A stretch of DNA of 64,000 nt from assembly GCA_037968475.1 (NCBI GenBank), contig JBBKVO010000018.1, positions 108,603-172,602 of the forward strand, written 5' to 3'. The notes beneath the pieces were generated by a model. The model saw nothing but the letters and a program-made list of their open reading frames with translations, was not told the origin of the DNA and searched no databases. The position numbers and the translations under genes are program-made. Origin of the DNA: Bacteroidia bacterium. Lineage in GTDB: Bacteria > Bacteroidota > Bacteroidia > UBA8524. This document shows, one piece after another, positions 1 to 64,000 of this stretch (positions within the stretch are counted from its first letter, which is position 1; each line of letters starts with the position of its first letter).

Positions 1-2057
1 TTATAGGCTACTTGCACATCTAATTTGGCTAAATGATTGAACCTATATTTTAAAGTGTTAGAATTAGTATCTGAACTGCTTTTGTGATACGTAAGCGGGT
101 TCTTATTTATATCGTAGCCGTATACATTATCAGGGTCTAAGCTTTTAGGGTTCATATAAGTATACCCTCCAATAATATTCACTTCGGTTTTCCCCATTTT
201 TCCCTCACCGCCAATACTAATATCAATGCCGTTTACCCTTGCCTTACCCACATTTACCGAGCTAAAGCCCAAACCTAATAAATTCTCGAAACCTAAGTTT
301 GGCCCCCATTGCCCAAAATTAAATTCCATCATACGATTATATTCCGTCCAAAAGCCTGCAATATCAACAAACCCCATCCATTTACCTATTTTAAAACCTT
401 GTTTTACGGCTATTTCGGCATTCCACCCTGTTTCTGATTTTAGATTTGCATTGGGATATACTTGCAATGGCCCCGCCGATGTGCGCACATAACTTTCAAC
501 TATACTAGGAAAACGGTATCCTTGCCCATACGATGCACGTAAAAAAGTAGCTTTTGCAGCCTCGTAGTTTATGCCTGCCCTAAATACGGGTTTCGACTCA
601 AAATAATCATCCAACCTAAAATTCTCGTAGCGTGCGCCAACATTAGCCGTTAGTTTTTTCCACTTTTTTTCTAATTGAAGAAAGGGAGCCAAATTGGCAT
701 TTTGATGTATTCCCTGAAACAATGGCGAGTTGGATAGGGTATAATTGGCCGCCACGCCGCCTACCAAACTCAACCCTATTTTCTCAAAATTGTGCTGCAC
801 TTGATACTCTACATAATAATAATCTGAGCTATTAGATTGGTCGTTGGCTGTATCGCCGTTATCAACATTATTATCTAAATAAAAAAACCTACCGCGCAGG
901 CTATGGCGGGTTTCCCCCGTATAAAAAATAGCGTAAGGGTCAATATTAAAACGGATGCTATTGGTAAAATTAAACCCTGAATCGAGCTGTGTATAGCCTA
1001 AAGCATAACTGTGCCACAAAAGAAATGAGCCTGTATAGCTGCTCATAAAATTACCGTTAATGCCATACACCAAGTTTTTTACTTTTTTGGGAGTATAACG
1101 GGTATTGAAGCTAAAACGTCCGCGTTTTTCGGGGTCGCCCATTCTATAACCGTCATCGTTTAAATAGTTTACTGAAAATGTACCATCAAACCTTCCCCAC
1201 CGTTGCGAGTGGACTATGTTTGCCCCATTTTTAAACAGGGTGCGACCGCCTTGCCATTTAAGACCTTCACTACGCGGGTTATCGTAAACACCTGTAAATA
1301 AATTTGCGGCGGTATAGGGTTTGTCTTTTGGGCGAATTGTACGAATATTTATTACTCCGTTTAATGCTGCCGAACCATACAGCACTGATGAAGCACCTTT
1401 TATTACTTCTACTTGGTCTATATTTTCAACGGGTATTAAACTCCATTGTGCTTGTGCCGCATCACCCGATACCATAGGCATATCATCCAACAACACTAAA
1501 ACACGAGTACCAGCGCCATAACTCCATCCGCTACCGCCACGTATACTGGCTTGCCCATCAATAAAACTAACACTGGGTATTTGGTCAATACCTTCATCAA
1601 TATTTACATTATTACGGTCTTGAAAAAGGTAGGGTTTTACCATCTCCATTGATACAGTAACGTTTTTTAGCTTTTGCTCCCCCTTGCCAGCCGTTACCAC
1701 CACTTGATCGAAATATACCGAGCCGTCCTTCATTTTCACATCCAACAGTAACTCGTTATTTTGTATTTCAACCGCATTTTTTATTGGGTCGTATACATAT
1801 TCAAATGTTATATAGCCAATATACACAAAGCTAACAGTAGTTTTTTGCTTGCTATTTAACTCAAGTGAATAATTTCCGTTTATATCAGTACTAACGCCTT
1901 TTGCTTGGTCAACGTGTACAGTAACACCATACAAAGCCTCGCTAGTAGTGGCATCAGTAACTTTTCCTTTTAGGGTAAAGGTTTGTGCATACATCGAAAA
2001 GGTAGCTACAACCGTCCATAGCACTACACATACATATTGTTTTAACGAAACCGACAT
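1..2057 (-). CDS. TonB-dependent receptor, N-terminal part (gene runs off the window start). Signal peptide, CarboxypepD_reg-like domain, plug and barrel.
   Basis: The minus-strand translation from ATG (complement of 2055-2057) reads MSVSLKQYVCVVLWTVVATFSMYAQTFTLKGKVTDATTSEALYGVTVHVDQ..., then plug-like motifs (VVVTAGKGEQKLKNV..., IDQVEVIKGASSVLYGSAALNGVINI). The reading frame stays open to position 1. It is not in the ORF track because it is truncated by the window edge. Confidence 0.8.
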   Translation of the reverse strand, partial: MSVSLKQYVCVVLWTVVATFSMYAQTFTLKGKVTDATTSEALYGVTVHVDQAKGVSTDINGNYSLELNSKQKTTVSFVYIGYITFEYVYDPIKNAVEIQNNELLLDVKMKDGSVYFDQVVVTAGKGEQKLKNVTVSMEMVKPYLFQDRNNVNIDEGIDQIPSVSFIDGQASIRGGSGWSYGAGTRVLVLLDDMPMVSGDAAQAQWSLIPVENIDQVEVIKGASSVLYGSAALNGVINIRTIRPKDKPYTAANLFTGVYDNPRSEGLKWQGGRTLFKNGANIVHSQRWGRFDGTFSVNYLNDDGYRMGDPEKRGRFSFNTRYTPKKVKNLVYGINGNFMSSYTGSFLLWHSYALGYTQLDSGFNFTNSIRFNIDPYAIFYTGETRHSLRGRFFYLDNNVDNGDTANDQSNSSDYYYVEYQVQHNFEKIGLSLVGGVAANYTLSNSPLFQGIHQNANLAPFLQLEKKWKKLTANVGARYENFRLDDYFESKPVFRAGINYEAAKATFLRASYGQGYRFPSIVESYVRTSAGPLQVYPNANLKSETGWNAEIAVKQGFKIGKWMGFVDIAGFWTEYNRMMEFNFGQWGPNLGFENLLGLGFSSVNVGKARVNGIDISIGGEGKMGKTEVNIIGGYTYMNPKSLDPDNVYGYDINKNPLTYHKSSSDTNSNTLKYRFNHLAKLDVQVAY

Positions 2058-2107
2058 ACTACTTTTGAATCTGGCAATAATACAAGTTTAGTTAACCGCC
2101 GCCTATT

Positions 2108-2857
2108 ATGAAAAAAATTTACGCTGCTATTTTATTTACAGCCATTGCTTTTGGCTTAAATGCCCAATGTACACCCGATAATTCACTAAATCAACCGGGT
2201 TATTATCCTGAACAGTTAGATACTGCACAAATAGCCCAAGCCTATAATATGGTGCTACAATTGCGCATACCTGCCGACACTACAGTTACTTTTTTAGGGC
2301 AAACCATTGTTGCTGATATCGACTCTATAAAATTGGTTTCTGTAAACGGAATGCCTTCAGGGTTTACATACGTATGTAATGTGTCTAATTGTATGTTTGA
2401 ACCTACGCAAACCTATTGCGCTGTGATTAGTGGTAATGCTACAGCCCAACAACAAGGTGTGTACCCTTTAAAATTGGCTATTTTGGCTTATGCGCATGGC
2501 GTAATTTTTGGGTCTACTACTAATTTCCCTCCTCAACCTGATACAATAAAACGTTTTAGTTTGGTTGTTGGACAAGGCACGGTAGGCATACAAACTGTTG
2601 AGGCGAATAAAACTTTTAAAATATTCCCTAACCCTACCAATGACATATTACGTATTTGGATTAACGGGCAAGCGGGCGAAACTGTAACCTATACCATTAG
2701 CGATATTACAGGTAAAGTATACCGCCAAGAAACTGTTGCTCTTGAAAACGGTGAAGTGCTAATAGGCACTACCACTAAAGGATTAGCAAAAGGCATATAC
2801 ATTGTACAACTAAACACCCAAAACGGCATATATGCCGAAAGGTTGATGGTTGAGTAA
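2108..2857 (+). CDS. Secreted protein with a T9SS type-A C-terminal sorting domain
   Basis: N-terminal signal peptide (MKKIYAAILFTAIAFGLNAQ). The C-terminal ~80 aa (KIFPNPTNDILRIWINGQ...KGIYIVQLNTQNGIYAERLMVE) match the Por-secretion-tail pattern. Confidence 0.7.
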   Translation: MKKIYAAILFTAIAFGLNAQCTPDNSLNQPGYYPEQLDTAQIAQAYNMVLQLRIPADTTVTFLGQTIVADIDSIKLVSVNGMPSGFTYVCNVSNCMFEPTQTYCAVISGNATAQQQGVYPLKLAILAYAHGVIFGSTTNFPPQPDTIKRFSLVVGQGTVGIQTVEANKTFKIFPNPTNDILRIWINGQAGETVTYTISDITGKVYRQETVALENGEVLIGTTTKGLAKGIYIVQLNTQNGIYAERLMVE

Positions 2858-2878
2858 CTCTTATACATAATTTAAAAG

Positions 2879-2920
2879 AATAGCCCCAAAAGACTTTGTC
2901 TTTTGGGGCTATTCTTTTTT
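2879..2920 (+). terminator. Rho-independent terminator
   Basis: Hairpin TAGCCCCAAAAGA...TCTTTTGGGGCTA followed by a T-run, directly after the 2857 stop. Confidence 0.6.
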
Positions 2921-3168
2921 GGGCTCTCTGTCATTCTCATTTAAAATGAGAATCTGATTGTAGGGTATTTTTTTGGGTTAGCTCCCCACAGATTCCTTCT
3001 TTCGAGGGAATGACTTGATAAGTAATGGGGTTGAAAAACCATTCTATAAAAAAAATTACAGCCTGAAAGAGGACTTAAGTCCCCTTTCGCTTTGTAATAG
3101 TAACAGCAATGGGTTTTAATCTGTCGCAAATACAGAGACAATTAACTCATTTACCTCCAAACTGACGC

Positions 3169-4200
3169 TTAAATTGTATTGTACCAAGCCAGTGCTTCTT
3201 TAATTTCTTGCGGGGTACAATAATTATCAATAGTTGCGCTGCCAATTTCTTCTAACAAAGTAAAATTAATGCCTTGCACGGTATTTTTCTTATCGGCACC
3301 CATTAGCTTTATTAATTCATCCCAATTAGCATCATCAAGTTTTGGTAGGGTGTACAGGTTTTGTATACACTTAACTATGGCTTGCAATTCGCCTTCATCC
3401 AGTCCATTTTTTTGTGATAGATAGCTTTCGCACAATATACCCAAGGCTACGGCTTCGCCATGCAATAGTGATGCTTCGCTGTTTTCTAAAAACCACGACT
3501 CAACTGCATGGCCTATGGTATGCCCAAAGTTTAACAGTTTGCGCAAACCGTTTTCGTGTAGATCTTCTTCAACAATTTCGTTTTTTATAGCTACAGATGT
3601 AGTTATTTGATTTTTGAACCTACGAGGGTTAAACTCTTGCAACTCCACCCAATGGTCAGCATCGTATATCAACGCGTGTTTTAGCATTTCGGCATAACCT
3701 GCTTTGGTTTCCCTATCGGGTAAGGTTTTTAAAAACGGCGGATGAATAAAAACACCCAAAGGTTCTTTAAACAAACCGATATAATTTTTTAGCCCTTTAT
3801 AATCAACCCCCAGTTTGCCACCTATGGCGGCATCAACCATTGCTAAAAGACTTGTAGGTACATTAATAAAATAGATCCCGCGTTGAAAAACAGCAGCACT
3901 AAAACCACCCATATCGCCTACCACGCCGCCACCTACATTTATTAGCAGCGATTTACGGTTGGCACCCCTTTCTATCAGTATATCAAAAACACTTTCGCAC
4001 GTGCTTAGGCTTTTGTGTTCTTCGCCTGCATCAATGGTAATGGCTTCAAAATCAAAACCTTGTAGCAAGGGTACACAATGCTGCGCTGTGTTTTCATCAG
4101 ACAAAACAAATATGCCTTCAAAATCGCGCGAGTTGACAAAGTTGGCCAAATACTCTAAAGCATTATCGCTTATTACTATATGTTCGTTTATTAGCTGCAT
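3169..4200 (-). CDS. aroB: 3-dehydroquinate synthase
   Basis: Full-length 343 aa with the GGGVVGDMGGF and NVPTSLLAMVDAAIGGKLGV motifs characteristic of DHQ synthase. Confidence 0.9.
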   Translation of the reverse strand: MQLINEHIVISDNALEYLANFVNSRDFEGIFVLSDENTAQHCVPLLQGFDFEAITIDAGEEHKSLSTCESVFDILIERGANRKSLLINVGGGVVGDMGGFSAAVFQRGIYFINVPTSLLAMVDAAIGGKLGVDYKGLKNYIGLFKEPLGVFIHPPFLKTLPDRETKAGYAEMLKHALIYDADHWVELQEFNPRRFKNQITTSVAIKNEIVEEDLHENGLRKLLNFGHTIGHAVESWFLENSEASLLHGEAVALGILCESYLSQKNGLDEGELQAIVKCIQNLYTLPKLDDANWDELIKLMGADKKNTVQGINFTLLEEIGSATIDNYCTPQEIKEALAWYNTI

Positions 4201-4306
4201 ATTTTTTATTGATTGATTTGTTGATTGATTTGTTGATTTTGAGATTAACTGATTTTAAATCTATTAATTTTTTGTCATAGTTCGAGAACCTCACTATAAC
4301 AAAAAA

Positions 4307-5317
4307 TTAATACCCCCTTTTCACAACTCCCCAACCTATGCGTGCACCTGTATATTGGTCGGTAGGGGCATTGTTTAGTAATTCTTCAATATGAATATCA
4401 ATTTCAGGGGTTAGTTGCACTTCTATTGCTTTACAATTGGCATCCACTTGTTCAGGACGTGATGCGCCAATAATAAGCGATGTAACAGGAGGTTTGTTTA
4501 GTGCCCAAGCCAATGCCAATGCAGCTTGTGTGCAATTTAAGCCATCAGCAATTTTTTTAAGCTCATTTTGCATATCAAAAAACTCATCTGTCATTCGTTT
4601 GCGGGGGAAATATGCTCCTAAATCCTCGCTGCTCATGCGCGAATCATCGGGCACATTATCGCGTGTGTATTTACCTGTTAGTAAACCTTGCGCCAATGGC
4701 GAGTAGCACACCAAACCCAAACCATCTTTGTGGCATACATCCATCACATCTACTTCAAGGCTACGGTTTAGCATATTGTATACGGGTTGGTTGCTTATAG
4801 GTTTGCGCCATCCGTTTTTTTCGCAAATGCGTAAAGCATCAACTATTTGCACGGCACTCCATTGGCTCACTCCCCAATGTAGTATATAGCCACGATCTAC
4901 CAAGTTGTGCATGGCATAGCAGGTTTCTTCTAGCGGGGTGTCAATATCGTAGCGGTGGCATTGGTATAAATCGATGTAATCGGTACGCAGGCGCAACAAA
5001 CTAGCCTCGCAGGCGGTGCGTATATGGCGCATAGATAACCCTTGTGCCATCCAATGATTACTCATTGGGCCAAAAACTTTGGTAGCCACCACAAACTCGC
5101 TACGGACTTTCCCGTGCAGCCATTCGCCAAGTACTTTTTCGCTTTCGCCCATATAATACATATCGGCAGTGTCATAAAAGTTAATACCGTTTTCTAAGGC
5201 TTTATCTAAGGTGGCTATCATATTTTGCCTATTTCCTTTTAGCTGAAAATTCAGCCACATCCCCATCCCTATTTCTGATATATAAATGCCTGTATTGCCC
5301 AGTTGCCTGTATTTCAT
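4307..5317 (-). CDS. Aldo/keto reductase family oxidoreductase (Tas/Kv-beta-like)
   Basis: 336 aa with the typical AKR N-terminus (MKYRQLGNTGIYISEIGMG) and an AKR fold pattern throughout. Confidence 0.85.
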   Translation of the reverse strand: MKYRQLGNTGIYISEIGMGMWLNFQLKGNRQNMIATLDKALENGINFYDTADMYYMGESEKVLGEWLHGKVRSEFVVATKVFGPMSNHWMAQGLSMRHIRTACEASLLRLRTDYIDLYQCHRYDIDTPLEETCYAMHNLVDRGYILHWGVSQWSAVQIVDALRICEKNGWRKPISNQPVYNMLNRSLEVDVMDVCHKDGLGLVCYSPLAQGLLTGKYTRDNVPDDSRMSSEDLGAYFPRKRMTDEFFDMQNELKKIADGLNCTQAALALAWALNKPPVTSLIIGASRPEQVDANCKAIEVQLTPEIDIHIEELLNNAPTDQYTGARIGWGVVKRGY

Positions 5318-5384
5318 AAGTTTATCTTTTTAAGGTAGTCGTTTTGCCAGTAAGCAATTTAAGCACTTTAGCTATAAACAAAAA

Positions 5385-5408
5385 ATGGCCTTTTTAGGCC
5401 ATTTAATA
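5385..5408 (-). terminator. Putative rho-independent terminator on the minus strand
   Basis: Stem ATGGCCT/AGGCCAT with a 5-nt loop. On the minus strand it is followed by a T-run. It lies between the lipoprotein gene and the AKR start. Confidence 0.35.
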
Positions 5409-5576
5409 TTCATTGGTTTAAAAACCGGTGCTACTCATGCCTATCGGAAATCCCGATAGGGTATCAGTGGTAGGTTTTAACCCATCAAGGGATTATCAAA
5501 AATCTTGTGCTCAGGCCTTAAACAGTTTTTGAACAATTAATGTTAGATGTAAAACAGTTATTTTTTTATGTATCAA

Positions 5577-6077
5577 CTACTCTTGCCTTGTCCAAACAAT
5601 CTCACCGCTTAGGCATTCTTCTTTTTTTAGTGAGGTCTCTATTTGAGTACGTAAGCTTTCCGTTGATTTTACGGCTTCAGTACCTCCATCAAGCAAACCA
5701 ACATCGTAGGTATACATTTTTCCATTATTGTACTCGTAGCAATACAAATAGTAGCTATTATCGTCTTTTGGAAGAGAGTATATAAACGTTTTGCCACTAA
5801 TTTTAGTTACCCACCCTATAAATTCATTGGTTTCAAGGCTATACATTGTGCCCGTATTTTCTACTTTAATAGAATAGCTATTGGCAGAAGCTTTTGTTAT
5901 AGTTACTTTACCAAATTCAGGGTCTTCCTCGTTGTTCGTCCATGTACCCAAAAGGTTAGGGTCGATTTTTTCAGTGCCCGTGTTTCCGGCAGGGTAGTCT
6001 AAACCAATTGGGCAACCGCTAAGTAATACCATTACCGGCAGCAGCATTATTATTACAAATTTTGTAGTTTTCATCAT
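5577..6077 (-). CDS. Hypothetical lipoprotein
   Basis: Signal peptide with a lipobox-like LLSGC motif. No recognisable domain. Confidence 0.5.
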   Translation of the reverse strand: MMKTTKFVIIMLLPVMVLLSGCPIGLDYPAGNTGTEKIDPNLLGTWTNNEEDPEFGKVTITKASANSYSIKVENTGTMYSLETNEFIGWVTKISGKTFIYSLPKDDNSYYLYCYEYNNGKMYTYDVGLLDGGTEAVKSTESLRTQIETSLKKEECLSGEIVWTRQE

Positions 6078-6160
6078 TTAGGTTAATACACCAAATATCA
6101 TCATAAGTAAATTATTTTTTCTACGATTTTTTTTAACCCGCTCGCACCTATTTTTGCACC

Positions 6161-6865
6161 ATGCAAAAACGCACTAAAATACCTGTATGGATAAAAACAG
6201 TTTGGGGCTATACAAAACCAATTGCTGTTTTATTGATGCAACTGTTTTTGCTGTTTACCATTGTGTTTAGGGTAGTGCCTATCCCTTTATCACCATTGAT
6301 GGTATTGCGCCCTTCGCCCATAAAAAAAGATTGGGTGGCGTATGAAAAAATTAATAAAAATGTGCTGGTAGCAGCTCTGACTGCCGAAGACCCACACTTT
6401 GCCACCCATTGGGGGTTTGAGTTTGAGGCAATGGTAGATGCTGTTGAGGATAATATTGAAGGAAAAAAGAAACACCTACGCGGTGGTAGTACTATTAGCC
6501 AGCAAACAGCAAAAAATGTATTTCTTTTTCCGGGTAATGGTATTACACGTTATATACGCAAGGGGTTTGAGTTTCCGCTAACGGCTTGGCTTGAACTAAT
6601 GTGGAACAAACGCCGCATATTGGAGGTATACTTAAATATTATTGAAATGGGCGATGGTATTTATGGTATTGAGGCCGCTGCACAGCATTATTATAAAACC
6701 ACAGCAGCAAAACTAACGGCGCAGCAAGCTGCTTCAATTGTGGTTTGTTTTCCTAATCCTTTGAAAAGAAATCCATTGAAGCTAACGCCCCGTTTGCAAA
6801 AAAGGCGAAACAAATATGTGCGCTGGATGGCAGGCTATAAGTTGCCCGCCAACCTGCAACCCTAA
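6161..6865 (+). CDS. mtgA: Monofunctional biosynthetic peptidoglycan transglycosylase (GT51)
   Basis: 234 aa with an N-terminal TM helix and GT51 motifs ([26 protein letters not shown]). Confidence 0.85.
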
Positions 6866-7731
6866 AACATTTGCTCCATTATTTTTATAAGGTAGCGGCC
6901 ATAGCCACTTTTCATAAGCGGATGGGCTAGTTTTTCAAGCTGCTCTTTATTAATAAAGCCCATACGGTAAGCTATTTCTTCAGGGCAACCGATTTTTAGG
7001 CCTTGCCTTTCTTCAATCACCTGTACAAATGTGCCTGCTTGTATTAGCGAGTCTATAGTACCTGTATCTAACCATGCCGTTCCCCTGTTCATCAGGGCTA
7101 CTTTTAGGCGATTGCGTTGCAGGTATATTTTATTAATATCGGTTATTTCCAACTCGCCGCGTGGCGATGGTTTTAGGCTGCGGGCATAGGCCACCACATC
7201 GTTATCGTAGTAGTAAAGGCCGGGTACTGCATAGTTTGATTTTGGTTTTTCGGGTTTCTCTTCAATGCTTAGCACGTTCATATCCTCGTCAAAATCAACC
7301 ACACCGTAACGCTCAGGGTCGTTTACGTGGTAGGCGAAAACTATACCGCCTTCAGGGTCGTTACAGGCCTGCAAAGTGCGCGAAAAGCCCGAACCATAAA
7401 ATATATTATCACCCAAAATAAGGGCTACTTTTTCTTTACCGATAAAATCAGCACCTATGGTAAATGCTTGCGCAAGTCCTTTTGGTTCTGGTTGTTCAGC
7501 ATAGCTAAACTCGCAGCCAAACTGCTTACCATCGCCCAAAAGTTGACGAAAAAGGGGTAAATCGTGCGGGGTAGATATAATAAGTATTTCGCGTATGCCC
7601 GATAGCATTAGGGTGCTGAGGGGATAGTATATCATGGGTTTATCGTACACAGGCATTAGCTGTTTGCTAACGGCAATTGTAAGTGGATGCAAGCGTGTAC
7701 CCGAACCTCCTGCTAATATTATACCTTTCAT
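6862..7731 (-). CDS. rfbA: Glucose-1-phosphate thymidylyltransferase
   Basis: [19 protein letters not shown]-terminus, 289 aa. Canonical RmlA. Confidence 0.9.
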
Positions 7732-7996
7732 TCTACAATTATACTAAGTTTGGGCTGAATTGCCTTACAGTATGGCGTTACTAATTTTTTGTTTGCCAGT
7801 ATGAGCGTCCGCTTGTGCTAAACAATAGGGTAGCATCCGCTACCTGCTTAAATGTTTCATCCACAATGCCTGCCGCACTCCTTCAACTTCATCCAGAAAA
7901 AACCACTTGTTATCCCGTCATGCCGACGCAGGTCGGCATCTCGTTGCCCAATAAAGTTTACACAGATTGAGATCCTGAAACAAGTTCAGGATGACA

Positions 7997-8030
7997 GCCA
8001 CACAAGGTGACAATGGTTAGTTTAGGCATT
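7997..8030. repeat. Short dispersed repeat CAGGATGACAG.CACAAGG.ACAATGGTTAG (copy 1)
   Basis: Near-identical to 39999-40032. A partial match (ATGACAGCCGCGCA) lies at 9425-9438. Confidence 0.5.
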
Positions 8031-8052
8031 GCTTAAAACTGTAAACCAAAAA

Positions 8053-8105
8053 CTTAAAACTGTTTACAAATCCTCAGCACGCTCGACCAACTTAAGGTCG
8101 GGTTG
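8053..8105 (-). pseudogene. Displaced, diverged copy of the rmuC 3' end (last ~11 codons plus stop)
   Basis: The minus-strand translation of 8062-8097 reads ...PDLKLVERAEDL*, the same as the true RmuC C-terminus (DPKLVERAEDL*) at 9464-9499. The DNA is about 85% identical to 9453-9510. Confidence 0.65.
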
Positions 8106-8185
8106 TTTTAAATTTTATAATTTAAGTTATCATTATTTTGTAGAGATAATATAAATTATTAAATTGCTTCAAACTATCGTAAATT

Positions 8186-8956
8186 ATGTGGAAAGGATTT
8201 AATTTAAAATTGGAAGGCTTTGAAAATTTAGATCAGTACGAAACTATTGGCAAAAGTCTCTATACCGCAAATAAAAATCAAGCTATGAAAGGGCTTGAGG
8301 AATATACTACTAAAAATGGTCGAATTAATGGTACCGAAATGAAAAAAGATTGGTTTCCTGAAATTATGGCCGATATTTTTATTTCGCATTCACATAGTGA
8401 TGAAAAAATTGCTGTTGCTTTGTCTGGGTATCTTCATGATAATTTTGGTTTAAATACATTTATCGACTCTTGTGTATGGGGGTACGCAAACGACCTACTG
8501 TTTGAAATTGATAAAAAAAACTGTTCTTCTGGTGATAATCTTTTCAGCTATGAGGCCAGAAATTATTCAACTAGTAATGTTCACATGATGTTAGCTACAG
8601 CAATATCTAAAATGATGGATAAAACAGAGTGTGTATTCTTTTTGAATACACAAAACTCAATTACCACTAACGTAGCTCTGATCTCTCAAACTGAATCACC
8701 ATGGATTTATTTCGAATTAGCGATGACGAAAATCCTTAGAGCTAATATTCCAAATAGATTAAAAGAGGAAACTAGAACCATGTCTGAATCTCTTAATAAG
8801 AAATCTACATTTGTTTATGAGTTAGATTTGAGTGACTTGATAGAAATTAGTTTTACTCACTTATTAAGATGGGAAAGGGAAAATAAGCTTACAGCTGCAT
8901 CAGCACTCGATAAACTATATGAAATAACGAATAGTAATGGCATTATCAGAGGATAA
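8186..8956 (+). CDS. TIR-domain protein (candidate NADase-type immune TIR)
   Basis: Residues 63-98 are DIFISHSHSDEKIAVALSGYLHDNFGLNTFIDS, the betaA-alphaA-betaB TIR signature. Residues 139-178 are AISKMMDKTECVFFLNTQNSITT...SPWIYFEL, matching the vvvlS.ny..S.WC..EL block with a candidate catalytic Glu at residue 177. The gene is AT-rich. Confidence 0.6.
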   Translation: MWKGFNLKLEGFENLDQYETIGKSLYTANKNQAMKGLEEYTTKNGRINGTEMKKDWFPEIMADIFISHSHSDEKIAVALSGYLHDNFGLNTFIDSCVWGYANDLLFEIDKKNCSSGDNLFSYEARNYSTSNVHMMLATAISKMMDKTECVFFLNTQNSITTNVALISQTESPWIYFELAMTKILRANIPNRLKEETRTMSESLNKKSTFVYELDLSDLIEISFTHLLRWERENKLTAASALDKLYEITNSNGIIRG

Positions 8957-9359
8957 AATCAAACATTTAGAGTTTATACAGAACATAATTACTCGTATGA
9001 ACTCTAATTCATTTCAGATTAAAGGCTTGGCAGTCACCCTAACAACTGGTTTATTGGCAGTTTATGGTGCAAATCCAAAAGTGATTTTTATATTCATAGG
9101 GATACTACCCAATATACTTTTTTGGCTCTTGGATACTTATTACCTACAAATGGAGTGGAAATTTAGAGGGCTGTATAATGATATTATAAACCCAGATAAT
9201 ACTATACCTTCATTTAGTATGGATATTATCAAATACAAAGGAAAAGAGTACTCGTTTGTTAATGTACTATGCTCTAAATCAATACTTCCTTTGTACCTAT
9301 CAATTATTGTTATTTTACTTTTGCTTGGTATTGGAATTCAATATAATTCCTGTGCTTAA
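8937..9359 (+). CDS. Small membrane protein with three predicted TM helices; candidate effector partner of the TIR protein
   Basis: 140 aa. It overlaps the upstream gene by 20 nt, which suggests translational coupling. Hydrophobic segments lie at about residues 28-47, 50-70 and 116-136. Confidence 0.5.
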   Translation: MALSEDKIKHLEFIQNIITRMNSNSFQIKGLAVTLTTGLLAVYGANPKVIFIFIGILPNILFWLLDTYYLQMEWKFRGLYNDIINPDNTIPSFSMDIIKYKGKEYSFVNVLCSKSILPLYLSIIVILLLLGIGIQYNSCA

Positions 9360-9463
9360 AAGATACTTGAATTATACTTTCTGATAAAAATCCCCTACCC
9401 GCCCATGTTTCGACTTCGCTCAACATGACAGCCGCGCAGCCATTAGTTATTACTTAAAACTGT

Positions 9464-10804
9464 TTACAAATCTTCTGCACGCTCTACCAACTTAGGGTCT
9501 AGCTGTTTAGATACTTTTGCTCCCAACTCGCGCAAAGTTTCGGCACGGCGTATAAGGTTTCCGCGCCCTTCGTAAAGCTTTTTCATACTGTCTTCATAAG
9601 CTCCCTGTGCCGATTTCATTTTCTTGCCCAAATCAATAAGGTCTTCGGTAAAGTTTACAAATTTATCGTACAAATCGCCGCCTTGCCTTGCTATCTCCAG
9701 CACGTTACGGTTTTGGTATTCTTGCTTCCAAATATTGGCTATGGTGCGCAGGGTGGCCAGCAGGGTACTACTGGTTACTATTACTATATTTTGATCGAAG
9801 GCATCATTAAATATTTCCGAATCGCTTTGCACTGCAACCGCAAAGGCCGATTCTATGGGGATAAACAACAATACAAAATCAGGCGTATCAATCTCGTACA
9901 ATTGGTGGTAGCGTTTTTCGCCCAGTTGTTTTATATGCTCGCGAACCGATTTTATATGCGCCTTTAGCCACGTTTGTTGCTCTTCTTGCGTATTGGCCGA
10001 TGAGTACCTTTCATACGCCGTTAGCGATACTTTTGAATCGACAATTATATTTTTATTGTCGGGCAGTTTTATAATAACGTCGGGCTGTTGGCGGCGACCT
10101 TCATCATTCACAAAACTTTCTTGCACACTATACTCTTGCCCCTTGGTAAGTCCGCTTTTCTCCAATACTTTCTCTAAAATCAGCTCACCCCAATTACCCT
10201 GTGTTTTGCTTTCGCCTTTCAGGGCTTTGGTTAGTCGGTTAGCATCCTCACGCATCCCTTGGTTTAGTTCGGTAAGTCCACGTATTTGCTCGGCTAGTCG
10301 GCTTTGCTCCTTGCTATTTTCAAGGTGGGTATCTTCCACCTTTTTCTTAAACTCATCCATCTTCTCCTTCAACGGGTTTAGCACTATATCTAAACTATCA
10401 CGGTTTTGACGAACAAATTTTTCGCTTTTCTCTTCAAATATTCTATTGGCAAGGTTTTCAAACTCTTTAGCTAAACGCTGCTGTAAGGCTTCAACCTCTT
10501 GTTTCTGTTCAGTAAGTTTTTGTTCAAGGTTTTGCAACTGGTTAGCCAGTCGGCTATTATCAGCCGTTAGGCTTAGGCTTTGTTTCTGGGCATCTTCAAA
10601 CTGGGTTTTAGCATCAAATAAAGTAGCCTGTAATGAGTTGGCTTTCTCTTCCAATCCTGCCTTCTCGGCAGTAATACGCGATATTTCTTGCCCACGCATA
10701 TCAAAATCGGTACGGGGCACCATTTGGGCTATTTTGTTTTTACCCAAAAGCCAGCCAATAAAAGCTCCTGCTACTAATCCCACCACTACAAACAGTATTT
10801 CCAT
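9464..10804 (-). CDS. rmuC: DNA recombination protein RmuC
   Basis: Coiled-coil N-terminal half and a conserved RmuC C-terminal nuclease-like domain (YHQLYEIDTPDFVLLFIPIESAF...). The ORF track extends to 10903. The start at MEILFVVVGLV (10804) is more likely, giving an N-terminal TM helix. Confidence 0.9.
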   Translation of the reverse strand: MEILFVVVGLVAGAFIGWLLGKNKIAQMVPRTDFDMRGQEISRITAEKAGLEEKANSLQATLFDAKTQFEDAQKQSLSLTADNSRLANQLQNLEQKLTEQKQEVEALQQRLAKEFENLANRIFEEKSEKFVRQNRDSLDIVLNPLKEKMDEFKKKVEDTHLENSKEQSRLAEQIRGLTELNQGMREDANRLTKALKGESKTQGNWGELILEKVLEKSGLTKGQEYSVQESFVNDEGRRQQPDVIIKLPDNKNIIVDSKVSLTAYERYSSANTQEEQQTWLKAHIKSVREHIKQLGEKRYHQLYEIDTPDFVLLFIPIESAFAVAVQSDSEIFNDAFDQNIVIVTSSTLLATLRTIANIWKQEYQNRNVLEIARQGGDLYDKFVNFTEDLIDLGKKMKSAQGAYEDSMKKLYEGRGNLIRRAETLRELGAKVSKQLDPKLVERAEDL

Positions 10805-10877
10805 ATTTTTGCCGCTTAATTTTTTATTACACCAATGCTTACCAAAGGGCAATATTCGTACTAATTTTGGACTTTTT

Positions 10878-12242
10878 ATGCTGAAAACACCCACAAAACC
10901 CACTCGCGCTATTACCCTAAAAGGTAGACTGTTGGCTCGTTTTGTGTGGTTACTACTGCTTTGCGTGCATTTTTTTAAGTGGAAAAAATGGCAATACCCG
11001 CCTGCGGGTTTTCACGATGACCCTTTGCATTTTAAACTTAAAGACATTCTGTTTTTTGCATATAAATACTATTTCCGCACGCTAGAAAAGGCCGAAAAAA
11101 ACTCTGGTATCGAAGATTATTTTAAAACTCAAAACTTTTCTTTTCCCGAAAAACCTTTGGGTGCAACTACCATTACACTGAGTGCAGGTGGCGATTTGAT
11201 GCCCTACGAATGGATAAACCCCAACAGCACAAAACACTTGTGGGACGAGGTGGGCGACTTTTTTTTTAACAGTGATATTGTTTTTGCCAACCTTGAAACA
11301 CCAATGGTTTTAAGCGAAAAACCTTCACTAACACCAGAAGTTATGCTTAACGATATGTATTTTAACGGTTCGGAAGAGTTGTACTCCATTTTTAGTGGAA
11401 ACAGAAAATACAAGGGCTACGATATTCTAAGCACTGCCAACAACCACATGTTGGATATGGGTGAAAAGGGACTAAAAACCAATTTAGATTTTTTAAAAGG
11501 AAAAGCCCTTGCCGTAGGTTCAGCATACGATAAAGAGGGACAAGATGATTTTCCTATTGTTGAACGAGACGGAATACAAGTAGCATTTTTGGCCTATACA
11601 TATAGCCTTAATAAACTACAACCTATTGAGGGCAAAGAATACCTTACCAACTACTTGCCTCTAAACCAAGACGGTTGCGATATTAGCTTGATTATTCATC
11701 ATGCAAAGTTGGCAAAACAGCGCGGGGCTGATATGGTAGTATGCTCGCTACACTGTGGTTGTGCCTACCAAGCCTATCCTGCCAATCATACGGTTGATTT
11801 GTACCATCGTGTTTTTGATGAGGCGGGCGTTGATGTAATTTTAGGGCACCACCCACACAACCCGCAACCTATGGAGCAATACCCTTTTACTGATCCTTTT
11901 ACAGGTAAAGATAAGCTGGGCTTTGCCATATACTCGCTAGGCGATTTTGTAGCGTACGATTTAAGTATTTTTTGCCGTATGCCTTTGCTTTTAAAGTTTG
12001 AAATAACAAAAACTTACGAGCATACTTTTGTCTCGGGCTTACAAATTTTACCCGCCTACCTTGCCGGTAAAAAAACTGCACAGGGTATGGATGTGCGCTT
12101 ACTAAACCTAGATAAAATTGCCCAAGAAAACTATACACATCCGTTTTTAAACAAGGCATTAAAAAAAGAAGCTGGCACTCTTTACAGCTTTTTACAAAAC
12201 CATATTATACGGCCACAACACGAAATATGGCTGAAACATTAA
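10878..12242 (+). CDS. CapA/PgsA-family protein (poly-gamma-glutamate synthesis-type metallophosphatase)
   Basis: The LSAGGDLMPYEW...DIVFANLETP motif matches the PGA_cap family. The ORF-track N-terminus (10446-10877) overlaps rmuC on the opposite strand and is judged spurious. The start was chosen at MLKTPTKP. Confidence 0.75.
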   Translation: MLKTPTKPTRAITLKGRLLARFVWLLLLCVHFFKWKKWQYPPAGFHDDPLHFKLKDILFFAYKYYFRTLEKAEKNSGIEDYFKTQNFSFPEKPLGATTITLSAGGDLMPYEWINPNSTKHLWDEVGDFFFNSDIVFANLETPMVLSEKPSLTPEVMLNDMYFNGSEELYSIFSGNRKYKGYDILSTANNHMLDMGEKGLKTNLDFLKGKALAVGSAYDKEGQDDFPIVERDGIQVAFLAYTYSLNKLQPIEGKEYLTNYLPLNQDGCDISLIIHHAKLAKQRGADMVVCSLHCGCAYQAYPANHTVDLYHRVFDEAGVDVILGHHPHNPQPMEQYPFTDPFTGKDKLGFAIYSLGDFVAYDLSIFCRMPLLLKFEITKTYEHTFVSGLQILPAYLAGKKTAQGMDVRLLNLDKIAQENYTHPFLNKALKKEAGTLYSFLQNHIIRPQHEIWLKH

Positions 12243-12326
12243 AATTTAACTGTATAATTCTTTATTTTGCGACTCGTTTTTAAAACTAAATAACATACAG
12301 CCAATTTTATAATACACCACACAGTT

Positions 12327-12887
12327 ATGGAAGATGTAAAAACTATACTTGACGAAACTAAAATGAGCATGGATAAATGCATACAACACACTGAGGTTGA
12401 GTTTGCAAATATTAGGGCAGGAAAAGCCAGCCCGAATATGCTTGATGGTATAAGTATAGACTACTACGGTGCAATGACACCCTTAGCACAAGCCGCCAAT
12501 ATTACCACCCCCGATGCACGCACTTTAGTGATACAACCTTGGGATAAAGGGTTGATTAGTGCTGTAGAGAAAGCAATTATAGACTCTAACCTTGGCCTAA
12601 ACCCACAAAACGATGGTATAGTGGTGCGCCTAAATATACCACCACTTACTGAAGACAGACGTAAAGGGTTGGTGAAAACCGTGAAAGCTGAAGGCGAAAA
12701 TGCCAAGGTAACTATACGTAACATACGCAAAGAAGGAAACGAGCAAATTAAAAAAGCACAAAAAGACGGACTTGCCGAAGATTTGGCAAAAGACGGTGAA
12801 GCAAAAGTGCAAATACTTACTGACCAGTACATTAAGAAAATTGATGAACTGCTAGTACTAAAAGAAAAAGAAATAATGACCGTTTAA
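12327..12887 (+). CDS. frr: Ribosome recycling factor
   Basis: 186 aa, collinear with RRF throughout (VRAGKASPNMLDGI..., TIRNIRKE...). Confidence 0.95.
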   Translation: MEDVKTILDETKMSMDKCIQHTEVEFANIRAGKASPNMLDGISIDYYGAMTPLAQAANITTPDARTLVIQPWDKGLISAVEKAIIDSNLGLNPQNDGIVVRLNIPPLTEDRRKGLVKTVKAEGENAKVTIRNIRKEGNEQIKKAQKDGLAEDLAKDGEAKVQILTDQYIKKIDELLVLKEKEIMTV

Positions 12888-12891
12888 GCCT

Positions 12892-14871
12892 TTGCAAAAA
12901 GCATTTAAAAAAATAGCATCTTTTAAAACGCTGAAATATGTAGTTATTACAATTTCAGCGTTTTTAGTTTTAGGCATTGTAGCATACTTTGCTCTGCGTA
13001 ACTATGTTTTGCAAAAAGCCTTGCAAAAAGTAAAAGGCAAGGTTGAAAATAGTACTCATCTAAGTTTTGCTGTGGGTAATGCCCAATTTAAAGGGTTAAA
13101 TACCATACAGCTTACCCAAATAAGTCTTGTGCCACAGGGTAAAGACACACTTTTTACTACCGATAGCGTACAAGTATCTATAAAACTATTACCTATTGTT
13201 TTTGGTAAAATACGTCTTAGTAAACTGCAAGTGGCCAATACCCATGTGTATTTGCGTAAAGACAGTTTGCAAACTAATTTTAGAGGACTTCTAAAACCTC
13301 GTAAAAAGACGGAAAAGAAAGAAAATGCAGACAGGGATGTATCAAAAAGCACCTTTGAAGCTATAAAAACTCTTTTACGTTACTTGCCCGATGAGGTAGA
13401 TGTAAAAAATGCTCGCCTTAGCTTAAAGTATAATGATAGCCTACGCTACATCACCCTAAAAAAACTGGATTGGGACAATAGTAAATTTGCAGCACTAATT
13501 GAACCCCAAAAAGAATTTGGACAAAGCGATTGGATAGCAGAAGGTTATTTTGATAAACACGAAATTAAAGGCGAGCTAAACCTATCAAGTTCTGAGGGAA
13601 TAGATATTTACCTTGCTTCGCTATTCAACTCAGGTTTAGGATTTAAAAAACTACACCTGCAAATAGATCAACTGGATTATAAAAACAAAACCCTTGTGTT
13701 TGATGCCAAGGGAGATATAGACAGTTTGCGTATATATAACGAACGCCTTGCATTGGATACGGTACGCATAGCCAAAACCGGTGGCAATCTTGCCCTGCAA
13801 ATAAACCGCAACTTTGTAGTTTTAGATTCATCATCAACCTTTAGTATTAATGATATTCGCCTTAGTGCTTTTGCCCAATACCCCTTGGGAAAAGAAAAGC
13901 AATATGCCCTAGCACTTAATATGCCCAGCACCAATGCGCAAAACTTTTTCAACTCGCTGCCACAAGGCATGTTTAGAAAGTTCGATGGTATAGAGGTAAA
14001 AGGTAATTTATCGTACAGGCTTAATTGTGCTATGGATGGTGCCATGCCCGATAGCTTGCAGTTTACATCTGAACTTAAAAAAGAAGATTTTGAAATTGTA
14101 AAATATGGTGCTGAAAACTTTGCCCGTATTAACGGTGCTTTCACCCAAACGGTGTTTGAAGGTGGAAAACCCATACGCAGTTTTGTGGTAGGAGAAGACA
14201 ATCCATACTTTACCCATAGCGAGGCAGTGAGCCCGTTTTTTAAAAATGCCTTGCTGATTAATGAAGATCCTTCATTTTTTTACCATCACGGTTTTATACC
14301 GCAATCGTTTAGAGATGCTATTGTAGCGGTGTATAAAGCAGGGTTTAAGTTTGTACGTGGCGGTAGCACCATAAGTATGCAATTGGTTAAAAATGTGTAC
14401 TTAGAACGCCGCAAAACCATATCGCGCAAAGCCGAAGAAGCCCTTATTGTTTGGCTGATAGAAAACAACCGAGTGAGTAGCAAAGAACGTATGTTTGAGG
14501 TATACGTTAATATTATTGAGCTTGCACCAGGTGTGTATGGTATTGGCGAGGGTGCACAATTTTATTTTAACAAACGTCCTGCCGATTTAACCCTTGCCGA
14601 AGGCATATACCTATCAAACATTATCCCACGTCCAAAAGCCTTTAAATACGGGTTTGAAAAAGACGGTAGTATGAAACATTGGCTGCAAGAAAAAGCCAAC
14701 CTTGTAGTGCGCCGTATGGTGCAGCGCGAGTGGTTACCCGCTACGGACACTATTGGTTTTAGCCCGCAAGTAGTACTAAAAGGAGCTGCAAAAAACTTTA
14801 TCATTCCTGATAGTGTGGCCATAGAACCTATGGATACTTTGCCTGACACATTAAAGATTTTTGAAGAGTAA
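12892..14871 (+). CDS. Membrane protein with a C-terminal GT51 transglycosylase domain
   Basis: N-terminal TM helix and a ~430 aa domain of unknown function. The C-terminal ~200 aa carry GT51 motifs (EDPSFFYHHGF, RGGSTISMQLVKNVYL). The gene starts 4 nt after frr. Confidence 0.7.
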   Translation: MQKAFKKIASFKTLKYVVITISAFLVLGIVAYFALRNYVLQKALQKVKGKVENSTHLSFAVGNAQFKGLNTIQLTQISLVPQGKDTLFTTDSVQVSIKLLPIVFGKIRLSKLQVANTHVYLRKDSLQTNFRGLLKPRKKTEKKENADRDVSKSTFEAIKTLLRYLPDEVDVKNARLSLKYNDSLRYITLKKLDWDNSKFAALIEPQKEFGQSDWIAEGYFDKHEIKGELNLSSSEGIDIYLASLFNSGLGFKKLHLQIDQLDYKNKTLVFDAKGDIDSLRIYNERLALDTVRIAKTGGNLALQINRNFVVLDSSSTFSINDIRLSAFAQYPLGKEKQYALALNMPSTNAQNFFNSLPQGMFRKFDGIEVKGNLSYRLNCAMDGAMPDSLQFTSELKKEDFEIVKYGAENFARINGAFTQTVFEGGKPIRSFVVGEDNPYFTHSEAVSPFFKNALLINEDPSFFYHHGFIPQSFRDAIVAVYKAGFKFVRGGSTISMQLVKNVYLERRKTISRKAEEALIVWLIENNRVSSKERMFEVYVNIIELAPGVYGIGEGAQFYFNKRPADLTLAEGIYLSNIIPRPKAFKYGFEKDGSMKHWLQEKANLVVRRMVQREWLPATDTIGFSPQVVLKGAAKNFIIPDSVAIEPMDTLPDTLKIFEE

Positions 14872-14924
14872 TTCTTTATTTATTAGTAATTATATTCTTC
14901 TAAAAATCGACATTTGCCCTCGGT

Positions 14925-16016
14925 TTGCAAAACATGAAAATATATCTGCTATTGGCATTGCTATGCTTTGGTATACCGTGTATTGCTCAAAAAATAGTTG
15001 TTGATTCCTCTTTACTTGATGCCCCTCCTTCCCCACCATTAACTTACGACACTAATTATATACACCGATTTGGCGATGTAATAGCTATTGAGCCATGGAT
15101 ATCCGCACCAACATTTTCATTCAGACTTGAACCAAAAACCGATAGTTTAGCCGTAAAAGGCAACGATTACCAACCGCACTTACGAGATGTAGTTGGATTT
15201 GATATTAGCTATCGTGCCTTTACCGTCTCTATTGGTTTTAAAGGCCGTGTTGTGGAAGAGGATAATGAGGTATATGGGAAAACCAACTATTCAATTATTA
15301 AAATTAGGCTAAATAGTAAACCCTTTGTGTACGAGTTTTACCACAATACTTTTAATGGCTTTGCCGATTATAATACATCATCGTACGATAGTAGCCATCC
15401 ACAATCCACACCTTTAATAAAACGAGGTGATATACGTGTGCAATACACCAAACTAAAAGCCATTTATATTTTCAGCAGAAAGAAGTTTTCGTATGGTGGT
15501 GCATATAGTTTTACCGAGCGACAAAAAAAGACTAGAGCCACAGCATTGGCCGTTGCCCATGTATACCGCATGAGTACAAGTGCCGATTCGACTTTTTTTA
15601 ACTACGGACAACAAGGTTTGTTTAGCAAATACGATAGTCTTAAACATTTGCGAGTGTATTCAATAGGATTAGGGCCCGGTTTTGCTGCTACTTTTGTAAA
15701 AAAGAAATGGTTTTTTTCTATCGGGGCATATATAATGGGCGATTTGCAATACCACAGCTCACACAATACCCATAACGAGATTATTAGCCAAGGTTGGAGG
15801 GCTGCCCTATTTGGCGACGTTTTTGTTTCGGGAGGATATAATGGCAATACATTTTATGCGGGCTTTGTAGCTCGGGGAGACCGTAATTTTGTATCACTAC
15901 CCAATGTAAATGCCTCAACTACTTTTTACAATACCGTATTAAGCATAGGTTTTAGGTTCAATCCACCTAAAATTATTTCTAAATTGTACGATGCCAGTCC
16001 ACTAAGATATTTATAA
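14925..16016 (+). CDS. Hypothetical secreted protein
   Basis: Signal peptide. No recognisable domain. Confidence 0.4.
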   Translation: MQNMKIYLLLALLCFGIPCIAQKIVVDSSLLDAPPSPPLTYDTNYIHRFGDVIAIEPWISAPTFSFRLEPKTDSLAVKGNDYQPHLRDVVGFDISYRAFTVSIGFKGRVVEEDNEVYGKTNYSIIKIRLNSKPFVYEFYHNTFNGFADYNTSSYDSSHPQSTPLIKRGDIRVQYTKLKAIYIFSRKKFSYGGAYSFTERQKKTRATALAVAHVYRMSTSADSTFFNYGQQGLFSKYDSLKHLRVYSIGLGPGFAATFVKKKWFFSIGAYIMGDLQYHSSHNTHNEIISQGWRAALFGDVFVSGGYNGNTFYAGFVARGDRNFVSLPNVNASTTFYNTVLSIGFRFNPPKIISKLYDASPLRYL

Positions 16017-16021
16017 CACAA

Positions 16022-16046
16022 AAGGGGGCTATTAGCCCCCTTTCAC
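16022..16046. terminator. Bidirectional hairpin terminator
   Basis: AAGGGGGCTATTAGCCCCCTT lies between convergent genes. Confidence 0.5.
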
Positions 16047-16067
16047 GTTTATTCTTCATACAAACAA

Positions 16068-16673
16068 CTACATAGCTTTTGCGTGCAACACTTTTGCATT
16101 TTCATCCAACTGGTATACAATAGGTCGTGCAGTGCCTAATTCTTTCTTCAAAATTTCATCGGGAGTAAGGTTCTCCAAATACATTATCAAAGCACGCAGG
16201 CTATTACCATGTGCTGATATTATAATGTTTTTACCTTGCTTCAATAAAGGCTCAATATTCTCTTTGTAGTAGGGTAATACCCTTTCGGCAGTGTCTTTAA
16301 GGCTTTCACCGTTTGGAGGTGGTACATCAAAACTTCTACGCCAAATATGCACCTGCTCGTCACCATATTTCAGTGCAGTTTCAGCTTTATCAAGCCCTTG
16401 CAAATCGCCATACATACGCTCGTTCAACGCTTCGTTTTTGGTAACAGGTATATCTGTTTGTCCGCTAATTTCTAAAATGGCATCCAATGTTTTTTGAGCA
16501 CGTTGCAAACTCGATGTAAATGCTTCATCAAACTTATAACCTTTTAGTATTTCTCCCGCTTGTTTAGCTTCTTCAATACCTTTGGTCGAAAGTTCAACAT
16601 CAACCCAACCCGTAAAACGGTTTTCTAAATTCCATTGCGATTGCCCGTGCCTAATAATTACTAATTGTGCCAT
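16068..16673 (-). CDS. gpmA: 2,3-bisphosphoglycerate-dependent phosphoglycerate mutase
   Basis: The [20 protein letters not shown]-terminus gives the catalytic His motif. Confidence 0.9.
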
Positions 16674-16867
16674 TGTTAAAAATTTGCTACAAATATAGGT
16701 GTATTGCTTTTTTTAAAAACCTGTAAATGCAATATGTACCTGCAAACTAAACAAAATCAGTACAAATAGCCCATAAATACAAGGCCACAATACTATACAC
16801 CCATACTATTTCCGTTTATAAAGATAGACTGGCTTTTATTACTTTTGCCATGGCTTATTGTATACAC

Positions 16868-17113
16868 ATGACAAACGAGGAAATAAAAGAAAAAACAAAC
16901 TCCATTTTTCATAAAGTTTTTAGCGACGAGAGTATAGGAATACACCCTGAAATGACTGCAAAGGATGTGGAGCGTTGGGACTCGCTAAACCATCTCACCC
17001 TTATAACATCGGTAGAAGAAGCCTTTGGGATAAAATTTAAGCTGAAAGAACTAATAAGTATGAAAAACGTAGGTGATTTACTTCGCTTAATAGAAGCCAA
17101 AACAAACGGCTAA
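16868..17113 (+). CDS. Acyl/D-alanyl carrier protein-like
   Basis: ~81 aa with a DSL(N) phosphopantetheine-attachment-like motif (WDSLNHLTLI). It is the first gene of a tight operon. Confidence 0.65.
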   Translation: MTNEEIKEKTNSIFHKVFSDESIGIHPEMTAKDVERWDSLNHLTLITSVEEAFGIKFKLKELISMKNVGDLLRLIEAKTNG

Positions 17114-17122
17114 TACAATACC

Positions 17123-18721
17123 ATGAATAAAATTTGGCAATCGGTAGCTATACTTTTTACACTCAATGCAGCCCTATTGGGCTTTGCCTTTGTGTATGAA
17201 AATACTTTTGCCGCTTGGGATAGTGAAGCCAACACCAAAGACGGACGTTTTCGCTTTATTACCCTTAGTCAAATACTTACGCCCGATACCCTTTCCATCA
17301 ATCAAAATGCCGAACAGATAGCTGAGGACTTGCTAAAAAGCGATATGCTTGAGATTGTTAAGATGGAGAAAAAAGGTAAACTAGATTCGGCATTTTTAGA
17401 TAAACCGGGTGATACAACCATAAAATCAAACCTGATTATTAACCCCCAAGCATTAGACGATTTTTTTGCTACGCTTATACAAGAAAAAGACAATACATTG
17501 GTACGCGTAGCCCATTACGGAGACTCGCAACTTGAGGGAGATAGGGTAACAGCACATATACGCAGAAACCTACAAGCTAAATTTGGCGGTGGTGGTTTGG
17601 GCTATGTGCCTTTTGACGATGTAGCCAGTAACTCAAACTATACCCGCACCAATACAGGCAAATGGTGGCGGTACAACGTGTTTAATATGCGCCGCAAAAA
17701 CAACAGTTACTACGGACTTAGTGGTAGCGTGTTTAGGTTTGCAAAAGGCAGTAATACACCCGATAGCGCTAAGGCTTCAAAAAGCATAAAAATCATTAAA
17801 CCTGATAGCACTATAAAGATAAAAAAAGACACTGTAAAGCTAATTGCCAAAGCCGACACCGTTAAAAAAGCTAAAAAAGATACCAATAGTACCCAAACTG
17901 CAAAGGCATTACCACAAAATGGGATACTAAAAAATGCTTCGGTTACTTATAAATTAGCTAAATGGGTAAACTACCAGCGTGTATCGTTGATGTATGGACA
18001 GGCTAAAGAAAGTTTTGGGGTTAAATGCTTTACTTTAGATAATGAGTTGATATATACCGATAGTATAGTACCTCTTATGGGTTTTGCCAGCAAAAAACTT
18101 AACATCCCCGCTGGGTTAAAAGGTTTTAAACTAGAGTTTACAGGTACTACCAGCCCTGATTTGTATGGGCTGCAAATTGATGATACCACAGGTATTATTG
18201 TAGATAACTATGCCATACGCGGCCACAGTGGCGATGGCCTTTTTAGAATAAACGACGAATATTTGGCGCAGCAATTGCAAGGTACTAATACAAAGCTTAT
18301 TATATTTCAGTACGGTGCCAATATGCTGCCCTACTTAGAAAGCGAAAAAGAGTGCAAGTATTACGAAGATGCCTTTTATCGTTTGTTTAGAAAATTTAAA
18401 AAAGCTGCCCCAAATGCTGCTATATTGGTAATAGGTAACGGCGATATGGGGTTTGTAAAAGAAGGCGAAGAACAATCGTACCCGTTTGTGCGCTGCCTTA
18501 GCGATGTACAAAAAAATGCAGCCACACGCGCAGGTTGTGCATTTTGGAGTTTACTAGATGCAATGGGTGGCGAAAACGCTATATTGACATGGAATAGAAA
18601 AGGCTTGTGCGCGCTTGATGGGCATTTATCGCCCAAAGGGCAAAAAATAATAGCCAACCTTATATTCAAATCGATAATGCGCGAATACAATAACTTTATA
18701 CTAAAACAACAAAATAGTTAA
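17123..18721 (+). CDS. SGNH/GDSL-like hydrolase or acyltransferase (DltD/AlgX-like)
   Basis: Block I motif HYGDSQLEGD, an N-terminal TM/signal segment, and a 10-nt gap from the ACP gene. Confidence 0.5.
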   Translation: MNKIWQSVAILFTLNAALLGFAFVYENTFAAWDSEANTKDGRFRFITLSQILTPDTLSINQNAEQIAEDLLKSDMLEIVKMEKKGKLDSAFLDKPGDTTIKSNLIINPQALDDFFATLIQEKDNTLVRVAHYGDSQLEGDRVTAHIRRNLQAKFGGGGLGYVPFDDVASNSNYTRTNTGKWWRYNVFNMRRKNNSYYGLSGSVFRFAKGSNTPDSAKASKSIKIIKPDSTIKIKKDTVKLIAKADTVKKAKKDTNSTQTAKALPQNGILKNASVTYKLAKWVNYQRVSLMYGQAKESFGVKCFTLDNELIYTDSIVPLMGFASKKLNIPAGLKGFKLEFTGTTSPDLYGLQIDDTTGIIVDNYAIRGHSGDGLFRINDEYLAQQLQGTNTKLIIFQYGANMLPYLESEKECKYYEDAFYRLFRKFKKAAPNAAILVIGNGDMGFVKEGEEQSYPFVRCLSDVQKNAATRAGCAFWSLLDAMGGENAILTWNRKGLCALDGHLSPKGQKIIANLIFKSIMREYNNFILKQQNS

Positions 18722-18742
18722 CGCTACGTTTAACACACAAAT

Positions 18743-20515
18743 TTGAAACTAATAAAAAACATATTACCCCTACTACTGCTATTGGCAGGGCAAATTGCCC
18801 AAGCCCAAAACAGCGGTATGAAAAGTAGTTTGTATAACGATACGTTTGCCGATGAAAGCTATGTATCGCGTTTTGTGCGCTATCAAAAATATTATTCGTT
18901 TATAAAATACGACGAGAACTATTTTGAGTGGGCAGATGTAACAGCTGTTGATAATATATATGCCAAACTGGCTCGCGCCAACAGCAAAAAAGTAAACATA
19001 TTACATATTGGCGACTCGCATATACAAGCCGATTTTTATACAGGTTATGTACGCGAGAATATTCAAAAAGTATTTGGCTATGGCGGTAGGGGCTTTATAT
19101 TTCCCTATGCGTGCGCAGGCACACACTCTACCTACGATTATCGTACTTGGAAATACGGCAACTGGGATGGTGCCCGTAACGTGAAAAATCCTAACCTGAT
19201 GGATATTGGTATTACAGGTGCTGTAGCCCGTACTACCGATGAAAAAGCAGGTTTTAAATTTGGTTTTAAAGAAGGCATACTTATGCCTGAATTTACAACA
19301 CTAAAAATCTATTGTAAAAAAGACAGCCAAAGTTTTAACCTGAAACTGAAACTTGCCAACTACCCCGATACCATATACCTAAACACTAACGCCCGACCCA
19401 ACAGCCCATACATACGTGTTGATTTACCCGTAGTATCTGATACATTTGAAGTATTTGTTGATAAAACCGACAGCACACAAACCTTTTTTGAGTGTTACGG
19501 CCTAATGATAGAAAGCTGCAAAGACAAGGGCGTAACTTATAGCAGTGTGGGTATTAACGGTGCTGGTTTTGGCAATGTTCTAGCCCAAACCTTGTTTGAA
19601 GGGCAGGTACAAGAACTAAAACCTGATTTGGTGGTAATAGATTTGGGTGCCAACGATTTTTATGGTTTTAACTATAACGAATTTGAACTGCGTACCAACC
19701 TAGAGAGTCTTATAAACACTATTAAAAAAGCATCACCTAAAGCATCAATACTTATATCTTGTTCGCAAGATATTTACTATCGTCGCCGTAAAAATGTATA
19801 TGCTACACACCCGTTTTCAAAACTTATACAGACCACCGCAAAAGCTAACGGAGCTATTTGGTACGATTATTTTGCCATATCGGGCGGGCAATATTCTATG
19901 CAAAAGTGGAGGCGTTACCATTTGGCAAAAAATGATAAAGTACACCTTACCACAGCGGGTTATAACCTTAAAGGCGACTTATTTCTAAATGCTTTGTTAA
20001 ACTCGTACTTAGAGTATCTGAAAGGGCGTCCCGAAAGCCTTATAGTAGCTAATGGCGGGCTAAAAAGTAAAAGTGTTATAGATAACCTTTTTAGTGATAA
20101 AAATAGTGTTACCGACCCTGAAAACGACAGCACCAAAACCCAAATAGTGTACAGAGTTAAAAAAGGCGAATACCTTAGCAGCATAGCCAAACGGTATGAT
20201 GTAGATATTGAGGATATTATGGATTGGAACGGGCTGGAAAAAACCTACCTGTACTATGGTCAAAAACTAACCTTATATGTAGATAAAACCGTAGCCACCA
20301 AACCACAGGTTACCGCTACTACACAGACTGAACCTAAAACTACCCCTAAAAAATCCACAACAACCGGTGGTGGGGTAAAATACAAAGTAAAATCAGGCGA
20401 TACACTTTGGGATATTGCAAACCGCAATGGAGTTAGCGTAGCAGAAATTAAAAAACTTAACAACCTGCGCGGAGATGCCATCAGGGCGGGACAAACCTTA
20501 GTTATCAGCAAATAA
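18743..20515 (+). CDS. SGNH/GDSL-like protein with two C-terminal LysM domains
   Basis: Signal peptide and a LHIGDSHIQAD block. Two LysM repeats (YRVKKGEYLSSIAKRYDVDIEDIMDWN..., YKVKSGDTLWDIANRNGVSVAEIKKLNNL...). TTG start as annotated in the track. Confidence 0.55.
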   Translation: MKLIKNILPLLLLLAGQIAQAQNSGMKSSLYNDTFADESYVSRFVRYQKYYSFIKYDENYFEWADVTAVDNIYAKLARANSKKVNILHIGDSHIQADFYTGYVRENIQKVFGYGGRGFIFPYACAGTHSTYDYRTWKYGNWDGARNVKNPNLMDIGITGAVARTTDEKAGFKFGFKEGILMPEFTTLKIYCKKDSQSFNLKLKLANYPDTIYLNTNARPNSPYIRVDLPVVSDTFEVFVDKTDSTQTFFECYGLMIESCKDKGVTYSSVGINGAGFGNVLAQTLFEGQVQELKPDLVVIDLGANDFYGFNYNEFELRTNLESLINTIKKASPKASILISCSQDIYYRRRKNVYATHPFSKLIQTTAKANGAIWYDYFAISGGQYSMQKWRRYHLAKNDKVHLTTAGYNLKGDLFLNALLNSYLEYLKGRPESLIVANGGLKSKSVIDNLFSDKNSVTDPENDSTKTQIVYRVKKGEYLSSIAKRYDVDIEDIMDWNGLEKTYLYYGQKLTLYVDKTVATKPQVTATTQTEPKTTPKKSTTTGGGVKYKVKSGDTLWDIANRNGVSVAEIKKLNNLRGDAIRAGQTLVISK

Positions 20516-20518
20516 TAC

Positions 20519-22003
20519 ATGGATTTTTCTGGCTTTTTGCAGCAGTTTGCCTACAACCCTATAAAAATACTTCAGTTCAATTCGGTCTTCTTTTTTGGCC
20601 TATTCTCCATATTCTATGTGCTGTATGCTGCTTTCTTCAATCGCATACAAGTTCGCAATGGTTTACTACTACTCTTTAGCCTGTTTATCTATTACAAACT
20701 AAGCGGTTTGTATATAGTGCTAATGTGCCTAGTAGCACTCAGCGATTTTTTAATAGGTAAGCAAATACTAAAAACACAAAACGAAGGAAAAAAGAAATGG
20801 TGGCTGCTGCTATCCCTTATTATTAGTGTGGGTTCGCTTATTTATTTTAAATACACCCCGTTTATATTAGAAAATGTAAACACACTTTTAGGTTCAAACT
20901 TTACCCCACCCACAGGCTTTTTAATGCCTATTGGTATATCTTTTTACATATTCAAAACCATCAGCTATGTAATGGATTGCTATAACGAGATGATTGAAGA
21001 GCCTGAAAAAAATTACTTCGATTATCTATTATACTTATCACTATTTACCACACTAATAGCAGGCCCCATAGTTCGTGCCCGCGACGTATTGCCCCAACTA
21101 AAACAAAAACTTGTAGTAAGTAAGGAGTTTATGGGACAAGGCTTTTATTTAATACTGATTGGAGCTGTAAAAAAATACCTAATTGCCGATTTTTTGTGGG
21201 TCAACTTTATCGAGCGTGTGTTTACCTCGCCCACAATATTTTCTGGCTTCGATAATCTGATGGCCATGCTAATGGGCACCATACAGTTTTATTACGATTT
21301 TGCAGGATACACTGATATGATGCTGGGCATATCGCTACTACTAGGGTTACAATTGCAGGGTAATTTTAACCGTCCGTTTATGGCACAAAACATTAGCGAT
21401 TTTTGGCGCAGGTGGCACATAACCCTATCTACTTGGCTAAACGAGTACGTGTTTATGCCCATGTCGTTCGCGTGGCGTAGCGGTGGCAAGGCGGGAGTGG
21501 TTTTTGCCAGTTTATTCACCTTTGTAATATCGGGAATTTGGCATGGACCAAAATATACGTACATACTTTGGGGCACACTTCACGGTGCAGCAATAGCATG
21601 GGATGTTGCCAGCCAAAACTGGCGTTTTAAGCTAAAAAAGAAGATAAACAGTACTTTGTACAAGGTAGTAAGCATAATCATCACCTTTGCCTTTATAAGC
21701 CTTACTATGGTGATTTTTAATGTGAAGCAATTGCCAATGGCTTGGGATATGTACGAAATGATATTTGCCAAAATGAATTGGGCATTAGCGCCTGAGTGGT
21801 TTAGCATATACTACAAAGAGTTTATCATTTTTGCATTGGCTGCCTTAGTACATTTTTTACCGTTAAAAATTAAAACATACTCAATGCAGCAATACACACT
21901 ATTGCCTTGGCCGCTAAAATCGATAGTAGGTTTGGTGGTTATTATATTTATATACCAGTTCTTCTCAGCAGAAACACAGCCTTTTATTTACTTGCAGTTT
22001 TAG
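20519..22003 (+). CDS. MBOAT-family membrane O-acyltransferase (DltB/AlgI/PatA-like)
   Basis: Multi-TM protein with an FYIFKTISYVMDCY motif and a conserved His (RRWHITLSTWLNEY). Confidence 0.85.
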   Translation: MDFSGFLQQFAYNPIKILQFNSVFFFGLFSIFYVLYAAFFNRIQVRNGLLLLFSLFIYYKLSGLYIVLMCLVALSDFLIGKQILKTQNEGKKKWWLLLSLIISVGSLIYFKYTPFILENVNTLLGSNFTPPTGFLMPIGISFYIFKTISYVMDCYNEMIEEPEKNYFDYLLYLSLFTTLIAGPIVRARDVLPQLKQKLVVSKEFMGQGFYLILIGAVKKYLIADFLWVNFIERVFTSPTIFSGFDNLMAMLMGTIQFYYDFAGYTDMMLGISLLLGLQLQGNFNRPFMAQNISDFWRRWHITLSTWLNEYVFMPMSFAWRSGGKAGVVFASLFTFVISGIWHGPKYTYILWGTLHGAAIAWDVASQNWRFKLKKKINSTLYKVVSIIITFAFISLTMVIFNVKQLPMAWDMYEMIFAKMNWALAPEWFSIYYKEFIIFALAALVHFLPLKIKTYSMQQYTLLPWPLKSIVGLVVIIFIYQFFSAETQPFIYLQF

Positions 22004-22234
22004 CCTATACTAAAGTCCTCTATGGTAAATATGATTTTTATCATAGCCTAATTGTTAACCTTTAGCTAACCTTGCAGGTAAAACATCAACATTAGTGTAC
22101 TTTATACACTAATTAATATAGTTTAATATACTGAAAAACAATACCTTAAATCGCTACATATTCAAGGGTTGTTTTGAAATATTTAGTACTTTTGTAGCTT
22201 TAATTTTTTTGAAATTTCAACCAATTAAATCCAA

Positions 22235-23824
22235 ATGAACCAAGTAATTGAGAAAGTTTTGGGAAAAGCAGGTAAGGTATACAACAACCTTAGTCCTGCT
22301 GAACTTGTAGAAGCCGCTTTAAAAAGGGGTGAAGGTGTTTTAGCCGATAGCGGAGCTCTTGCCGCAGATACCGGAGAGTTTACAGGTCGTTCGCCAAAAG
22401 ACAAATTCTGTGTGAAGGATGCCAAAACTGAAAATACAGTATGGTGGGGTGATGTGAACCAACCGTTTGACGGGGATAAATTTGAAAAACTACTTAATAA
22501 AGTTATAGCCCATCTTGAAGGAAAAGAAATTTTTGCTCGTGATGCTTATGCTTGTGCCGACCCTAACTACCGCCTTACTGTTAAGGTGTTTACAGAAACT
22601 GCATACAACAACTTATTTTGCCACAACCTTTTCTTACGTCCAACTGCCGAAGAGTTGAAAAACTTTGATAGCGAATGGGTGATAATAAATGCTCCTAGTT
22701 TCCATGCCGATCCTGCTGTTGATGGCACACGTCAACACAATTTCTCTATGTTAGACTTTACCCGCAAAATTATTTTGATTGGCGGTAGCGGCTATACTGG
22801 TGAGATGAAGAAAGGTATTTTTACAGTTCTTAACTACATTTTGCCCGAAGAGAAAAACGTGCTTTCTATGCACTGCTCGGCAAATATTGGTAATGAAACT
22901 GATGATACTGCTATTTTCTTTGGATTGAGCGGTACTGGTAAAACTACTTTGAGTGCCGACCCTAATCGCCGTTTGATTGGTGATGATGAGCACGGCTGGA
23001 GCGGTAATACCGTATTTAACTTTGAAGGTGGTTGCTATGCTAAATGTATAGACCTTACCAAAGAAAAAGAGCCTCAAATTTTTGATGCCATCAAATTCGG
23101 TACTTTGCTTGAAAACATCCGTTTTAATGACGGTACACGTACACCAGATTATACCAATACATCGGTAACTGAAAATACGCGTGCAGCATACCCAATCTAC
23201 TCAGTAGATAATATTGCTACTCCTTCTATCGGCTCTACTCCAAAAAATATATTTTTCCTTACGGCTGATGCCTTTGGTGTATTGCCTCCAATATCAAAAC
23301 TAACGCCTGAACAAGCTATGTACCACTTCATATCTGGATATACTGCAAAGGTTGCAGGTACTGAAGCAGGTGTTACTGAGCCACAAGCTACATTTTCAGC
23401 TTGTTTTGGTAAAGCATTTTTACCATTACACCCGGGCAAATACGCTAAACTTTTGGGAGAAAAACTAAAAGAAAGCGGTGCTAATGTATGGTTGGTAAAC
23501 ACAGGATGGAGCGGTGGCCCTTACGGTGTTGGTAACCGTATGAAACTTAGCTTTACCCGTGCAATGATAACCGCTGCACTTAAAGGCGAACTAAGCAATG
23601 TGGGCTATACTACACACAAAGTGTTTGGTTTAGCTATGCCAAACAGTTGCCCTGCTGTACCAACTGAAATTTTGCACCCACGTACTACTTGGGCAGATTC
23701 AAATGCCTACGACCAAAAAGCAAACCAATTGGCCGAATTGTTTATTAAAAACTTTAGCCAATATGCTGATGGAGTTACAGAAGATATACTTTCTGCTGCC
23801 CCAAAAGCGCATGCTACTGCATAA
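22235..23824 (+). CDS. pckA: Phosphoenolpyruvate carboxykinase (ATP)
   Basis: GLSGTGKTTLS P-loop and collinear throughout. A TAcTTTTG (-7-like) element lies at 22187-22194 upstream. Confidence 0.95.
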   Translation: MNQVIEKVLGKAGKVYNNLSPAELVEAALKRGEGVLADSGALAADTGEFTGRSPKDKFCVKDAKTENTVWWGDVNQPFDGDKFEKLLNKVIAHLEGKEIFARDAYACADPNYRLTVKVFTETAYNNLFCHNLFLRPTAEELKNFDSEWVIINAPSFHADPAVDGTRQHNFSMLDFTRKIILIGGSGYTGEMKKGIFTVLNYILPEEKNVLSMHCSANIGNETDDTAIFFGLSGTGKTTLSADPNRRLIGDDEHGWSGNTVFNFEGGCYAKCIDLTKEKEPQIFDAIKFGTLLENIRFNDGTRTPDYTNTSVTENTRAAYPIYSVDNIATPSIGSTPKNIFFLTADAFGVLPPISKLTPEQAMYHFISGYTAKVAGTEAGVTEPQATFSACFGKAFLPLHPGKYAKLLGEKLKESGANVWLVNTGWSGGPYGVGNRMKLSFTRAMITAALKGELSNVGYTTHKVFGLAMPNSCPAVPTEILHPRTTWADSNAYDQKANQLAELFIKNFSQYADGVTEDILSAAPKAHATA

Positions 23825-23857
23825 ACAGAAAAAACGATAACAGAGTTTTTATACTAA

Positions 23858-23892
23858 AAAATCCCGACCCGAAAGGTTGGGATTTTTTGTTT
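23858..23892 (+). terminator. Rho-independent terminator
   Basis: AAATCCCGACCCGAAAGGTTGGGATTT followed by a T-run. Confidence 0.6.
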
Positions 23893-23897
23893 TCCAC

Positions 23898-23946
23898 TAT
23901 TTCAATGATTTGTCAAATTTTAAAAATTTGACAAATCATTGAAATA
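23898..23946. repeat. Perfect ~23-bp-stem palindrome
   Basis: TATTTCAATGATTTGTCAAATTT-TA-AAATTTGACAAATCATTGAAATA. Confidence 0.7.
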
Positions 23947-23983
23947 TCGCCCTAATCCCTCTCCCTCTTTCTTGCTTATTAGT

Positions 23984-24042
23984 GTCGTGAAGTTTTGAAT
24001 TTGACAAACTTTTAAAGTTTGTCAAATTCAAAACTTTACGAC
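23984..24042. repeat. Near-perfect ~28-bp-stem palindrome
   Basis: GTCGTGAAGTTTTGAATTTGACAAACTT-TTAA-AAGTTTGTCAAATTCAAAACTTTACGAC has one mismatch. It abuts the sulfatase stop codon. Confidence 0.7.
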
Positions 24043-25367
24043 TATTGCCTTATTCTAGCTATTTCAACCTCTAAAGCCAGTTTAGCCGCTATTTGCTCTG
24101 CACTTAGGGTGCTTTGCAGCAAATTAGTGTTTTCGTAAGAGTCGGTGCTAAGGTCGTATAGCTCTTTAGTGCCCGTGCTATATTCAATCAGTTTGTATTT
24201 TGTATTGCGCACCGTCCAATAATCTTTTCCGTTACCTTTAAGTTCATCGTACACAAACTCTCTAAAATTGGTTTGGGTTTGGATAAACAAAGGGCGTATG
24301 CTTTTGCTATCATTAATTTGTGTACTCCCCGCCCCTGCAACATCAGCAATAGTGGCAAATAAATCAGTACTGTTTATTAAAGCTGCTTCTCGCTCACCTT
24401 TTCTGCTCACACCACTGCCACTAACTATCATAGGCACTGCTACACCACCCTGATATATAGTACTCTTGGCTTTTAGTTTACTGTATGGCGTTTGTATTAC
24501 CTCTCGGGTAGTGCCGTTATCTCCAATAAAAATAATAAGGGTATTGTTGCGCTCCGCTTCACTCATCGATGCCAACAACCTGCCTATTTCAGTATCCATT
24601 GCTTCCATCATAGCAAAAAAGTAAGGCTGTGGGTTAGCACTTATCGAGGTACTATCAGCAGGCAAATTATCCCTATCGTGTAAGTCAACAGGAGGTAAGT
24701 GAAAAGGAGTATGTGGCGCGGTATAAGCCAACCACAAAAACCAAGGTTGTTTTTGCGCACCTATCCAATCAATTGCCAAATTCGTAAATTTTGTAGTAGC
24801 ATAGTCGGTACAATTTTGCTGTGCCCCATTAATAGTAAGCTGCCAATTGCTATAATCTTGCATAGCTCCTATTAAAAAACCTGCATAGTAGCCTACCCCC
24901 ATATTGGCGGGATTATTTTTACCTCCATTACTTGCCCCTCCCAAATGCCATTTTCCTATAACAGCATGACTATATGCTGCATTGGTTTTATCGTCTAAAT
25001 ATTTCTGAATAGAGGTTTCGCTAAGTGGTATTTCATTATTTTCTGATACGCTGAGAACGCCTGTGTGGTAGCCGTACCTGCCTGTAAGTATTGATGCTCG
25101 TGTGGGTGAACACTCAGGGTATGCCCATACATTATCAAAGGTGATTCCGTTTTGCATTAAACTTTGCAATACAGGTAAATTGGGTTTTGAAGCTCCTACA
25201 CTGTAATTGGGAGTGGCATCCAGCCCCATATCATCAGCTATTATTAGTAATATATTAGGTTGTGATACAGCGGGAAGAGTAATACTGCCATCACTATTTT
25301 TTTTACAAGCCGCAAGAGTTATTAATACACCAAATGCCACTGTACATATTCTCCACTGTATCTTCAT
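24042..25367 (-). CDS. Sulfatase (Cys-type, formylglycine-dependent)
   Basis: Lipoprotein signal peptide, LIIADDMGLD, and the active-site CSPTRAS motif. Confidence 0.85.
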   Translation of the reverse strand: MKIQWRICTVAFGVLITLAACKKNSDGSITLPAVSQPNILLIIADDMGLDATPNYSVGASKPNLPVLQSLMQNGITFDNVWAYPECSPTRASILTGRYGYHTGVLSVSENNEIPLSETSIQKYLDDKTNAAYSHAVIGKWHLGGASNGGKNNPANMGVGYYAGFLIGAMQDYSNWQLTINGAQQNCTDYATTKFTNLAIDWIGAQKQPWFLWLAYTAPHTPFHLPPVDLHDRDNLPADSTSISANPQPYFFAMMEAMDTEIGRLLASMSEAERNNTLIIFIGDNGTTREVIQTPYSKLKAKSTIYQGGVAVPMIVSGSGVSRKGEREAALINSTDLFATIADVAGAGSTQINDSKSIRPLFIQTQTNFREFVYDELKGNGKDYWTVRNTKYKLIEYSTGTKELYDLSTDSYENTNLLQSTLSAEQIAAKLALEVEIARIRQ

Positions 25368-25407
25368 GTTTATTTTGACTGCACTTTTTACAAATGGTTT
25401 AAAAATA

Positions 25408-26004
25408 CTAAAATCTATACCCTATGCCCACACCCGTGGGTTGCACGCCAAGGGTTAACCCTTTTGGTTGTTTGGTATAATCTAAATAGCGTTGGGCTTT
25501 TATAAGGTTATTGCCTGCTGATAAATTACAAATAAAGGCCGCTAAATACGCACCTCCTGCAATAATATACCCTGCTGTGCGGCCTGCATTATCGTTTTTA
25601 CTAGCGATAATTATACCTCCGCCTACCAAAGTACCTGCAATGGGTAATGTAGTACCCAGTATAAGATTTGTACCCGCTTTTTCTAAGTATGCTTGATAAG
25701 GGGCGTAAAATGTATTTTTTGAAAGTGAATCAATAGCAACTTTTGCAGTAGAAACAGTATCCCCTACTGCCCCCCTTAGTGAGTCCACATCCATCCATCT
25801 ACCATTATAATATAACTGCTTAATATTATCCCAGTCCATCCGATACAGAGCCTCTTGAGGCGGAAGGGTAAAGGTTACCCCTTCGGCTTCAACCTTCTGT
25901 ATTGCGCAGTTGGTGGTTACATTTTGAATATTTACTAAAATGTCTTGTGCTTGTGCAAATACTACTGAGCAAATAACGGCAAGGCAGGCAAATAGATTTT
26001 TCAT
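25408..26004 (-). CDS. Hypothetical secreted/membrane protein
   Basis: Signal peptide and a Gly-rich hydrophobic C-terminal half. Confidence 0.4.
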   Translation of the reverse strand: MKNLFACLAVICSVVFAQAQDILVNIQNVTTNCAIQKVEAEGVTFTLPPQEALYRMDWDNIKQLYYNGRWMDVDSLRGAVGDTVSTAKVAIDSLSKNTFYAPYQAYLEKAGTNLILGTTLPIAGTLVGGGIIIASKNDNAGRTAGYIIAGGAYLAAFICNLSAGNNLIKAQRYLDYTKQPKGLTLGVQPTGVGIGYRF

Positions 26005-26262
26005 TAATCAAATAAACAATTTTTAGGTTAACAAACTCATAAACAGTCTGTTTTTTATGTTCTACTCAATAAAAAACAGACTGCTGAGTAACGTATATTT
26101 AGGATAAGAAATCCCTGTTTTCAATAATTTGTGGTGGATTTAAACCCGCTGTATTTGACAAAATCGATTTTCATACCTATTTAAGAAAACTCTGCCAATC
26201 CATCAGCTCCAAACAAAACAAGCCTATATTTGTAGTTATTATTAGATTATTTAACACTAATT

Positions 26263-27084
26263 ATGGATATAGATTTTAACAAAGTAAGCGAACTAATTAC
26301 AGCACTAATAATAGATTACGGACTGAGAGTAGTTTTTGCTGTTATTATACTTTTTGTGGGTTGGCGAGTGATAAAGATAATTACCAATCAATTAGCAAAA
26401 ATTCTTAAAAAACGTGAGATTGATGATACTGTTAGAATTTTCTTGGGTGATTTAACCTCGTGGATGCTAAAGGCTATGTTGCTAATTAGCATTGCACAAA
26501 TGTTTGGCATTGCTACAACATCGTTTATTGCTGTATTAGGAGCAATGGGTTTGGCAATTGGCTTGGCTTTGCAGGGTACACTGGGCAATTTTGCAGGGGG
26601 TATTTTGCTGTTAACATTTAAACCTTATAAAGTGGGTGATGTAGTGGAAATAATGGGGCATACCGGTACAGTGAAAAAAATAGAGCTGTTTACAACTGTT
26701 GTTGGTGGCTTTGACGGGAAAACACATATATGTCCCAATGGGGCTGTTATGAATAGTGATATAACAAATATTAGCGCACAAGGAATACTTAGGGCGGAGG
26801 TAAAAGTTGGTATATCGTACAATGCTAATATTAAACAAGCTAAAGAAGTGCTTACCAATATAATAACAGGTGATGAAAGAATATTGCAAGACCCTGCCCC
26901 ATTTGTGGGTGTAGTAGAGTTGGGTAATAGTTCTGTAAATCTTGTAGCTAGGGGTTGGTGTGATGCTAGTATTAAATTTGGCGTTGAAACCGACTTGATT
27001 GAAAAATGTAAAGTGGCACTAGATGAGGCCAATATAGAGATACCATTCCCTCAAATGGATGTACACGTATCAAAAAATCTATAA
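26263..27084 (+). CDS. mscS: Small-conductance mechanosensitive channel
   Basis: Three N-terminal TM helices followed by the MscS beta-domain pattern. Confidence 0.85.
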   Translation: MDIDFNKVSELITALIIDYGLRVVFAVIILFVGWRVIKIITNQLAKILKKREIDDTVRIFLGDLTSWMLKAMLLISIAQMFGIATTSFIAVLGAMGLAIGLALQGTLGNFAGGILLLTFKPYKVGDVVEIMGHTGTVKKIELFTTVVGGFDGKTHICPNGAVMNSDITNISAQGILRAEVKVGISYNANIKQAKEVLTNIITGDERILQDPAPFVGVVELGNSSVNLVARGWCDASIKFGVETDLIEKCKVALDEANIEIPFPQMDVHVSKNL

Positions 27085-27139
27085 TTAATTTATCCGTTGT
27101 GGTAGTACCATAACGGATAAATTATTATTTTACAAAAAG

Positions 27140-28369
27140 TTATTCAATACTAATTTTTTGGTTTATCAAACCTTCGGCTGTTGTAATTTGGACGGTATAA
27201 ATGCCTTTGGCAACATTGCCTATATTTAATTGTAATACGGGGTTGGTAATTATTTTATTTGTATACACTACTTGCCCAATAGCATTGCTAACAGTTACTT
27301 GTTGAGCATTTGTATTCTCCAGCAATTCTAAAGTAAAAATACCGCTACTAGGATTGGGATAAATACTTACCGCACTATTATTTTTTACTGATTTAATACC
27401 TGTGATAACTTCGGCAGTTGGCCTGCGCCATACTGTGCTATCAGTACCTATAAGCAAAAAATGTCCGTTGGTAGCCACAGAAAACACTTGTGTTGATGCA
27501 GGTAATCCAATACTGATATCAACCCAAGTAGCTGCATTATCTTTTGATAAAAAAATACCGCTATTGGTACCAGCCAGTATATTTTTACCGCTAACAAAAA
27601 GATTATTTACGCCCAAATTGGTGAGGCCGCTATTAGAGATAGTCCAACTATCACCATTATTAGTAGAAATATAAACACCACCCCCACCTTTAGTCGCGGC
27701 TATAAGTGTAGTACCACTTTGTTGTATTGAGGTAAAGTTTTTATTGGTGATACCTGTGTTTTTGTTTTCCCAAGTAGTTCCATTATTAATAGAGCGAAAA
27801 ATCCCTTCCCCGCCTACACTGCTGCTGCTAACACCTGCGAAAATAGTATCACCTTTGGCAAACAGTGCTGTAACAGAGGCATTTGATGGTAGACCTGTAG
27901 TAGGCAGTGTAGCCCATTTATCTCCATTATCGGTTGATTTTGCTACTCCAAACCATGTGCCTGCCAATAAATCGTTTCCTTGTTCAACCATACAGAATAA
28001 ATAACCTGAGTAGGGACTGGTGGGTACATCCCAAGTATCGCCCTGATCTTTTGATACAAACACTGCAGCACCAAACCCACTAACACCAAGTATTACAACT
28101 GTATCTTTTATTATAACCGAACTCACGTTTTTATTAGAAAGCCCTACGTTTTTCTCCGTCCAAGAATATCCAAAGTCGGTGGATATATATACTCCCCCAG
28201 TATCTGTACCTGCAAAAACAGTTGAACCTTTTGAGCTAATGGCATTTACTTTACCAATGGAGAAATTTTGAGCTTGCGTCCACTGCGCTTGAGTAGATTG
28301 TGTAGATAGTAAAAGTGCAGTAATTGTAATTAATGCCACCAGTGTGTAGCGCGTGTAGTTGTTTTTCAT
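27140..28369 (-). CDS. BNR/Asp-box repeat protein with a T9SS type-A C-terminal domain
   Basis: Several S.D.G.TW Asp-box repeats (SKDQGDTW, STDNGDKW, SINNGTTW, STNNGDSW) and a C-terminal sorting domain (SIYPNPSSGIFTLEL...KGIYTVQITTAEGLINQKISIE). Confidence 0.65.
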   Translation of the reverse strand: MKNNYTRYTLVALITITALLLSTQSTQAQWTQAQNFSIGKVNAISSKGSTVFAGTDTGGVYISTDFGYSWTEKNVGLSNKNVSSVIIKDTVVILGVSGFGAAVFVSKDQGDTWDVPTSPYSGYLFCMVEQGNDLLAGTWFGVAKSTDNGDKWATLPTTGLPSNASVTALFAKGDTIFAGVSSSSVGGEGIFRSINNGTTWENKNTGITNKNFTSIQQSGTTLIAATKGGGGVYISTNNGDSWTISNSGLTNLGVNNLFVSGKNILAGTNSGIFLSKDNAATWVDISIGLPASTQVFSVATNGHFLLIGTDSTVWRRPTAEVITGIKSVKNNSAVSIYPNPSSGIFTLELLENTNAQQVTVSNAIGQVVYTNKIITNPVLQLNIGNVAKGIYTVQITTAEGLINQKISIE

Positions 28370-28537
28370 TTTAATCTTTTTAAAACTGTATCAGTAAAAT
28401 TACTGATACAGACAACAAAAAGGCAGGGTTCGTCCCAAGTGTTGTGTAAATTTATGTGGATTGATATAATTTATAGCGTAAAAAACTGTTATATATAGCA
28501 TTTAAGCATGATTTAATACCTATATTTATCGTAAATA

Positions 28538-29098
28538 GTGTGCAAATTATCTTTATATTTTATCGGGTTATTGCTGTTGCTATATAGCGGCAAAGCAAAC
28601 GCTAATTTGGCTGATACCATTGCAAAACCAACATGGATAAAGCAGACAGGCTGGAACTGGGCAGTGGGTTATACACGGAACAATTACAATAGTTTTTCGG
28701 TTGATATTGGTAGATACAAAACTTACCGCAAAAGTTTTCCTTCACCAATGTGTGCATTCTCATCACCTCCTTTTGTAATTAGAGGTATTGGCTTTGATTA
28801 TATATACAAAGGTACTAGCCAAGCCTACGCCATACGGGCTTATGCACAGCTTAATATACTCTCGACTATAGGTATGCGGCTTGATATAGTAAATGTATTT
28901 GAAAATGGGAAGTATAGCCCCAAAATTCGCCCAAGTATTGGTATATCGGCAGGAGATATGCTTGATATACACCTAAACTATACTATTGGGGTGTATAATA
29001 CTGACGTAATGAAACAAGGATTGGGTGTGAGTGTAAGGCTTAATTTTAATAAATTTCTTCTTGATAGAAGAGGTCCTAGCCCCAACTACAATTGGTAA
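28538..29098 (+). CDS. Hypothetical protein (GTG start; may be an outer-membrane protein)
   Basis: Hydrophobic N-terminus only. Weak evidence. Confidence 0.3.
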   Translation: MCKLSLYFIGLLLLLYSGKANANLADTIAKPTWIKQTGWNWAVGYTRNNYNSFSVDIGRYKTYRKSFPSPMCAFSSPPFVIRGIGFDYIYKGTSQAYAIRAYAQLNILSTIGMRLDIVNVFENGKYSPKIRPSIGISAGDMLDIHLNYTIGVYNTDVMKQGLGVSVRLNFNKFLLDRRGPSPNYNW

Positions 29099-29175
29099 TT
29101 TACCTGAATAATACTTTACACTCCCTAATACCGACTTATCCATTTTAAGCTAAGTTTGCACAAACGTTTCTCCTA

Positions 29176-30366
29176 TTGGCAAACCGTATTATAACCCGCC
29201 GTGTATGGATGCTTTCGCTTATCAGCTTGTTTACTGATATGGCCAGCGAAATGCTATACCCTGTTATGCCCCTTTATCTTAAAAGCATTGGTTTTACCAT
29301 GGTTTTTATTGGTTTTTTGGAAGGCGCAGCAGAGTTTACGGCAGGTGTGAGTAAAGGGTATTTTGGCCAACTATCAGACAAATGGCAAAAACGTGTGCCG
29401 TTTATCCGTTGGGGATATACACTTAGTGCAGCTGCAAAACCTATGGTAGTGCTGTTTCGCAATCCTTTTTGGGTATTGTTTATGCGTGTTGGCGACCGCT
29501 TGGGTAAAGGGCTACGCACGGGTGCTCGCGATGCTCTTTTGGCAGATGAATGCACGCCTCAAAATCGGGGGCGTGTTTTTGGCTTGCACAGAGGCATGGA
29601 TACATTGGGTGCAACTTTGGGGGCATTATCTGCATTTTTAATCCTAACCGTTCAGCCCCAAGATTTTGAGAATGTATTTGTATGGGCTATCGTGCCTGGT
29701 ATTGTAGCTATTTTTCTTAGTTTTTTGCTGACAGAAAGCAAACGCAACAACGATTTTATCGCATCAAAAGAAAAGGTAGGATTTCTCTCGTACTTTAAAT
29801 ATTGGAAAACGGCCACCCCACAATACAGAAAACTAACAGGAGGCATAATTCTGTTTTATTTATTTAATACCTCAGACGTGTTTTTATTATTGTTTTTAAA
29901 ACATCAGGGATTTAGCGCAACGTTTATTATTGGCGCATATATACTTTACAATGCCTTTTATGCGCTGCTTTCATATCCTTTTGGGCATTTATCAGATAAA
30001 ATAGGCTACCAAAAAGTATATATGTTGGGCTTATTGTGTTTTGTAATTACGTATGCACTGCTGCCCTTCTCTACCCAATATTGGCAGGTGATAGTACTTT
30101 TTTCTATTTACGGAGCATTTTCAGCATTAACCGACGGTATTAGCAAAGCATGGATGAGCCAGCATTGCAAGCCCAATGAAAAAGGTACTGCTTATGGTTT
30201 TTTGGGGAGTAGTATTAGCATAGCTCTTGTCATCTCTAATACCCTAATAGGTTTTATTTGGGATGGCTTTACACCCGCCTACGCTCTTTTACTTTCAGCA
30301 GTGGGAGCACTGGCCTGCTTTGTCTATTTTTTGAGGTGGAAAGAAACTACACCCTTACCTAAATAA
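29176..30366 (+). CDS. MFS transporter
   Basis: 12-TM pattern with an MFS signature loop (GDRLGKGLR). Confidence 0.8.
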   Translation: MANRIITRRVWMLSLISLFTDMASEMLYPVMPLYLKSIGFTMVFIGFLEGAAEFTAGVSKGYFGQLSDKWQKRVPFIRWGYTLSAAAKPMVVLFRNPFWVLFMRVGDRLGKGLRTGARDALLADECTPQNRGRVFGLHRGMDTLGATLGALSAFLILTVQPQDFENVFVWAIVPGIVAIFLSFLLTESKRNNDFIASKEKVGFLSYFKYWKTATPQYRKLTGGIILFYLFNTSDVFLLLFLKHQGFSATFIIGAYILYNAFYALLSYPFGHLSDKIGYQKVYMLGLLCFVITYALLPFSTQYWQVIVLFSIYGAFSALTDGISKAWMSQHCKPNEKGTAYGFLGSSISIALVISNTLIGFIWDGFTPAYALLLSAVGALACFVYFLRWKETTPLPK

Positions 30367-33300
30367 TAATACCGTGCCTCTGTAATGGCTTCGGCGGTAA
30401 AAATAATCCATAATACTTATCTCGTAAACATATACTCCTTCAGGGGCAAACGCACCTCTATAATTACCGTCCCACTTATGTAATACCGAGTTTGACTCGA
30501 ACATTTTTTCACCCCAACGATTATAAATACGCATCTGGTACTCCCGTATCCCCTTAAAAATACCCTCAGCACCAAAAGTTGGGTTTAAGTCGCCTTCATC
30601 AGGAGTGAAAGCCGTAGGAATAAACAATGTATAATCAGGTGAGATAAAAATACGTTTCTGTGCGCTGTCAAAACACCAATTTTGGTTTCTCACCACCAAG
30701 TCTACCCAATACCTGCCTGTATCGTTATACTCATATACAAGATTTTGTGCATTAGAAGTACTTCCGTCTCCCATTCGCCAATCCCATGCCACTACATCAG
30801 TACTAGAAGCATCGGTAAAGGTAATTTGTGCCGTAAAAAACGATACCGAATCAGGCTTGGCGGTGAAATCAGCAACAGGTAGCTGGTACACGGTTATGAA
30901 ATTAGTAAAAGTAGAATCGTGTCTACACCCTTTATCCGTAAGTATTGTTAAAATGGGCGAATATGTGCCCCATTTGGTGTATGTATGTGTAGGGTTTTGC
31001 AAGGTATCTGAATACTTATCGCCAAACTGCCACGACCATTTGGTGATAGTGGTTTGAGGCACTTTGCTCTGGTCGGTAAATACTACTTCAAAAGGCTGGC
31101 ATCCATCAGGAGTAGGTGTAAAAATTTCTGCCTGAGGCAAAGGGTTTACACTTACAGTATTTTTTACGTTACCTATACACCCTTTATCACTGGTAACTAT
31201 TAACTCAACATTATAATCGCCCCAATTGTTATAGGCATGGGTAGGTCTTTTACCACTGCCTGTATAGCCGTCGTCAAAAATCCATTGGTAGCTTGTTGTG
31301 CTGCCACTACTTAGGGTTACATTGTCTGTAAACTGTGTTGTATCAAGTAGGCACACTTCGGTTGCAGTAAAGGCTGCTTTAGGTTCAGGGTGAATGGTAA
31401 TCTTTTTTATAGCAGTGTCTTTACAACCAAACTGCGACGCTACAATAAGTTGTATGTTTTTGTTTCCCTCAACAAAATAGATATTACTAATTACTTTTCC
31501 TGTATCGGTTTTGCCACTCAAATCCCAATCACGACTAACAATTGATCCAACATTTACTGTTGAAGAATCAGTAAATGTAGCAGGTAGTTTCACGCATTGG
31601 TCATTAAAATAAAAGTTAGCCTTGGGACGTGGATATATAGTAATGGTTTTTTGTGCACTATCTACACAATGCCCGCTAACTTCAACTTTTAGCTTTACTA
31701 AGTAGCTGCCTAGTACACTGTATTTGTGTTTGGGGGCTATGGAAGTGTCTGTATACCCATCACCCAATTGCCAAAACCTTGCCGTAGTAGTACCGTTTGA
31801 GAATGTACTATAATCAGAGAAAACTGCGGTATCGTACACACAAACATCGTTTATATCAAATTTCACATTGGGCATATCAAATGCTTCAATGGTTTTGCCT
31901 GCTGTATCGCTACACCCCTTATCGCTAATGGTTATCAATTGTGTTTGGTAAGTACCTGCTATACTATAGTTTTTTGGAGGTTTAGTAGTATTTAATGCCC
32001 CCGAACCATCTCCAAACGACCACAAACGTTTATCTATATACCCTTCATCAATGGTACTTCCATCTATAAATATTGCAGTATCTATATAGCAAATATCTCC
32101 AATGGCATAGGCTGCTTTGGGGTTTGAGTACACATCAACCACAGTGGTTTGGGTATCGGTACAGCCAAAATTGTTTTCTACCCAAAGCAGTATAGTATGA
32201 AGGCCTGTATCAACAGGTAACCATTTTTGAACTTGATTGGTATCAATAAAATATACGCCCTCCCACCATTGACGTTGCACCAAAGTATCGGTTGTGGGTT
32301 GCGTTAAATCAGTTAGTACAACCGTATCACCCTTGCAAACATTTGCAGTTTGTACTTTTGCCAAAGGGCGTGGGTATATTACAATAGCATTGCTAGTATC
32401 GTTCTTACACCCCATATCTGATATGGCTGTGTGCTTAACTACAAAAGTATCGGCGTATGGGTACAGGTATTTTGCGTGTTGTAAGCTATCGGTTTGCCCA
32501 TCACCATACTCCCATAAATATTTAAGTATTTGGGTGCTGTCAATTGAGCTCGTATCTGTAAAAGTAGCACTATCGGCATAGCATACATTAGCCAATGTAA
32601 AGCCTACTTTTGGCACAGGAAACACGGGCACTTGCTTAGTTACGGTGTCTACACAGCCGTGATTGGTAGTAGCTATCAGTTTAACTATGAAGTTGTACGC
32701 ACTATCGTAGTGTTTTATCGGGTTCTTGCTTGTACTAATGCTTCCATCGCCAAATTCCCACCGCCATTTGTTTATTGTTGAAGTTGTGCCTTCTATCACA
32801 CTACTATCAATAAATTTAATGGTATCGTTTTGGCAAAAATGCGGGACTAAAAACCTTGCCTCAAGTTGTTGGCGAACGGTAATAGTTGTTGTGCTAGAAT
32901 CTTGCGATTCGCAATCGTTTTGGTTATTGTTTATAGTTACTAAAGCCAAATTAAACGTACCCAAAGTATCGAAGGTTATTACCGGCCTAGCACTGTCTGA
33001 GTAAAAAGTATCGGCCAAATACCATCGGTATTCATCAGGTGTATAGTTGGTGTTGGGTATAAAAGTAGTGGGCACCCCTTTGCAAACCGCAGCAGTAGAA
33101 GTACTTATATAATGGGTAAGATTGCGAATGTTTGCCCCCGCTGCATAGCCATACGATTCTACATTTCCAAACCCATACGCCAAAGCATTAAAACCACTAT
33201 CGGCAGTTAAACTGTGGTTGCCTGCGGCAACAGTAGTTTGCGAGTACATATAGGTGGGATTTGAAGATACAAAAGACCATTGCACACTATTGTTATCCAA

Positions 33301-34428
33301 TCTAAACGTACCCGTATCGGCACGTTTCATCACAATATTAATATGATGATTAGTAATATTTTGATAGGGTGATGAGTACAAGGTAATCTCGTTGAGTTGT
33401 TGCTCAATTGGGCTTAAAATAGTCATCGAAGGGTCGCCTGTAATACCATCACAATTTTGAGTACGCTGAAATTGAGCCATTTTTGCAGGTTTGGTGCAGC
33501 GTACATAATTTGCTGTTGAACTTAAAAACTCGTGGTATTGCCCTTTTTGTAGATTTTTTTGAAAGGTATTATTTACATACACCTGTGTATTATCCGCTCC
33601 TGCCAATACCCTAAAATAATCACCGCCTGTGCGGGTTTTCATTGGTACGGTAATAAACTCTTTTCCCCACGCACTTACAGGGTACATTTGTTGGTATAGA
33701 TTATCTCCACTACCTGCACCTGTGCAGCCTAATACCGTAAACGAACTACCCGAAAATACAGAAATACGTTTGCACCCACCACTACCACTTGAAACTGAAA
33801 GAAGTCTTGAACCTGTAATATCAGAAGTAGAACGATACTGATATGCCTCGCCTTTATTAAGACTTATAGTAAAAGTGGTGTTTGCTTGCCTAAAGCCTGT
33901 TGTATTGTTTGCAGTAGGGGTAATTTCTACCAAAGTACTATCTTCAGTGGCTAATACCATGAACTGATTGCGATGGGCACTACCAGTTGAAGCCTGAGTA
34001 AAACTCATAGCATAATATTCTCTACCCAATGTAGCTGTGGGTAGTACTAAGGTAGCATCAGAACGTGCATTGGCGTGTATGTGTGAGTATACCACCACGG
34101 GATCGTTTGCAATAAGTTTAATCCCTTTGTTTTCTATACAATCATCGCACCCCACATAAGCTGAGGCGGGGGGTATATTTAATACGGTTACTGAGTTTGC
34201 CGATACACTAAAGTTTTGCGACCAACTTTGCCCCGGAATGCTTACTACACCTGAAGTAGATACATCAGAAGTAACATATAATTTCATATTTGATCCCGTA
34301 CCGTCTATATGTCCCATATAGCCAATCCAAAAATCAGTACCCTTGTTTGATGTTACTTGTGAAAAAGCACTAAATGATAGTAGCAATACAATTGCACTAA
34401 GCACTAGCCCTATATGTCTACCTCTCAT
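30355..34428 (-). CDS. Large PKD-repeat adhesin with a T9SS type-B (gliding motility-associated) C-terminal domain
   Basis: 1357 aa. Many PKD-like repeats (WEFGDGS...S...NP.H.Y). The C-terminal ~90 aa (YTLFIPTAFTPDEGDLNPTF...EGVYVYEISIMDYF...GTVLLFR) fit the type-B sorting domain. Its 3' end overlaps the MFS gene by 12 nt. Confidence 0.8.
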   Translation of the reverse strand: MRGRHIGLVLSAIVLLLSFSAFSQVTSNKGTDFWIGYMGHIDGTGSNMKLYVTSDVSTSGVVSIPGQSWSQNFSVSANSVTVLNIPPASAYVGCDDCIENKGIKLIANDPVVVYSHIHANARSDATLVLPTATLGREYYAMSFTQASTGSAHRNQFMVLATEDSTLVEITPTANNTTGFRQANTTFTISLNKGEAYQYRSTSDITGSRLLSVSSGSGGCKRISVFSGSSFTVLGCTGAGSGDNLYQQMYPVSAWGKEFITVPMKTRTGGDYFRVLAGADNTQVYVNNTFQKNLQKGQYHEFLSSTANYVRCTKPAKMAQFQRTQNCDGITGDPSMTILSPIEQQLNEITLYSSPYQNITNHHINIVMKRADTGTFRLDNNSVQWSFVSSNPTYMYSQTTVAAGNHSLTADSGFNALAYGFGNVESYGYAAGANIRNLTHYISTSTAAVCKGVPTTFIPNTNYTPDEYRWYLADTFYSDSARPVITFDTLGTFNLALVTINNNQNDCESQDSSTTTITVRQQLEARFLVPHFCQNDTIKFIDSSVIEGTTSTINKWRWEFGDGSISTSKNPIKHYDSAYNFIVKLIATTNHGCVDTVTKQVPVFPVPKVGFTLANVCYADSATFTDTSSIDSTQILKYLWEYGDGQTDSLQHAKYLYPYADTFVVKHTAISDMGCKNDTSNAIVIYPRPLAKVQTANVCKGDTVVLTDLTQPTTDTLVQRQWWEGVYFIDTNQVQKWLPVDTGLHTILLWVENNFGCTDTQTTVVDVYSNPKAAYAIGDICYIDTAIFIDGSTIDEGYIDKRLWSFGDGSGALNTTKPPKNYSIAGTYQTQLITISDKGCSDTAGKTIEAFDMPNVKFDINDVCVYDTAVFSDYSTFSNGTTTARFWQLGDGYTDTSIAPKHKYSVLGSYLVKLKVEVSGHCVDSAQKTITIYPRPKANFYFNDQCVKLPATFTDSSTVNVGSIVSRDWDLSGKTDTGKVISNIYFVEGNKNIQLIVASQFGCKDTAIKKITIHPEPKAAFTATEVCLLDTTQFTDNVTLSSGSTTSYQWIFDDGYTGSGKRPTHAYNNWGDYNVELIVTSDKGCIGNVKNTVSVNPLPQAEIFTPTPDGCQPFEVVFTDQSKVPQTTITKWSWQFGDKYSDTLQNPTHTYTKWGTYSPILTILTDKGCRHDSTFTNFITVYQLPVADFTAKPDSVSFFTAQITFTDASSTDVVAWDWRMGDGSTSNAQNLVYEYNDTGRYWVDLVVRNQNWCFDSAQKRIFISPDYTLFIPTAFTPDEGDLNPTFGAEGIFKGIREYQMRIYNRWGEKMFESNSVLHKWDGNYRGAFAPEGVYVYEISIMDYFYRRSHYRGTVLLFR

Positions 34429-34582
34429 TAACTACCTAATAAACAAAAATTTGCTTTGTTGCAAAGTTCAACCCACAACAAAGCAAGTTAACTAAATTTT
34501 ACTCTAAACACACTTACTATTGTTTTAATATCACTTTAACTAAACCAAAAGCATCATTAAGTAAAAAGATGTTTGTAAAAGT

Positions 34583-36595
34583 GTGAGCAAATTTGCTGTA
34601 CTTTTGCGCCCATTATCTATGAAATTCGACCGTAAGCACTATACCGACGACACACTTTTACAGTTGTATAAAGCCATTCTTTATCCCCGAATGATAGAGG
34701 AAAAAATGTTGATTCTACTGCGCCAAGGTAAAATAAGCAAATGGTTTAGCGGCATTGGACAAGAAGCTATTTCGGCAGGACTTACTGCTGCACTGCATTC
34801 TGACGAATATATAATGCCATTGCATCGCAACTTGGCGGTGTTTACAGGTAGAAAAATACCTTTTACCAAACTGTTTGCTCAATGGCAAGGCAAAAAAGAA
34901 GGATTTACAAAAGGACGCGATCGTAGTTTCCATTTTGGCACTAACGAGTACCATATAGTAGGTATGATATCTCACCTAGGTGCAATGCTGGGTGTAGCGG
35001 ATGGTATTGCCCTTGCACATAAATTAAAAGGAGAGAAAAAAATTGCTGTTGCCTTTAGTGGTGATGGTGGAGCCAGTGAAGGCGATTTTCACGAGGCTAT
35101 AAACGTAGCAGCCGTATGGGATTTACCCGTAATATTTGTGGTAGAAAACAACGGCTACGGATTATCAACCCCAAGCAACCAACAGTTTCGCCAAAAACAG
35201 TTTATTGATAAAGCCATAGGCTTTGGTATTGAAGCGATGCAGGTGGATGGTAATAATGTACTTGAAGTATACCATGCTATAAACACCATTGCCGAAGATA
35301 TGCGCAATAACCCTCGCCCGATATTGTTTGAGGCAATGACCTTTAGGATGCGCGGCCACGAGGAAGCATCGGGCACTAAATATGTACCCCAAGAGTTGTT
35401 TGATGAATGGGGCAAAAAAGACCCATTGCTAAACTATCAAAACTACCTTAAAGAAATTGGTCTTTTAACAGACGAGAAAATAGCCGCATTAAAAACGGTA
35501 ATAAAAAGCACTATGGATGCTGAGCTTGAAGAAGTTTTTGCCATGCCTGAAATAGTAGCCAACACCGCCGAAGAGTTGGCCGATATGTACCACCCCGTGC
35601 AAAGCACATCTATGGCGCCGATAAGCCAAACCAAAACTGAAAAACGTTTGGTAGATGCCATAAGCGATGGCCTACGCCAAAGCATGGAACGCCACGACAA
35701 TTTGGTGTTGATGGGACAAGATATTGGTGCGTATGGTGGTGTATTTAAAATAACACAAGGTTTTGTAGAACAATTTGGTACAGATAGGGTGCGCAATACT
35801 CCCTTGTGCGAATCGGCAATTGTGGGTGCTGCCTACGGCCTTTCTGTTAAAGGCTTTAAAGCAATGATGGAAATGCAGTTTGCCGATTTTGTAACCTGCG
35901 GATTTAACCAAATAATAAATAACCTAGCTAAAAGCCATTACCGTTGGGGGCAAAATGCCGATGTGGTAATACGTATGCCCACAGGTGCTGGTGTAAATGC
36001 AGGGCCATTCCATAGCCAAAGTAACGAAGCTTGGTTTTTTCATACCCCCGGCCTAAAAGTGGTATACCCTTCTACCCCATCGGATGCTAAAGGATTGCTT
36101 TGTGCTGCCTTTAACGACCCTAACCCCATACTGTTTTTTGAGCATAAAGCACTATACCGCAGCCTTGAAGAAGATGTATTTGACGATTACTATACCATAG
36201 AAATTGGCAAAGCACGTACAGTAACCGAAGGCGAAAAGCTTAGTATAATTACCTATGGTGCAGCAGTGCATTGGGCAGTAGCAGAGTGTAAAAAACAGAA
36301 TATTGATGCCGAAATTGTAGACCTGCGTACCCTATTGCCTTGGGACAAAGAAGCTGTTGAAGCCGCTGTGAAAAAAACAGGCCGTGTGCTTATAGTACAC
36401 GAAGACACACTAACAGGTGGTATTGGTGCTGAAATAGCAGCATGGATAAGTGAAAATTGCTTCACCCACCTTGATGCACCAGTAATGCGTATAGGCAGCC
36501 TTGATACTGCCGTGCCAATGGCAAAAGATCTTGAAGAACACTTTTTGGCCAAGCATTGGCTAGGTGATGCTCTTGAAAAATTAAGAGCTTATTAA
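34583..36595 (+). CDS. 2-oxoacid dehydrogenase E1 component, fused alpha/beta subunits
   Basis: N-terminal TPP-binding alpha-like half (GDGGASEGDFHEAINVAAVW) and a C-terminal transketolase-like beta half. Confidence 0.85.
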   Translation: MSKFAVLLRPLSMKFDRKHYTDDTLLQLYKAILYPRMIEEKMLILLRQGKISKWFSGIGQEAISAGLTAALHSDEYIMPLHRNLAVFTGRKIPFTKLFAQWQGKKEGFTKGRDRSFHFGTNEYHIVGMISHLGAMLGVADGIALAHKLKGEKKIAVAFSGDGGASEGDFHEAINVAAVWDLPVIFVVENNGYGLSTPSNQQFRQKQFIDKAIGFGIEAMQVDGNNVLEVYHAINTIAEDMRNNPRPILFEAMTFRMRGHEEASGTKYVPQELFDEWGKKDPLLNYQNYLKEIGLLTDEKIAALKTVIKSTMDAELEEVFAMPEIVANTAEELADMYHPVQSTSMAPISQTKTEKRLVDAISDGLRQSMERHDNLVLMGQDIGAYGGVFKITQGFVEQFGTDRVRNTPLCESAIVGAAYGLSVKGFKAMMEMQFADFVTCGFNQIINNLAKSHYRWGQNADVVIRMPTGAGVNAGPFHSQSNEAWFFHTPGLKVVYPSTPSDAKGLLCAAFNDPNPILFFEHKALYRSLEEDVFDDYYTIEIGKARTVTEGEKLSIITYGAAVHWAVAECKKQNIDAEIVDLRTLLPWDKEAVEAAVKKTGRVLIVHEDTLTGGIGAEIAAWISENCFTHLDAPVMRIGSLDTAVPMAKDLEEHFLAKHWLGDALEKLRAY

Positions 36596-36597
36596 GA

Positions 36598-37143
36598 TTA
36601 CTTAGCCACTAAAAAAATAAGTGTTGTGGCTGCCAAGCCAACACCAAAACCACCTAGTCCCCAACGTAGGCGGTCTTTCCATTGGTTTTTCTTTTCTTGT
36701 TCTAGCAGCATCTGGGTTTGTGTTAGCAAGGCTTTTGTATCGTTTATATTTTTAGCCACTGCACCCAACGTATCGTTTAGCTGGCTAAGGGTGCTTTGTG
36801 TGATAGATAGAAACTGCCCCGTATTGTTACCCAAACTGTCAAACTTATCCCTAAGCTCATTAAAGCGTTGGTTTTGTTGGCCTATCATACTGTCTTGTGT
36901 GTTTGATAGTGCTGCATAAGTTTTAACTATCTCAGTACAATTGCGGTTATTTTGCAGTGTTTTGCGGTAATTATCTATTACATTTTGGTTTAATATGTAC
37001 GCAGCATTACACCCTATAATTACCGTATCACCCATATTTACTTTTTTAATAGTATCGGCACTATTGCAAATATCAAAGGTTTTAAGTTGAGCCGTTGTGC
37101 ACAAACAAGCAAGCGATAGCAAAAAAGAAAAAAGTATTTTCAT
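36598..37143 (-). CDS. Hypothetical coiled-coil protein with signal peptide and C-terminal TM anchor
   Basis: Composition and hydrophobicity only. Confidence 0.4.
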   Translation of the reverse strand: MKILFSFLLSLACLCTTAQLKTFDICNSADTIKKVNMGDTVIIGCNAAYILNQNVIDNYRKTLQNNRNCTEIVKTYAALSNTQDSMIGQQNQRFNELRDKFDSLGNNTGQFLSITQSTLSQLNDTLGAVAKNINDTKALLTQTQMLLEQEKKNQWKDRLRWGLGGFGVGLAATTLIFLVAK

Positions 37144-37178
37144 CTTAATTTTAGATAATAGTTTTTTGAAGCATTAAG

Positions 37179-37562
37179 TTAATTGGTAACTACAAAATCA
37201 GGCAAATTATCTGCTGTAGTATCTACATTATGGTATAAATCGTTGAGGCGACTTTTCAGACTGTCTTTATATTTAGTATAGGTGCGCATACCGCTACGGT
37301 TTTCCAGATCCAAAATCTCAACCCTGCTTTGTATATCTTTTATATAGCTTTTAAACACCTGTATATCATTTCGTATCGAGTCTATTTTAGTACGGGTATA
37401 GTTTATCTGCGCTAATGAAGAATCGAGTTTTTGCTGGCTTTTATTAATATTTTCAATGGCTTGATTTAGGTTATTATCCCCGCTATTAAATAATCCCCTT
37501 ACTAAAGTTATAAGAAGTAGTACAGCCAGTGCAATCAATACGTATTTCAAATATTTATCCAT
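37179..37562 (-). CDS. Hypothetical coiled-coil membrane protein
   Basis: N-terminal TM helix. No recognisable domain. Confidence 0.4.
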   Translation of the reverse strand: MDKYLKYVLIALAVLLLITLVRGLFNSGDNNLNQAIENINKSQQKLDSSLAQINYTRTKIDSIRNDIQVFKSYIKDIQSRVEILDLENRSGMRTYTKYKDSLKSRLNDLYHNVDTTADNLPDFVVTN

Positions 37563-37717
37563 GTTAAAGATAGTTTATAGTTAGCCCAAATATATTAATT
37601 TAATGTTTTTAATGCAGCTATTAAGCACTAATTTAATATTTGCTTGTTTGTGCCACTAAAAAATAAAGCCCGTATTGTTTACAATACGAGCTTTATAAAT
37701 TCTTATCTCAACCTAGA

Positions 37718-38527
37718 TTATGGTATCAGGTTATTTTTAAAGTTAGCATAGTCGGCATCAAAAGTTTGAGTACCACTGCAATTTAAGGTTGCTTTTTCGT
37801 CGTGTATATTTTTCACACGTTCATCAGGACTAGGGTGTGTGCTAAAAAACGCATCTATTTTACCACTGTTTTGTCCATCGGCAGCCAGTTTATCAAAAAA
37901 GTTGGCAAAGCCATCTGCTTTGTAATCGGTGGGGCAAAGGTACGTTACACCGTATTTATCGGCTTCGCGTTCTGCATCACGCCCGTATTTTAGCAGCAAC
38001 ATATTCTCGGCTATTTTAGTTAGCGTACCTTGATTGTTACCTATCACAATACTTAGCATAAGTTCTATACCGTATTGTTTGGTCATTTGGTCGGTACTGT
38101 GGCGACGGTCGGCGTGAGCCATCTCGTGTCCCATAACTCCCGCAAGCTCGTCTTCACTTTCCAAATATTTTATTAAACCTGTATACACGTACATATAACC
38201 ACCAGGTACACAAAAGGCATTGATAACATTGTCATCTTTTATTATATAGGTTTCCCAAACAAATTTATCTTTATAAAACACTTTATTACCAGCAAGTATT
38301 TTACTCACTATTCCGCGCAAATAGGTGTGTGCTGCTGCGTATTGTGTTTCATCTAATAAAGGATATTCAGTAGGGTTTCCTGCTATTTCTACTTTTACTT
38401 GTTGTCCAAGTTTTATATCATCATCAATAGAAAATATATTAATGCTATTATCATCGGGGTTTTTGCTACAGTTGCTCAAAAACGCCAAAGAAAGGGCGGC
38501 AAAACTCAAAACGAGTATTTTTTTCAT
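37718..38527 (-). CDS. M48-family zinc metallopeptidase lipoprotein
   Basis: HEMAH zinc-binding motif (GVMGHEMAHADRRH) and a signal peptide. Confidence 0.8.
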   Translation of the reverse strand: MKKILVLSFAALSLAFLSNCSKNPDDNSINIFSIDDDIKLGQQVKVEIAGNPTEYPLLDETQYAAAHTYLRGIVSKILAGNKVFYKDKFVWETYIIKDDNVINAFCVPGGYMYVYTGLIKYLESEDELAGVMGHEMAHADRRHSTDQMTKQYGIELMLSIVIGNNQGTLTKIAENMLLLKYGRDAEREADKYGVTYLCPTDYKADGFANFFDKLAADGQNSGKIDAFFSTHPSPDERVKNIHDEKATLNCSGTQTFDADYANFKNNLIP

Positions 38528-38577
38528 AGGGTGGCTTTTGTACGAAATTAAAACAAAAACCCTGCTAAACCTATTGC

Positions 38578-39924
38578 CTAGCGAAACACATTTTCGTTTT
38601 TAAGTAAAATTTTCTCATCTCCATCACGATAAGGTAAAACTAATATCACCAAACGCATCATTTCGTCTTTATCGTCCATGCCTCGTTCAAAAAAAAGATC
38701 TTTTGGCGGACTGTGTGGGTTGGCAAAGTTGTTTGCTGTGTTATCGTACACTGCATCAACCCTTAGCACACTGCCTTTGGGTAGTTTTACCATGGTATCA
38801 AAACGATAAAACTCTTGCCAGTTAAAATCCCAATCGGTTATTTCTACCAAAGGTATTGTATCACCAACGGGAGGTATACAGTATGCTTTAAAGTACTTGC
38901 CCAACTTGTGCATATGCGGGTTAATGGCCAGTAGCGATATATCATCGTGTATCTTAATGTTGATATGAAAGTTTTTGATACTATCTGCAGGAATCATCCA
39001 ATCTTGCTGAGGATTGGGGTTTGTGGGTTTAAAGGTTACAAAACCAATGGTTCTATCTACAGGCTTTTTTGAAAAATAGATATGTATTTTTGATTTATCG
39101 CTTTGCTCAATAGGGCTTGGGGCGTATTGCAAATTACGTATCATTAATATGCCACGTTTGGGTAGCTTAAAACCTATACCGTGATTAAATATTTGTGGTG
39201 ATGTGCCTGGCAAATACCCGCTATGGAAAACCTCATAAGGCATATTTCCGTTAGAATCTATCAAGTTAAAATAGCTGTAATCGTGCTCATCGTTTATAAA
39301 ACTACTATCACCAAAAATAAAATAATCGGGACTGTTGTATATATCTACTCCATGGGGAACGGCAAGTAATTGGTAGCTGGCATGGTGCACCAATGTAGGG
39401 TTACCCGCTATAAATTCTATACCGCTAACAAAAGTATCGTTGGCCAACTCGTAGGGTATTTTATAGCAGATATAGGTTTCTTTATTATTACCTTTAACTG
39501 TAAAAGGTTCTTTCATCTCCAATACCAAATCAGGCTTACCCAGTATTTGTGAGCCACTAGGAAATTGAGGCTTTGCAGGTAGTTTATCAGCATTGCCTTC
39601 TTTTGCACCACTTTGTACCCATTGCTTTATTTGCTGTTTTTCTTTTTCTGTTAGATACTTTTCGTTGGCAAAGCTGCGGTAATGTGGGTTGGCTTTCCAC
39701 GGGGGCATATACCCTGCTTCGGTAACGTATTGTATAAATTTACCTTTCTGCTTCACCTGCTTATAGGTTTCAAGCGCAAAAGGAGCTGATCCGCCTGCGC
39801 GATGGCAAGGCAAACAGTTTTTGTATACAATAGGTGCAATGTGTTCTGTGTAGGTTACCGCTTCTGTTTGACCAAAAGCAAAGTTTACGCAAACAAAAAT
39901 TAGTAGTAAAACAATATATCTCAT
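38578..39924 (-). CDS. Cytochrome c domain fused to a copper type II ascorbate-dependent monooxygenase-like (PHM/DBH-like) domain
   Basis: N-terminal CLPCH haem-binding motif (HIAPIVYKNCLPCHRAGGSAPF). Downstream His clusters (VHHASY, HMHKLGK) and Met positions resemble the PHM CuH/CuM sites. Confidence 0.5.
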   Translation of the reverse strand: MRYIVLLLIFVCVNFAFGQTEAVTYTEHIAPIVYKNCLPCHRAGGSAPFALETYKQVKQKGKFIQYVTEAGYMPPWKANPHYRSFANEKYLTEKEKQQIKQWVQSGAKEGNADKLPAKPQFPSGSQILGKPDLVLEMKEPFTVKGNNKETYICYKIPYELANDTFVSGIEFIAGNPTLVHHASYQLLAVPHGVDIYNSPDYFIFGDSSFINDEHDYSYFNLIDSNGNMPYEVFHSGYLPGTSPQIFNHGIGFKLPKRGILMIRNLQYAPSPIEQSDKSKIHIYFSKKPVDRTIGFVTFKPTNPNPQQDWMIPADSIKNFHINIKIHDDISLLAINPHMHKLGKYFKAYCIPPVGDTIPLVEITDWDFNWQEFYRFDTMVKLPKGSVLRVDAVYDNTANNFANPHSPPKDLFFERGMDDKDEMMRLVILVLPYRDGDEKILLKNENVFR

Positions 39925-39998
39925 CTATATAGCTGTGTTTGTTTCATCCCCCTACCCCCTTCTCTCATGCGCTTTATCCTTCTACTCCGCTCAGGATG

Positions 39999-40032
39999 AC
40001 AGTGCACAAGGGGAACAATGGTTAGGATGGAT
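39999..40032. repeat. Short dispersed repeat (copy 2)
   Basis: CAGGATGACAGTGCACAAGGGGAACAATGGTTAG compared with 7997-8030 CAGGATGACAGCCACACAAGGTGACAATGGTTAG. Confidence 0.5.
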
Positions 40033-40230
40033 TAATTTATTATTCTTAACATATCATTTTATCCACTCGCAACTGAAAAAATAACCTAGTACTCCCCTCC
40101 TATTACACGTTCATTCAGTTCGGGGTAGTTTCAAATTTAGGCAAAGAGTTATTGAATTTTATGAAGAAGTGCGCCATAAATTTTTACAAAAGTTTTATGG
40201 TAGGCATAGTTTTTGTAAATTTGAATTACT

Positions 40231-40626
40231 GTGATTAAAGGTATAGCCACCATATTATTAATAGTATATACTACCGTACAGGCCATTGGCCTATCGGTAA
40301 ACCTACACTATTGTGGCAATTACCTATCAGATATAACTTTATATAATACTTCGCAAAACTGCTGTGGCGATATTGAATCGAAAGACAAAGATTGCTGCGA
40401 AAATCACGAGGTGTATTTAAAAGTAAGTACTGAACACGCGGTAGCACAAGCCCACCAAGCACCAAAAAACAATATTTTATTGTGGTTGCCCCATTTTACA
40501 GGCAATAAAGCAAATACAATCCCTACAAAATTATCCCAATACAGCGCCCACTTGTATGCTGATAGAGGCTCACCGCCCAAATCACAACCAAATACATGGC
40601 TGCTCCTCTGCACACTTAGGTTATGA
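40231..40626 (+). CDS. Hypothetical small Cys-rich membrane protein (may be spurious)
   Basis: N-terminal TM helix followed by CGNY...CCGD...DCCENHE cysteine clusters. It lies upstream of the TonB-dependent receptor. Confidence 0.25.
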   Translation: MIKGIATILLIVYTTVQAIGLSVNLHYCGNYLSDITLYNTSQNCCGDIESKDKDCCENHEVYLKVSTEHAVAQAHQAPKNNILLWLPHFTGNKANTIPTKLSQYSAHLYADRGSPPKSQPNTWLLLCTLRL

Positions 40627-40704
40627 TATAAGGTTTTCTAAAACCTATGGTATAGCTATGCTATGCCCTTATCATATTTAATTTTCTTAAAACCTGAGTA
40701 ACAA

Positions 40705-42993
40705 ATGAATTTGAAACAACTTAAGGCATTAATCCTGCTTTTAGTACTTATTGCTTGCACTAACGTCCTACAAGCCCAACATATAATTAAAGGTGTTGTG
40801 GTTGAAAAAACCAAGAAGGACAAATTGGTACCAATACAACTGGCAACGGTGTACTGGGCAAACAGTACTATAAATACTTATACGGATAGTAATGGGATAT
40901 TTAGAATACCGCATACAGAAGAACACAAATATTTAGTAGTTAGTTTTATAGGTTATCAGTCGGATACTATTGAGATAACCCCACAAAACATGAACAATAT
41001 ACAGGTAGTACTAAAAACTGAAGCCACACTAAAACTAAGTGAGGTAGAAGTAACTGCCGAAACAAAATCTATGACTATTGACCGCCTAAGCGGGATAAAG
41101 GCCAATATAATGACGGAGAAAGAACTTTTTAAGGCAGCTTGTTGTAACCTATCAGAAAGTTTTGAAACTAACCCCGCCATTGATGTTACGTATAGTGATG
41201 CTGTAACAGGCACTAAGCAAATACAAATGCTAGGGTTAGCAGGAAATTACACCCTGATAACTGCTGAGAATTTACCTGCCGTTCGCGGTTTGGCATCATC
41301 ATACGGATTGGGTTATTTACCCGGTTCATGGATAGAAAGTATACAAGTAACCAAAGGTATAGGCAGCGTTGCTAATGGATACGAAAGTATTACAGGACAA
41401 ATAAATGTTGAACTACGCAAACCAGAGGGTAAAGACCGTGTTTTTGCTAATGTGTATGCCAACCAACAAGGCCGCTACGAGGCCAACTTGGTAGTTACCC
41501 AAAAAGTAAACAGTAAATGGAGCACTGCTTTGCTGATGCACAGCAGCACCCGCAACCAAAAGCTTGACCAAAACAAGGATGGTTTTGTTGATATGCCCAC
41601 CGGCTACCAACATAATATTATAAACCGCTGGAAATACAGTAATGGTAAAGGACTTGAAGGCCAAATAGGTGTGAAAGCATTGGTTGAAAACCGTATTGGA
41701 GGCTCAACCAAATATAATGGCGAAAGTCAAACTGAATCCATTTTAAATAATGCCTACGGGGTTAATATTGCAACAGAACGCTTTGAAGTTTTTGGTAAAA
41801 CAGGCTACGTATTTCCACAAGAGAAATACAAAAGCATTGGTTTTATGTGGAGCGCACTCACGCACAAACAAAATAGTTTTTTTGGCGAAAGTGCCATTAA
41901 CTCAAGAGAACAAAGCGTGTATGCAAATCTTATTTTTCAATCTATCATCGGCAATACTCACCACAAATACCGCACAGGCTTTAGCTTTCTACACGATATA
42001 TATAGTGAACAAATTTCATCACCAAATTTAAACTTTAGCGGTAATGTAGGCAGAGTCGAAAACGTGCCGGGTGCATTTTTTGAATATACTTGGACAGTTA
42101 ACGATAAGTGGCTGGTTATAGGCGGGCTACGTGGTGATTACCACAATTTATTTGGCTTTTTTGCTACCCCACGCATAAATGCCCGTTATGATAGAGGTGA
42201 TGGAACTGTACTACACTTTACCGCAGGACGCGGACAGCGTACTGCCAATATATTTGCTGAGAATATGCAGCTATTGGTTACATCACGTCAATTTGTGTTA
42301 CCTGCCAATTGGCAAACACAATCGGCTTACGGGTTACAACCCGAAGTAGCGTGGAATATGGGAGTAAGCCTTACTACAGACGTAAAAATAGGTCGCCGCT
42401 ATGCCACACTTGAAGCCGATTTATTTTCTACACAATTCCAAAATCAAGTAGTGGTTGATTTAGACAATAGTGCTCGCCAAGTATCTATGTATAATCTAAA
42501 AGGAAAATCGTTTGCCAATAGTGCTCAACTACAAATAAGCTACGAGCCTATACGTAGATTGGAAACCCGTATAGCCTACCGCTATTACGATGTACGTACA
42601 CAATACCAAAGCGGCACATTGCAACGCTATTTGCTATCACCACACCGTGCCTTTATTAATGTAGCTTATAAAACCCGCAAAAAATGGGTATTTGATGTTA
42701 CCCTAAACTGGTTTGGCCCTAAACGTTTACCTACTACCGAAGACAATCCTGAAGACTTGCAGTTGGGTAAAAAATCGCCCGGTTTTGCTATGGTTAATGC
42801 ACAAATAACCAAAAGCATAGGTAAAAAATGGGAGGTGTATACAGGCATAGAAAATGCTTTTGATTTCCGCCAAACTCGTTTGATAGTTGACCCTTCAAAC
42901 CCTTTTGGGTCAAATTTTGATGCTTCAATAGTATGGGGGCCTGTACAAGGGCGTATGATATATGTAGGCGCTAGGTTTAGAATTAAAAATTAA
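40705..42993 (+). CDS. TonB-dependent receptor
   Basis: Signal peptide, CarboxypepD_reg-like N-terminal domain, plug and barrel, with a C-terminal ...GARFRIKN. Confidence 0.85.
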   Translation: MNLKQLKALILLLVLIACTNVLQAQHIIKGVVVEKTKKDKLVPIQLATVYWANSTINTYTDSNGIFRIPHTEEHKYLVVSFIGYQSDTIEITPQNMNNIQVVLKTEATLKLSEVEVTAETKSMTIDRLSGIKANIMTEKELFKAACCNLSESFETNPAIDVTYSDAVTGTKQIQMLGLAGNYTLITAENLPAVRGLASSYGLGYLPGSWIESIQVTKGIGSVANGYESITGQINVELRKPEGKDRVFANVYANQQGRYEANLVVTQKVNSKWSTALLMHSSTRNQKLDQNKDGFVDMPTGYQHNIINRWKYSNGKGLEGQIGVKALVENRIGGSTKYNGESQTESILNNAYGVNIATERFEVFGKTGYVFPQEKYKSIGFMWSALTHKQNSFFGESAINSREQSVYANLIFQSIIGNTHHKYRTGFSFLHDIYSEQISSPNLNFSGNVGRVENVPGAFFEYTWTVNDKWLVIGGLRGDYHNLFGFFATPRINARYDRGDGTVLHFTAGRGQRTANIFAENMQLLVTSRQFVLPANWQTQSAYGLQPEVAWNMGVSLTTDVKIGRRYATLEADLFSTQFQNQVVVDLDNSARQVSMYNLKGKSFANSAQLQISYEPIRRLETRIAYRYYDVRTQYQSGTLQRYLLSPHRAFINVAYKTRKKWVFDVTLNWFGPKRLPTTEDNPEDLQLGKKSPGFAMVNAQITKSIGKKWEVYTGIENAFDFRQTRLIVDPSNPFGSNFDASIVWGPVQGRMIYVGARFRIKN

Positions 42994-43007
42994 ACAGAAT
43001 TACACAC

Positions 43008-43544
43008 ATGAAAAATTTTATAATACTGCTGCTTATTTCAATAGCATTTGGGGCAACAGCACAAGACACAGCCATAAAAGATTACAGCAAAGCCGATAAA
43101 AAAACAAAAAAAGGCATTGATGAGGCTTTAGTATCGTACTTAAAAGTAAAAGATGCTTTAGTAGCCACTAACAAAGTTGAAGTACAAACTGCTGCTGCCG
43201 AACTAAAAACCGCTATAGTAAGTATACCCGCCGATAAACTTACCGATGAGCAAAAACAATATCTTAATACACACCGCACCTATATAGTGCTACAAAGCAC
43301 CTCAATACAAAACGACAGTATAGATATAGAACAAAAAAGAGTGGCTTTTGAAAAAGTAACCCAAAGTATGTATGCCCTTATAAAAAGTTTTAAGGCTAAC
43401 AAAGTAGGTGTATACCTGCAATACTGCCCAATGGCTATGAACTATAATGGTGCATTTTGGCTAAGCGATAGGGAAACTATAATGAATCCCTATTTTGGAG
43501 ACCTAATGCTTCACTGCGGTGATGTTGAGGAAGTTATAGAGTAA
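43008..43544 (+). CDS. DUF3347-like periplasmic protein
   Basis: Signal peptide. The C-terminal YCPMAMNYNGAFWLS...NPYFGDLMLHCGD motif is reminiscent of DUF3347, which is often found in metal-homeostasis loci. Confidence 0.4.
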   Translation: MKNFIILLLISIAFGATAQDTAIKDYSKADKKTKKGIDEALVSYLKVKDALVATNKVEVQTAAAELKTAIVSIPADKLTDEQKQYLNTHRTYIVLQSTSIQNDSIDIEQKRVAFEKVTQSMYALIKSFKANKVGVYLQYCPMAMNYNGAFWLSDRETIMNPYFGDLMLHCGDVEEVIE

Positions 43545-44138
43545 CTACTCTTGTCCAAACACATCAAACACTGCATACATTTCATCAAAATCACGTATGC
43601 CGGGGGCTGTTTCAAAGCCCCCGCTTATGTTTATACCATAAGGGGTTAATCCTTTTAGTTGTTCCAACTCGTTTTGAGACAAGCCTTCAACATCAAACAA
43701 AACAAATGGGTATTGTTCTTTAATTTCAGCTATTTTACCTATAGGGCATTTTTTTATCAAAAATGCTTTAACCGCATTTGATGGTGATTGTAAATGTTGT
43801 TCAAAATCCGGTGCTGTAGCATCCAACTCTAAAATCACTTGTATATCACTTCCTTCAAAATAGTGCACCATAGCAGGTTCGGCCAATTGTATCCAATCAA
43901 ACCCTAAAAGGCGTACTATATCTTCAATTTCACCCAAGCTCTGTTTAGCAGCAAACTCTGCAACAGGCTGTGGCCCCGATAGCCAACCAATAATGGCTTC
44001 AGCCTGCACTGGTGATATATATAAAGGGTTTGTACTATCAAAATTAAAACCAATCCACTCGGCACCTCCGGCAGCACCAAAACGTGCATCGGTAAGGTTG
44101 TTTACATTACCAAGTTTTATCTTGCAACTATTATCCAT
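43545..44138 (-). CDS. trpF: Phosphoribosylanthranilate isomerase
   Basis: IKLGNVNNLTDARFGAAGGAEWIGFNF...SPVQA matches the PRAI pattern. Confidence 0.75.
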   Translation of the reverse strand: MDNSCKIKLGNVNNLTDARFGAAGGAEWIGFNFDSTNPLYISPVQAEAIIGWLSGPQPVAEFAAKQSLGEIEDIVRLLGFDWIQLAEPAMVHYFEGSDIQVILELDATAPDFEQHLQSPSNAVKAFLIKKCPIGKIAEIKEQYPFVLFDVEGLSQNELEQLKGLTPYGINISGGFETAPGIRDFDEMYAVFDVFGQE

Positions 44139-44169
44139 GCTTCACTTTTTATAAAACGCTGCAAATGTA

Positions 44170-44508
44170 ATGGAAAACAAAGATTTAAGCTTTTTTGATA
44201 TGGTGCACCAAGTAGCAAGGCTAATCCCTTATGGTCGTGTAACTAGTTATGGAGCCATAGCACGCTATTTGGGTAGCGGAAAATCGGCACGTATGGTAGG
44301 TTGGGCTATGAATGCGGCTCACAATATACCCAATGTCCCTGCACACCGTGTTGTAAATAGTTCAGGCTTACTTAGCGGTAAGCACCATTTTGGACACCCC
44401 AACCGTATGCAAGAACTTTTGGAAGCTGAAGGGATTATTGTTGAAGATAATCAAGTTAAAGATTTTGAACATTTACTTTGGGAACCTCTAAAAGAGCTTC
44501 GACTTTGA
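44170..44508 (+). CDS. MGMT-family alkyltransferase-like protein (ATL; active-site Cys replaced by Ala)
   Basis: YGRVTSYGAIA helix-turn-helix region. The PAHRVV motif stands in place of the catalytic PCHRVV. Confidence 0.7.
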   Translation: MENKDLSFFDMVHQVARLIPYGRVTSYGAIARYLGSGKSARMVGWAMNAAHNIPNVPAHRVVNSSGLLSGKHHFGHPNRMQELLEAEGIIVEDNQVKDFEHLLWEPLKELRL

Positions 44509-44629
44509 TTACTCAAAATTTTAAGGCAAATACTAATTATTTATAATGAAAACTTGTCTAATCGCCGAATTCTATAAAAATTGCAACTGAGTTTATAAAA
44601 AAATTACTACTCTATCATTTGTATTTATT

Positions 44630-46390
44630 ATGAAAAAACTACTACTAACAGCAGTTGTGCTGGTTGCAGGTATTGCAGCGCATGCACAGTATTTCCAAAA
44701 TCTTTACGGCGTTCCCGTAAATGAAACTCTAACATCAGGTATCAATACTACAGCTTCGGGAAACGGCTATTTTATGGCTAGTTCTAACAGCGGCTTTGCT
44801 TTTGGTACTCCTTCAATTTCAGCTGCATTTGCAGACGTTACAGGTAATATACCCGGTGGCCCTTACTTTACTAACGAGTACATGGTAGTAAGCAATGCAG
44901 GTAATCCATTACAAACCCAAGACCCACAGGTATTTGAGTTTGACAACGGTTCTGGCTTTGGTATTATAGGCAGGTATACCGACCCTACAATGGCTAGCCC
45001 AAACACTGGAATTTATTTTCTTCAATTAGACCCTTCGGGAAATGTACTAAATTCTTTTAACTATACTGTTAACCCTAATGGCAGTAGCTTTTGGGATGTT
45101 ATAAAAGTGAGTGCTATTGCCGAATCGGCCACTGGTAAAGAAATATACGTTACAGGCTGGTTACAACCCAATTTTGCACAAGTAAACAGCTTTGTATTAA
45201 AAATTGACGCTGCCTCTGGAGCAATAATTTGGGGTTATGTATACGATGTTATCAACCCTAGCTTCTCGTCAAAAGATTTGTTTAACGACATTGTAGAAAG
45301 CCCTTATTCTAGTGAAGTTATTGTTGTGGGTCAAACTTATGATGGCACTACAACTTCTGATGGCTTGTTTATGCGTATTAATTCAAATACAGGAGCTGCT
45401 TTTCCTATCGTAAACCTTCACGGAACAGCAACCTCATGGGATGCTTTTAATGCTATAACCGTAGCTAACAGCCCTGCCGCTGGTGGCCCTGGTTTTGCAA
45501 TTGGTGGTACAAGCGATGCTAACGGTACTAATGATTTTTGGTTTACTTTAGTTGATCCTACAGGTACTTTTATCACTTCAACCCTACACGATTATAGTAT
45601 AAACCCAGGCGCCAACGATATTTGCGAAGATATAATTGAGCGCAAAAACACATTTGGCAAATATGAATACTACATGGCTGGCAGCACCTTTAAAGGAGCA
45701 TTTGGCAAGTACGATGTATTAGTAATAAAAACTGATGCTAAGGGTAATGGTGTTGCCAATGGAGAATTTACTTATGGTAGCGCAGGTAACGATTTTGGTA
45801 AAAGCATTGACCAATATAACGGTACAGGTAATGATGGCCTAAGCATATTTGGCACTTATGATGATAATGTTATAGGCGGTTCTGATATGTACTTGGTAAG
45901 AGCTTATTTTAATGGCGCATCAGGTTGTAACGAAAAATTTAGCACACCAACCCCAAAAAGTGGCCCTAAACTATACTTACGCTATGATGTAAAAGATATA
46001 GCCAAGTTTAAAGACAACAAATTCTTATGGAAACAAACTACTGCCAAAGACAAAAATCTTTGCTTTGCTTGGACAATAACAGGTGGCAGTAACGCCCGTG
46101 TAGCTCCAGCCGAACCTAGCGGAGATAAAGAAGCAAAAGTCAGCCCTAACCCAATTGCACAAGGCACACAATATGCCGCCCTTGAAGTTGAAGTAGAAAA
46201 CCCGACCACAGCACAAGTGGCTATTTATGATATGCTTGGCCGTACCTACTATGCTCAAACCTTTACATTAGTAAAAGGTAAAAACAACATAGTGCTTGAT
46301 ATTAACAACGTTAATATGGCACAAGGTATGTATACTGTTAAAGTACAAGGTGAAAACCTAAACCAAAACATTATATGGTTAGTAAAATAG
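44630..46390 (+). CDS. T9SS type-A C-terminal-domain secreted protein, paralog 1 of 4
   Basis: Signal peptide ending ...AHAQYFQNLYG. Conserved C-terminal block GGSNARVAPAEP.GDKEAKVSPNPIAQG... plus a sorting-domain tail. Confidence 0.7.
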   Translation: MKKLLLTAVVLVAGIAAHAQYFQNLYGVPVNETLTSGINTTASGNGYFMASSNSGFAFGTPSISAAFADVTGNIPGGPYFTNEYMVVSNAGNPLQTQDPQVFEFDNGSGFGIIGRYTDPTMASPNTGIYFLQLDPSGNVLNSFNYTVNPNGSSFWDVIKVSAIAESATGKEIYVTGWLQPNFAQVNSFVLKIDAASGAIIWGYVYDVINPSFSSKDLFNDIVESPYSSEVIVVGQTYDGTTTSDGLFMRINSNTGAAFPIVNLHGTATSWDAFNAITVANSPAAGGPGFAIGGTSDANGTNDFWFTLVDPTGTFITSTLHDYSINPGANDICEDIIERKNTFGKYEYYMAGSTFKGAFGKYDVLVIKTDAKGNGVANGEFTYGSAGNDFGKSIDQYNGTGNDGLSIFGTYDDNVIGGSDMYLVRAYFNGASGCNEKFSTPTPKSGPKLYLRYDVKDIAKFKDNKFLWKQTTAKDKNLCFAWTITGGSNARVAPAEPSGDKEAKVSPNPIAQGTQYAALEVEVENPTTAQVAIYDMLGRTYYAQTFTLVKGKNNIVLDINNVNMAQGMYTVKVQGENLNQNIIWLVK

Positions 46391-46416
46391 TTTAGATAAA
46401 ACACTAAATTAATTTA

Positions 46417-46447
46417 AAGCTACCCCTTTTGGGGTAGCTTTTTTTTT
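46417..46447 (+). terminator. Rho-independent terminator (module copy 1)
   Basis: AAAGCTACCCC-TTTT-GGGGTAGCTTT followed by a T-run. Confidence 0.7.
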
Positions 46448-46466
46448 GTAAAACCAAAAAGGGTAG

Positions 46467-46517
46467 TTCACAAAGTCAAAAGGGTAGTTCACAAATTCAA
46501 AATGGTATTTCACAAAG
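46467..46517 (+). promoter_or_regulatory. Three TTCACAAA(G/T) direct repeats phased at 21 bp
   Basis: Repeats start at 46467, 46488 and 46508/9. They are upstream of the conserved CAAATTGTATACACA promoter-proximal block. Confidence 0.5.
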
Positions 46518-46582
46518 TGAACATGTTTTAACAAATAGTATTTGTGCAAATTGTATACACAAATTTTAAAACACTATCTATT

Positions 46583-48340
46583 ATGAAAAACATTATTCTA
46601 ATTGTCTTTTTACTAGCCGGTTTCACTAGCAAGGCTCAGTATTTCCAACATCTTTACGGTCAAGACCCCGCTATTGGCAGCTTAATAGGAAATGGCATGA
46701 ACACCAAAGCAACAGGGCCCGGACATTTAATAGGGGGTTTACATATAAAAGATTTATTAATACCCCCCGGTCCGTATGATTTTTACAACTTTGCTCTGCA
46801 TGTTATTAGAACCGATGCTGACGGCAGGTTTGCTTCTCCAAACGATTTTAATAATACTTATAGGCTAACTAACTCAGCTGGTGCTGCTATCCGTTTCTCA
46901 GCAGGTTCTGTTGTCGAGTTTAGTGATGGCAGTGGCTATGGTGCTATAGGTACTTATTTTTACGAGCCTCTGCCTCGCTCGTTTGGTATTGCCTACATCC
47001 GCTTAGATGTACTCGGTAATGTAATTAGTTCACAAGGCTACGCTTTACCTTATAGGGGCGGTAGCTATATTGATTTGAGGGGAATGAAAGAATCAGTATC
47101 AAACCCCGGCGATCTATTTGCTACAGGCACATCTGCAAATTCAAATGGTGATGAGTATATGTGGGCACTTAAAATTGACCAAACCGGCACTCTTTTATGG
47201 GGGAATTTATATGATTTTGGATTAGGTATTATTGAAGATCCAGCTGATTTAATTGAAAGCCCTTATGCCTCAGAACTTATTGTTGTAGGAGGGGTGAAAT
47301 CATCGTTAAGAGCCTTATGGATGGTTTTAGACCCTAACACAGGCAGTGTGATTTCAGCCGATGAGATGTCGTCTTTTTACGGTACAACTGAGATTTTAAA
47401 CTCCATTGATGTAAGTGATGACCCTTTAATGCCCGGTTTTATACTTTCAGGTGTAGTGGATGAAAAGGTATGGGTAGTAAAAACCGACCAAATGGGCACT
47501 TACCAATGGGGAGGAATATATCAACCCTCATTTAGTCAAGTAGAATATATGTATGGTTTTGATGCCGTTGGTCGCCTAAAAGAAGATGGCTCTGATGGCT
47601 ATAATTATGAATACTTTATTACTGGAGCGATATATGTTACATCTGCACCAAACCCTGATGCTTTTGTTTTTAAACTAGACCGTTGGGGCAACCCCGTCAA
47701 CCCAAATGCATTATTTATTTATAACTATGGTATTGAAGAAACAGGATTGGATGTAGATGTAAATATAAGTGGCAGTGGCGATGGTGTTACTATGTATGGT
47801 ATTGGTGAAGATAACAATATCCCTACCAAAGAAATATATGTTGTTAAGGCCTATTTTAATGGTGTTTCTGGTTGCAATGAGCGGTTTGAAGATTTACAAC
47901 AAAATGTAGGAGAACTTTTTCCTGTTAATTCGTTAGGCGTTGCATTAACTCCACTAAGCACAGAAATTCTTACATTATACAATATCGAGAATGAATTAGA
48001 TAAAGAGATTTGCTATAACACTACAATACCCAGTGGTAGCAATGCACGCGTAGCTCCTGCTGAACCTAAAGGTGATAAAGAAGCAAAAATTAGCCCTAAC
48101 CCTATTGCACAAGGCGTTCAATATGCTAATATAGACGTTGATATTGAACAACCTACAACTGCACAAGTATCGGTTTACGATATGCTAGGCCGTACCTACT
48201 ACTCGCAAACATTTACTTTGGTAAAAGGCAAAAACAACCTAGTGCTTGATATTAGTAATATTAACATGGCACAAGGTATGTATACTGTGAAAATACAAGG
48301 TGATAACCTAAACCAAAATATAGCATTACTTGTAAAATAA
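46583..48340 (+). CDS. T9SS type-A C-terminal-domain secreted protein, paralog 2 (start chosen at MKNIILIVF)
   Basis: The ORF-track start at 46544 lies inside the conserved promoter block. A signal peptide begins at 46583. The C-terminal ~100 aa are ~90% identical to the other paralogs. Confidence 0.7.
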   Translation: MKNIILIVFLLAGFTSKAQYFQHLYGQDPAIGSLIGNGMNTKATGPGHLIGGLHIKDLLIPPGPYDFYNFALHVIRTDADGRFASPNDFNNTYRLTNSAGAAIRFSAGSVVEFSDGSGYGAIGTYFYEPLPRSFGIAYIRLDVLGNVISSQGYALPYRGGSYIDLRGMKESVSNPGDLFATGTSANSNGDEYMWALKIDQTGTLLWGNLYDFGLGIIEDPADLIESPYASELIVVGGVKSSLRALWMVLDPNTGSVISADEMSSFYGTTEILNSIDVSDDPLMPGFILSGVVDEKVWVVKTDQMGTYQWGGIYQPSFSQVEYMYGFDAVGRLKEDGSDGYNYEYFITGAIYVTSAPNPDAFVFKLDRWGNPVNPNALFIYNYGIEETGLDVDVNISGSGDGVTMYGIGEDNNIPTKEIYVVKAYFNGVSGCNERFEDLQQNVGELFPVNSLGVALTPLSTEILTLYNIENELDKEICYNTTIPSGSNARVAPAEPKGDKEAKISPNPIAQGVQYANIDVDIEQPTTAQVSVYDMLGRTYYSQTFTLVKGKNNLVLDISNINMAQGMYTVKIQGDNLNQNIALLVK

Positions 48341-48372
48341 AATAGTATTTATAATCATCATATCTGTTTTAT

Positions 48373-48406
48373 AAAAGCTACCTCAAAAGGGTAGCTTTTT
48401 TTTCAC
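48373..48406 (+). terminator. Rho-independent terminator (module copy 2)
   Basis: AAAGCTACC-TCAAAA-GGGTAGCTTT followed by a T-run. Confidence 0.7.
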
Positions 48407-48473
48407 AAACCCAAAATAGTGTTTCACAAAACAGAAACTGCATTTCACAAAGTCAAATGCCCATTTCACAAAG
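48401..48473 (+). promoter_or_regulatory. Four TTTCACAAA(C/A/G) direct repeats at exactly 21-bp spacing
   Basis: Repeats start at 48401, 48422, 48443 and 48464. Confidence 0.55.
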
Positions 48474-48537
48474 TAATCACACTGTTGCAGTTAATATTCT
48501 ACAAATTGTATGTACTAATATTAAAATACTATCTACA

Positions 48538-50292
48538 ATGAAAAAAATCTTTTTAATCACCTTAGCCTTTGCTTCTATTGGTGCAAGTGCTCAATTCTTT
48601 CAACACAACTATGGCACTAAAGACAGTGAGAATGCAAGCAATGGGTTAAACACCACTGCAACAGGGTTGGGACATTTTATTGTCTCAAGTACTTTTAATT
48701 CTCCAACAAATGAAATTTTAGCGGTTAATACCGATATTAATGGAAATGTTGCCGCCTTTAATAATTTATATACTTTAACTCATTCATCTGGAGTATTGCT
48801 AGATATTGACAATACTTTACCTATCGAATTTAGTAACGGAAGCGGTTATGGTATTTTTGGCAGATTTCACGACCCAGGTCTTAGCATACCTACAGGTATT
48901 TTTTACCTTGAAATTGATCCCGCAGGAAACATTTTAAATGTTACTGAATACAATCCTATTAGCACTGTCGGCACAAATTATTATGTAGTAGAAGTTGCTG
49001 ATGTAACCGAATCATTAGGTGGTGGTTTCTTTTATATTACGGGGACTGTTGACCCCAGTATTATGGGTAACTTTTGGATTTTTGTTATAAAAATTGACCA
49101 AGCAGGAAATATAATATGGTCTATTGTAGACGACCTAGTAAACTCAACATCGGTATCACGTGATTGGGCAAAAGGGATTGTCGAAAGTCCGTATTCTCCT
49201 TCGGGTACTCCTGAATTGGTGGTTGTAGGACAAACCTATGATGGAGGAGGTTCAGCAGATGCATTTCTCGTAAGGCTTGATGCCAATAGCGGAACATCAC
49301 TAGCACCTGTAAATTTATATGGCACTACTACCAGTAATGAGATTTTTAATTCTATTAAGATAGCAAACAACACTATATCAGGTGCGCCCGGCTTTATTAT
49401 TGGCGGTAGTAGTGATATAAATAGTGGTGGTGCAAATCGTGATTTTTGGCTACTTCAAACAGATGACCAAGGTAATCCATTTTGGAGCTACACTTATGAT
49501 TATAATGGTAGTTCAGGCAATAACGATTACAGTACAGATGTAATTGAAAGGCTTAATACTGGGGGATTATATGAATACTATCTTGGCGGGCATACCAATA
49601 ATGGAAACCTTGGTGGTGCCGATTTGGTAGTTATAAAAACTGATAATTTAGGTAATGCCGTTGGTCAATTTACTTATGGTAGCCCTTCTGATGATGTTGG
49701 CACTTATCTTGACTATTACGACCTCGTGGGGCCTGATGGCTTAAGCGTTTTTGGTACATACAATGGAGGTGGTATAGGTTTAATGGATACATACCATGTA
49801 AAAGCTTATTTTAATGGTTTATCTGGTTGTAATGAAAATCTTGGTATGACCCATAATTTAATAGGCCCCGGCCTATTTATGAACTTACAGGATAGATTAA
49901 AAACAACATTTAAAAATGTTTCTATGACATCCGCCCTATCTAGTGCGAAAGATGCTAACCTTTGTTTCAACTTCTCTATACCCGGTGGTAGCAATGCACG
50001 CGTTGCTCCTGCTGAACCCAAAGGAGATAAAGAAGCAAAAATTAGCCCTAACCCAATTGCTCAAGGTGTACAATATGCCAATGTAGAAATTGATATTGAA
50101 AAACCTACAACCGCCCAAGTATCGGTGTACGATATGCTTGGTCGTAGCTACTATGCACAAACCTTTACTTTGGTAAAAGGCAAAAACAACCTAGTGCTTG
50201 ATATTAGTAATATTAACATGGCACAAGGTATGTATACTGTGAAAATACAAGGTGAAAACCTTAACCAAAACATAGCATTACTTGTGAAATAG
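48538..50292 (+). CDS. T9SS type-A C-terminal-domain secreted protein, paralog 3 (start at MKKIFLITLAF)
   Basis: The signal peptide starts at 48538. The ORF-track 5' extension covers the promoter region. Confidence 0.7.
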   Translation: MKKIFLITLAFASIGASAQFFQHNYGTKDSENASNGLNTTATGLGHFIVSSTFNSPTNEILAVNTDINGNVAAFNNLYTLTHSSGVLLDIDNTLPIEFSNGSGYGIFGRFHDPGLSIPTGIFYLEIDPAGNILNVTEYNPISTVGTNYYVVEVADVTESLGGGFFYITGTVDPSIMGNFWIFVIKIDQAGNIIWSIVDDLVNSTSVSRDWAKGIVESPYSPSGTPELVVVGQTYDGGGSADAFLVRLDANSGTSLAPVNLYGTTTSNEIFNSIKIANNTISGAPGFIIGGSSDINSGGANRDFWLLQTDDQGNPFWSYTYDYNGSSGNNDYSTDVIERLNTGGLYEYYLGGHTNNGNLGGADLVVIKTDNLGNAVGQFTYGSPSDDVGTYLDYYDLVGPDGLSVFGTYNGGGIGLMDTYHVKAYFNGLSGCNENLGMTHNLIGPGLFMNLQDRLKTTFKNVSMTSALSSAKDANLCFNFSIPGGSNARVAPAEPKGDKEAKISPNPIAQGVQYANVEIDIEKPTTAQVSVYDMLGRSYYAQTFTLVKGKNNLVLDISNINMAQGMYTVKIQGENLNQNIALLVK

Positions 50293-50324
50293 TATTTGTG
50301 CTGATAAATATTCATCACTTTATA

Positions 50325-50350
50325 AAAGCTACCTCAAAAGGGTAGCTTTT
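50325..50350 (+). terminator. Rho-independent terminator (module copy 3)
   Basis: AAAAGCTACC-TCAAAA-GGGTAGCTTTT. Confidence 0.65.
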
Positions 50351-50351
50351 A

Positions 50352-50408
50352 TTTTACAAACCCAAAACAGTATTTCACAAAACAGAAAGCTTATTTCACA
50401 AAGTGAAG
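50352..50408 (+). promoter_or_regulatory. Three TTT(C/T)ACAAA repeats at 21-bp spacing
   Basis: Repeats start at 50352 (degenerate), 50373 and 50394. Confidence 0.5.
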
Positions 50409-50467
50409 TCTTTTTTCCCCATTCCATTTATTCAAATTGTATACACATATTTTAAAAAACTATCATT

Positions 50468-52234
50468 ATGAAAAAACTATTTCTAATTGTATTTGCATTA
50501 ACCTCAATTGGAGCCAATGCACAGTATTTCCAACATCTGTATGGAAGCGTTGACGAAGAGCGCGATATATCAGGAGTGAACACCTTTATACAGCCACAGG
50601 GACATCTTATGGCATCAAACAATATTAACAACCAACTAGGTACATCAAACCTTATTGTTACCTACACTGATATAGATGGAAGAATACTAGGAGCACCAAA
50701 CTTTAATAATGAGTATGTGATAACCTCACCTATTTCGGGAAACGCAGTATCAATATCATCGGCCAAAGTATTTGAGCTTGAAAATGGCAGTGGCTTTGGC
50801 GTAGTTGGCTTATACAGAGACAATTTATTACCCCAACCCGGTATTTTTTATTTACAGCTTGACCCTATGGGTAATGCGCTAACTATATACGATTATACAC
50901 CCAACTCGGGTATTATAGCTTGGTATAGCCTATTAAATGTGGGAGCAGTATCAAAATCACCCGGTACTGATGATTTGTACATTACAGGTGGAACAGAATC
51001 TAGCGCCGCAGCAAATTTTTTATACGCTTTAAAAATAAATACTATGACAGGTACTATACTTTGGTCGAGTTTTTATGATATAGTGCAACCAAATTCCCCC
51101 AAAAAAGAATCGGCTGCAGATATTATAGAAAGCCCCTATATGCCATTAGGTCAAACTGAAGTAATAATTGTAGGTAGCGGATATGATGTAACTTCAACTA
51201 GTATTGATGGATTCCTTATCCGCTTAAATGCAAATACGGGGATCCCTATGGTGGGTTGGGCTAACTACTATGGTACCACAGCAACTTCTGAAAAATTTTC
51301 AAGTATCGATATTGCCAGCAGCACCGCAGGTGGCTCAGATGGTTTTATTATTGGCGGAACAGCAGCAGGGGGCGATTTTTGGCTAATAAAAGTTGATCCT
51401 ACGGGCTCAACCATTTGGTCTCACGTATACGATAACAGCTTATTACCGGGTAATAGTGATGAATGCCACGATGTAAAAGAAAGACTTAATACATCAGGTA
51501 ATTATGAGTATTACGCTTGTGGAACAACGGGAAACATTAGCGGAAGCTCTGATATAATGGTAATAAAAACCGATGATTTGGGAAATGGAGTAGCAAACGG
51601 AGAGTTCACCTACAACAGCGGCATAGGTGTGGTTGATATGGGATATGCGCTTGACCAATATAATGGTACTGGAGCTGATGGACTAAGCATTTATGGTATA
51701 TCCTTCAACGGCAGTATTGGTCTAGCCGATCAATATCTTATCAAAGCATACTTTAATGGTAAATCAGGCTGTAACGAATCATTTAGCACTCCTAACGCAC
51801 AACTGGGAGCTGATTGGTATAGCGAAACTACATTGGATTATTTTGACAACTTCTCAGTAAGTACAATGTTATCAACCCAAGGTTCTGTTAGCGATTTTAA
51901 CCTTTGCTATAGGCGCAGAATAATCGGTGGTAGCAATGCACTAGTAGCTCCCGATGAACCTAAAGGTGATAAAGAAGCAAAAGTTAGCCCTAACCCTATT
52001 GCACAAGGCACACAATATGCGGCTCTTGAAGTTGAGATTGAGCAGCCTACAACCGCCCAAGTATCAGTGTACGATATGCTTGGCCGTAGCTACTATGCAC
52101 AAACCTTTACATTAGTAAAAGGCAAAAACAACTTAATGCTTGATATTAGCAATATCAATATGGCACAAGGAATGTATACAGTGAAAATACAAGGAGAAAA
52201 CCTTAATAAAAATATAGTACTGCTGGTAAAATAA
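50468..52234 (+). CDS. T9SS type-A C-terminal-domain secreted protein, paralog 4
   Basis: Same architecture and conserved C-terminal block as paralogs 1-3. Confidence 0.7.
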   Translation: MKKLFLIVFALTSIGANAQYFQHLYGSVDEERDISGVNTFIQPQGHLMASNNINNQLGTSNLIVTYTDIDGRILGAPNFNNEYVITSPISGNAVSISSAKVFELENGSGFGVVGLYRDNLLPQPGIFYLQLDPMGNALTIYDYTPNSGIIAWYSLLNVGAVSKSPGTDDLYITGGTESSAAANFLYALKINTMTGTILWSSFYDIVQPNSPKKESAADIIESPYMPLGQTEVIIVGSGYDVTSTSIDGFLIRLNANTGIPMVGWANYYGTTATSEKFSSIDIASSTAGGSDGFIIGGTAAGGDFWLIKVDPTGSTIWSHVYDNSLLPGNSDECHDVKERLNTSGNYEYYACGTTGNISGSSDIMVIKTDDLGNGVANGEFTYNSGIGVVDMGYALDQYNGTGADGLSIYGISFNGSIGLADQYLIKAYFNGKSGCNESFSTPNAQLGADWYSETTLDYFDNFSVSTMLSTQGSVSDFNLCYRRRIIGGSNALVAPDEPKGDKEAKVSPNPIAQGTQYAALEVEIEQPTTAQVSVYDMLGRSYYAQTFTLVKGKNNLMLDISNINMAQGMYTVKIQGENLNKNIVLLVK

Positions 52235-52265
52235 ACCACAGCATGCCTCTCAAACCTACCTATAT

Positions 52266-52295
52266 ATGTATGCTGAAAAGGGGGCTTTTGTCCCC
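52266..52295. terminator. Hairpin terminator between convergent genes
   Basis: AAAAGGGGGC-TTTTG-TCCCCTTTTT. Confidence 0.5.
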
Positions 52296-52328
52296 TTTTT
52301 CTTTTATCTCAATTGTTGATTAATCCAA

Positions 52329-52697
52329 CTAGCGATTCATATCCCAAGCTGCAAACAGCTTATCTATCAATCGGCTTTCGTCGTCAGTCATTTGCTTATC
52401 GGCCATTACTACCTTCATAGCAAACTCAACCAATTTATTTCTTTCCTTTGTGTCCGATATAGAATAAAACTTATCACATACCTCTTCAAAGTGTGTGTAA
52501 TGTTCTGATGGAGGCAAAGCAGTAAGAAATGCTTGTTCTTTTATCAAGTCCATCTCTTCATCAAAATTCTTCTCTAAAAAATCAAGAATGACTCTTTTTT
52601 CTTTACTATCAGAAGAACCATCGGCACGAGAAAGAATGCCTAGTAAGTGAAATGCCGACTCGCATTTATTTAGTTTTGCTATAAAATTGGTGCTCAT
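52329..52697 (-). CDS. TerB-like (tellurite-resistance / DjlA N-domain-like) small protein
   Basis: 122 aa. The helical pattern resembles TerB. Weak evidence. Confidence 0.4.
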   Translation of the reverse strand: MSTNFIAKLNKCESAFHLLGILSRADGSSDSKEKRVILDFLEKNFDEEMDLIKEQAFLTALPPSEHYTHFEEVCDKFYSISDTKERNKLVEFAMKVVMADKQMTDDESRLIDKLFAAWDMNR

Positions 52698-52722
52698 AAA
52701 CTCTTGTCAAATCTAACTAAAA

Positions 52723-53769
52723 TTAAAAAATTGTCCACCCTTTTGTGAGTACATAGCTAATATAACCATTTTGCATTTGCAAAGGGCTTTCAAAATTATT
52801 TGTAAACAACTGCCCTGTGCCCAGTCCCTGCGGCATTGTTACCTTATACTGCGAGGTAAATTGTGCAATGGCATTTAAGCCCACATTACTCTCTAAAGCT
52901 GATGTTACCCACCAACCTATATTGTTTTTATTAGCTAAATCTATCCATTGTTTGCTTGCTTCAAAGCCACCAAGCAAACCAGGTTTAAGTATTATATATG
53001 CAGGTTTTATAAAGGTTAGCAGTTTTTGCCCTTGTGTGCTCACAGGTATGCCTATTAGTTCTTCATCTAAAGCAACATGTATTTTACTTTTAGCACAAAT
53101 TTCTTGCATAGCATCCCATTGGCCTTGTTTTATGGGCTGCTCAATACTGTGCACCTCAAAACGGGCAAGTTCTTTCAACTGCTCTAAAGCCATATCAGGT
53201 GCAAAAGCACCATTAGCATCTAGGCGTATTTCTACTTCAAAAGCATTGTGCTTTTTACGCAATGCCTCTAGCATTCGGCACTCTTCGTCAAAGTCAAGTG
53301 CTCCAATCTTAAATTTTATACAGGTAAACCCCTCTGCAATTTTCTCTTTAGCTTGTTGCAGCATACCGGCACTATCACTCATCCAAACAAGCCCGTTTAT
53401 GGGCAACTTTGTTCCTTTAGTGTAGAAAGAAGTATCAAATATTTTTCGTGTACCACCGTTTTTCAAATCGAGCATAGCTGTTTCTATACCGAAATTGATA
53501 GAAGGCCATTGCTCTAAGCTTAAATCAAATGGAGATATACCATCGTTTATAAGTTGAACAGTTTGGTTTAGTTTATCTTCAAAACCATCAACATCATCAA
53601 TACTCAGGCTTTTTAATGGGCTGATTTCGCCAATACCTTTAGTATCAGGTTGTTTTTCGTTGTATAGCTGTATTAGCCACAATGGTTTTTGGGTAAGTGT
53701 GTTGCGCGATGTTTTAGCAGGACTTTTAAACTCAAGATTATGTTTTGAAACTACAGCAGCTAACTTCAT
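52723..53769 (-). CDS. menC: o-Succinylbenzoate synthase-like enolase-superfamily enzyme
   Basis: Enolase-superfamily metal-ligand pattern (IRLDANGAF, VALDEEL). It is immediately downstream of menA. Confidence 0.6.
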   Translation of the reverse strand: MKLAAVVSKHNLEFKSPAKTSRNTLTQKPLWLIQLYNEKQPDTKGIGEISPLKSLSIDDVDGFEDKLNQTVQLINDGISPFDLSLEQWPSINFGIETAMLDLKNGGTRKIFDTSFYTKGTKLPINGLVWMSDSAGMLQQAKEKIAEGFTCIKFKIGALDFDEECRMLEALRKKHNAFEVEIRLDANGAFAPDMALEQLKELARFEVHSIEQPIKQGQWDAMQEICAKSKIHVALDEELIGIPVSTQGQKLLTFIKPAYIILKPGLLGGFEASKQWIDLANKNNIGWWVTSALESNVGLNAIAQFTSQYKVTMPQGLGTGQLFTNNFESPLQMQNGYISYVLTKGWTIF

Positions 53770-53772
53770 TAT

Positions 53773-54696
53773 CTAAACAAAAAAACTAATAATAAATAGC
53801 CCCACAGCCAACAATGCTGAACCTAACGAAGTGAATTTTAGCTCTTTATTAAGTGCTAACTCCTCCCCTTCTTTATTTTTTTGTACTCTTTTAAAGCTGA
53901 AAAATAATGGTATCCACAAAACAGTCATTGCCATAAACACCCAAAGACTATCAATATTACGACTCACAAAAAAAGCGATTGAATTATACCCTACTAAAAA
54001 GAGTATTAATTGATATCGTTTAGCTTTATGCCTACCCAAACGCACGGCTACAGTTATTTTGTTGCTGGCTTTATCATTCTCAATATCGCGGATATTATTA
54101 ATGTTTAGCACACTTACCGATAAGCAACCCATACAAATGGCAGGCAAAAGTATTTGCCAATCAAGCTGGCCTGTGATAAGAAAGTATGTTCCGCCAACGG
54201 CAACAAAACCAAAAAATATAAACACAAAAATATCGCCCAAACCGCTATAGCCATAGGCACTTTTACCTATTGTATATTTTATAGCCGCTGCAATAGCGGC
54301 TAATCCTATGCCTATCATGGCAAAAGTTTGCCAACTACTAAAGTTTTTCAAACCAAGCCATATCACCCATATTCCGCAAGCAAGGCTGAGTACTGAAAAA
54401 AGTACTACGGCACGTAGCATGGCTTTTTCTGTTATTATACCTGATTGCAATGCTCGTGCAGGACCTTTGCGTTGGTCGTTATCAGTTCCTTTTTTAAAAT
54501 CGCCATAATCATTGGCAAGGTTAGAGAGTATTTGTAAAAAAATAGCGGTAACAAGACATAGTATATATATATCCCATTGAAAAACACCATTAACTTTAGC
54601 GGTAAAAGCGCCCATGGTAATAGCCCCAAGGGCAAGGGGAAGCGTGCGTAGCCTAAATGCTTGTAGCCAGTTTTTTAGCATAAATTGGACACGCAA
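53773..54696 (-). CDS. menA: 1,4-dihydroxy-2-naphthoate polyprenyltransferase
   Basis: UbiA-family multi-TM protein with an NDYGDFKKGTD Asp-rich motif. Confidence 0.85.
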   Translation of the reverse strand: MRVQFMLKNWLQAFRLRTLPLALGAITMGAFTAKVNGVFQWDIYILCLVTAIFLQILSNLANDYGDFKKGTDNDQRKGPARALQSGIITEKAMLRAVVLFSVLSLACGIWVIWLGLKNFSSWQTFAMIGIGLAAIAAAIKYTIGKSAYGYSGLGDIFVFIFFGFVAVGGTYFLITGQLDWQILLPAICMGCLSVSVLNINNIRDIENDKASNKITVAVRLGRHKAKRYQLILFLVGYNSIAFFVSRNIDSLWVFMAMTVLWIPLFFSFKRVQKNKEGEELALNKELKFTSLGSALLAVGLFIISFFV

Positions 54697-54722
54697 TTTA
54701 CACTTTGCGGCTGTAAAGGACT

Positions 54723-55391
54723 TTATTTTTTCTTCTTAAAATCGCCGTTTTTCCACGCCTTTATAAACTGTGCCCACGCAAACGGATTAAGAATGTTGAT
54801 GGGAGGGGCTTGGCCTGCATAGTAGTATTTTGCAGCCTCGCGACGTATCATATAATCCTGATTTTCTGGCCCATCAGCTCCCATAGCGGCAGCTTGTTGA
54901 CGTAGTAATTCGCTTTCTAAATTCCTTTTGGCCAACACGTCCATTTCATCTTCGGGCAGGTTTAGTGTTGCAAAATAATAGGGTAATAATGCACTGCTAA
55001 TAAATGGAGTAACGATAACAGTGGATACGGTAAATGTATCAGCCGTTAAAGTGATTATCATTGAATACAGTTTACTTTTTAAATTATTGGGTACAACATA
55101 CTCGTTGCGTTTATACCCTATGCGAGTAAACAAAACAGTATCACCCGGGTGGGTTACAAGTGTAAATATACCTTGCATGTTACTTATAGTTCCAAAAATC
55201 CTTCCTTTCACACGTATATTAACATCTTCTAACCCAATAAGGCTATCGCTGCTTAGTACAATACCCGAAAATTGAATTAGCGAATCATTCTTCTTGTTTG
55301 ATTGTGCCCAAAGTTGATTGGTCATAGCCAATAACAACAACAGCACAAGCGAAATATTTTTATAACCGAACCTCATTTGTATATATAACAA
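54723..55391 (-). CDS. Hypothetical secreted protein with a CarboxypepD_reg-like beta-sandwich
   Basis: Signal peptide and a FSGIVLSSDSLIGLEDVNIRVKG... segment. Confidence 0.4.
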   Translation of the reverse strand: MLYIQMRFGYKNISLVLLLLLAMTNQLWAQSNKKNDSLIQFSGIVLSSDSLIGLEDVNIRVKGRIFGTISNMQGIFTLVTHPGDTVLFTRIGYKRNEYVVPNNLKSKLYSMIITLTADTFTVSTVIVTPFISSALLPYYFATLNLPEDEMDVLAKRNLESELLRQQAAAMGADGPENQDYMIRREAAKYYYAGQAPPINILNPFAWAQFIKAWKNGDFKKKK

Positions 55392-55419
55392 AGTTAATAT
55401 ATTGTATTCTTTGTATTCA

Positions 55420-56643
55420 CTAAATTATAAAACCCAAAACCAGCGTTAGTACAACTACCAATGGCGATGGTATTTTGGTATATAACAATAATAGTACCGT
55501 AGCCACTATTACTAGTATGTTTTGCCATTCATAATACTCTATACCTCTAAAAAGTAAATAGGCTGCGGCCAAAATTAATCCTGCCGATGCTGCTGCAATA
55601 CCATCAAAGGCACGAGTAACTAACGGATGTTTCTTTACTTTATTCCAAATAGGGTACAAAAACATTATAAATAATGCCCCAGGTAAAAATATAGCAATGG
55701 TGCCAATAAGGCCACCCAAAATTTGCCAAGGTATGCCCCAATCTTTCATTATCATACTACCAGTATAGGCTGAAAGGCTAAATACGGGGCCTGGTATAGC
55801 TTGCACAAAACCTACACCTGTAATAAACTCTTCAGAAGTAAGGTAGTGTTTAAACGATACAAATTGTTCATACATCATGGGTATAAGCACATTGCCGCCT
55901 CCAAATACCAAACTACCAAAGCGGTACGAGTTTTCAAAAACTAAAAACGGCCGTGCCTCATCAATACCATCGGTCATTTTTACAATGGCTGCTGATACAA
56001 CAGCGACTATGAAAACAACAAAAAAGTAGGTTAAGTTTCTCCAGCGTATTTTTATTTTGGGTTTTTTATACACAATACCACCTTGTTTGTTGTAACGCAT
56101 AGCTATAGCCCCACCCAAAAGTATGATAAGCGGGTAGGCGTAAGGGCCTAAAAACTGTAGCGATGCTAACAAGGCTGCCCCAAAAAACAAGAAAATATTG
56201 AGGCGTTTGGTTTTTATGATTTTAAAAATTTTAATAGCCGCAACTAATATAAACCCCACTGCCATAGGTTGCAGATATTTCAAAAAGTCTTTGTTAGGCG
56301 ATACTTCTTGATAGTATTTATAAGAGATGCCCAAAAAAGTCATAATAATACTTGCAGGCAAAATCCATATCAGTAAGGTGGTAAATGCCCTAATAGGGCC
56401 TCCCATACGGTAGCCTATTGCTGTAATTGTTTGTGTTGATGTTGGCCCTGGTAGTATTTGACAAAAGGCATAAATATCTAAAAACTCTTTCTGAGTAAGG
56501 TATTGCTTTTCATCAACTAAGCGTTTAATAAACAAGGCTAAATGTGTACCAGGCCCGCCTACACAAGTGAGGGCAAGTATTAAAATATCTTTGTAGTAGA
56601 TATTTTTTTTTATTTGCTTTACTTTGGCAGAAGGTAAGTGCAC
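55420..56643 (-). CDS. chrA: Chromate transporter (two CHR repeats)
   Basis: Internally duplicated multi-TM protein of ChrA size. Confidence 0.7.
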   Translation of the reverse strand: MHLPSAKVKQIKKNIYYKDILILALTCVGGPGTHLALFIKRLVDEKQYLTQKEFLDIYAFCQILPGPTSTQTITAIGYRMGGPIRAFTTLLIWILPASIIMTFLGISYKYYQEVSPNKDFLKYLQPMAVGFILVAAIKIFKIIKTKRLNIFLFFGAALLASLQFLGPYAYPLIILLGGAIAMRYNKQGGIVYKKPKIKIRWRNLTYFFVVFIVAVVSAAIVKMTDGIDEARPFLVFENSYRFGSLVFGGGNVLIPMMYEQFVSFKHYLTSEEFITGVGFVQAIPGPVFSLSAYTGSMIMKDWGIPWQILGGLIGTIAIFLPGALFIMFLYPIWNKVKKHPLVTRAFDGIAAASAGLILAAAYLLFRGIEYYEWQNILVIVATVLLLLYTKIPSPLVVVLTLVLGFII

Positions 56644-56670
56644 CAGCGGGTAGATACTAAAGAATTATAA

Positions 56671-57228
56671 TTGGCAACAAAAATAGAATTTATTAACCAT
56701 AGCATGAATTTTTTTAAGGTAACAATTGGTATAGGCTTGTTTTTTTTTATTGTTGCGGGGCAATGGGCTTGCAGTGAGCCTATTACTGATTATACACGTG
56801 AAAAAGTTTTTTTAGATAGTATTGATAATACACTAAAAGCTACTGAACTAAGTTTAAATATTGATGAGAAAGAGCTTGAAACACGTATAGCCACCATTAA
56901 TACTTGGTATATAAAACTTAGCGATACTACCTATGATGTAGCTAAGAAAATGCAGGTAGATTTTAATGGTTTTAAGATAGTGTATAGTAGATATATAGAA
57001 AACTTTTTTGCATACAGCACAGCCACAAACCTACACAAAAACAGTTTTGAACAGCTAAAAGCCGATGTTGAGAAACAAAAAATAACCCGCGATGATTTTA
57101 AGCAACGCTATACTATACTGAAAAGAGAGGTTGACGCTACTCATACTGCTGCTAAAAGCATAGCCAAACCGGTATACGATTTAGAATTTAGCTGGAAAAG
57201 ATATTATAAAACGATGAACAGTTGGTAA
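56671..57228 (+). CDS. Hypothetical protein (possible lipoprotein)
   Basis: N-terminal hydrophobic segment with Cys (WACSEP). Confidence 0.4.
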   Translation: MATKIEFINHSMNFFKVTIGIGLFFFIVAGQWACSEPITDYTREKVFLDSIDNTLKATELSLNIDEKELETRIATINTWYIKLSDTTYDVAKKMQVDFNGFKIVYSRYIENFFAYSTATNLHKNSFEQLKADVEKQKITRDDFKQRYTILKREVDATHTAAKSIAKPVYDLEFSWKRYYKTMNSW

Positions 57229-57234
57229 TAACAG

Positions 57235-57846
57235 CTATTCACCATTTGAAGCAGAAGTATTTAATTGCTTTTGCTTATCGCTTAAAATAGTTTCAGCATG
57301 GGCTTTTATGTGCATATCTGAAAATGGCACATATTCTTCAGGAGTTTCGGGGTGTTTCTTCAAAATGCGGTGTACCCAAAGTACGTCGTGCCATTGATTA
57401 TTTTTATAACCTACCTTTTTGTATACACCAACAGGCGTAAATCCCAGTTTTATATGAAACATTGTGCTGCTTTCATTAGGCTGTGCTATTCCTGCATACA
57501 CATTTATCACATTTTGATGGTTCAGTATTTCTAGCAATGCTTCATAAAGCAATTTAGCTAATCCCCTACCCTGATAATCGTTGTGTACATATATGGAACT
57601 TTCGGCACACCAACGGTATGCTGTTCTATCACGGTGTTTTTTTGCATAGGAATACCCTACTATTTTTCCTTCGTATTCTGCTATAATCCAAGGGAATTCA
57701 ATAAGCATTTCATCAATTTGCTGGCAAAATACCTTTGCCTCTTCTACATCATAATCAAATGTTACGTTTGTTTCTTTCACATACGGAGTATATATAGCCA
57801 ATATCCCCTCGGCATCTTCACTGCGAGCTATTCTTAGATTTATCAT
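57235..57846 (-). CDS. GNAT-family N-acetyltransferase
   Basis: Q/RGRGLAKLLYEAL acetyl-CoA-binding motif. Confidence 0.8.
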   Translation of the reverse strand: MINLRIARSEDAEGILAIYTPYVKETNVTFDYDVEEAKVFCQQIDEMLIEFPWIIAEYEGKIVGYSYAKKHRDRTAYRWCAESSIYVHNDYQGRGLAKLLYEALLEILNHQNVINVYAGIAQPNESSTMFHIKLGFTPVGVYKKVGYKNNQWHDVLWVHRILKKHPETPEEYVPFSDMHIKAHAETILSDKQKQLNTSASNGE

Positions 57847-57988
57847 TAAGTTAAACTACCAACTAAAAAATGTAAACTATTAAAAAACAAGTACTTAAGC
57901 GCAATGTAAAAAAATCATTTTTAAGCCTAAACTATTTTTTTACATAAATTTTAACTATGATATAGTAATCATAGTTACAAAACTAGAG

Positions 57989-59062
57989 TCAGACCCTCTC
58001 TATCCAACCAAAAATATCTTCTTCCCTACCGGTTTTTATACCTGTAAGTATTTTGCTTAGCTTATTAGCATATTCCCAGTTTTCATGTCCGTTTATTGCA
58101 TAGTCTATCCCCTCATATCCTATGGTTACAATGGGTACTAACGTAGCCGCAGTTCCTGCTGCAAATACCTCAGTTACTGTACCATTATTTATCCCTTCTA
58201 CTACCTCGTTTATGCTCACTTTGCGTTCTTCCACCTCAATACCCCAATGCTTCAAAAGTTGTATTATACTATCACGAGTTATACCTGCCAATATAGTACC
58301 ATCTAGCTCAGGAGTAACAACTTTATCTCCAATACGAACAAAAACATTAGTAGTTCCCGTTTCTTCAATATACTTATGTTCATGTGCATTAGTCCAAAGT
58401 ACTTGTGTATACCCTTCTGATTGTGCTTGGCGGGTAGCATACATTTGTGAGCCATAATTGCCTGCACATTTAGCAAAACCAACACCTCCTTCAACTGCAC
58501 GTACAAAATTGGTTTCTACTTTCACCTTAAGTGGTTGCAAATAATATGCATTTACAGGGCAAGTAAAAATACTGAAACGGTAAGTATCGCTTGGGCGCAC
58601 ACCTATAAAAGCATCGGTAGCAAACATAAATGGTCGTATATACAACCCGCTACCCTGTTTTGTTGGTATCCATCCCTTATCCAAACGTACCAATTGCTTT
58701 AGGCTTTCTATAAAGTATTCCTCAGGCAACTGTTGCATACACATACGTTCGGCAGAAACATTAAGTCGCTTTAAATTATCTTTAGGACGAAACAAAAGAG
58801 GCGTTCCATCAGGAGCCATCTGAGCCTTCATTCCTTCAAAAATGGCTTGCCCATAATGTATGGCCGATATGGCCAAACTCATAGGTAATTCACCATATTG
58901 CATAATTTTGGCATTCTGCCATTCACCATTAATAAAATCAATTATCAACTGGTGGTCAGAAAAAACCCGTCCAAACTGAATATTGTCAAAATCCATTTCA
59001 GCCAATCGGCTTTTTACCGTTGGCTCAATTTCCACGTTAAACTTCGATGCATTCACACTCAT
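57989..59062 (-). CDS. ilvE: Branched-chain amino acid aminotransferase (fold-type IV)
   Basis: 357 aa, collinear with class IV BCAT (GTILAGITRDSIIQL...). Confidence 0.9.
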   Translation of the reverse strand: MSVNASKFNVEIEPTVKSRLAEMDFDNIQFGRVFSDHQLIIDFINGEWQNAKIMQYGELPMSLAISAIHYGQAIFEGMKAQMAPDGTPLLFRPKDNLKRLNVSAERMCMQQLPEEYFIESLKQLVRLDKGWIPTKQGSGLYIRPFMFATDAFIGVRPSDTYRFSIFTCPVNAYYLQPLKVKVETNFVRAVEGGVGFAKCAGNYGSQMYATRQAQSEGYTQVLWTNAHEHKYIEETGTTNVFVRIGDKVVTPELDGTILAGITRDSIIQLLKHWGIEVEERKVSINEVVEGINNGTVTEVFAAGTAATLVPIVTIGYEGIDYAINGHENWEYANKLSKILTGIKTGREEDIFGWIERV

Positions 59063-59201
59063 ATCTCAAAATTATTGCACCCCAGGGGTCAGGAAAGAAC
59101 GATAATTTACCCAATAAGGAAAACCTGTGTATAACCTTAGGCAAGGGTAAGTAACTTTGCGTGCAATTTTACATATTTTCACTTGAATACAAACCTAAAC
59201 T

Positions 59202-59675
59202 ATGTTAAAAATTGAAGGGAACGCCCTAAAATATTTATTCAACGGTCAAACTTTATATATACCTAAAGCTAGTACTACGCAAGCTCCGCTTGTATTTGAC
59301 TATGATGGGGGTAACAATAAATATATTTTAATGCTGTTTAGCCATAGTGGAAAAAGCGGTGTTCCACAGCCTCAAAAACAGTTTTTAGAGAAGATATTGG
59401 GGGCTACCAAGCTAAGTTTTGACGATGTAGCTATGGCAAACCTGCAAACTATTGGCAATGCTTCTTTCGATGATTTGAAAGGCTTTTTTGCACCATCATC
59501 ATTATTTTTATGGGGTATAAGCCCAAATCAATTGGGTATAAAAGCTGATTTGTACCAACCCATAATACATAACAAAGTAAAAGTAATTTGTGTTGATGCT
59601 ATTGATGCTGTAGAGAACGACAAAGCACTGAAAGCTAAACTTTGGGGTATTTTACAAACACATTTTCTTAAATAA
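59202..59675 (+). CDS. Hypothetical protein
   Basis: No recognisable domain. Its stop overlaps the rdgB start. Confidence 0.4.
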   Translation: MLKIEGNALKYLFNGQTLYIPKASTTQAPLVFDYDGGNNKYILMLFSHSGKSGVPQPQKQFLEKILGATKLSFDDVAMANLQTIGNASFDDLKGFFAPSSLFLWGISPNQLGIKADLYQPIIHNKVKVICVDAIDAVENDKALKAKLWGILQTHFLK

Positions 59676-60250
59676 TGGAATTAGTATTTGCCACACAAAA
59701 CCCCAACAAAGCCAAAGAAATTGAAGCTAAACTAGGCACTGGCTTTAGCATAATAGGTTTAGATGCTTTGGGAATAACCGAGGAAATACCCGAAACCGCA
59801 CCAAACCTTGAAGGTAATGCCCTGCAAAAAGCCCGCTACGTATACCAAAAAACGCAACGCAATTGCTTTGCCGATGATACAGGGCTAGAGGTAGAAGCAC
59901 TAAATGGCAAACCGGGTGTACTTAGTGCGCGATATGCAGGCTTGCAAAAAAATGCTGAGGATAATATGGCCTTGCTGCTTGCTAATCTTAAAGGCAAGCC
60001 CAACCGCAAGGCACAGTTTAGAACTGTAATAGCATTGATTGTTGATGGCAAAGAACTTTTGTTTGAAGGTATAGCCACAGGAACTATTATTACAGAAAAA
60101 CACGGCACCGAAGGTTTTGGCTACGACCCGATTTTTGTACCTGATGGACATACCCGCACCTTTGCACAAATGGGCTTGGACGAGAAAAACCAATTGAGCC
60201 ACCGCGCCAAAGCCTTTGACAAAATGAAGGAGTTTTTGAAAACCAAATAA
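59675..60250 (+). CDS. rdgB: dITP/XTP pyrophosphatase (Ham1/RdgB)
   Basis: MELVFATQNPNKAKEI N-terminus and a ...FGYDPIF motif. Confidence 0.9.
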   Translation: MELVFATQNPNKAKEIEAKLGTGFSIIGLDALGITEEIPETAPNLEGNALQKARYVYQKTQRNCFADDTGLEVEALNGKPGVLSARYAGLQKNAEDNMALLLANLKGKPNRKAQFRTVIALIVDGKELLFEGIATGTIITEKHGTEGFGYDPIFVPDGHTRTFAQMGLDEKNQLSHRAKAFDKMKEFLKTK

Positions 60251-60257
60251 ACACGAG

Positions 60258-61346
60258 TTGGGATTAGAGCAAAAATATTATGCTATAATAGGCGTGCCAC
60301 CATCGGCTACACTTGCTGATGTGAAAAAGGCATACCGCTATAAGGCTAAAAAACTTCACCCCGATCTTAATCCCTCACCAAATGCTGAGGCTGAATTTAT
60401 TGATCTGCAAGAAGCCTACGAGTATTTGTGTGCAGTGAAGCAGGGTAAAAAAAGTTTTACTACCGACCCACAAATTGATGAGTTTGAAAAATGGTGGAGG
60501 GCTGCCGCACAAGAGGCGCAACGCAAAGAAAAACAAAAACGTAATGCACAAATAAGGTATGAAGAGTACATTAACTCTGAAGAGTATAAACTTTCAGCAG
60601 CTATTAACGATGTAGGCAATCTGCTTAGGTTACTCTTTGCCATTGCTGTATTTATAGTCATCCCTCCCCTTGCATTTATATACAACGGTTGGTTAGGTCT
60701 TTTTACCAGTCTGTTTATAATGGCTGCCACTATACCTGTAACTTGGCCAATTATTACCGAACTTAAAAGTTTAAAGAAAAATTTAAGTGCGTTAAAAAAC
60801 TCTTTTGCCACCATCCGAAATCACGATTGGTTTTATAGTATTTCCAATACTCCAAAAGTTCTGTTTATTATTTTCCTTCCTGTAAACTTGCTTATACTTT
60901 TCAAAGTAGCATTCAATACACTAATTCCTTTAAGCAAATTATTTATAATATACTTAGCAGCAATACTATTAGGGGTTATTGTAACTTATTCAGTAAAAAA
61001 AATAAACAAAAAGTACCTCACTTTTTTATCGCTCTGCCTTGCCCCTTTTGTAATAAACATCTTCTTTCTTATCAATTTTGCAATCAGTTTTAATCCAAAA
61101 ACAGAAAGCTACTCATATTTTCATACTACACATCTTTCGCGATCGGGGAGCAGCTATGAATCCAGTAGTTTTATTTATTTAGAAAACAAAGCATACGAAG
61201 AGTATTATGGGCTACGATCATTTTCTGATTACACTGCACTAGAAGAGAATAACCGCATCACCTTCACTTTTAAAGAGGGTTTGTTTGGGTTGAGGGTAAT
61301 GACAGACTACACACTTGAAAATAGTATTATTGAATACGATTATTAA
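60258..61346 (+). CDS. J-domain (DnaJ-like) membrane protein
   Basis: N-terminal J-domain with HPD (YYAIIGV...AYRYKAKKLHPDLNP). Central TM helices. Confidence 0.6.
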   Translation: MGLEQKYYAIIGVPPSATLADVKKAYRYKAKKLHPDLNPSPNAEAEFIDLQEAYEYLCAVKQGKKSFTTDPQIDEFEKWWRAAAQEAQRKEKQKRNAQIRYEEYINSEEYKLSAAINDVGNLLRLLFAIAVFIVIPPLAFIYNGWLGLFTSLFIMAATIPVTWPIITELKSLKKNLSALKNSFATIRNHDWFYSISNTPKVLFIIFLPVNLLILFKVAFNTLIPLSKLFIIYLAAILLGVIVTYSVKKINKKYLTFLSLCLAPFVINIFFLINFAISFNPKTESYSYFHTTHLSRSGSSYESSSFIYLENKAYEEYYGLRSFSDYTALEENNRITFTFKEGLFGLRVMTDYTLENSIIEYDY

Positions 61347-61349
61347 AAC

Positions 61350-62369
61350 ATGAATCCAATATTAGTAGAAGTATACAGAGAAGGCGTATTAGAAAGTTTC
61401 CATCGCGGGGTGATTTGTGTGGTAGATAAAGACGGTAAAATACTTTATAGCGAGGGCGATGTGCAACAAATATGTTATCCGCGCTCAGCACTAAAACTAA
61501 TACAAGTTTTGCCTTTGCTTGAGCATGGCGGAATGGAACATTTTGGTTTTACCCTGCAAGAAATTGCCATAATGTGCGGCAGCCACAATGGTGAAGAAGA
61601 ACACCAACAGGTAGTAAACTCAATTCTACAAAAAATAGGATTGGATAAAGAACACTTGTTTTGCGGTGTACAATACCCTAGCGATAGAAAAACAGCAAAT
61701 ACCCTAATTAAAACCGACCAAAAACCCCACCACATCCACAACAATTGCAGCGGCAAACACGCAGGCTTTTTAGCCTACGCAGTACTTAGGGGTTGGGATA
61801 CTAAAGATTATATCAATCCGCAGCATCCTATGCAGCAAGAAATATTGCAAACCACTGCCGAGATGTACGAGTACCCCAAAGAAAAAATGACCATTGCCTA
61901 CGATGGTTGTTCCGCCCCAATATTTTCAGTCCCCGTATACAACCAAGCTGTTGGATATAAAAATTTGGTGCACCCTGTGCAGTTTAGCCCACAAAGGCAA
62001 AAAGCCTGTGCCACAATAGTTGAAGCCATCAGCCAATACCCATATATGGTAGCAGGGCGTGGCCGTTATTGCACTGATTTGATGCAAATAACAGCTCCCC
62101 GTATAATAGGAAAAACGGGTGCAGAAGGCATTTTTAGCCTAGGTTTGACAGAGGAAAAAATGGGTGTAACTATAAAAATTGACGACGGCAAAATGCTGCC
62201 CCAATACAATGTAGCCCAACGTTTTGTACAAGCTACAGGCATTTTTACTACCGAACAACTTGCCCCGTTAAAACATTACGAACGCGAAGAACTTAGCAAT
62301 TTTAACAAATTTGTAACGGGCGAAATAAAAACACGTGAAGGTTTGTTTGATAGCTTGGTTATAAAATAG
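61350..62369 (+). CDS. Asparaginase-II-family protein
   Basis: The pattern matches L-asparaginase II (PF06089-like): YPRSALKLIQ, CSGKHAGFLAYA. Confidence 0.65.
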   Translation: MNPILVEVYREGVLESFHRGVICVVDKDGKILYSEGDVQQICYPRSALKLIQVLPLLEHGGMEHFGFTLQEIAIMCGSHNGEEEHQQVVNSILQKIGLDKEHLFCGVQYPSDRKTANTLIKTDQKPHHIHNNCSGKHAGFLAYAVLRGWDTKDYINPQHPMQQEILQTTAEMYEYPKEKMTIAYDGCSAPIFSVPVYNQAVGYKNLVHPVQFSPQRQKACATIVEAISQYPYMVAGRGRYCTDLMQITAPRIIGKTGAEGIFSLGLTEEKMGVTIKIDDGKMLPQYNVAQRFVQATGIFTTEQLAPLKHYEREELSNFNKFVTGEIKTREGLFDSLVIK

Positions 62370-63268
62370 TGAATATTTTAAAAACCATATCTATTAGCGG
62401 GTTAAAACAACCTTTGCCCCTACCCCAATACCTACTGCACCATGTAAAAGGCTATAACAAGCAAAAGGTGCAAATGCTAATGCACAAAAAATGGGTAACT
62501 GTAAATAACATACCCAGTGGCGAAGATGCAGTGGTTAAAAACGGAGATGTACTACAAATAACCTCGCCCTATACTACCCATCAAAAAGTATTTGCAGAGG
62601 ATATCCCCCTTGAGATTTTAGAAGAAAACGAAGATTGGCTTGTGGTAAACAAACCACCAAAAATGGCCTGTCATGGTGGTTTGGGCAATTACCACGGCAC
62701 GCTGCTAAATGCCCTTGCCTATCATTATCAAAATACCAACCAAACGCCTGAATTAAATAATGGTTTGGTACACCGATTGGACAAGGAAACATCAGGACTA
62801 ATGGTAGTGGCAAAAACCAAAAAAGGGCTCGATTTTCTATCACCACAGTTTCAAAACAAAACAGCAAAACGCAAGTATATAGCTAAAGTACACGGCATAA
62901 TATCACCACAAAAAGGGACTATAAATGTGCCCATAGGTCGCCACCCACACGAAGAACTTACTATAATGGCCAACCCACCTCAAAATACGGGTAAAGAAGC
63001 CATAACTCACTATAAAGTTTTAGAGCAAAACAAAAATCATTCTATTGTAGAGTGCGAATTGGAAACAGGTCGCACCAACCAAATACGCATCCACTTGCAA
63101 TACATAGGTCATAGCATAGTAGGTGATAAACGTTATCCGCCTATAAATGGGGTTGATGAAAGTGCTGAAAGAATGATGCTACACGCCCATCAATTGATAT
63201 TTAACAGCTTTTCGGGAGAAATAAAAACCTACAAATGCCCCGCCCCTTTTATCGAAAACCTATCCTAA
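62369..63268 (+). CDS. RluA-family pseudouridine synthase
   Basis: Catalytic-Asp motif LVHRLDKETSGLMVVAKT. Confidence 0.85.
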   Translation: MNILKTISISGLKQPLPLPQYLLHHVKGYNKQKVQMLMHKKWVTVNNIPSGEDAVVKNGDVLQITSPYTTHQKVFAEDIPLEILEENEDWLVVNKPPKMACHGGLGNYHGTLLNALAYHYQNTNQTPELNNGLVHRLDKETSGLMVVAKTKKGLDFLSPQFQNKTAKRKYIAKVHGIISPQKGTINVPIGRHPHEELTIMANPPQNTGKEAITHYKVLEQNKNHSIVECELETGRTNQIRIHLQYIGHSIVGDKRYPPINGVDESAERMMLHAHQLIFNSFSGEIKTYKCPAPFIENLS

Positions 63269-63315
63269 GTGATTGATAATAATCAAACTGGCATTATTTT
63301 AGCTAAAAATTTCTT

Positions 63316-64000
63316 ATGCGTATAATCATCATTTGTATAATTGGTTTGTTATCACTGGCTTCTTGTAGCAAAAAATACATACAGGTAGCCACTGTAAAAT
63401 CTAATATTTTACAAAATGACACCCTGCTACGGTTTGAAAATGACACATTTGAGATTGTATACAATCTTTTTAGCGAAAACGGCCTATTAGCCTTTACCAT
63501 CTACAACAAATCAAATGTACCCCTGTATATAGATTGGAAACGAAGTGCCTACATTAAAGGCACAGAAAAATTTGCCTATTGGGAAGATAAATCAAATATT
63601 TATACTGTAACCGAAGGCAGCTCAGTACGTTGGTTGCGCGATTATAGTTCAAATAGAAATTATAGTACTAGCGTGCTAACAAAACCTGAGCAGATTACCT
63701 TTATTCCTCCAAAAACAGCCGTCAGCATGGCTAGATATAGCCTAAGTAGTTCGGTTTGGAGAGACGGTTTAAGTGAAGATACAATTGCTTCATCTTTAAA
63801 AAAGGGCAATACCAAAATTTGGAGAAAATCGTTCGATGCAAGTACATCACCTTTTGCATTTCGTAATTTCCTTACCTTATCACAAAAACATGATTTTTCT
63901 ACCGAATTTTATATCGACCATAGTTTTTGGATAAGTGATATTATGAAAATACAAGATAAAGAATTTGGCGGGTCGTTAATTATAATAAATACCAATGAAT
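63316..64000 (+). CDS. Hypothetical lipoprotein, N-terminal part (runs off the window end)
   Basis: The reading frame is open from ATG 63316 (MRIIICIIGLLSLASCSKK...) to the window end. It is not in the ORF track because it is truncated. Confidence 0.4.
   Translation, partial: MRIIIICIIGLLSLASCSKKYIQVATVKSNILQNDTLLRFENDTFEIVYNLFSENGLLAFTIYNKSNVPLYIDWKRSAYIKGTEKFAYWEDKSNIYTVTEGSSVRWLRDYSSNRNYSTSVLTKPEQITFIPPKTAVSMARYSLSSSVWRDGLSEDTIASSLKKGNTKIWRKSFDASTSPFAFRNFLTLSQKHDFSTEFYIDHSFWISDIMKIQDKEFGGSLIIINTNE

Follow-up and report, generated by a model that had tools for sequence, protein, structure and literature searches.

A putative type V Thoeris system on a probably acquired, recombinase-less cassette at the 3' end of rmuC in a Bacteroidia bacterium

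At the 3' end of rmuC in an uncultured Bacteroidia bacterium, a short AT-rich segment with two overlapping genes is bracketed by two copies of the rmuC gene end, which raises the question of what this segment encodes and how it came to be there. We favour, with moderate confidence, an explanation by horizontal acquisition: a cassette of ~1.4 kb that brought in a type V Thoeris anti-phage system and encodes no recombinase. The window, i.e. the whole stretch of DNA that was analysed, is 64,000 nt long; the features discussed below are collected in Table 1.

Table 1. Features of the cassette and its immediate surroundings, in window coordinates.
Feature	Position	Strand	Basis or remark
Two native REP-like hairpins, downstream of the insertion site and outside the insert	7920..7992 (7920-7939, 7972-7992)	.	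Both in the L001 empty site
Left direct-repeat copy: displaced, non-functional duplicate of the rmuC 3' end (14 codons, stop, 12 nt)	8052..8108	-	Repeat search and reading
21-nt identical stretch ACTTAAAACTGTTTACAAATC, spanning the rmuC stop codon; candidate crossover/core region	8052..8072	.	Second copy at 9452-9472
AT-rich region upstream of thsB, presumed promoter	8109..8185	+	Homologous to the L081 thsB upstream region (alignment)
thsB, putative TIR-domain sensor and signal synthase, 256 aa	8186..8956	+	PADLOC ThsB PDLC00430, 3e-73, full length
thsF, putative effector, 140 aa, three membrane helices	8937..9359	+	PADLOC PDC-M50A, 3e-42
REP-like element, rmuC-proximal cassette end, part of the insert	9404..9451	.	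Not in the L001 empty site
Right direct-repeat copy: functional rmuC 3' end	9452..9508	-	Repeat search and reading
rmuC, core gene; its 3' end is the insertion target	9464..10804	-	Pfam RmuC, 1.5e-107

A repeat search delimited a gapless direct repeat of 57 nt, 88% identical between its copies and spaced at 1400 nt, which brackets a stretch of 1343 nt (8109-9451). An earlier, sequence-only reading of this DNA had proposed imperfect repeats of ~100 bp; the direct repeat itself stands, but its length comes down to the 57 nt of the gene-end duplication, because pairing 7999-8051 with 9425-9451 needs a gap of ~28 nt and depends on a short stretch in common (TCA..ATGACAGCC.C.CA), which is itself part of a dispersed REP-like family and is found again at 39991-40025. 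As the rmuC stop codon lies at 9464-9466, the right copy consists of the stop, the last 14 codons (rather than the ~11 of that reading) and another 12 nt beyond the gene. Read on the minus strand, the left copy gives KQPDLKLVERAEDL* and the functional gene end KQLDPKLVERAEDL*, which bears out the earlier view of the upstream copy as a displaced duplicate of the end of rmuC. The 21 nt at the start of the repeat are the same in both copies, and all seven differences fall within the last 36 nt. Both halves of the repeat occur at these two places only in the 64 kb window (chance expectation, 0 matches); the repeat is therefore not the common REP element that, according to the sequence-only reading, would have refuted its proposal. 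The left copy continues on its left side into native sequence common with the related genome L001, and four changes specific to this copy create, on the + strand, a hairpin with a T-run behind it (8081-8103). A 14-nt motif related to the 21-nt identical stretch, TTAAAACTGTAAAC, is present at 8033-8046.

The only substantial open reading frames between the repeats, and the only two of at least 60 aa, are the co-directional genes of 256 and 140 codons, overlapping by 20 nt, as had been noted from the sequence; no recombinase or integrase gene is present in the cassette, again in agreement with the earlier reading, or among the Pfam-annotated neighbours within ~5 kb on either side. The GC content of the 1343-nt stretch is 0.313, the lowest among all stretches of this length in the window (0.16th percentile; window mean 0.385), compared with 0.429 for rmuC and 0.439 for rfbA; its GC3 is 0.27-0.28 versus 0.34-0.43 in five neighbouring genes. 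The cassette thus does differ from its flanks when composition is computed in windows and by codon position; the spot estimate of 28-30% against 45% was right in direction and slightly too wide in spread (31% against 43-44%). The AT-rich region upstream of thsB presumably holds its promoter, and a TA.ATTGC element lies ~25-30 nt ahead of the ATG both here and at the thsB locus of L081, a second genome with this cassette that is described below. A sigma-70 scan of the + strand found no useful promoter in the thsB upstream region, and Rfam, sigma-70 promoter and tRNA scans returned nothing relevant. The REP-like element at the other end of the cassette is conserved at the corresponding end of the cassette in L081, within a block of similarity from 8964 to 9440 (87%), and has family relatives at 7972-8020 and 39981-40025 in the window. 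This REP type was considered as a mark of foreign origin and set aside: one native copy, at 39981-40000, makes it non-diagnostic.

The state of the site before insertion is represented by L001, a related member of the Bacteroidia with a 98% identical RmuC and ~90% DNA identity in both flanks. In this genome rmuC is followed by rfbA at a distance of 327 nt, the site has a single copy of the repeat and precisely lacks the 1400 nt, and the window flanks overlap there by 44 nt. Flank identity is uniform at ~0.9, and so there is no sign of co-transferred flanking DNA. Direct repeats, a restored gene end and an empty attB in a relative, the hallmarks of attachment-type insertion, are thus found together, and the insertion at the rmuC 3' end proposed in the earlier reading has its empty counterpart. 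Exact look-up of RmuC and RfbA for strain-level empty sites returned the same sample only. We consider it likely, with good confidence, that the cassette segment is a foreign insertion.

The target gene is syntenic in L001-L004. It matches the PADLOC model for RT-associated RmuC, and a defence role for rmuC itself (Shield or RT-associated RmuC) was rejected because the gene belongs to the syntenic core and lacks partner genes; no reverse transcriptase is encoded nearby.

The cargo had been judged to fit no nameable system, a view overturned by the PADLOC matches of the two proteins to ThsB and PDC-M50A (Table 1), which lead to type V Thoeris. This system was described recently (Yirmiya et al., bioRxiv 10.64898/2025.12.03.692087, December 2025); according to that preprint it uses 3'cADPR signalling and a three-helix effector, predicted to form a heptameric ring with positive pockets, and is enriched in Bacteroidota. 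One of the validated systems reported there gave no 3'cADPR response, which makes the signal molecule uncertain. Judging from homology, the cargo is very probably a type V Thoeris system consisting of a TIR-domain ThsB and a three-helix membrane effector, ThsF.

Window ThsB and the validated type V ThsB of B. thuringiensis DAR 81934 are 44% identical across the entire protein; residues E177 and W173 and the FISHSH motif (F65-S67-H68-S69-H70) are invariant in 30 homologues. The Pfam TIR_2 match is below the cut-off (E=0.021), TIR domains are among the top matches of the ThsB model in a Foldseek search of the PDB, none of them significant (best E=0.23), and profile searches against PDB sequences found nothing. 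The window protein nevertheless has both the TIR domain and the conserved catalytic glutamate of a type V ThsB.

Window ThsF matches all four PDC-M50A models of PADLOC-DB v2.0.0, the best over its full length, and can likewise be aligned along its whole length with both validated type V effectors, at 36-40% identity (E=1.2e-28 and 5.4e-28). Its AlphaFold2 model (pLDDT 90) has helices at 5-45, 56-84 and 117-139, as expected of a three-helix ThsF homologue, and 19 residues are invariant, including R20, K29, D66, E73 and R77. No family for this small membrane protein was found in Pfam and NCBIfam. The type V effector is labelled PF10028 (DUF2270) in the preprint; hmmscan matched PF10028 neither to window ThsF nor to 36 homologues, nor even to the validated ThsFs, so that the label is irreproducible with the Pfam copy used and provides no usable criterion. 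Weak full-length matches to PF24838 (8xMP) were obtained for the validated B. thuringiensis ThsF and for a Metabacillus indicus protein (E=0.012 and 0.23), the latter a homologue by sequence from outside the validated set; SLATT gave a single insignificant match among the 36 homologues (E=0.15). PADLOC lists PDC-M50 as a computational candidate system only; a literature search for 'PDC-M50' found no paper mentioning it, and one on '8xMP' was empty or irrelevant.

The TIR sequences given for the two validated type V systems in Table S1 of the preprint (bioRxiv 10.64898/2025.12.03.692087) occur exactly in L092 and L090, where the gene directly after the TIR gene encodes a membrane protein of 141 aa or 132 aa; both are full-length homologues of the window 140-aa protein (E about 1e-28). 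The adjacent, co-directional arrangement of thsB and thsF with its 20-nt overlap is that of an operon, and the same pairing is found in L081, L086, L090 and L092, as well as in Bacillota, Proteobacteria and archaeal plasmids; only eight viral contigs carry ThsF homologues. A plasmid collection contained no close relative of the cassette DNA. A plasmid tblastn with the B. thuringiensis ThsB was tried as a route to the identity of the effector and was no help, because in the loci recovered this TIR type lies in type I or type II Thoeris contexts where ThsF is absent.

The window thus shares with type V Thoeris a two-gene operon for a TIR protein and a ~140-aa three-helix membrane effector; both proteins have full-length homologues in the B. 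thuringiensis DAR 81934 system, and a further homologue of ThsF is the effector of Bacillus sp. 1NLA3E, although identity to the validated proteins is only 36-44% and the host is an uncultured Bacteroidia bacterium. By analogy with the validated homologues, ThsB would sense phage infection and convert NAD+ to a cyclic ADP-ribose signal, which is 3'cADPR in the closest of them; ThsF is predicted to form a ring-shaped oligomer whose positively charged inter-subunit pockets may bind this signal, upon which the membrane would be breached and the infection aborted. Like type II (TM-Macro ThsA) and type VII (SLATT ThsH) Thoeris, the window system would combine a TIR signal producer with a membrane-disrupting effector, but this effector has no Macro domain and differs in fold family from type II ThsA and type VII ThsH.

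In L081 the same cassette is found at a site unrelated to the rmuC locus, with an SLFN_AlbA_2 gene on one side and PNKP/RNA-ligase genes on the other. This copy is also low in GC; its thsF and right end are ~87% identical to the window DNA (range 80-93% for thsF and the right-end REP), and at the amino acid level ThsF is about 83% and ThsB 45% identical. Its flanking repeat is a different one, of 96 nt, whose copies agree throughout the first 56 nt and are 93% identical overall; a 36-nt rmuC fragment persists ~65 nt ahead of thsB, in register with the left copy of the window. Having its own repeats as well as this fragment, the L081 copy indicates that the two genes were relocated as a unit without a recombinase of their own, and favours a two-gene mobile unit over a decayed island. 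Imperfect direct repeats without a recombinase gene therefore characterize the cassette in both genomes, each with a different repeat. Flanking repeats were present at 4 of 48 ThsF loci versus 1.6% of random anchors, a weak enrichment, so that repeats are no general property of ThsF cassettes; no other ThsF locus adjoins rmuC, and neither a circular form nor a trans-acting integrase was seen.

As to the route of integration, the likeliest one, judging from the anatomy of the locus, is a single crossover within an rmuC-end copy that the cassette carried; we rate it as about evenly balanced between right and wrong. A circular cassette carrying an rmuC 3'-end copy beside the thsB promoter would have recombined with the resident end of rmuC in the chromosome and inserted 12 nt beyond the stop codon; such a crossover would leave rmuC intact and give rise to both the 57-nt direct repeat and its 21 identical nt across the stop codon. 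Recombination itself would depend on a function supplied from outside the cassette, whether host homologous recombination, a RecA-independent activity or an integrase acting in trans. Both repeat copies share derived states (GAGCGT, Glu-Arg) compared with L001, L002 and L003, and for this reason an initially perfect duplication whose left copy later decayed fits just as well as a diverged donor copy does. Five of the seven repeat differences are at third codon positions (p=0.045) and all seven lie in one part of the repeat (p=0.04), which are weak statistical hints of a hybrid repeat.

A precedent is the H47 genomic island of E. coli, which has no recombinase and extensive imperfect direct repeats, and which is excised as a circle and re-integrated independently of RecA (PMC5426353). 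Like this island and other 'unconventional circularizable structures', the window cargo lies between imperfect direct repeats without a recombinase gene; those structures, however, are known from E. coli and Gram-positive cocci, with microcin or resistance genes as their cargo instead of defence systems, and the H47 circle is documented whereas the window cassette is known from its integrated sequence alone. As with islands in gene 3' ends and CIMEs, the repeat is a restored gene end whose core spans the stop codon and a relative has the empty site, but the cassette is only 1.4 kb in size, encodes no integrase or recombinase such as an integrase-type element would have, and has a sister copy at another target with other repeats. 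The parts of bioRxiv 10.64898/2025.12.03.692087 that were consulted do not discuss such a repeat-bounded, recombinase-less context. A stronger form of the favoured reading, which we regard as doubtful, is that the Thoeris V unit is a self-homing mobile defence module that lacks its own recombinase and carries an rmuC-end decoy and a REP-like hairpin: it would circularize via its flanking repeats and re-enter wherever the carried segment matches, gaining pieces of flank, with L081 showing nested scars and a thsB swapped by recombination while the effector was kept.

That no insertion took place, the upstream repeat being a dispersed REP-type element and the low-GC genes native, could be argued from the REP-like hairpins on both sides and the dispersed family to which the ATGACAGCC patch belongs. 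This is extremely improbable given a 57-nt repeat found at two window places only and encoding the rmuC C-terminus in frame, a relative that lacks precisely the 1400 nt, and the most extreme GC in the window. Decay of a larger tyrosine-integrase element at the rmuC 3' end, in which internal deletions left Thoeris V and the att sites in a CIME-like remnant, would account for the classic anatomy (gene end restored, displaced copy at the far end, identical core over the stop) and for the empty site in L001, and other members of the window ThsB family do occur in conjugative-element or defence-island contexts. It is nonetheless unlikely, as the minimal unit recurs in L081 at another site between other repeats, again with the rmuC scar at its left end and the REP at its right, so that the unit predates at least one relocation; a site-specific integrase leaves this different target unexplained, and none is encoded within about 5 kb on either side.

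The remaining alternative concerns timing only, and would still need the same integration chemistry: the cassette may have been inserted before the window and L001 lineages split, with L001 losing it by recombination between the repeats, which would regenerate exactly its single-copy site, and with the left copy decaying neutrally. The substitutions common to both copies and derived relative to L001, L002 and L003 fit such an old insertion, as does the agreement of the right copy with L001 at six of the seven positions where the left copy differs. Against this, cassette GC and GC3 still differ widely from the values of host genes, the differences of the left copy are biased to third codon positions and clustered away from the 21-nt core, and there is a single informative relative; we consider an old insertion distinctly unlikely.

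Taken as a recently described kind of system, the cassette would be an example from the Bacteroidia of type V Thoeris pared down to the minimum: two genes, one promoter region and one hairpin. The matched empty site and the relocated sister copy make it a testable case for the spread of very small defence modules without an integrase or transposase, and the window and L081 copies exemplify exchange of the TIR sensor while the effector stays. Current views are not overturned by these findings; the cargo is of a known kind, and the mobility is moderately interesting.

The same chromosomal position has received other DNA in a related genome. Directly after the rmuC stop, L003 has a low-GC insert of 1.08 kb that encodes an Mrr type IV restriction enzyme and shows no repeat; its close relative L002 lacks this insert. 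Of the five closest related genomes examined (the window genome and L001-L004, with L005 and L006 left out), two therefore have a defence gene just downstream of rmuC, which suggests that this spot is a small insertion hotspot and lends some support to the recombination hotspot proposed in the sequence-only reading.

The two overlapping genes inserted at the 3' end of rmuC (see table) very probably encode a type V Thoeris defence system, which the Sorek laboratory defined in a preprint of December 2025 as a TIR protein, ThsB, with a three-helix membrane effector, ThsF (bioRxiv 10.64898/2025.12.03.692087). The sequence-only reading had held that this cargo fitted no nameable system, and in this PADLOC and homology to validated systems show it to be mistaken. 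PADLOC assigned the 256 amino acid protein to ThsB over its full length (PDLC00430, 3e-73) and the 140 amino acid protein to the candidate family PDC-M50A (3e-42); Pfam gave only a sub-threshold TIR_2 match for the former and no match for the latter. The preprint reports validation of two Bacillus systems and an enrichment of type V Thoeris in Bacteroidota; on infection, ThsB of B. thuringiensis DAR 81934 makes 3'cADPR, added 3'cADPR is toxic to cells with that system, and the ThsF model is a homo-heptameric ring whose protomers have positively charged pockets between them (bioRxiv 10.64898/2025.12.03.692087). The TIR sequences of both validated systems, as given in Table S1 of the preprint, were found exactly in a B. 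cereus group locus (L092) and in Bacillus sp. 1NLA3E (L090), with a membrane protein of 141 and 132 amino acids, respectively, encoded directly downstream. The 140 amino acid protein shares 36% and 40% identity with these two effectors over its full length (E ~1e-28), and the TIR protein is 44% identical to B. thuringiensis ThsB across 249 residues.

Features of the rmuC 3'-end locus, in window coordinates
Feature	Position	Strand	Remarks
rfbA	6862-7731	minus	Pfam NTP_transferase 6e-76
Two REP-like hairpins	7920-7939, 7972-7992		rfbA-side intergenic stretch
Left 57-nt repeat copy	8052-8108		
AT-rich DNA, 77 nt			between left repeat copy and 256-aa ORF
thsB (256-aa ORF)	8186-8956	plus	20-nt overlap with 140-aa ORF
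thsF (140-aa ORF)	8937-9359	plus	
REP-like element	~9404-9451		
Right 57-nt repeat copy	9452-9508		true rmuC 3' end
rmuC	9464-10804	minus	Pfam RmuC 1.5e-107

Sequence analysis of 30 ThsB homologues showed the FxSHSH motif, W173 and E177 to be invariant, and on our reading of the S-P-W-I-Y-x-E motif E177 would occupy the position of the TIR catalytic glutamate; among 36 ThsF homologues 19 residues were invariant, including R20, K29, D66, E73 and R77. The AlphaFold2 model of ThsF (pLDDT 90) has helices at residues 5-45, 56-84 and 117-139. For ThsB (model pLDDT 71) a fold search listed TIR domains among the top matches, at E 0.23 or worse, and profile searches of PDB sequences found no relative of either protein among solved structures. 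PF10028 (DUF2270), the label used in the preprint, gave no hmmscan match in the window protein, its 36 homologues or the validated ThsFs. Weak full-length colinear matches to PF24838 (8xMP, a family of octameric membrane proteins) were obtained for B. thuringiensis ThsF (L092 3001-3423, E = 0.012) and the predicted ThsF of Metabacillus indicus (L086 5835-6251, E = 0.23), neither of which matched PF10028. Metabacillus also has the thsB-thsF pair, as do plasmids of Terribacillus, Priestia, Klebsiella and Vibrio and plasmids of haloarchaea; other ThsB-family members belong to larger loci with several TIR genes, are carried by a conjugative element or have restriction-modification genes as neighbours.

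Extrapolating from the preprint, ThsB would sense infection and produce a cADPR isomer, and ThsF oligomers would bind this signal and damage the membrane, thereby stopping phage replication. This analysis itself shows that both proteins are homologous to those of a validated defence system, that the catalytic glutamate is conserved and that the two genes are arranged as an operon. By analogy, 3'cADPR would be our best guess for the signal, as it is the product of both members of this TIR cluster that were tested, although the choice is uncertain given that one validated type V system is described there as unresponsive to 3'cADPR (bioRxiv 10.64898/2025.12.03.692087).

Cargo of this kind is already known; the interest of the locus lies in the evidence for relocation of a minimal, recombinase-less two-gene defence unit with a fragment of a host gene end, and for a swap of the sensor gene within that unit. 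The interpretation offered by the sequence-only reading is, taken as a whole, partly supported. Its repeat-bounded cassette at the rmuC end stood, with small corrections to repeat length (57 nt rather than ~100 bp), codon count and GC values, as did the lack of a recombinase within the cassette and its low GC. Across the 1343 nt between the repeat copies GC is 0.313, the window minimum for that length (0.16th percentile; window mean 0.385), and GC3 of the cassette is 0.27-0.28 compared with 0.34-0.43 in five neighbouring genes.

The two repeat copies are 88% identical without gaps and spaced 1400 nt apart, and both halves are unique to these two places within the 64 kb window, where none would be expected by chance. 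The initial 21 nt, ACTTAAAACTGTTTACAAATC, cover the rmuC stop codon and are the same in both copies, all seven differences being confined to the last 36 nt; on the minus strand the left copy encodes KQPDLKLVERAEDL and the functional rmuC end KQLDPKLVERAEDL. A version of ~100 bp requires a gap of ~28 nt and a short ATGACAGCC-type patch belonging to a dispersed REP-like family with a further copy at 39991-40025, and we therefore count the gene-end duplication as 57 nt. The possibility that the upstream repeat is a common REP element accordingly holds for that patch but not for the 57 nt. The window has three copies of a 14-nt motif, TTAAAACTGTWWAC (8033-8046, 8054-8067 and 9454-9467; 0.44 expected by chance), all of them at cassette boundaries, and the related genome L003 has one (8546-8559), at the far end of a variable region and adjoining the stop codon of metH. 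Around the rmuC stop codon, the native site already contains a tandem near-repeat of ~21 nt that earlier events could have left behind as a scar.

Scanning RmuC against species-representative genomes identified an empty site matching the proposed insertion at the rmuC 3' end. In the Bacteroidia MAG chromosome OZ252261.1 (L001), whose RmuC is 98% identical to that of the window, rfbA lies 327 nt past rmuC, and beyond it are the transglycosylase, lipoprotein and aldo-keto reductase genes that the window also has. L001 aligned by BLASTN to window 5588-8099 and 9456-15964, with 44 nt of L001 used in both alignments; it therefore has a single repeat copy and lacks exactly 1400 nt. It continues the outer flank of the left copy, native hairpins included, and is without the REP-like element at 9404-9451, which is part of the insert. 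Window-L001 identity is even at ~0.9 across both flanks, with no sign there of divergent DNA co-imported with the cassette. In an independent Logan assembly of the same sample (SRR28403175) a rmuC-thsF-thsB contig stops at ~7969 and an rfbA contig begins at ~7943, a break between the two native REP hairpins that could reflect repeat-induced branching or strain heterogeneity.

In the window the gene end is restored and its displaced copy is found on the far side of the insert; the identical stretch covers the stop codon, and the diverged part is on the cassette-facing side. This geometry is most likely that made by a single crossover, in which a circular element with its own copy of the rmuC end would recombine with the chromosomal one through host recombination or a trans-acting integrase. 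For host recombination there is a documented precedent in E. coli, the H47 genomic island: with extensive imperfect direct repeats and no recombinase, it leaves the chromosome as a circle and integrates again, needing neither RecA nor any of the 16 site-specific recombinases of K-12 (PMC5426353). An originally perfect duplication followed by decay of a useless left copy would also fit; it predicts shared derived states, and both copies have GAG CGT (Glu-Arg) where L001, L002 and L003 encode Asp-Arg, and it predicts that the right copy should match L001 where the left differs, as it does at six of seven positions. Of the seven differences, five are at third codon positions (p = 0.045) and none is within the first 21 nt (p = 0.04), a weak hint that the left copy may have evolved elsewhere as part of a coding sequence. 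Four substitutions found only in the left copy create an 8-bp hairpin followed by TTGTTTT (8081-8103, plus strand, just upstream of thsB), which could have been selected, for example as an insulator or insulating terminator 5' of thsB, or else be due to chance.

The closest relative of ThsF (83% identity) is on a 270 kb JGI contig (L081), where the cassette sits between an SLFN_AlbA_2 gene and PNKP/RNA-ligase genes with no rmuC nearby. Its GC is 0.26-0.32 compared with 0.42-0.49 in its own flanks, and it is bracketed by its own direct repeat (96 nt, 93% identity, first 56 nt identical). Comparison of L081 5220-6426 with window 8186-9359 showed a mosaic: between the start of thsF and the end of the right-end REP (window 8964-9440) the DNA is 80-93% identical, but in thsB identity is only ~0.45-0.6, the ThsB proteins being 45% identical, so the sensor gene was exchanged and the effector thsF retained. 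Just upstream of thsB, L081 has 36 nt from the 3' end of rmuC that share 89% identity with window 9495-9530 (E ~1e-6 against 84 loci); they are in register with the left copy and reach further into rmuC than it does. The ancestor shared by both cassettes was therefore already laid out as rmuC-end fragment, thsB promoter region, thsB, thsF and REP, a unit that has come to occupy at least two unrelated sites with no recombinase gene of its own.

Flanking repeats are not general among ThsF cassettes: among the 48 loci with enough flank, a repeat scoring 60 bits or more spanned the cassette only in the window, L081, L130 (264 nt) and L167 (41 nt), compared with 1.6% of random anchors in control loci. 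The latter two are unrelated cassettes in which a short TIR gene follows thsF between 98% identical direct repeats (L130, 3610-3873 and 5214-5477; L167, 431-471 and 2478-2518); the L130 repeat resembles a MITE-like intergenic element rich in hairpins and is next to type I restriction-modification genes.

In L002 and L003, which are among the closest relatives, rmuC is convergent with metH, and L003 alone has a 1.08 kb low-GC insert (7342-8420) beginning right past the end of rmuC. Its product is a type IV restriction enzyme of the Mrr type (Pfam Mrr_N and Mrr_cat; PADLOC mREase_IV 2e-83). The insert begins directly at the stop codon, has no flanking direct repeat and is a second independent defence-gene insertion at this spot, so that two of the five closest related genomes examined (the window and L001-L004) carry a defence gene here. 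In this small sample, the finding is suggestive of a small insertion hotspot after rmuC.

Elsewhere in the window, four tandem paralogous genes of 586-611 amino acids (44630-52234) recur with a ~1950-nt period and 66-79% DNA identity in places; the two that were scanned gave weak matches (~26-27 bits, equal to or slightly under the 27-bit Pfam cut-off) to Por_Secre_tail, the C-terminal sorting domain of type IX secretion. Between pckA and a sulfatase gene, which are convergent, two long near-perfect AT-rich palindromes with a common TTTGTCAAAT core (23898-23946 and 23984-24042; arms of 24 nt at 100% and 29 nt at 97%, separated by 1 nt in both) may be bidirectional terminators or protein-binding sites.

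Follow-up and report, generated by a model that had tools for sequence, protein, structure and literature searches.

A small TIR-gene insert bordered by two copies of the rmuC 3′ end in a Bacteroidia genome

Transposons, insertion sequences and integron cassettes all appear as small, discrete inserts with flanking direct repeats, and the target duplications of transposons and insertion sequences are 2 to 15 nt long. In Campbell-type integration, the duplicated stretch is the stretch of homology itself, and one of the two copies restores the target gene. CIMEs keep attL and attR and by definition lack integration and transfer genes (PMC6323972). As for cargo, the closest described systems are Thoeris types V and VII, which also occur on mobile elements and in which a ThsB-like TIR gene is followed by the gene of a small membrane protein; this protein is ThsF, with DUF2270 and three membrane helices, in type V and ThsH, with SLATT, in type VII (bioRxiv 10.64898/2025.12.03.692087).

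Here, we describe a locus from a Bacteroidia genome, located in a 64-kb stretch of DNA (the window), in which the 3′ end of the rmuC gene is present twice. The underlying event is of a known and, as such, ordinary kind, namely a direct-repeat-flanked islet at the 3′ end of a housekeeping gene that carries a presumed defence system. In common with CIMEs and other integrase-less islets, its repeats extend over the end of an intact conserved gene, its cargo is small, integration and transfer genes are lacking, and related genomes have empty sites. Three features lift it above routine: there is no recombinase, a sister cassette elsewhere carries a passenger fragment of rmuC, and the cargo is uncharacterised. 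The features of the locus are compiled in Table 1.

Table 1. Features of the rmuC locus, in window coordinates
Feature	Position	Strand	Remarks
Glucose-1-phosphate nucleotidyltransferase (rfbA-type) gene	6862..7731	-	Pfam PF00483; directly after rmuC in empty-site genomes
Native REP-like pair	7935..8032	-	Downstream of the original rmuC end; present in empty-site relatives too
Left direct repeat	8052..8108	-	rmuC-like codons and stop at 8064-8108; 12 nt past the stop at 8052-8063
Hairpin and T-run, terminator-like	8081..8103	+	Inside the left repeat, just upstream of the cassette promoter region
AT-rich leader, probable cassette promoter region	8109..8185	+	Partly alignable with DNA upstream of the L181 TIR gene
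ThsB-like TIR protein gene, 256 aa	8186..8956	+	PADLOC ThsB1 PDLC00430, E=3e-73, residues 1-250
Membrane protein gene, 140 aa, presumed effector	8937..9359	+	PADLOC candidate PDC-M50A, E=3e-42
REP-like unit: GTCAT, hairpin and GGGTAGGGGA	9380..9451	-	rmuC-proximal end of the insert
Right direct repeat	9452..9508	-	Functional rmuC 3′ end and 12 nt past the stop
rmuC, intact, 446 aa	9464..10804	-	Pfam PF02646, E=1.5e-107; called gene; relatives 97-98% identical

A first-pass annotation of this DNA had reported a duplicate of the RmuC C-terminus 1.4 kb from the real one. Indeed, a repeat search and pairwise alignment identified the two copies as a direct repeat of 57 nt, identical at 50 of 57 positions (88%), whose starts are 1400 nt apart. 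With the exception of a tandem gene family at 44 to 52 kb, this pair is the sole repeat of such length in the window, and the 21-nt core in which both copies are identical (GATTTGTAAACAGTTTTAAGT) occurs twice, compared to 0.01 occurrences expected from shuffled sequences. On the minus strand, positions 8064-8108 translate to KQPDLKLVERAEDL and positions 9464-9508 to KQLDPKLVERAEDL; that is, the repeat spans the final 14 codons of rmuC, the stop codon, and 12 nt beyond it. Over the last 10 codons, the left copy differs from the right one by three changes, all of them synonymous, just as the first-pass annotation had described, while one leucine-to-proline and one proline-to-leucine change are found further up. 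Directly upstream, the left copy is preceded by in-frame stop codons and so does not represent an open gene.

The same annotation had taken the duplicate to mark the edge of inserted DNA, and related genomes bear this out. Downstream of rmuC, all six close relatives with an rmuC gene of 90 to 92% nucleotide identity have a single copy of the rmuC end and lack the insert. The closest reference genome, L001 (OZ252261.1), is a Bacteroidia MAG with a complete chromosome; it aligns to window positions 5588-8108 and 9456-12500, the two aligned parts sharing 53 nt of L001, meaning that there is one copy and nothing in between. The five other contigs (L172 to L176, rmuC 90 to 91% identical) are each single-copy as well, with the rfbA-type gene located 327 nt after rmuC in L172, L173, and L175. 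Judged by these six relatives, the segment from 8109 to 9451 is an insertion of ∼1.34 kb which begins 12 nt after the rmuC stop codon. Its left junction, previously placed at about 8105-8110, is found at 8108/8109. The right junction had been put at 9420-9425, which is ∼30 nt short of its actual position at 9451/9452, and the REP-like unit in between is part of the insert. With exact junctions, empty sister sites, and an untouched host gene, the locus offers a cleanly delimited case of a recent gain of a defence system.

The insert is foreign DNA, with a GC content of 29 to 33% versus 43 to 45% in the flanks. ORF, Pfam, and PADLOC scans assigned to it the two cassette genes only, separated from the repeats by 77 nt and 92 nt. 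Different from transposons and insertion sequences, it contains no transposase gene by ORF and Pfam searches and no terminal inverted repeats at its ends by repeat search, and its 57-nt repeat far exceeds the length of a target duplication. An attC-like site or an integron integrase did not come up in these scans either. Rfam and tRNA scans revealed no RNA genes around the locus. Searches of plasmid and phage DNA turned up no phage match and, among plasmids, only remote matches to the TIR gene on three from Bacillota. On either side of the insert, the window diverges from L001 and L172 by ∼9%; the 100-nt bin across the junction is somewhat more divergent (21/93), and no imported, more divergent tract was found beside the junctions when divergence from these two relatives was scored in bins.

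Given that the window is a metagenome-assembled contig, we considered that an assembler might have joined two strains or species via a shared rmuC-like sequence. The only other assembly with this arrangement, a Logan contig from run SRR28403175, is 100% identical and may share reads with the window, which is compatible with such an artefact. Nevertheless, we regard it as highly improbable. The copies differ at seven positions and share only 21 identical bases, and both junctions are internal to an uninterrupted contig that carries native sequence to the left and right. Moreover, even a chimera presupposes some genome with rmuC-like sequence on either side of the cassette, and an rmuC fragment is seen beside a related cassette in four contigs from four JGI samples (see below).

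The rmuC gene itself aligns to positions 2 to 290 of the 291 positions of the PF02646 profile, as expected of a member of the RmuC family, and scores 368 bits with the NCBIfam RmuC model, which is under the equivalog cut-off of 810. Its longest ORF (9464-10903) begins at a GTG and would encode 479 aa; the called gene and those of all close relatives begin at the ATG at 10804, giving 446 aa. The housekeeping rmuC is also hit by the PADLOC model 'RTasRmuC' (DRT) at E=1e-162, which probably gives rise to spurious defence-system calls.

Turning to the cargo, the TIR protein has >2400 homologues, the best non-self matches being 48 to 50% identical; its PADLOC assignment is strong (Table 1), and its match to Pfam TIR_2 is weak and below threshold (E=0.021). 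The gene of the membrane protein, a member of a family of >6600 homologues, overlaps the TIR gene by 20 nt. Three membrane spans are predicted from the hydrophobic stretches of this protein, and the helices of its AlphaFold model (pLDDT 86.8) fit this prediction, with two long ones at residues 5-45 and 50-84 and a third, C-terminal one at 117-139. Neither the protein nor four of its homologues gave a credible Pfam match (best E=0.01 in one member, to the unrelated DUF3278). It matched nothing in NCBIfam and only PDC-M50A models in PADLOC, and fold searches with the model returned generic helical-hairpin matches only.

In its layout, a ThsB-like TIR gene followed by a small membrane protein with three predicted helices, the insert resembles Thoeris types V and VII. 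The ThsB-type TIR protein expected of a Thoeris system is present, as called by PADLOC ThsB1. In contrast, the adjacent effector carries none of the recognised domains (SIR2-SLOG, Macro, DUF2270, SLATT, etc.) and belongs to no other Pfam family. The same gene order, TIR gene then small membrane-protein gene, recurs in most homologue contexts examined, often with a second TIR gene nearby; these homologous pairs reside in Bacteroidota conjugative transposons, beside serine recombinases, or on viral contigs. Two loci (L179 and L180) have ThsB-like homologues without the membrane partner, in clusters where several TIR genes are accompanied by LD_cluster3-type and LRR/Roc-COR/TIR proteins, indicating that the TIR sensor pairs with varied partners.

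Based on these comparisons, we consider the insert a candidate Thoeris-like two-gene anti-phage cassette. By analogy with Thoeris types that have small membrane effectors, the TIR protein would likely sense phage and produce an NAD-derived signal, in response to which the membrane protein would damage the membrane. In the literature library searched, queries for PDC-M50, or for rmuC as an integration site, returned nothing relevant. Since the pair is known only as a computational candidate (PDC-M50) and both families are large, it makes a reasonable candidate for a further Thoeris-like type.

A search with the membrane protein retrieved a homologue of 83% identity (P0175) on L181, a 270-kb contig of JGI sample 3300073936, and the same arrangement recurs in three further samples, making four contigs from four different JGI samples. 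The L181 cassette does not reside at rmuC; it is located between an AlbA_2/Schlafen-type gene and a PNKP/RNA-ligase pair. Window positions 8964-9440, comprising the effector gene and the REP-like unit, are 86% identical to L181 6031-6515 on the nucleotide level, compared to only 45% identity between the two TIR proteins. Going by this disparity, either the sensor was swapped or it has evolved much more rapidly than the effector; we view this as module shuffling inside the cassette. Alignment of window 8186-9440 with L181 5220-6515 shows TIR-gene similarity in two short patches only, at 8325-8493 and 8565-8648.

A clue to the origin of the left copy comes from an rmuC-like fragment that immediately precedes the TIR gene of L181 and is oriented like the left copy in the window. 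Of this fragment, which corresponds to window positions 9476-9530, 36 nt align with the window at 89% identity and 27 nt with L001 and L172 to L175 at 96%, and its best matches are the rmuC genes of the window/L001 clade. It overlaps the window repeat by ∼30 nt and extends 22 nt past the repeat boundary; running 22 nt beyond a 57-nt repeat, it indicates that the rmuC piece of the cassette lineage was once at least 79 nt long. Because a related cassette elsewhere has an rmuC-like fragment at the same position, the left copy may have come in with the cassette instead of being a decayed local duplicate. The label 'fossil', given to the left copy in the first-pass annotation, suits it as a nonfunctional duplicate at the edge of an insert; its further meaning of a decayed local gene end is not established in view of the L181 fragment. 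As to how the L181 and window cassettes are related, vertical inheritance followed by rearrangement may account for both.

The L181 cassette is bracketed by direct repeats of its own (96 nt, 93% identity, spacing 1544), with no recombinase inside. Such bracketing repeats were seen in 3 of 27 scanned sequences with the membrane partner, namely the window, L170, and L181. In the flanking DNA examined, these three are also the cases lacking any called conjugative-transposon or recombinase gene. In L170, the repeats are copies of the 3′ part of a tRNA-Leu gene at 4673-4762, 7459-7548, and 7874-7963 (87 nt at 100% identity, with one copy at 77 to 92%). They bracket a TIR/membrane protein/TIR cassette and a further segment of 325 nt, neither with an integrase, and the last copy is the only one to be part of a complete tRNA.

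The L181 cassette also helps to interpret the sequence past the rmuC stop codon, where similarity between the two sides of the insert had been reported to continue for about 45 nt. This holds for the first 12 nt, which are colinear. Beyond them, either side has a REP-like unit, that is, a GTCAT motif and hairpin with a G-rich tail, and the likeness is a family resemblance. Indeed, the insert-side unit is no closer to the native pair at 7935-8032 than to a third unit at 39935-40032. A longer duplication past the stop was rejected, the insert-side unit being equally like the one 30 kb away. The insert-side unit belongs to the cassette, since it is absent from the empty sites and has been kept at the same end of the L181 cassette. 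REP-like units of this kind form a dispersed family, located downstream of genes in the window lineage; they consist of GTCAT and a 6- to 8-bp hairpin, often with a GGGTAGGGG tail, and sometimes occur as inverted pairs. Further members are found at L001 7375-7470 and at L181 4930-5060 and 6460-6560. A second motif, GAGCGTCCGCTTGTGC (window 7803-7818), is common to the window and L181.

We next compare the two copies with the rmuC ends of the relatives. The copies disagree at seven sites; six of these have the base of the six relatives in the true copy, and the remaining one has a different base in each of the three. Conversely, seven sites set the true copy apart from the relatives, and at six of them the left copy sides with it; the more distant relatives L002, L003, and L084 identify the states common to both copies as derived. 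These site patterns give the tree ((true copy, left copy), relatives), in which the left copy sits on a long branch. A purely element-borne left copy, as in a simple att model, was rejected as a complete account, given the derived bases that both copies share versus the six relatives.

Such a tree is what the first-pass reading, taken strictly, predicts. According to this, foreign linear DNA would have been inserted illegitimately next to the rmuC stop, duplicating at least 57 nt of target (e.g., by staggered joining on sister chromosomes), and the left copy would have decayed thereafter. The six shared sites, the agreement of the true copy with the relatives at six of seven differences, and the abrupt end of similarity at either side of the 57 nt all speak for it. 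What it does not predict is how the changes are distributed. Four or five of the shared derived changes cluster within 13 nt, compared to ∼0.6 predicted from the per-branch rate. In this 13-nt patch (G18, G27, C28, T30), the true copy matches the left copy (GAGCGT versus GATAGG), and all six close relatives as well as L002, L003, and L084 have the other state; to us, the cluster looks like a conversion patch.

The changes specific to the left copy are just as uneven. All seven are confined to the 36 coding bases, leaving the 21-nt core unchanged (∼0.04, binomial estimate), and five of the seven occupy third codon positions (∼0.045, binomial estimate), each test being marginal (∼0.04 to 0.05) with only 57 nt to draw on. 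The excess at third positions suggests that the left arm diverged while still coding. Four of the seven substitutions are located in the stem of the terminator-like hairpin and strengthen it. In the left copy, this hairpin folds at −14 kcal/mol (z −3.96), a value reached by 0 of 200 shuffles, compared to −8.9 kcal/mol (z −1.29) for the equivalent true-copy stretch; in the true copy and in L001, the hairpin is weak or does not form. Together, these patterns argue against neutral decay, with the reservation that the tests are marginal. In addition, the L181 fragment passes the 57-nt boundary, from which it appears that the rmuC piece travels with the cassette, and a piece of at least 79 nt far exceeds a transposase-type target duplication. 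In light of all this, we consider duplication in situ followed by decay unlikely.

Could a site-specific recombinase have inserted the cassette? In this scenario, the insert would be a CIME-like, integrase-less islet, moved by a tyrosine or serine recombinase that acted in trans or belonged to an element since lost, with an att site over the rmuC stop and the two repeats as attL and attR. Several observations are in its favour. The 3′ end of a conserved gene lies within the repeats, and this gene is restored; the 21-nt core is perfect, with mismatches on one side only; and the locus shares with CIMEs the defining combination of retained att-like repeats and missing integration and transfer genes, including a direct repeat at either end and relatives with an empty site. 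The 3′ part of a tRNA gene is a classic integrase target, and it is just there that the integrase-less L170 cassette, of the same family, is found. Relatives of the cassette also ride in Bacteroidota conjugative transposons and adjoin serine recombinases.

The search for a matching enzyme came back empty. We used a XerD sequence, serving as a search probe only, to seed a phmmer search and then built an HMM from its hits. This single-family probe of limited sensitivity recovered tyrosine recombinases on four viral contigs and none in the 64-kb window or in 160 rmuC-bearing loci, and 8109-9451 contains no recombinase ORF. Different from CIMEs, no cognate recombinase was found in the insert, the window, or the rmuC loci, nor any integrase or conjugative element that targets rmuC; a partner element elsewhere in the genome could still supply one. 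The gaps of 77 nt and 92 nt between genes and repeats leave no space for remnants of an integrase. Nor is rmuC a general hotspot: among 134 other rmuC loci (71 from reference genomes and 63 from metagenomes, all with enough downstream sequence), a single one, L066, has a second copy of the rmuC end, with other cargo and a much longer repeat, so that 0 of 134 have a like insertion. Furthermore, the L181 cassette uses an unrelated repeat, and a left-copy-like patch in the true copy would be unexpected from a clean exchange within the core. We therefore find the action of a recombinase in trans rather doubtful. The imperfect repeats with their mosaic exchange are a further departure from CIMEs, and the presence of the related cassette between quite other repeats suggests that insertion was driven by homology and was not site-specific.

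We tentatively favour, with a probability of about 0.45, a model in which a small circular cassette with an rmuC-end segment was inserted through homology, by a single crossover. The starting molecule would be a circle of ∼1.4 kb, presumably comprising the TIR gene, the membrane-effector gene, a REP-like unit, and a segment similar to the 3′ end of rmuC. This segment would recombine with the chromosomal rmuC end, probably within or close to the 21-nt identical core at the stop codon, and the homologous stretch would thereby be doubled, one copy completing an intact rmuC and the other ending up as a dead copy beyond the cassette. As the cassette has no dedicated recombinase, host homologous recombination, presumably RecA-dependent, is the most likely agent. 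Patchy repair would account for the mosaic in the true copy. The dead copy would have acquired, or been selected for, the hairpin and T-run, a putative terminator that possibly insulates the cassette promoter. In L181, the passenger rmuC fragment would be the record of a former residence at rmuC.

Several lines of evidence point to insertion through homology. The six relatives are single-copy, with alignments unbroken on either side; a related cassette at a non-rmuC locus carries an rmuC-like fragment between other repeats; and the probe detected no tyrosine recombinase in the window or the 160 rmuC-bearing loci. Bracketing repeats are restricted to the window, L170, and L181, where no mobility genes were called in the flanks. 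The 13-nt left-copy-like patch in the true copy is as predicted for patchy heteroduplex repair, and the excess of third-position differences (5/7) between the copies fits as well. The locus would resemble Campbell-type integration in that the duplicated stretch is taken to be the homology stretch, one copy restores the gene, and a former-target fragment is apparently kept in L181. What differs is that the homology is very short and only 88% identical and that the circle is our reconstruction. Indeed, 57 nt at 88% identity would be a poor RecA substrate. Also on the negative side, the shared derived bases are also compatible with a local duplication followed by decay, and the first rmuC segment on the cassette would need an earlier duplication or imprecise excision.

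If homology-driven insertion is true, the locus shows how minimal defence cassettes spread without mobility genes of their own. A wider extrapolation, which we put forward as speculation, is that a family of ∼1.4- to 1.5-kb cassettes with a TIR sensor and a membrane effector moves between sites and genomes without its own recombinase. Its members would loop out between repeats, re-enter by homology, and carry along pieces of former targets, with such a fragment re-used as an insulating terminator in the window.

Two other duplications came to light in the course of these searches. In L066, a Desulfopila MAG, the rmuC 3′ end is duplicated at 2665-2715 and 4806-4856 (51 nt, 96% identity), with similarity running >100 nt past the stop; the 2.1-kb insert contains an acetyltransferase-like gene and a DegT-type aminotransferase gene. 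Within the window, positions 44600-52200 hold four tandem units of ∼1.95 kb that are 68 to 75% mutually identical, apparently paralogous genes whose intergenic regions contain recurring terminator-like sequences (families D1 to D10).

Follow-up and report, generated by a model that had tools for sequence, protein, structure and literature searches.

Positions 8186–9359 of the window, i.e., of the whole 64,000-nt stretch of DNA that was analyzed, hold two overlapping genes on the plus strand, namely thsB (8186–8956), which encodes a TIR-domain protein of 256 amino acids that would act in a type V Thoeris system as sensor and as synthase of the signal, and thsF (8937–9359), which encodes a candidate effector of 140 amino acids with three hydrophobic helices that carries the PADLOC name PDC-M50A and is supported by PADLOC, homology, AF2, hydropathy and gene linkage. 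The thsB reading frame opens with ATG and closes with TAA, and its translation is exactly the one quoted in the original prediction, from which thsF was absent. The two genes overlap by 20 nt at the 3′ end of thsB (8937–8956, plus strand), which is an operon-type junction. A search at E≤1e-3 returned 2416 ThsB homologs, nearly all of them 250–285 amino acids long and aligned over their full length, and since lengths are near-uniform and the alignments run end to end, thsB is certainly a real gene. Among 5.8 billion proteins, the nearest database entry, apart from that of the protein itself, is at most 50% identical.

Genomic setting of the cassette

The 1.3-kb cassette is flanked by a direct repeat. 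Its left flank (7986–8108) duplicates the right flank (9420–9508) in diverged form and holds a minus-strand remnant of rmuC that covers its final 14 codons plus the stop codon (KQPDLKLVERAEDL, then stop), while the right flank comprises the true 3′ end of rmuC (KQLDPKLVERAEDL, then stop) and the sequence beyond it. The best core of the repeat alignment spans 57 nt (8052–8108 vs. 9452–9508) at 88% identity, and the remnant is in frame. The presence of an rmuC remnant in the left repeat suggests that the cassette was inserted at the 3′ end of rmuC, and the low GC content of the cassette (31%, against 38.5% for the 64,000-nt window), together with the repeat flanks, suggests that it was acquired horizontally. 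The 1.3-kb cassette itself contains no recombinase gene. The region upstream (7815–8010) contains the GC-rich palindromes GTCATGCCGACGCAGGTCGGCATC and TCCTGAAACAAGTTCAGGATGA, which are the source of spurious short ORFs; TCCTGAAACAAGTTCAGGATGA occurs once in the window, and a related palindrome (TCAACATGACAGCC...) lies at 9420–9438, past thsF. A scan for sigma-70 promoters, a method ill-suited to this kind of genome, gave fewer sites than shuffled controls, and no TAnnTTTG motif was found upstream of thsB.

On one side the cassette is bordered by an NTP_transferase (rfbA-like) gene and on the other by rmuC, the latter identified by Pfam RmuC with an E-value of 1.5e-107, and both are housekeeping genes that fit a bacterial chromosome. 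This location outside any defense island counts against a defense module, as does the fact that Pfam calls neither protein, and both points can be claimed for the reading in which the TIR protein is a non-enzymatic scaffold, or in which the pair has a housekeeping task at the membrane that has nothing to do with phage defense. However, the base composition and flanking repeats point to a horizontally acquired cassette, the same thsF occurs in another genomic location on the metagenomic contig L087 (discussed below), the candidate catalytic glutamate of ThsB and the residues around it are invariant in the family, and anti-phage function has been demonstrated for homologs; a scaffold or housekeeping role is hence considered extremely improbable, and the pair is treated in the following as a defense module.

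ThsB and its candidate catalytic glutamate

By its sequence, ThsB is a TIR protein, despite a sub-threshold Pfam score. TIR_2 (PF13676), one of the profiles proposed for checking the original prediction, matches with 15.8 bits, below the gathering score of 28, and ThsB residues 64–108 align with model positions 1–44 only. Weak TIR_2 matches were, however, obtained for 46 of 49 members of the ThsB family (best E-value 1.3e-5), and the PADLOC ThsB model PDLC00430 matches residues 1–250 of ThsB with 265 of its 269 positions (1–265; E-value 3.1e-73). It is the agreement between these two lines that bears out the TIR identity claimed at the outset, and the protein displays a predicted flavodoxin-like beta-alpha fold of the TIR type. 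An NCBIfam scan of ThsB gave no relevant match, PDB sequence searches, whether started from ThsB or from the family profile, yielded no TIR match of significance, and the Foldseek comparison of ThsB with the PDB was not significant (best E-value 0.11). Among 50,697 phage records, the sole ThsB matches are three 14-kb elements of Vibrio cyclitrophicus deposited as phages (PQ189363.1, PQ189372.1, and PQ189378.1; H51–H53), which encode a homolog with 46% identity that covers the first 185 residues of ThsB.

The TIR core begins with the beta-A/alpha-A/beta-B block (residues 63–95, DIFISHSHSD...FIDS; 8372–8470, plus strand), which is recognizable from TIR_2, hhalign and its invariant residues. Of the two conserved blocks described originally, the second was correctly placed at residues 139–178, while the first, DIFISHSHSDEKIAVALSGYLHDNFGLNTFIDS, corresponds to residues 63–95 and not to 63–98. 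Ahead of the core lies an N-terminal extension (residues 1–60; 8186–8365, plus strand), for which AF2, conservation, and the PADLOC and PHROG models provide evidence. It consists of a conserved beta-strand (residues 3–8) with a MYRGFNL-type motif, a long and variable helix (residues 15–38), and an invariant W56-F57-P58 directly ahead of beta-A, and AF2 predicts residues 1–40 with a pLDDT of 82–95. As the N-terminal strand, the helix and W56-F57-P58 are found family-wide, the first 60 residues belong to the ThsB family fold and are not an unassigned appendage. The earlier view that the termini contain no recognizable domain is true for Pfam, but it is false for PDLC00430 and for PHROG 33368, the latter of which spans residues 3–247.

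A further departure from canonical TIR domains is a family-specific extra helix (residues 122–147; 8549–8626, plus strand) with the motif RN.STSHVHMML, which is evident from AF2, entropy and hhalign. In the AF2 model it covers residues 122–146 and sits between alpha-B and beta-C, and hhalign passes over residues 122–147 as inserted sequence when canonical TIRs are aligned. With an entropy of 0.86 bits, this segment is the best conserved part of the family, above even the catalytic motif region, compared with a mean of 1.25 bits for the core and 1.2 bits for residues 1–8. The most variable regions are residues 9–45 and 185–256 (2.7–2.8 bits, with 2.8 bits for residues 9–45), the latter including a poorly predicted linker (residues 194–209) that is followed in the AF2 model by a pair of short strands and a pair of helices, which likewise go beyond the canonical TIR. 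Such high variability at the termini is compatible with a role in sensing or specificity, without proving it, and a phage-sensing surface formed by these parts, the N-terminal helix and the C-terminal third of ThsB, is a speculative idea.

The candidate catalytic residue is E177 (codon GAA, 8714–8716, plus strand), the glutamate of PWIYFEL. In the AF2 model, the strand formed by residues 149–153 (beta-C) is followed by a helix of residues 172–184 (alpha-C) that bears E177, so that ThsB carries the W..E(I/L) motif with its glutamate at the start of alpha-C by which enzymatic TIRs are recognized. In an alignment of 282 distinct ThsB family members, E177 is present in all 280 sequences that are ungapped at this position. 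E177, W173, S67, H68, H70, D94, S95, and W98 are each kept in at least 276 of the 282, and S171 and E148 are equally fixed; the active-site segments as a whole, the extra helix 122–147 included, are near-invariant across the family.

For comparison with characterized enzymes, a reference set was assembled from canonical TIR domains in Table S1 of the Thoeris preprint (Yirmiya et al., bioRxiv 10.64898/2025.12.03.692087) and the human SARM1 TIR, the sequence of which was checked against PDB chains. Alignments were made with hhalign in local mode, the global mode having misplaced the register of the catalytic region owing to a 45-residue insertion. The ThsB family aligns with the canonical TIR set with a probability of 91% and an E-value of 1e-6, and the alignment pairs E177 with SARM1 E642 and W173 with SARM1 W638. 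In the same register, E177 pairs with the WEIG glutamate of the Pseudomonas aeruginosa type III Thoeris TIR1. No usable hhalign alignment was obtained between the ThsB family and BcThsB of Bacillus cereus MSX-D12, because BcThsB belongs to a different TIR subfamily. The pairing with SARM1 E642 and the invariance within the family support the proposal that E177 is the counterpart of the NAD-cleaving glutamate, and its position in the catalytic pocket is suggested by the alignment together with the predicted secondary structure. SARM1 is a eukaryotic multidomain, NAD+-consuming effector with a TIR domain that acts as an NAD+ hydrolase and cyclase, and it differs from the ThsB family in having neither the N-terminal strand and helix, nor the extra helix 122–147, nor the C-terminal helices.

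ThsF and its linkage to thsB

The AF2 model of ThsF (pLDDT 90.8) contains helices at residues 5–45, 56–84, and 117–139, and the hydropathy profile agrees on three hydrophobic segments. ThsF matches all four PADLOC PDC-M50A models (PDLC04684–04687; best E-value 3e-42) as well as PHROG 19896. Pfam assigned no family to ThsF or to 41 close homologs, DUF2270 (PF10028) included, and one of seven more distant homologs gave a faint DUF2270 match (E-value 0.068 over 37 residues); the DUF2270 label used for ThsF in the preprint was probably assigned with profile methods of higher sensitivity. The Foldseek comparison of ThsF with the PDB was uninformative (best E-value 1.7), and SLATT, Macro and SIR2-SLOG identities were rejected, as the Pfam and PADLOC scans gave no match to any of them. 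The family is very large, with 1074 clusters at 90% identity and 5008 cluster representatives at 50% identity (E≤1e-3). PDC-M50 is an uncharacterized candidate label of PADLOC from 2023, of which no mention was found in the literature searched, and it seems to be what the ThsF family was called earlier. In plasmid records and in Pfam and NCBI annotation, ThsF homologs figure only as "hypothetical."

The invariant polar residues of ThsF flank the first two hydrophobic helices and fall into two regions. The first, toward the N-terminus of the first long helix, comprises R20, N22, N24, S25, and K29, while the second, just past the second helix, comprises the invariant D66, Y69, E73, and R77 as well as R74 and K75, which are conserved in at least 90% of sequences. 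The residues of both regions are candidates for a ligand pocket. In the preprint, ThsF is modeled as a ring of several protomers, with pockets of positive charge lying between them (bioRxiv 10.64898/2025.12.03.692087).

The linkage of the two genes was followed in 80 genome loci that encode ThsB relatives and for which flanking sequence was fetched, drawn from Bacteroidota, Bacillota, Cyanobacteriota, Planctomycetota, Verrucomicrobiota, Spirochaetota, and other phyla. A ThsF homolog lies beside the thsB relative, within the flanks that were fetched, in 66 of these loci; by HMM search, the partner is directly downstream in 55 and directly upstream on the same strand in 7. The spacing between the two genes in other genomes is mostly −17 to +22 nt. 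In three proteins (P0266, P0293, and P0315), a canonical TIR domain, a coiled-coil linker and a C-terminal ThsF-like module with three hydrophobic helices are fused in one chain. Taken together, conserved adjacency, changes in gene order and gene fusions speak for thsB and thsF being a functional pair. P0315 carries two TIR-like regions, and in a further protein, P0352, the ThsF-like module is joined to a different N-terminal region with several long hydrophobic stretches.

At the remaining 14 of the 80 loci no ThsF was detectable, and several of these lie at contig ends. At others of the 14, and on plasmids, ThsB relatives adjoin different effectors: SIR2 ThsA and a second TIR gene (L065, L066, L073, and L082), which corresponds to a type I arrangement, with SIR2 ThsA beside a relative on a B. 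cereus plasmid as well, a caspase-like gene at L024, and a macro-domain gene at L083, a plasmid from Priestia. The occurrence of one ThsB family beside several types of effector is what would be expected of an interchangeable producer of a signal. These neighborhoods bear on the alternative that the TIR protein is itself a standalone killer that depletes NAD+, with ThsF as a sensor, an anchor or an unrelated neighbor. Depletion of NAD+ is a common effector role among bacterial TIRs, which speaks for such a reading. The limitations stated in the preprint also allow for TIRs as effectors in unverified configurations (bioRxiv 10.64898/2025.12.03.692087). However, SIR2 ThsA (L065, L066, and L073) and the caspase-like protein (L024) are signal-activated effectors, and in the verified homologous system of Bacillus thuringiensis, externally added 3′cADPR is toxic to the cells that carry it, while the Tad1 sponge, which sequesters 3′cADPR, lowers defense (bioRxiv 10.64898/2025.12.03.692087). 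A standalone killer is therefore regarded as very unlikely, and the reading of ThsB as a signal producer for ThsF is retained.

Probable assignment to type V Thoeris and divergence of the putative sensor

Type V Thoeris consists of ThsB and ThsF, the latter being a three-helix membrane effector annotated as DUF2270, and type V systems show particular enrichment in Bacteroidota (Yirmiya et al., bioRxiv 10.64898/2025.12.03.692087). With the verified ThsB of B. thuringiensis DAR 81934 (preprint Table S1, IMG 2624526259), the protein encoded in the window shares 44% identity over 249 amino acids (E-value 6e-69), and with another member of the same TIR cluster, the ThsB of the type IX system in B. 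cereus VD021, 46% (E-value 9e-74). One of the retrieved homologs, P0389, is identical to the verified B. thuringiensis ThsB. An ORF of 141 amino acids with three hydrophobic segments begins 14 nt downstream of its gene, and the encoded protein is 36% identical to ThsF (E-value 1e-28) and matches PDC-M50A (E-value 1.8e-48), while hydropathy analysis found no hydrophobic segment in the upstream neighbor. The 141-aa protein was hence taken as the ThsF effector of the verified ThsB. As both genes are homologous to this verified pair, i.e., a ThsB homolog is followed by an adjacent three-helix ThsF, 8186–9359 can be read as a thsB–thsF module. Judged by sequence and by analogy, it is very probably a two-gene type V Thoeris module, in which ThsB would produce a cyclic ADP-ribose signal and ThsF would damage the membrane; the identity of only 36% between ThsF and the verified effector counts against this. 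Both the family and the system have been described already, and ThsB is a divergent new member.

In both the present locus and B. thuringiensis DAR 81934, thsB is followed by a gene for a three-helix membrane protein of about 140 amino acids, and both pairs match PADLOC PDLC00430 and PDC-M50A. The two loci differ in phylum, in their neighbors, in the low-GC cassette of the present locus, in the junction, which is a 20-nt overlap here and a 14-nt gap in B. thuringiensis, and by a large sequence divergence. With the type IX system of B. cereus VD021, the locus shares a ThsB of the same full-length family, but the type IX effector is a TIR-SLOG protein, and none is adjacent to the present thsB. 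The type I system of B. cereus MSX-D12 (ThsB and the SIR2-SLOG protein ThsA) follows the same logic and probably uses the same signal, 3′cADPR, whereas no SIR2-SLOG ThsA adjoins the present thsB and ThsF has no SIR2 or SLOG match in PADLOC or Pfam. Unlike in type II systems, the 140-aa partner has no Macro match.

By analogy with these systems, we infer that ThsB would be inactive until phage infection is sensed. Once activated, it would use NAD+ to make a cyclic ADP-ribose signal, in all likelihood 3′cADPR, with E177 as the catalytic residue. ThsF, presumably a small inner-membrane protein, would then bind the signal as a ring-shaped oligomer and damage the membrane, so that the infected cell would be stopped ahead of the release of phage progeny. 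What the signal is, that activation depends on phage, that ThsF oligomerizes and that the membrane is disrupted are all carried over from the homologous systems, and the nature of the signal is the weakest of these steps.

[quoted passage not shown] 1NLA3E (bioRxiv 10.64898/2025.12.03.692087). The identities of 44 and 46% to two 3′cADPR-producing proteins support the earlier suggestion that the TIR protein is a signal generator, yet 3′cADPR as the signal is uncertain because the second type V effector of the preprint was not triggered by it. A divergent ThsB might make a signal other than 3′cADPR, i.e., the locus could be a Thoeris-type module that uses another cADPR isomer, His-ADPR or another ADPR derivative. 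This would accord with the failure of 3′cADPR to trigger the 1NLA3E type V effector and the type IX effector, the type IX ThsB falling into the same cluster as the present protein, and with the low identities of ThsB to any other database protein and of ThsF to the verified effector. Against it stand the production of 3′cADPR by both characterized ThsBs of the same full-length family and the near-invariance of the active-site segments, extra helix included. A different signal is accordingly considered rather improbable, and 3′cADPR is kept as the preferred candidate.

The ThsF encoded at 4220–5426 of L087 together with its own thsB is 83% identical at the protein level and about 90% identical at the DNA level to that of the window, while the corresponding ThsB proteins are only 45% identical. 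DNA identity between the two loci rises sharply from ~35–55% to ~82–92% at about position 8950, that is, at the gene junction, and the neighbors in L087 are different (SLFN_AlbA_2, PNKP-like, and RNA ligase genes). The sharp break at the thsB/thsF junction looks like the exchange of a sensor on a conserved effector, and the notion that the ThsB allele of the window was swapped onto an otherwise conserved ThsF is put forward tentatively, as a minority possibility.

The locus leaves the current understanding of TIR immunity unchanged. It provides a Bacteroidota-type case of a system for which verification has to date come from Bacillus alone, ties the PADLOC candidate PDC-M50A of 2023 to ThsF, the effector that received its name in the 2025 preprint, as the same family, and reveals ThsF-like proteins as a very large family. 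The breakpoint that suggests a sensor swap, the duplication of the rmuC end at the flanks and the fusions of TIR to ThsF are of further interest. The sharp breakpoint is useful for the study of phage recognition by Thoeris sensors, and if the variable termini of ThsB are the surface that recognizes phage, the window and L087 would be a natural pair for mapping how the phage trigger is chosen.

Follow-up and report, generated by a model that had tools for sequence, protein, structure and literature searches.

A putative type V Thoeris pair, thsB-thsF, in a Bacteroidota genome

Type V Thoeris and the thsB-thsF pair

A preprint of December 2025 from the Sorek laboratory reported 29 putative Thoeris types and validated seven new ones (Yirmiya et al., 2025; bioRxiv 10.64898/2025.12.03.692087). 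Type V is composed of ThsB and ThsF, the latter a protein with three transmembrane (TM) helices that was annotated as DUF2270 (PF10028) and that AF3 models as a homo-oligomeric ring with positively charged inter-protomer pockets; the type was described as "especially enriched in Bacteroidota" (Yirmiya et al., 2025). The system of Bacillus thuringiensis (Bt) DAR 81934 protects B. subtilis from phage, its TIR protein alone yields 3'cADPR, and only after infection, and 3'cADPR added to cells carrying the system is toxic, whereas 2'cADPR and cADPR are not; moreover, the Tad1 sponge lowers this defence (Yirmiya et al., 2025). The TIR proteins of Bt DAR 81934 and B. cereus VD021 were both reported as 3'cADPR makers, while the type V system of Bacillus sp. 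1NLA3E is defensive but is not triggered by 3'cADPR, and a system from Vibrio cholerae gave no defence in E. coli (Yirmiya et al., 2025). This reference is an unreviewed preprint. Besides, a candidate system named PDC-M50 has been listed in PADLOC-DB since 2023, as far as we found as a computational candidate without a mechanism; literature searches returned nothing for 'PDC-M50' and nothing relevant for '8xMP'.

The locus lies in a stretch of 64 kb of Bacteroidota DNA (hereafter the window). Its first gene, thsB (8186-8956, plus strand, stop codon TAA at 8954-8956), encodes a 256-aa TIR-domain protein which, judging from homology, is predicted to sense infection and synthesise the signal in a type V Thoeris system. 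The TIR fold is present, the PADLOC ThsB model PDLC00430 is matched over its full length (E 3e-73), and the protein shares 43% identity with the ThsB of Bt DAR 81934 (E 6e-69) and 46% with the TIR protein of B. cereus VD021, a member of the same cluster (E 9e-74). Glu177 (codon 8714-8716), in the motif WIYFEL, is invariant in 40 homologues and aligns with the glutamate of the Bt motif WIYHEI; from established knowledge of TIR enzymes, we take it to be the catalytic residue. Searches of PDB sequences with the ThsF profile and with ThsB retrieved no relevant relative of solved structure. A scan for plus-strand sigma-70 promoters upstream of thsB returned none, a result that is uninformative if the host uses promoters of the Bacteroidota type.

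The second gene, thsF (8937-9359, plus strand), runs from an ATG to a TAA codon and encodes a 140-aa three-TM protein, assigned as a membrane effector on its match to the PDC-M50A models, its homology to the Bt protein, hydropathy and AlphaFold2 modelling. A preliminary description of this DNA had noted that the ORF starts 20 nt before the stop of the TIR gene, and the overlap (8937-8956, plus strand) can be read directly from the sequence; it likely reflects a tight operon with translational coupling. Among 12 loci with the same ThsB subtype, the spacing of the two genes ranges from -17 to +74 nt, with a mode of -4. A word-indexed search retrieved 1074 ThsF homologues, all of about 135-150 aa and none with a Pfam domain, and an exhaustive profile search of representatives clustered at 50% identity placed 5013 of them in the family at E<=1e-3 and 3362 at E<=1e-10. 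As judged from these homologues, thsF is a real gene rather than a chance ORF, and the ATG at 8937 is supported as its start because the homologues begin at the same position.

The link to the validated system was made through the TIR sequence of Bt DAR 81934 in Table S1 of the preprint, which is visibly homologous to the window TIR and with which the Bt locus was then retrieved. Directly downstream of the Bt thsB lies a gene for a 141-aa protein annotated as 'hypothetical protein' (WP_074790415.1), which is ThsF; the IMG identifier of the Bt effector, 2624526260, is that of the TIR protein plus one. The window ThsF shares 36% identity with this protein over 130 aa (E 1e-28). In addition, it matches all four PDC-M50A models of PADLOC-DB v2, the best being PDLC04686 (E 3.3e-42), where residues 5-130 of the protein align with positions 3-128 of the 134 in the profile. 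We consider it very probable that 8186-9359 constitutes a two-gene type V Thoeris system in which a ThsB-made signal leads ThsF to breach the membrane, and by its homology the pair is a new example of an already described system. The enrichment of type V in Bacteroidota fits the closest related loci, which are mostly labelled Bacteroidota. The earlier suggestion of a novel logic of sensing and activation is not supported, since the combination of a TIR protein with a small three-TM effector that lacks SLOG, Macro and SIR2 domains was described as type V Thoeris in December 2025 and had been listed as PDC-M50 since 2023.

Membrane architecture, conserved motifs and proposed mechanism

The three hydrophobic helices proposed for the 140-aa protein were recovered by hydropathy analysis and by structure prediction. 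Kyte-Doolittle analysis with a 19-residue window located hydrophobic segments at approximately residues 28-46 (weak, 1.1-1.2), 49-68 (up to 2.1) and 115-135 (up to 2.8), preceded by a charged, amphipathic N-terminus. An AlphaFold2 model of the monomer, built with 44 homologues as input (pLDDT 91.9, pTM 0.81), comprises helices at residues 5-45, 50-84 and 117-139, arranged as a long helical hairpin, a loop and the final helix; the N-terminal helix is thus continuous with TM1, and TM2 extends into a cytoplasmic helix. TM1 (about residues 30-46) and TM2 (about 49-65) form the helical hairpin, with an outer loop of 3-4 residues (9024-9131, plus strand), while TM3 (about residues 115-135; 9279-9341, plus strand) is followed by a short, uncharged C-terminal tail. 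According to AlphaFold2 and Pfam, the whole protein of 140 residues consists of the three helices and a single loop. The distribution of charges suggests an N-in, C-out topology, in which the C-terminal tail would be outside the cell.

On the cytoplasmic face, the TM1-TM2 hairpin is flanked by the two motifs that are most conserved in ThsF. Juxtamembrane motif 1 (residues 10-29, HLEFIQ..I.R.N.NSFQIK; 8964-9023, plus strand) lies in the cytoplasmic N-terminal helix, and in 90 ThsF representatives at 50% identity its residues Ser25 and Lys29 are invariant and Arg20 and Phe26 nearly so. Juxtamembrane motif 2 (residues 66-80, D.YYL..E[RK]KFR..Y; 9132-9176, plus strand) carries the conserved set Asp66, Tyr69, Leu70, Glu73, Arg/Lys74, Arg77 and Tyr80, with Asp66 invariant and Glu73 present in 89 of the 90 representatives. 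Arg20, Ser25, Phe26 and Lys29, together with Asp66, Tyr69, Glu73, Arg77 and Tyr80, are natural candidates for residues of the signal pocket, a role that we infer because the preprint describes positively charged pockets between ThsF protomers. The position of the conserved Arg20, Lys29 and Arg77 at the membrane-cytosol boundary would be compatible with a ring that has basic pockets. The window protein deviates from the family at position 74, just past TM2 in the E-R-K-F-R motif, where it carries a tryptophan (TGG, codon 9156-9158). Arginine or lysine occupies this position in 86 of the 90 representatives and tryptophan in one, and the nearest homologue has arginine (CGA as against TGG). Trp74 would therefore be a natural substitution of a conserved basic residue in the presumed signal pocket.

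For the window pair we propose that ThsB senses phage infection and produces from NAD+ a cyclic ADP-ribose signal, which is most likely 3'cADPR. ThsF would sit in the inner membrane as a ring-shaped homo-oligomer with its N-terminus inside, and the signal would bind cytoplasmic, membrane-proximal pockets formed by the Arg20/Ser25/Phe26/Lys29 and Asp66/Tyr69/Glu73/Arg77/Tyr80 motifs. Binding would open or disrupt the membrane, so that growth would stop or the cell would die before phage progeny are released. The pair itself is supported directly by the homology of both genes to a validated system, the three-TM architecture, the gene linkage and the existence of fusions. Defence, 3'cADPR production and toxicity triggered by 3'cADPR are presumed for it by analogy with its homologues; which signal this ThsB makes, the ring-shaped oligomer and the place of the pocket are likewise inferred. 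A converse arrangement had also been considered in the preliminary description, namely a toxin-like partner regulated by the TIR protein. This sits poorly with the findings that the Bt TIR alone makes 3'cADPR on infection and that added 3'cADPR is toxic (Yirmiya et al., 2025).

TIR partners of ThsF and a putative mobile cassette

Linkage between ThsF and TIR proteins was assessed by clustering the flanking genes in a sample of 80 of the 381 genomic loci encoding ThsF relatives, from Bacteroidota, Spirochaetota, Bacillota, Chloroflexota, Gammaproteobacteria, Elusimicrobiota, Planctomycetota and others. A TIR gene lies directly beside the ThsF homologue, on the same strand, in 72 of the 80 loci. 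In 67 loci the co-oriented neighbour falls into the cluster, formed by single linkage, that contains the window TIR; this neighbour is found downstream only in 31 loci, on both sides in 23 and upstream only in 13. By Pfam and PADLOC these neighbours are ThsB_TIR or TIR_2 proteins, and the common downstream type, of 165 aa, is PDC-M50B. Two further loci have short adjacent TIR ORFs, and three have a TIR-STAND-TPR protein of about 1050 aa downstream of the ThsF homologue. Besides, a 190-aa TIR subfamily with the motif YDIFLSHS, which includes the 1NLA3E TIR, lies upstream of ThsF in many other loci. ThsF homologues pair with at least five ThsB subfamilies, in addition to TIR-STAND-TPR proteins. 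Moreover, in four proteins (P0145, P0169, P0187 and P0268) one or two N-terminal TIR_2 domains are fused to a C-terminal ThsF module, and such sequences constitute Rosetta-stone evidence of a functional link; they imply that a sensor and its effector can work in cis at the membrane. The earlier proposal of a membrane effector paired with the TIR gene, for which co-occurrence of the homologues of both genes had been named as a check, therefore stands, as the 72 adjacent pairs, the fusions and the defence conferred by Bacillus pairs (Yirmiya et al., 2025) all bear on it.

The eight remaining loci comprise two that end at a contig edge and six with no TIR gene in the fetched flank (L003, L032, L035, L037, L051 and L057). 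Neighbours of these TIR-less homologues include a cation-efflux protein, a VIT1-family protein, a pyruvate kinase and a DNA methylase, and the homologues may be orphans, effectors acting in trans or assembly artefacts. Large multidomain TIR proteins, in place of a small ThsB, were seen after ThsF at L026 (6432-9575), L033 (6485-9718), L020 (6419-8071) and L029 (6428-9829), and the kinds observed are TIR-STAND(NACHT/NB-ARC)-TPR of about 1050 aa, TIR-TPR and LRR-Roc-COR-TIR. Signalling through ThsF may therefore extend to NLR-like TIR sensors.

This variety of partners bears on an unlikely, though still credible, alternative: that the pair has the same ThsB and ThsF architecture but uses a signal other than 3'cADPR, either another ADPR derivative or a second infection cue, with Trp74 perhaps marking an altered pocket. 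At least five ThsB subfamilies and the TIR-STAND-TPR proteins may produce different signals, and Trp74 occupies the Arg/Lys position of a motif expected to bind the signal. In addition, the 1NLA3E system is not triggered by 3'cADPR, and it was concluded that for some effectors the trigger may be another molecule or include an additional signal (Yirmiya et al., 2025). Nevertheless, the two tested 3'cADPR makers, to which the window ThsB is 43-46% identical, are members of its own subfamily, and the Bt ThsF, which is paired with this very subfamily, responds to 3'cADPR (Yirmiya et al., 2025). We therefore keep 3'cADPR as the favoured signal.

At the window locus, the pair is bounded by a duplicated fragment of rmuC. 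The left direct repeat (8052-8108, minus strand) is a relic of the rmuC 3' end encoding KQPDLKLVERAEDL followed by a stop codon, and is 57 nt long and 88% identical to 9452-9508. The right repeat (9452-9508, minus strand) is the 3' end of the live rmuC gene, which encodes KQLDPKLVERAEDL and ends at the stop codon 9464-9466, as identified by the repeat itself, its translation and the RmuC Pfam match. The two repeats mark the left and right borders of the inserted thsB-thsF cassette; with weaker collinear repeats included, the duplicated DNA covers about 7986-8108 (left) and 9420-9508 (right). The cassette measures 1.4 kb, has a GC content of 31% compared with about 40% in the flanks, contains no integrase gene and looks as if it had been inserted at the rmuC 3' end. 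It is situated between rfbA-like and rmuC housekeeping genes, outside any defence island, and no other TIR or ThsF gene was found in the 64-kb window. The rmuC gene was also considered as a general integration site and was rejected, as RmuC or RfbA is encoded nearby in none of the 80 related loci. Short, GC-rich intergenic hairpins were observed on both sides of the cassette, at 7920-7939, 7972-7992 and 9404-9427, with the arms ATGCCGAC..GTCGGCAT, ATCCTGAAC..GTTCAGGAT and CATGTT..AACATG, two of them followed by ATGACAGCC; they look like members of a dispersed repeat family and may have served as the substrate for recombination.

The isolation of the cassette, which has no neighbouring defence genes, together with the presence of Trp74 in only one of 90 representatives and of arginine in the closest relative, could be read as signs of decay, the cassette then being an inactive, horizontally acquired relic whose effector is crippled by the R74W exchange. 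We regard this as very doubtful, because the two ORFs are complete and uninterrupted and have correct starts, the other invariant residues are kept (Ser25, Lys29 and Asp66 in ThsF, Glu177 in ThsB), and an identical copy is present in an assembly from an independent read set.

Comparison with the closest related cassette points to different histories of the two genes. The closest ThsF (P0002, 83% amino acid identity) is encoded in an unrelated context (L084), where its cassette is also flanked by direct repeats, at 3965-4060 and 5509-5604 (96 nt, 93% identical), built from a hairpin-type repeat element, with an AlbA_2/Schlafen-like gene on one side and PNK/RNA-ligase genes on the other; a 36-nt fragment resembling the rmuC 3' end (4120-4155) lies upstream of its thsB, though no rmuC gene is nearby. 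The DNA of window positions 8964-9440, which span thsF and about 80 nt beyond it, is 86% identical to L084 positions 5031-5515, and this block of homology begins 8 nt past the thsB stop. The ThsB proteins (window 8186-8953, L084 4220-5020), by contrast, share only 45% identity. It follows that the effector was retained, and that its sensor was either exchanged or underwent strong divergence.

These observations can be combined into a more speculative picture, which we consider distinctly improbable as a whole: a ligand-pocket variant with Trp74 would be carried in a self-contained 1.4-kb cassette that moves from genome to genome via its flanking direct repeats, and recombination exactly at the thsB/thsF boundary would swap thsB and leave the effector in place. 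If this were true, ThsF would be a universal, domain-less receiver for many TIR sensors, including the NLR-like TIR-STAND-TPR proteins, and the cassette would represent an undescribed way to shuffle sensors onto a fixed effector.

Family labels and comparison with known systems

Domain databases offer little help in recognising ThsF. Scans of the window protein against Pfam (E<=10) and NCBIfam gave no match, and PF10028 (DUF2270) matched neither the window ThsF at E<=10 nor the validated Bt ThsF, which yielded only a weak Pfam match to 8xMP (E 0.012). Among 90 ThsF relatives surveyed with Pfam (family alignment A2, with the Bt reference at L081 4773-5195), sub-threshold matches to DUF2270 were seen in 13 (best E 0.0023), and weak matches were also recorded for DUF3278 (26 of 90), Ac76 (12 of 90) and 8xMP, 'octameric membrane protein' (6 of 90, best E 7.6e-5). 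With the Pfam copy used here, the DUF2270 label is non-discriminating and unusable as a membership criterion. The family is effectively left without a working Pfam model, so annotation pipelines keep calling its genes hypothetical.

A likeness of the 140-aa protein to SLATT proteins or holins had been raised in the preliminary description, and it did not hold up: Pfam gave no match at E<=10, and of the 77 Pfam families recorded for the 90 relatives, the 25 with the most matches include no SLATT family. A SLATT, holin or toxin identity of ThsF is accordingly rejected on these sequence comparisons. That the protein is unrelated to TIR signalling, being instead an effector of the SLATT or CBASS type, a holin or a toxin from a toxin-antitoxin pair whose gene overlaps a TIR gene by chance, is extremely improbable, given no SLATT, holin or toxin match at E<=10, TIR genes adjacent in 72 of 80 loci, the TIR-ThsF fusions, no cyclase in the window cassette and a homologue that is a validated Thoeris effector. 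The preliminary description was nevertheless right in deducing a TIR-coupled membrane effector that lacks a classical sensor domain.

Reasoning from the raw sequence thus reached a real system, that of a TIR enzyme whose signal goes to a minimal membrane effector, one that has no classical ligand-binding domain. As the system has since been described, the window locus itself adds little; its value lies in a Bacteroidota representative of type V Thoeris with the Trp74 substitution and clear borders of a mobile two-gene cassette, and in evidence of a sensor that evolves or is exchanged much faster than its effector.

The closest match is the type V system of Bt DAR 81934, which has the same gene order, thsB then thsF, and proteins of 252 and 141 aa compared with 256 and 140 aa in the window; both are homologous over their full length (43% and 36% identity), and each effector has three TM helices, with neither containing a SLOG, Macro or SIR2 domain. 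The two loci differ in the phylum of the host (Bacteroidota in the window, Bacillota for Bt), in gene spacing (a 20-nt overlap compared with a 13-nt gap), in ThsF position 74 (tryptophan in place of the usual arginine or lysine) and in setting, which is the rmuC 3' end in the window and, in Bt, a defence neighbourhood that includes genes for an OLD-family ATPase and a UvrD helicase. PDC-M50 shares the M50A model with the window ThsF, and in most related loci the 165-aa downstream TIR is M50B. The window, however, lacks a TIR of the M50B type downstream: PADLOC gave no PDC-M50B match for the window TIR, no gene lies between thsF and rmuC, and the only TIR is the 256-aa upstream protein of the ThsB subtype PDLC00430. 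Judged by these matches, the window pair is equivalent to PDC-M50 with a different TIR subtype.

Type II Thoeris offers a more distant parallel in ThsC, a protein with TM helices and a Macro domain that senses His-ADPR. Like ThsF, ThsC spans the membrane and is encoded beside ThsB, and it is thought to kill via membrane damage. ThsF differs in having neither a Macro nor any other recognisable ligand-binding domain, so its sensor must consist of the juxtamembrane helices and the oligomer interfaces, and the signals differ as well. The SLATT-domain protein ThsH of type VII Thoeris, which responds to cADPR, and the TM effectors of CBASS and Pycsar resemble ThsF in being small membrane proteins that a nucleotide-derived second messenger activates, with oligomerisation proposed as the killing step, as it is for ThsF. 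Unlike ThsH, ThsF has no SLATT match in Pfam, and unlike the CBASS and Pycsar effectors, its partner is a ThsB TIR protein rather than a CD-NTase or a pyrimidine cyclase.
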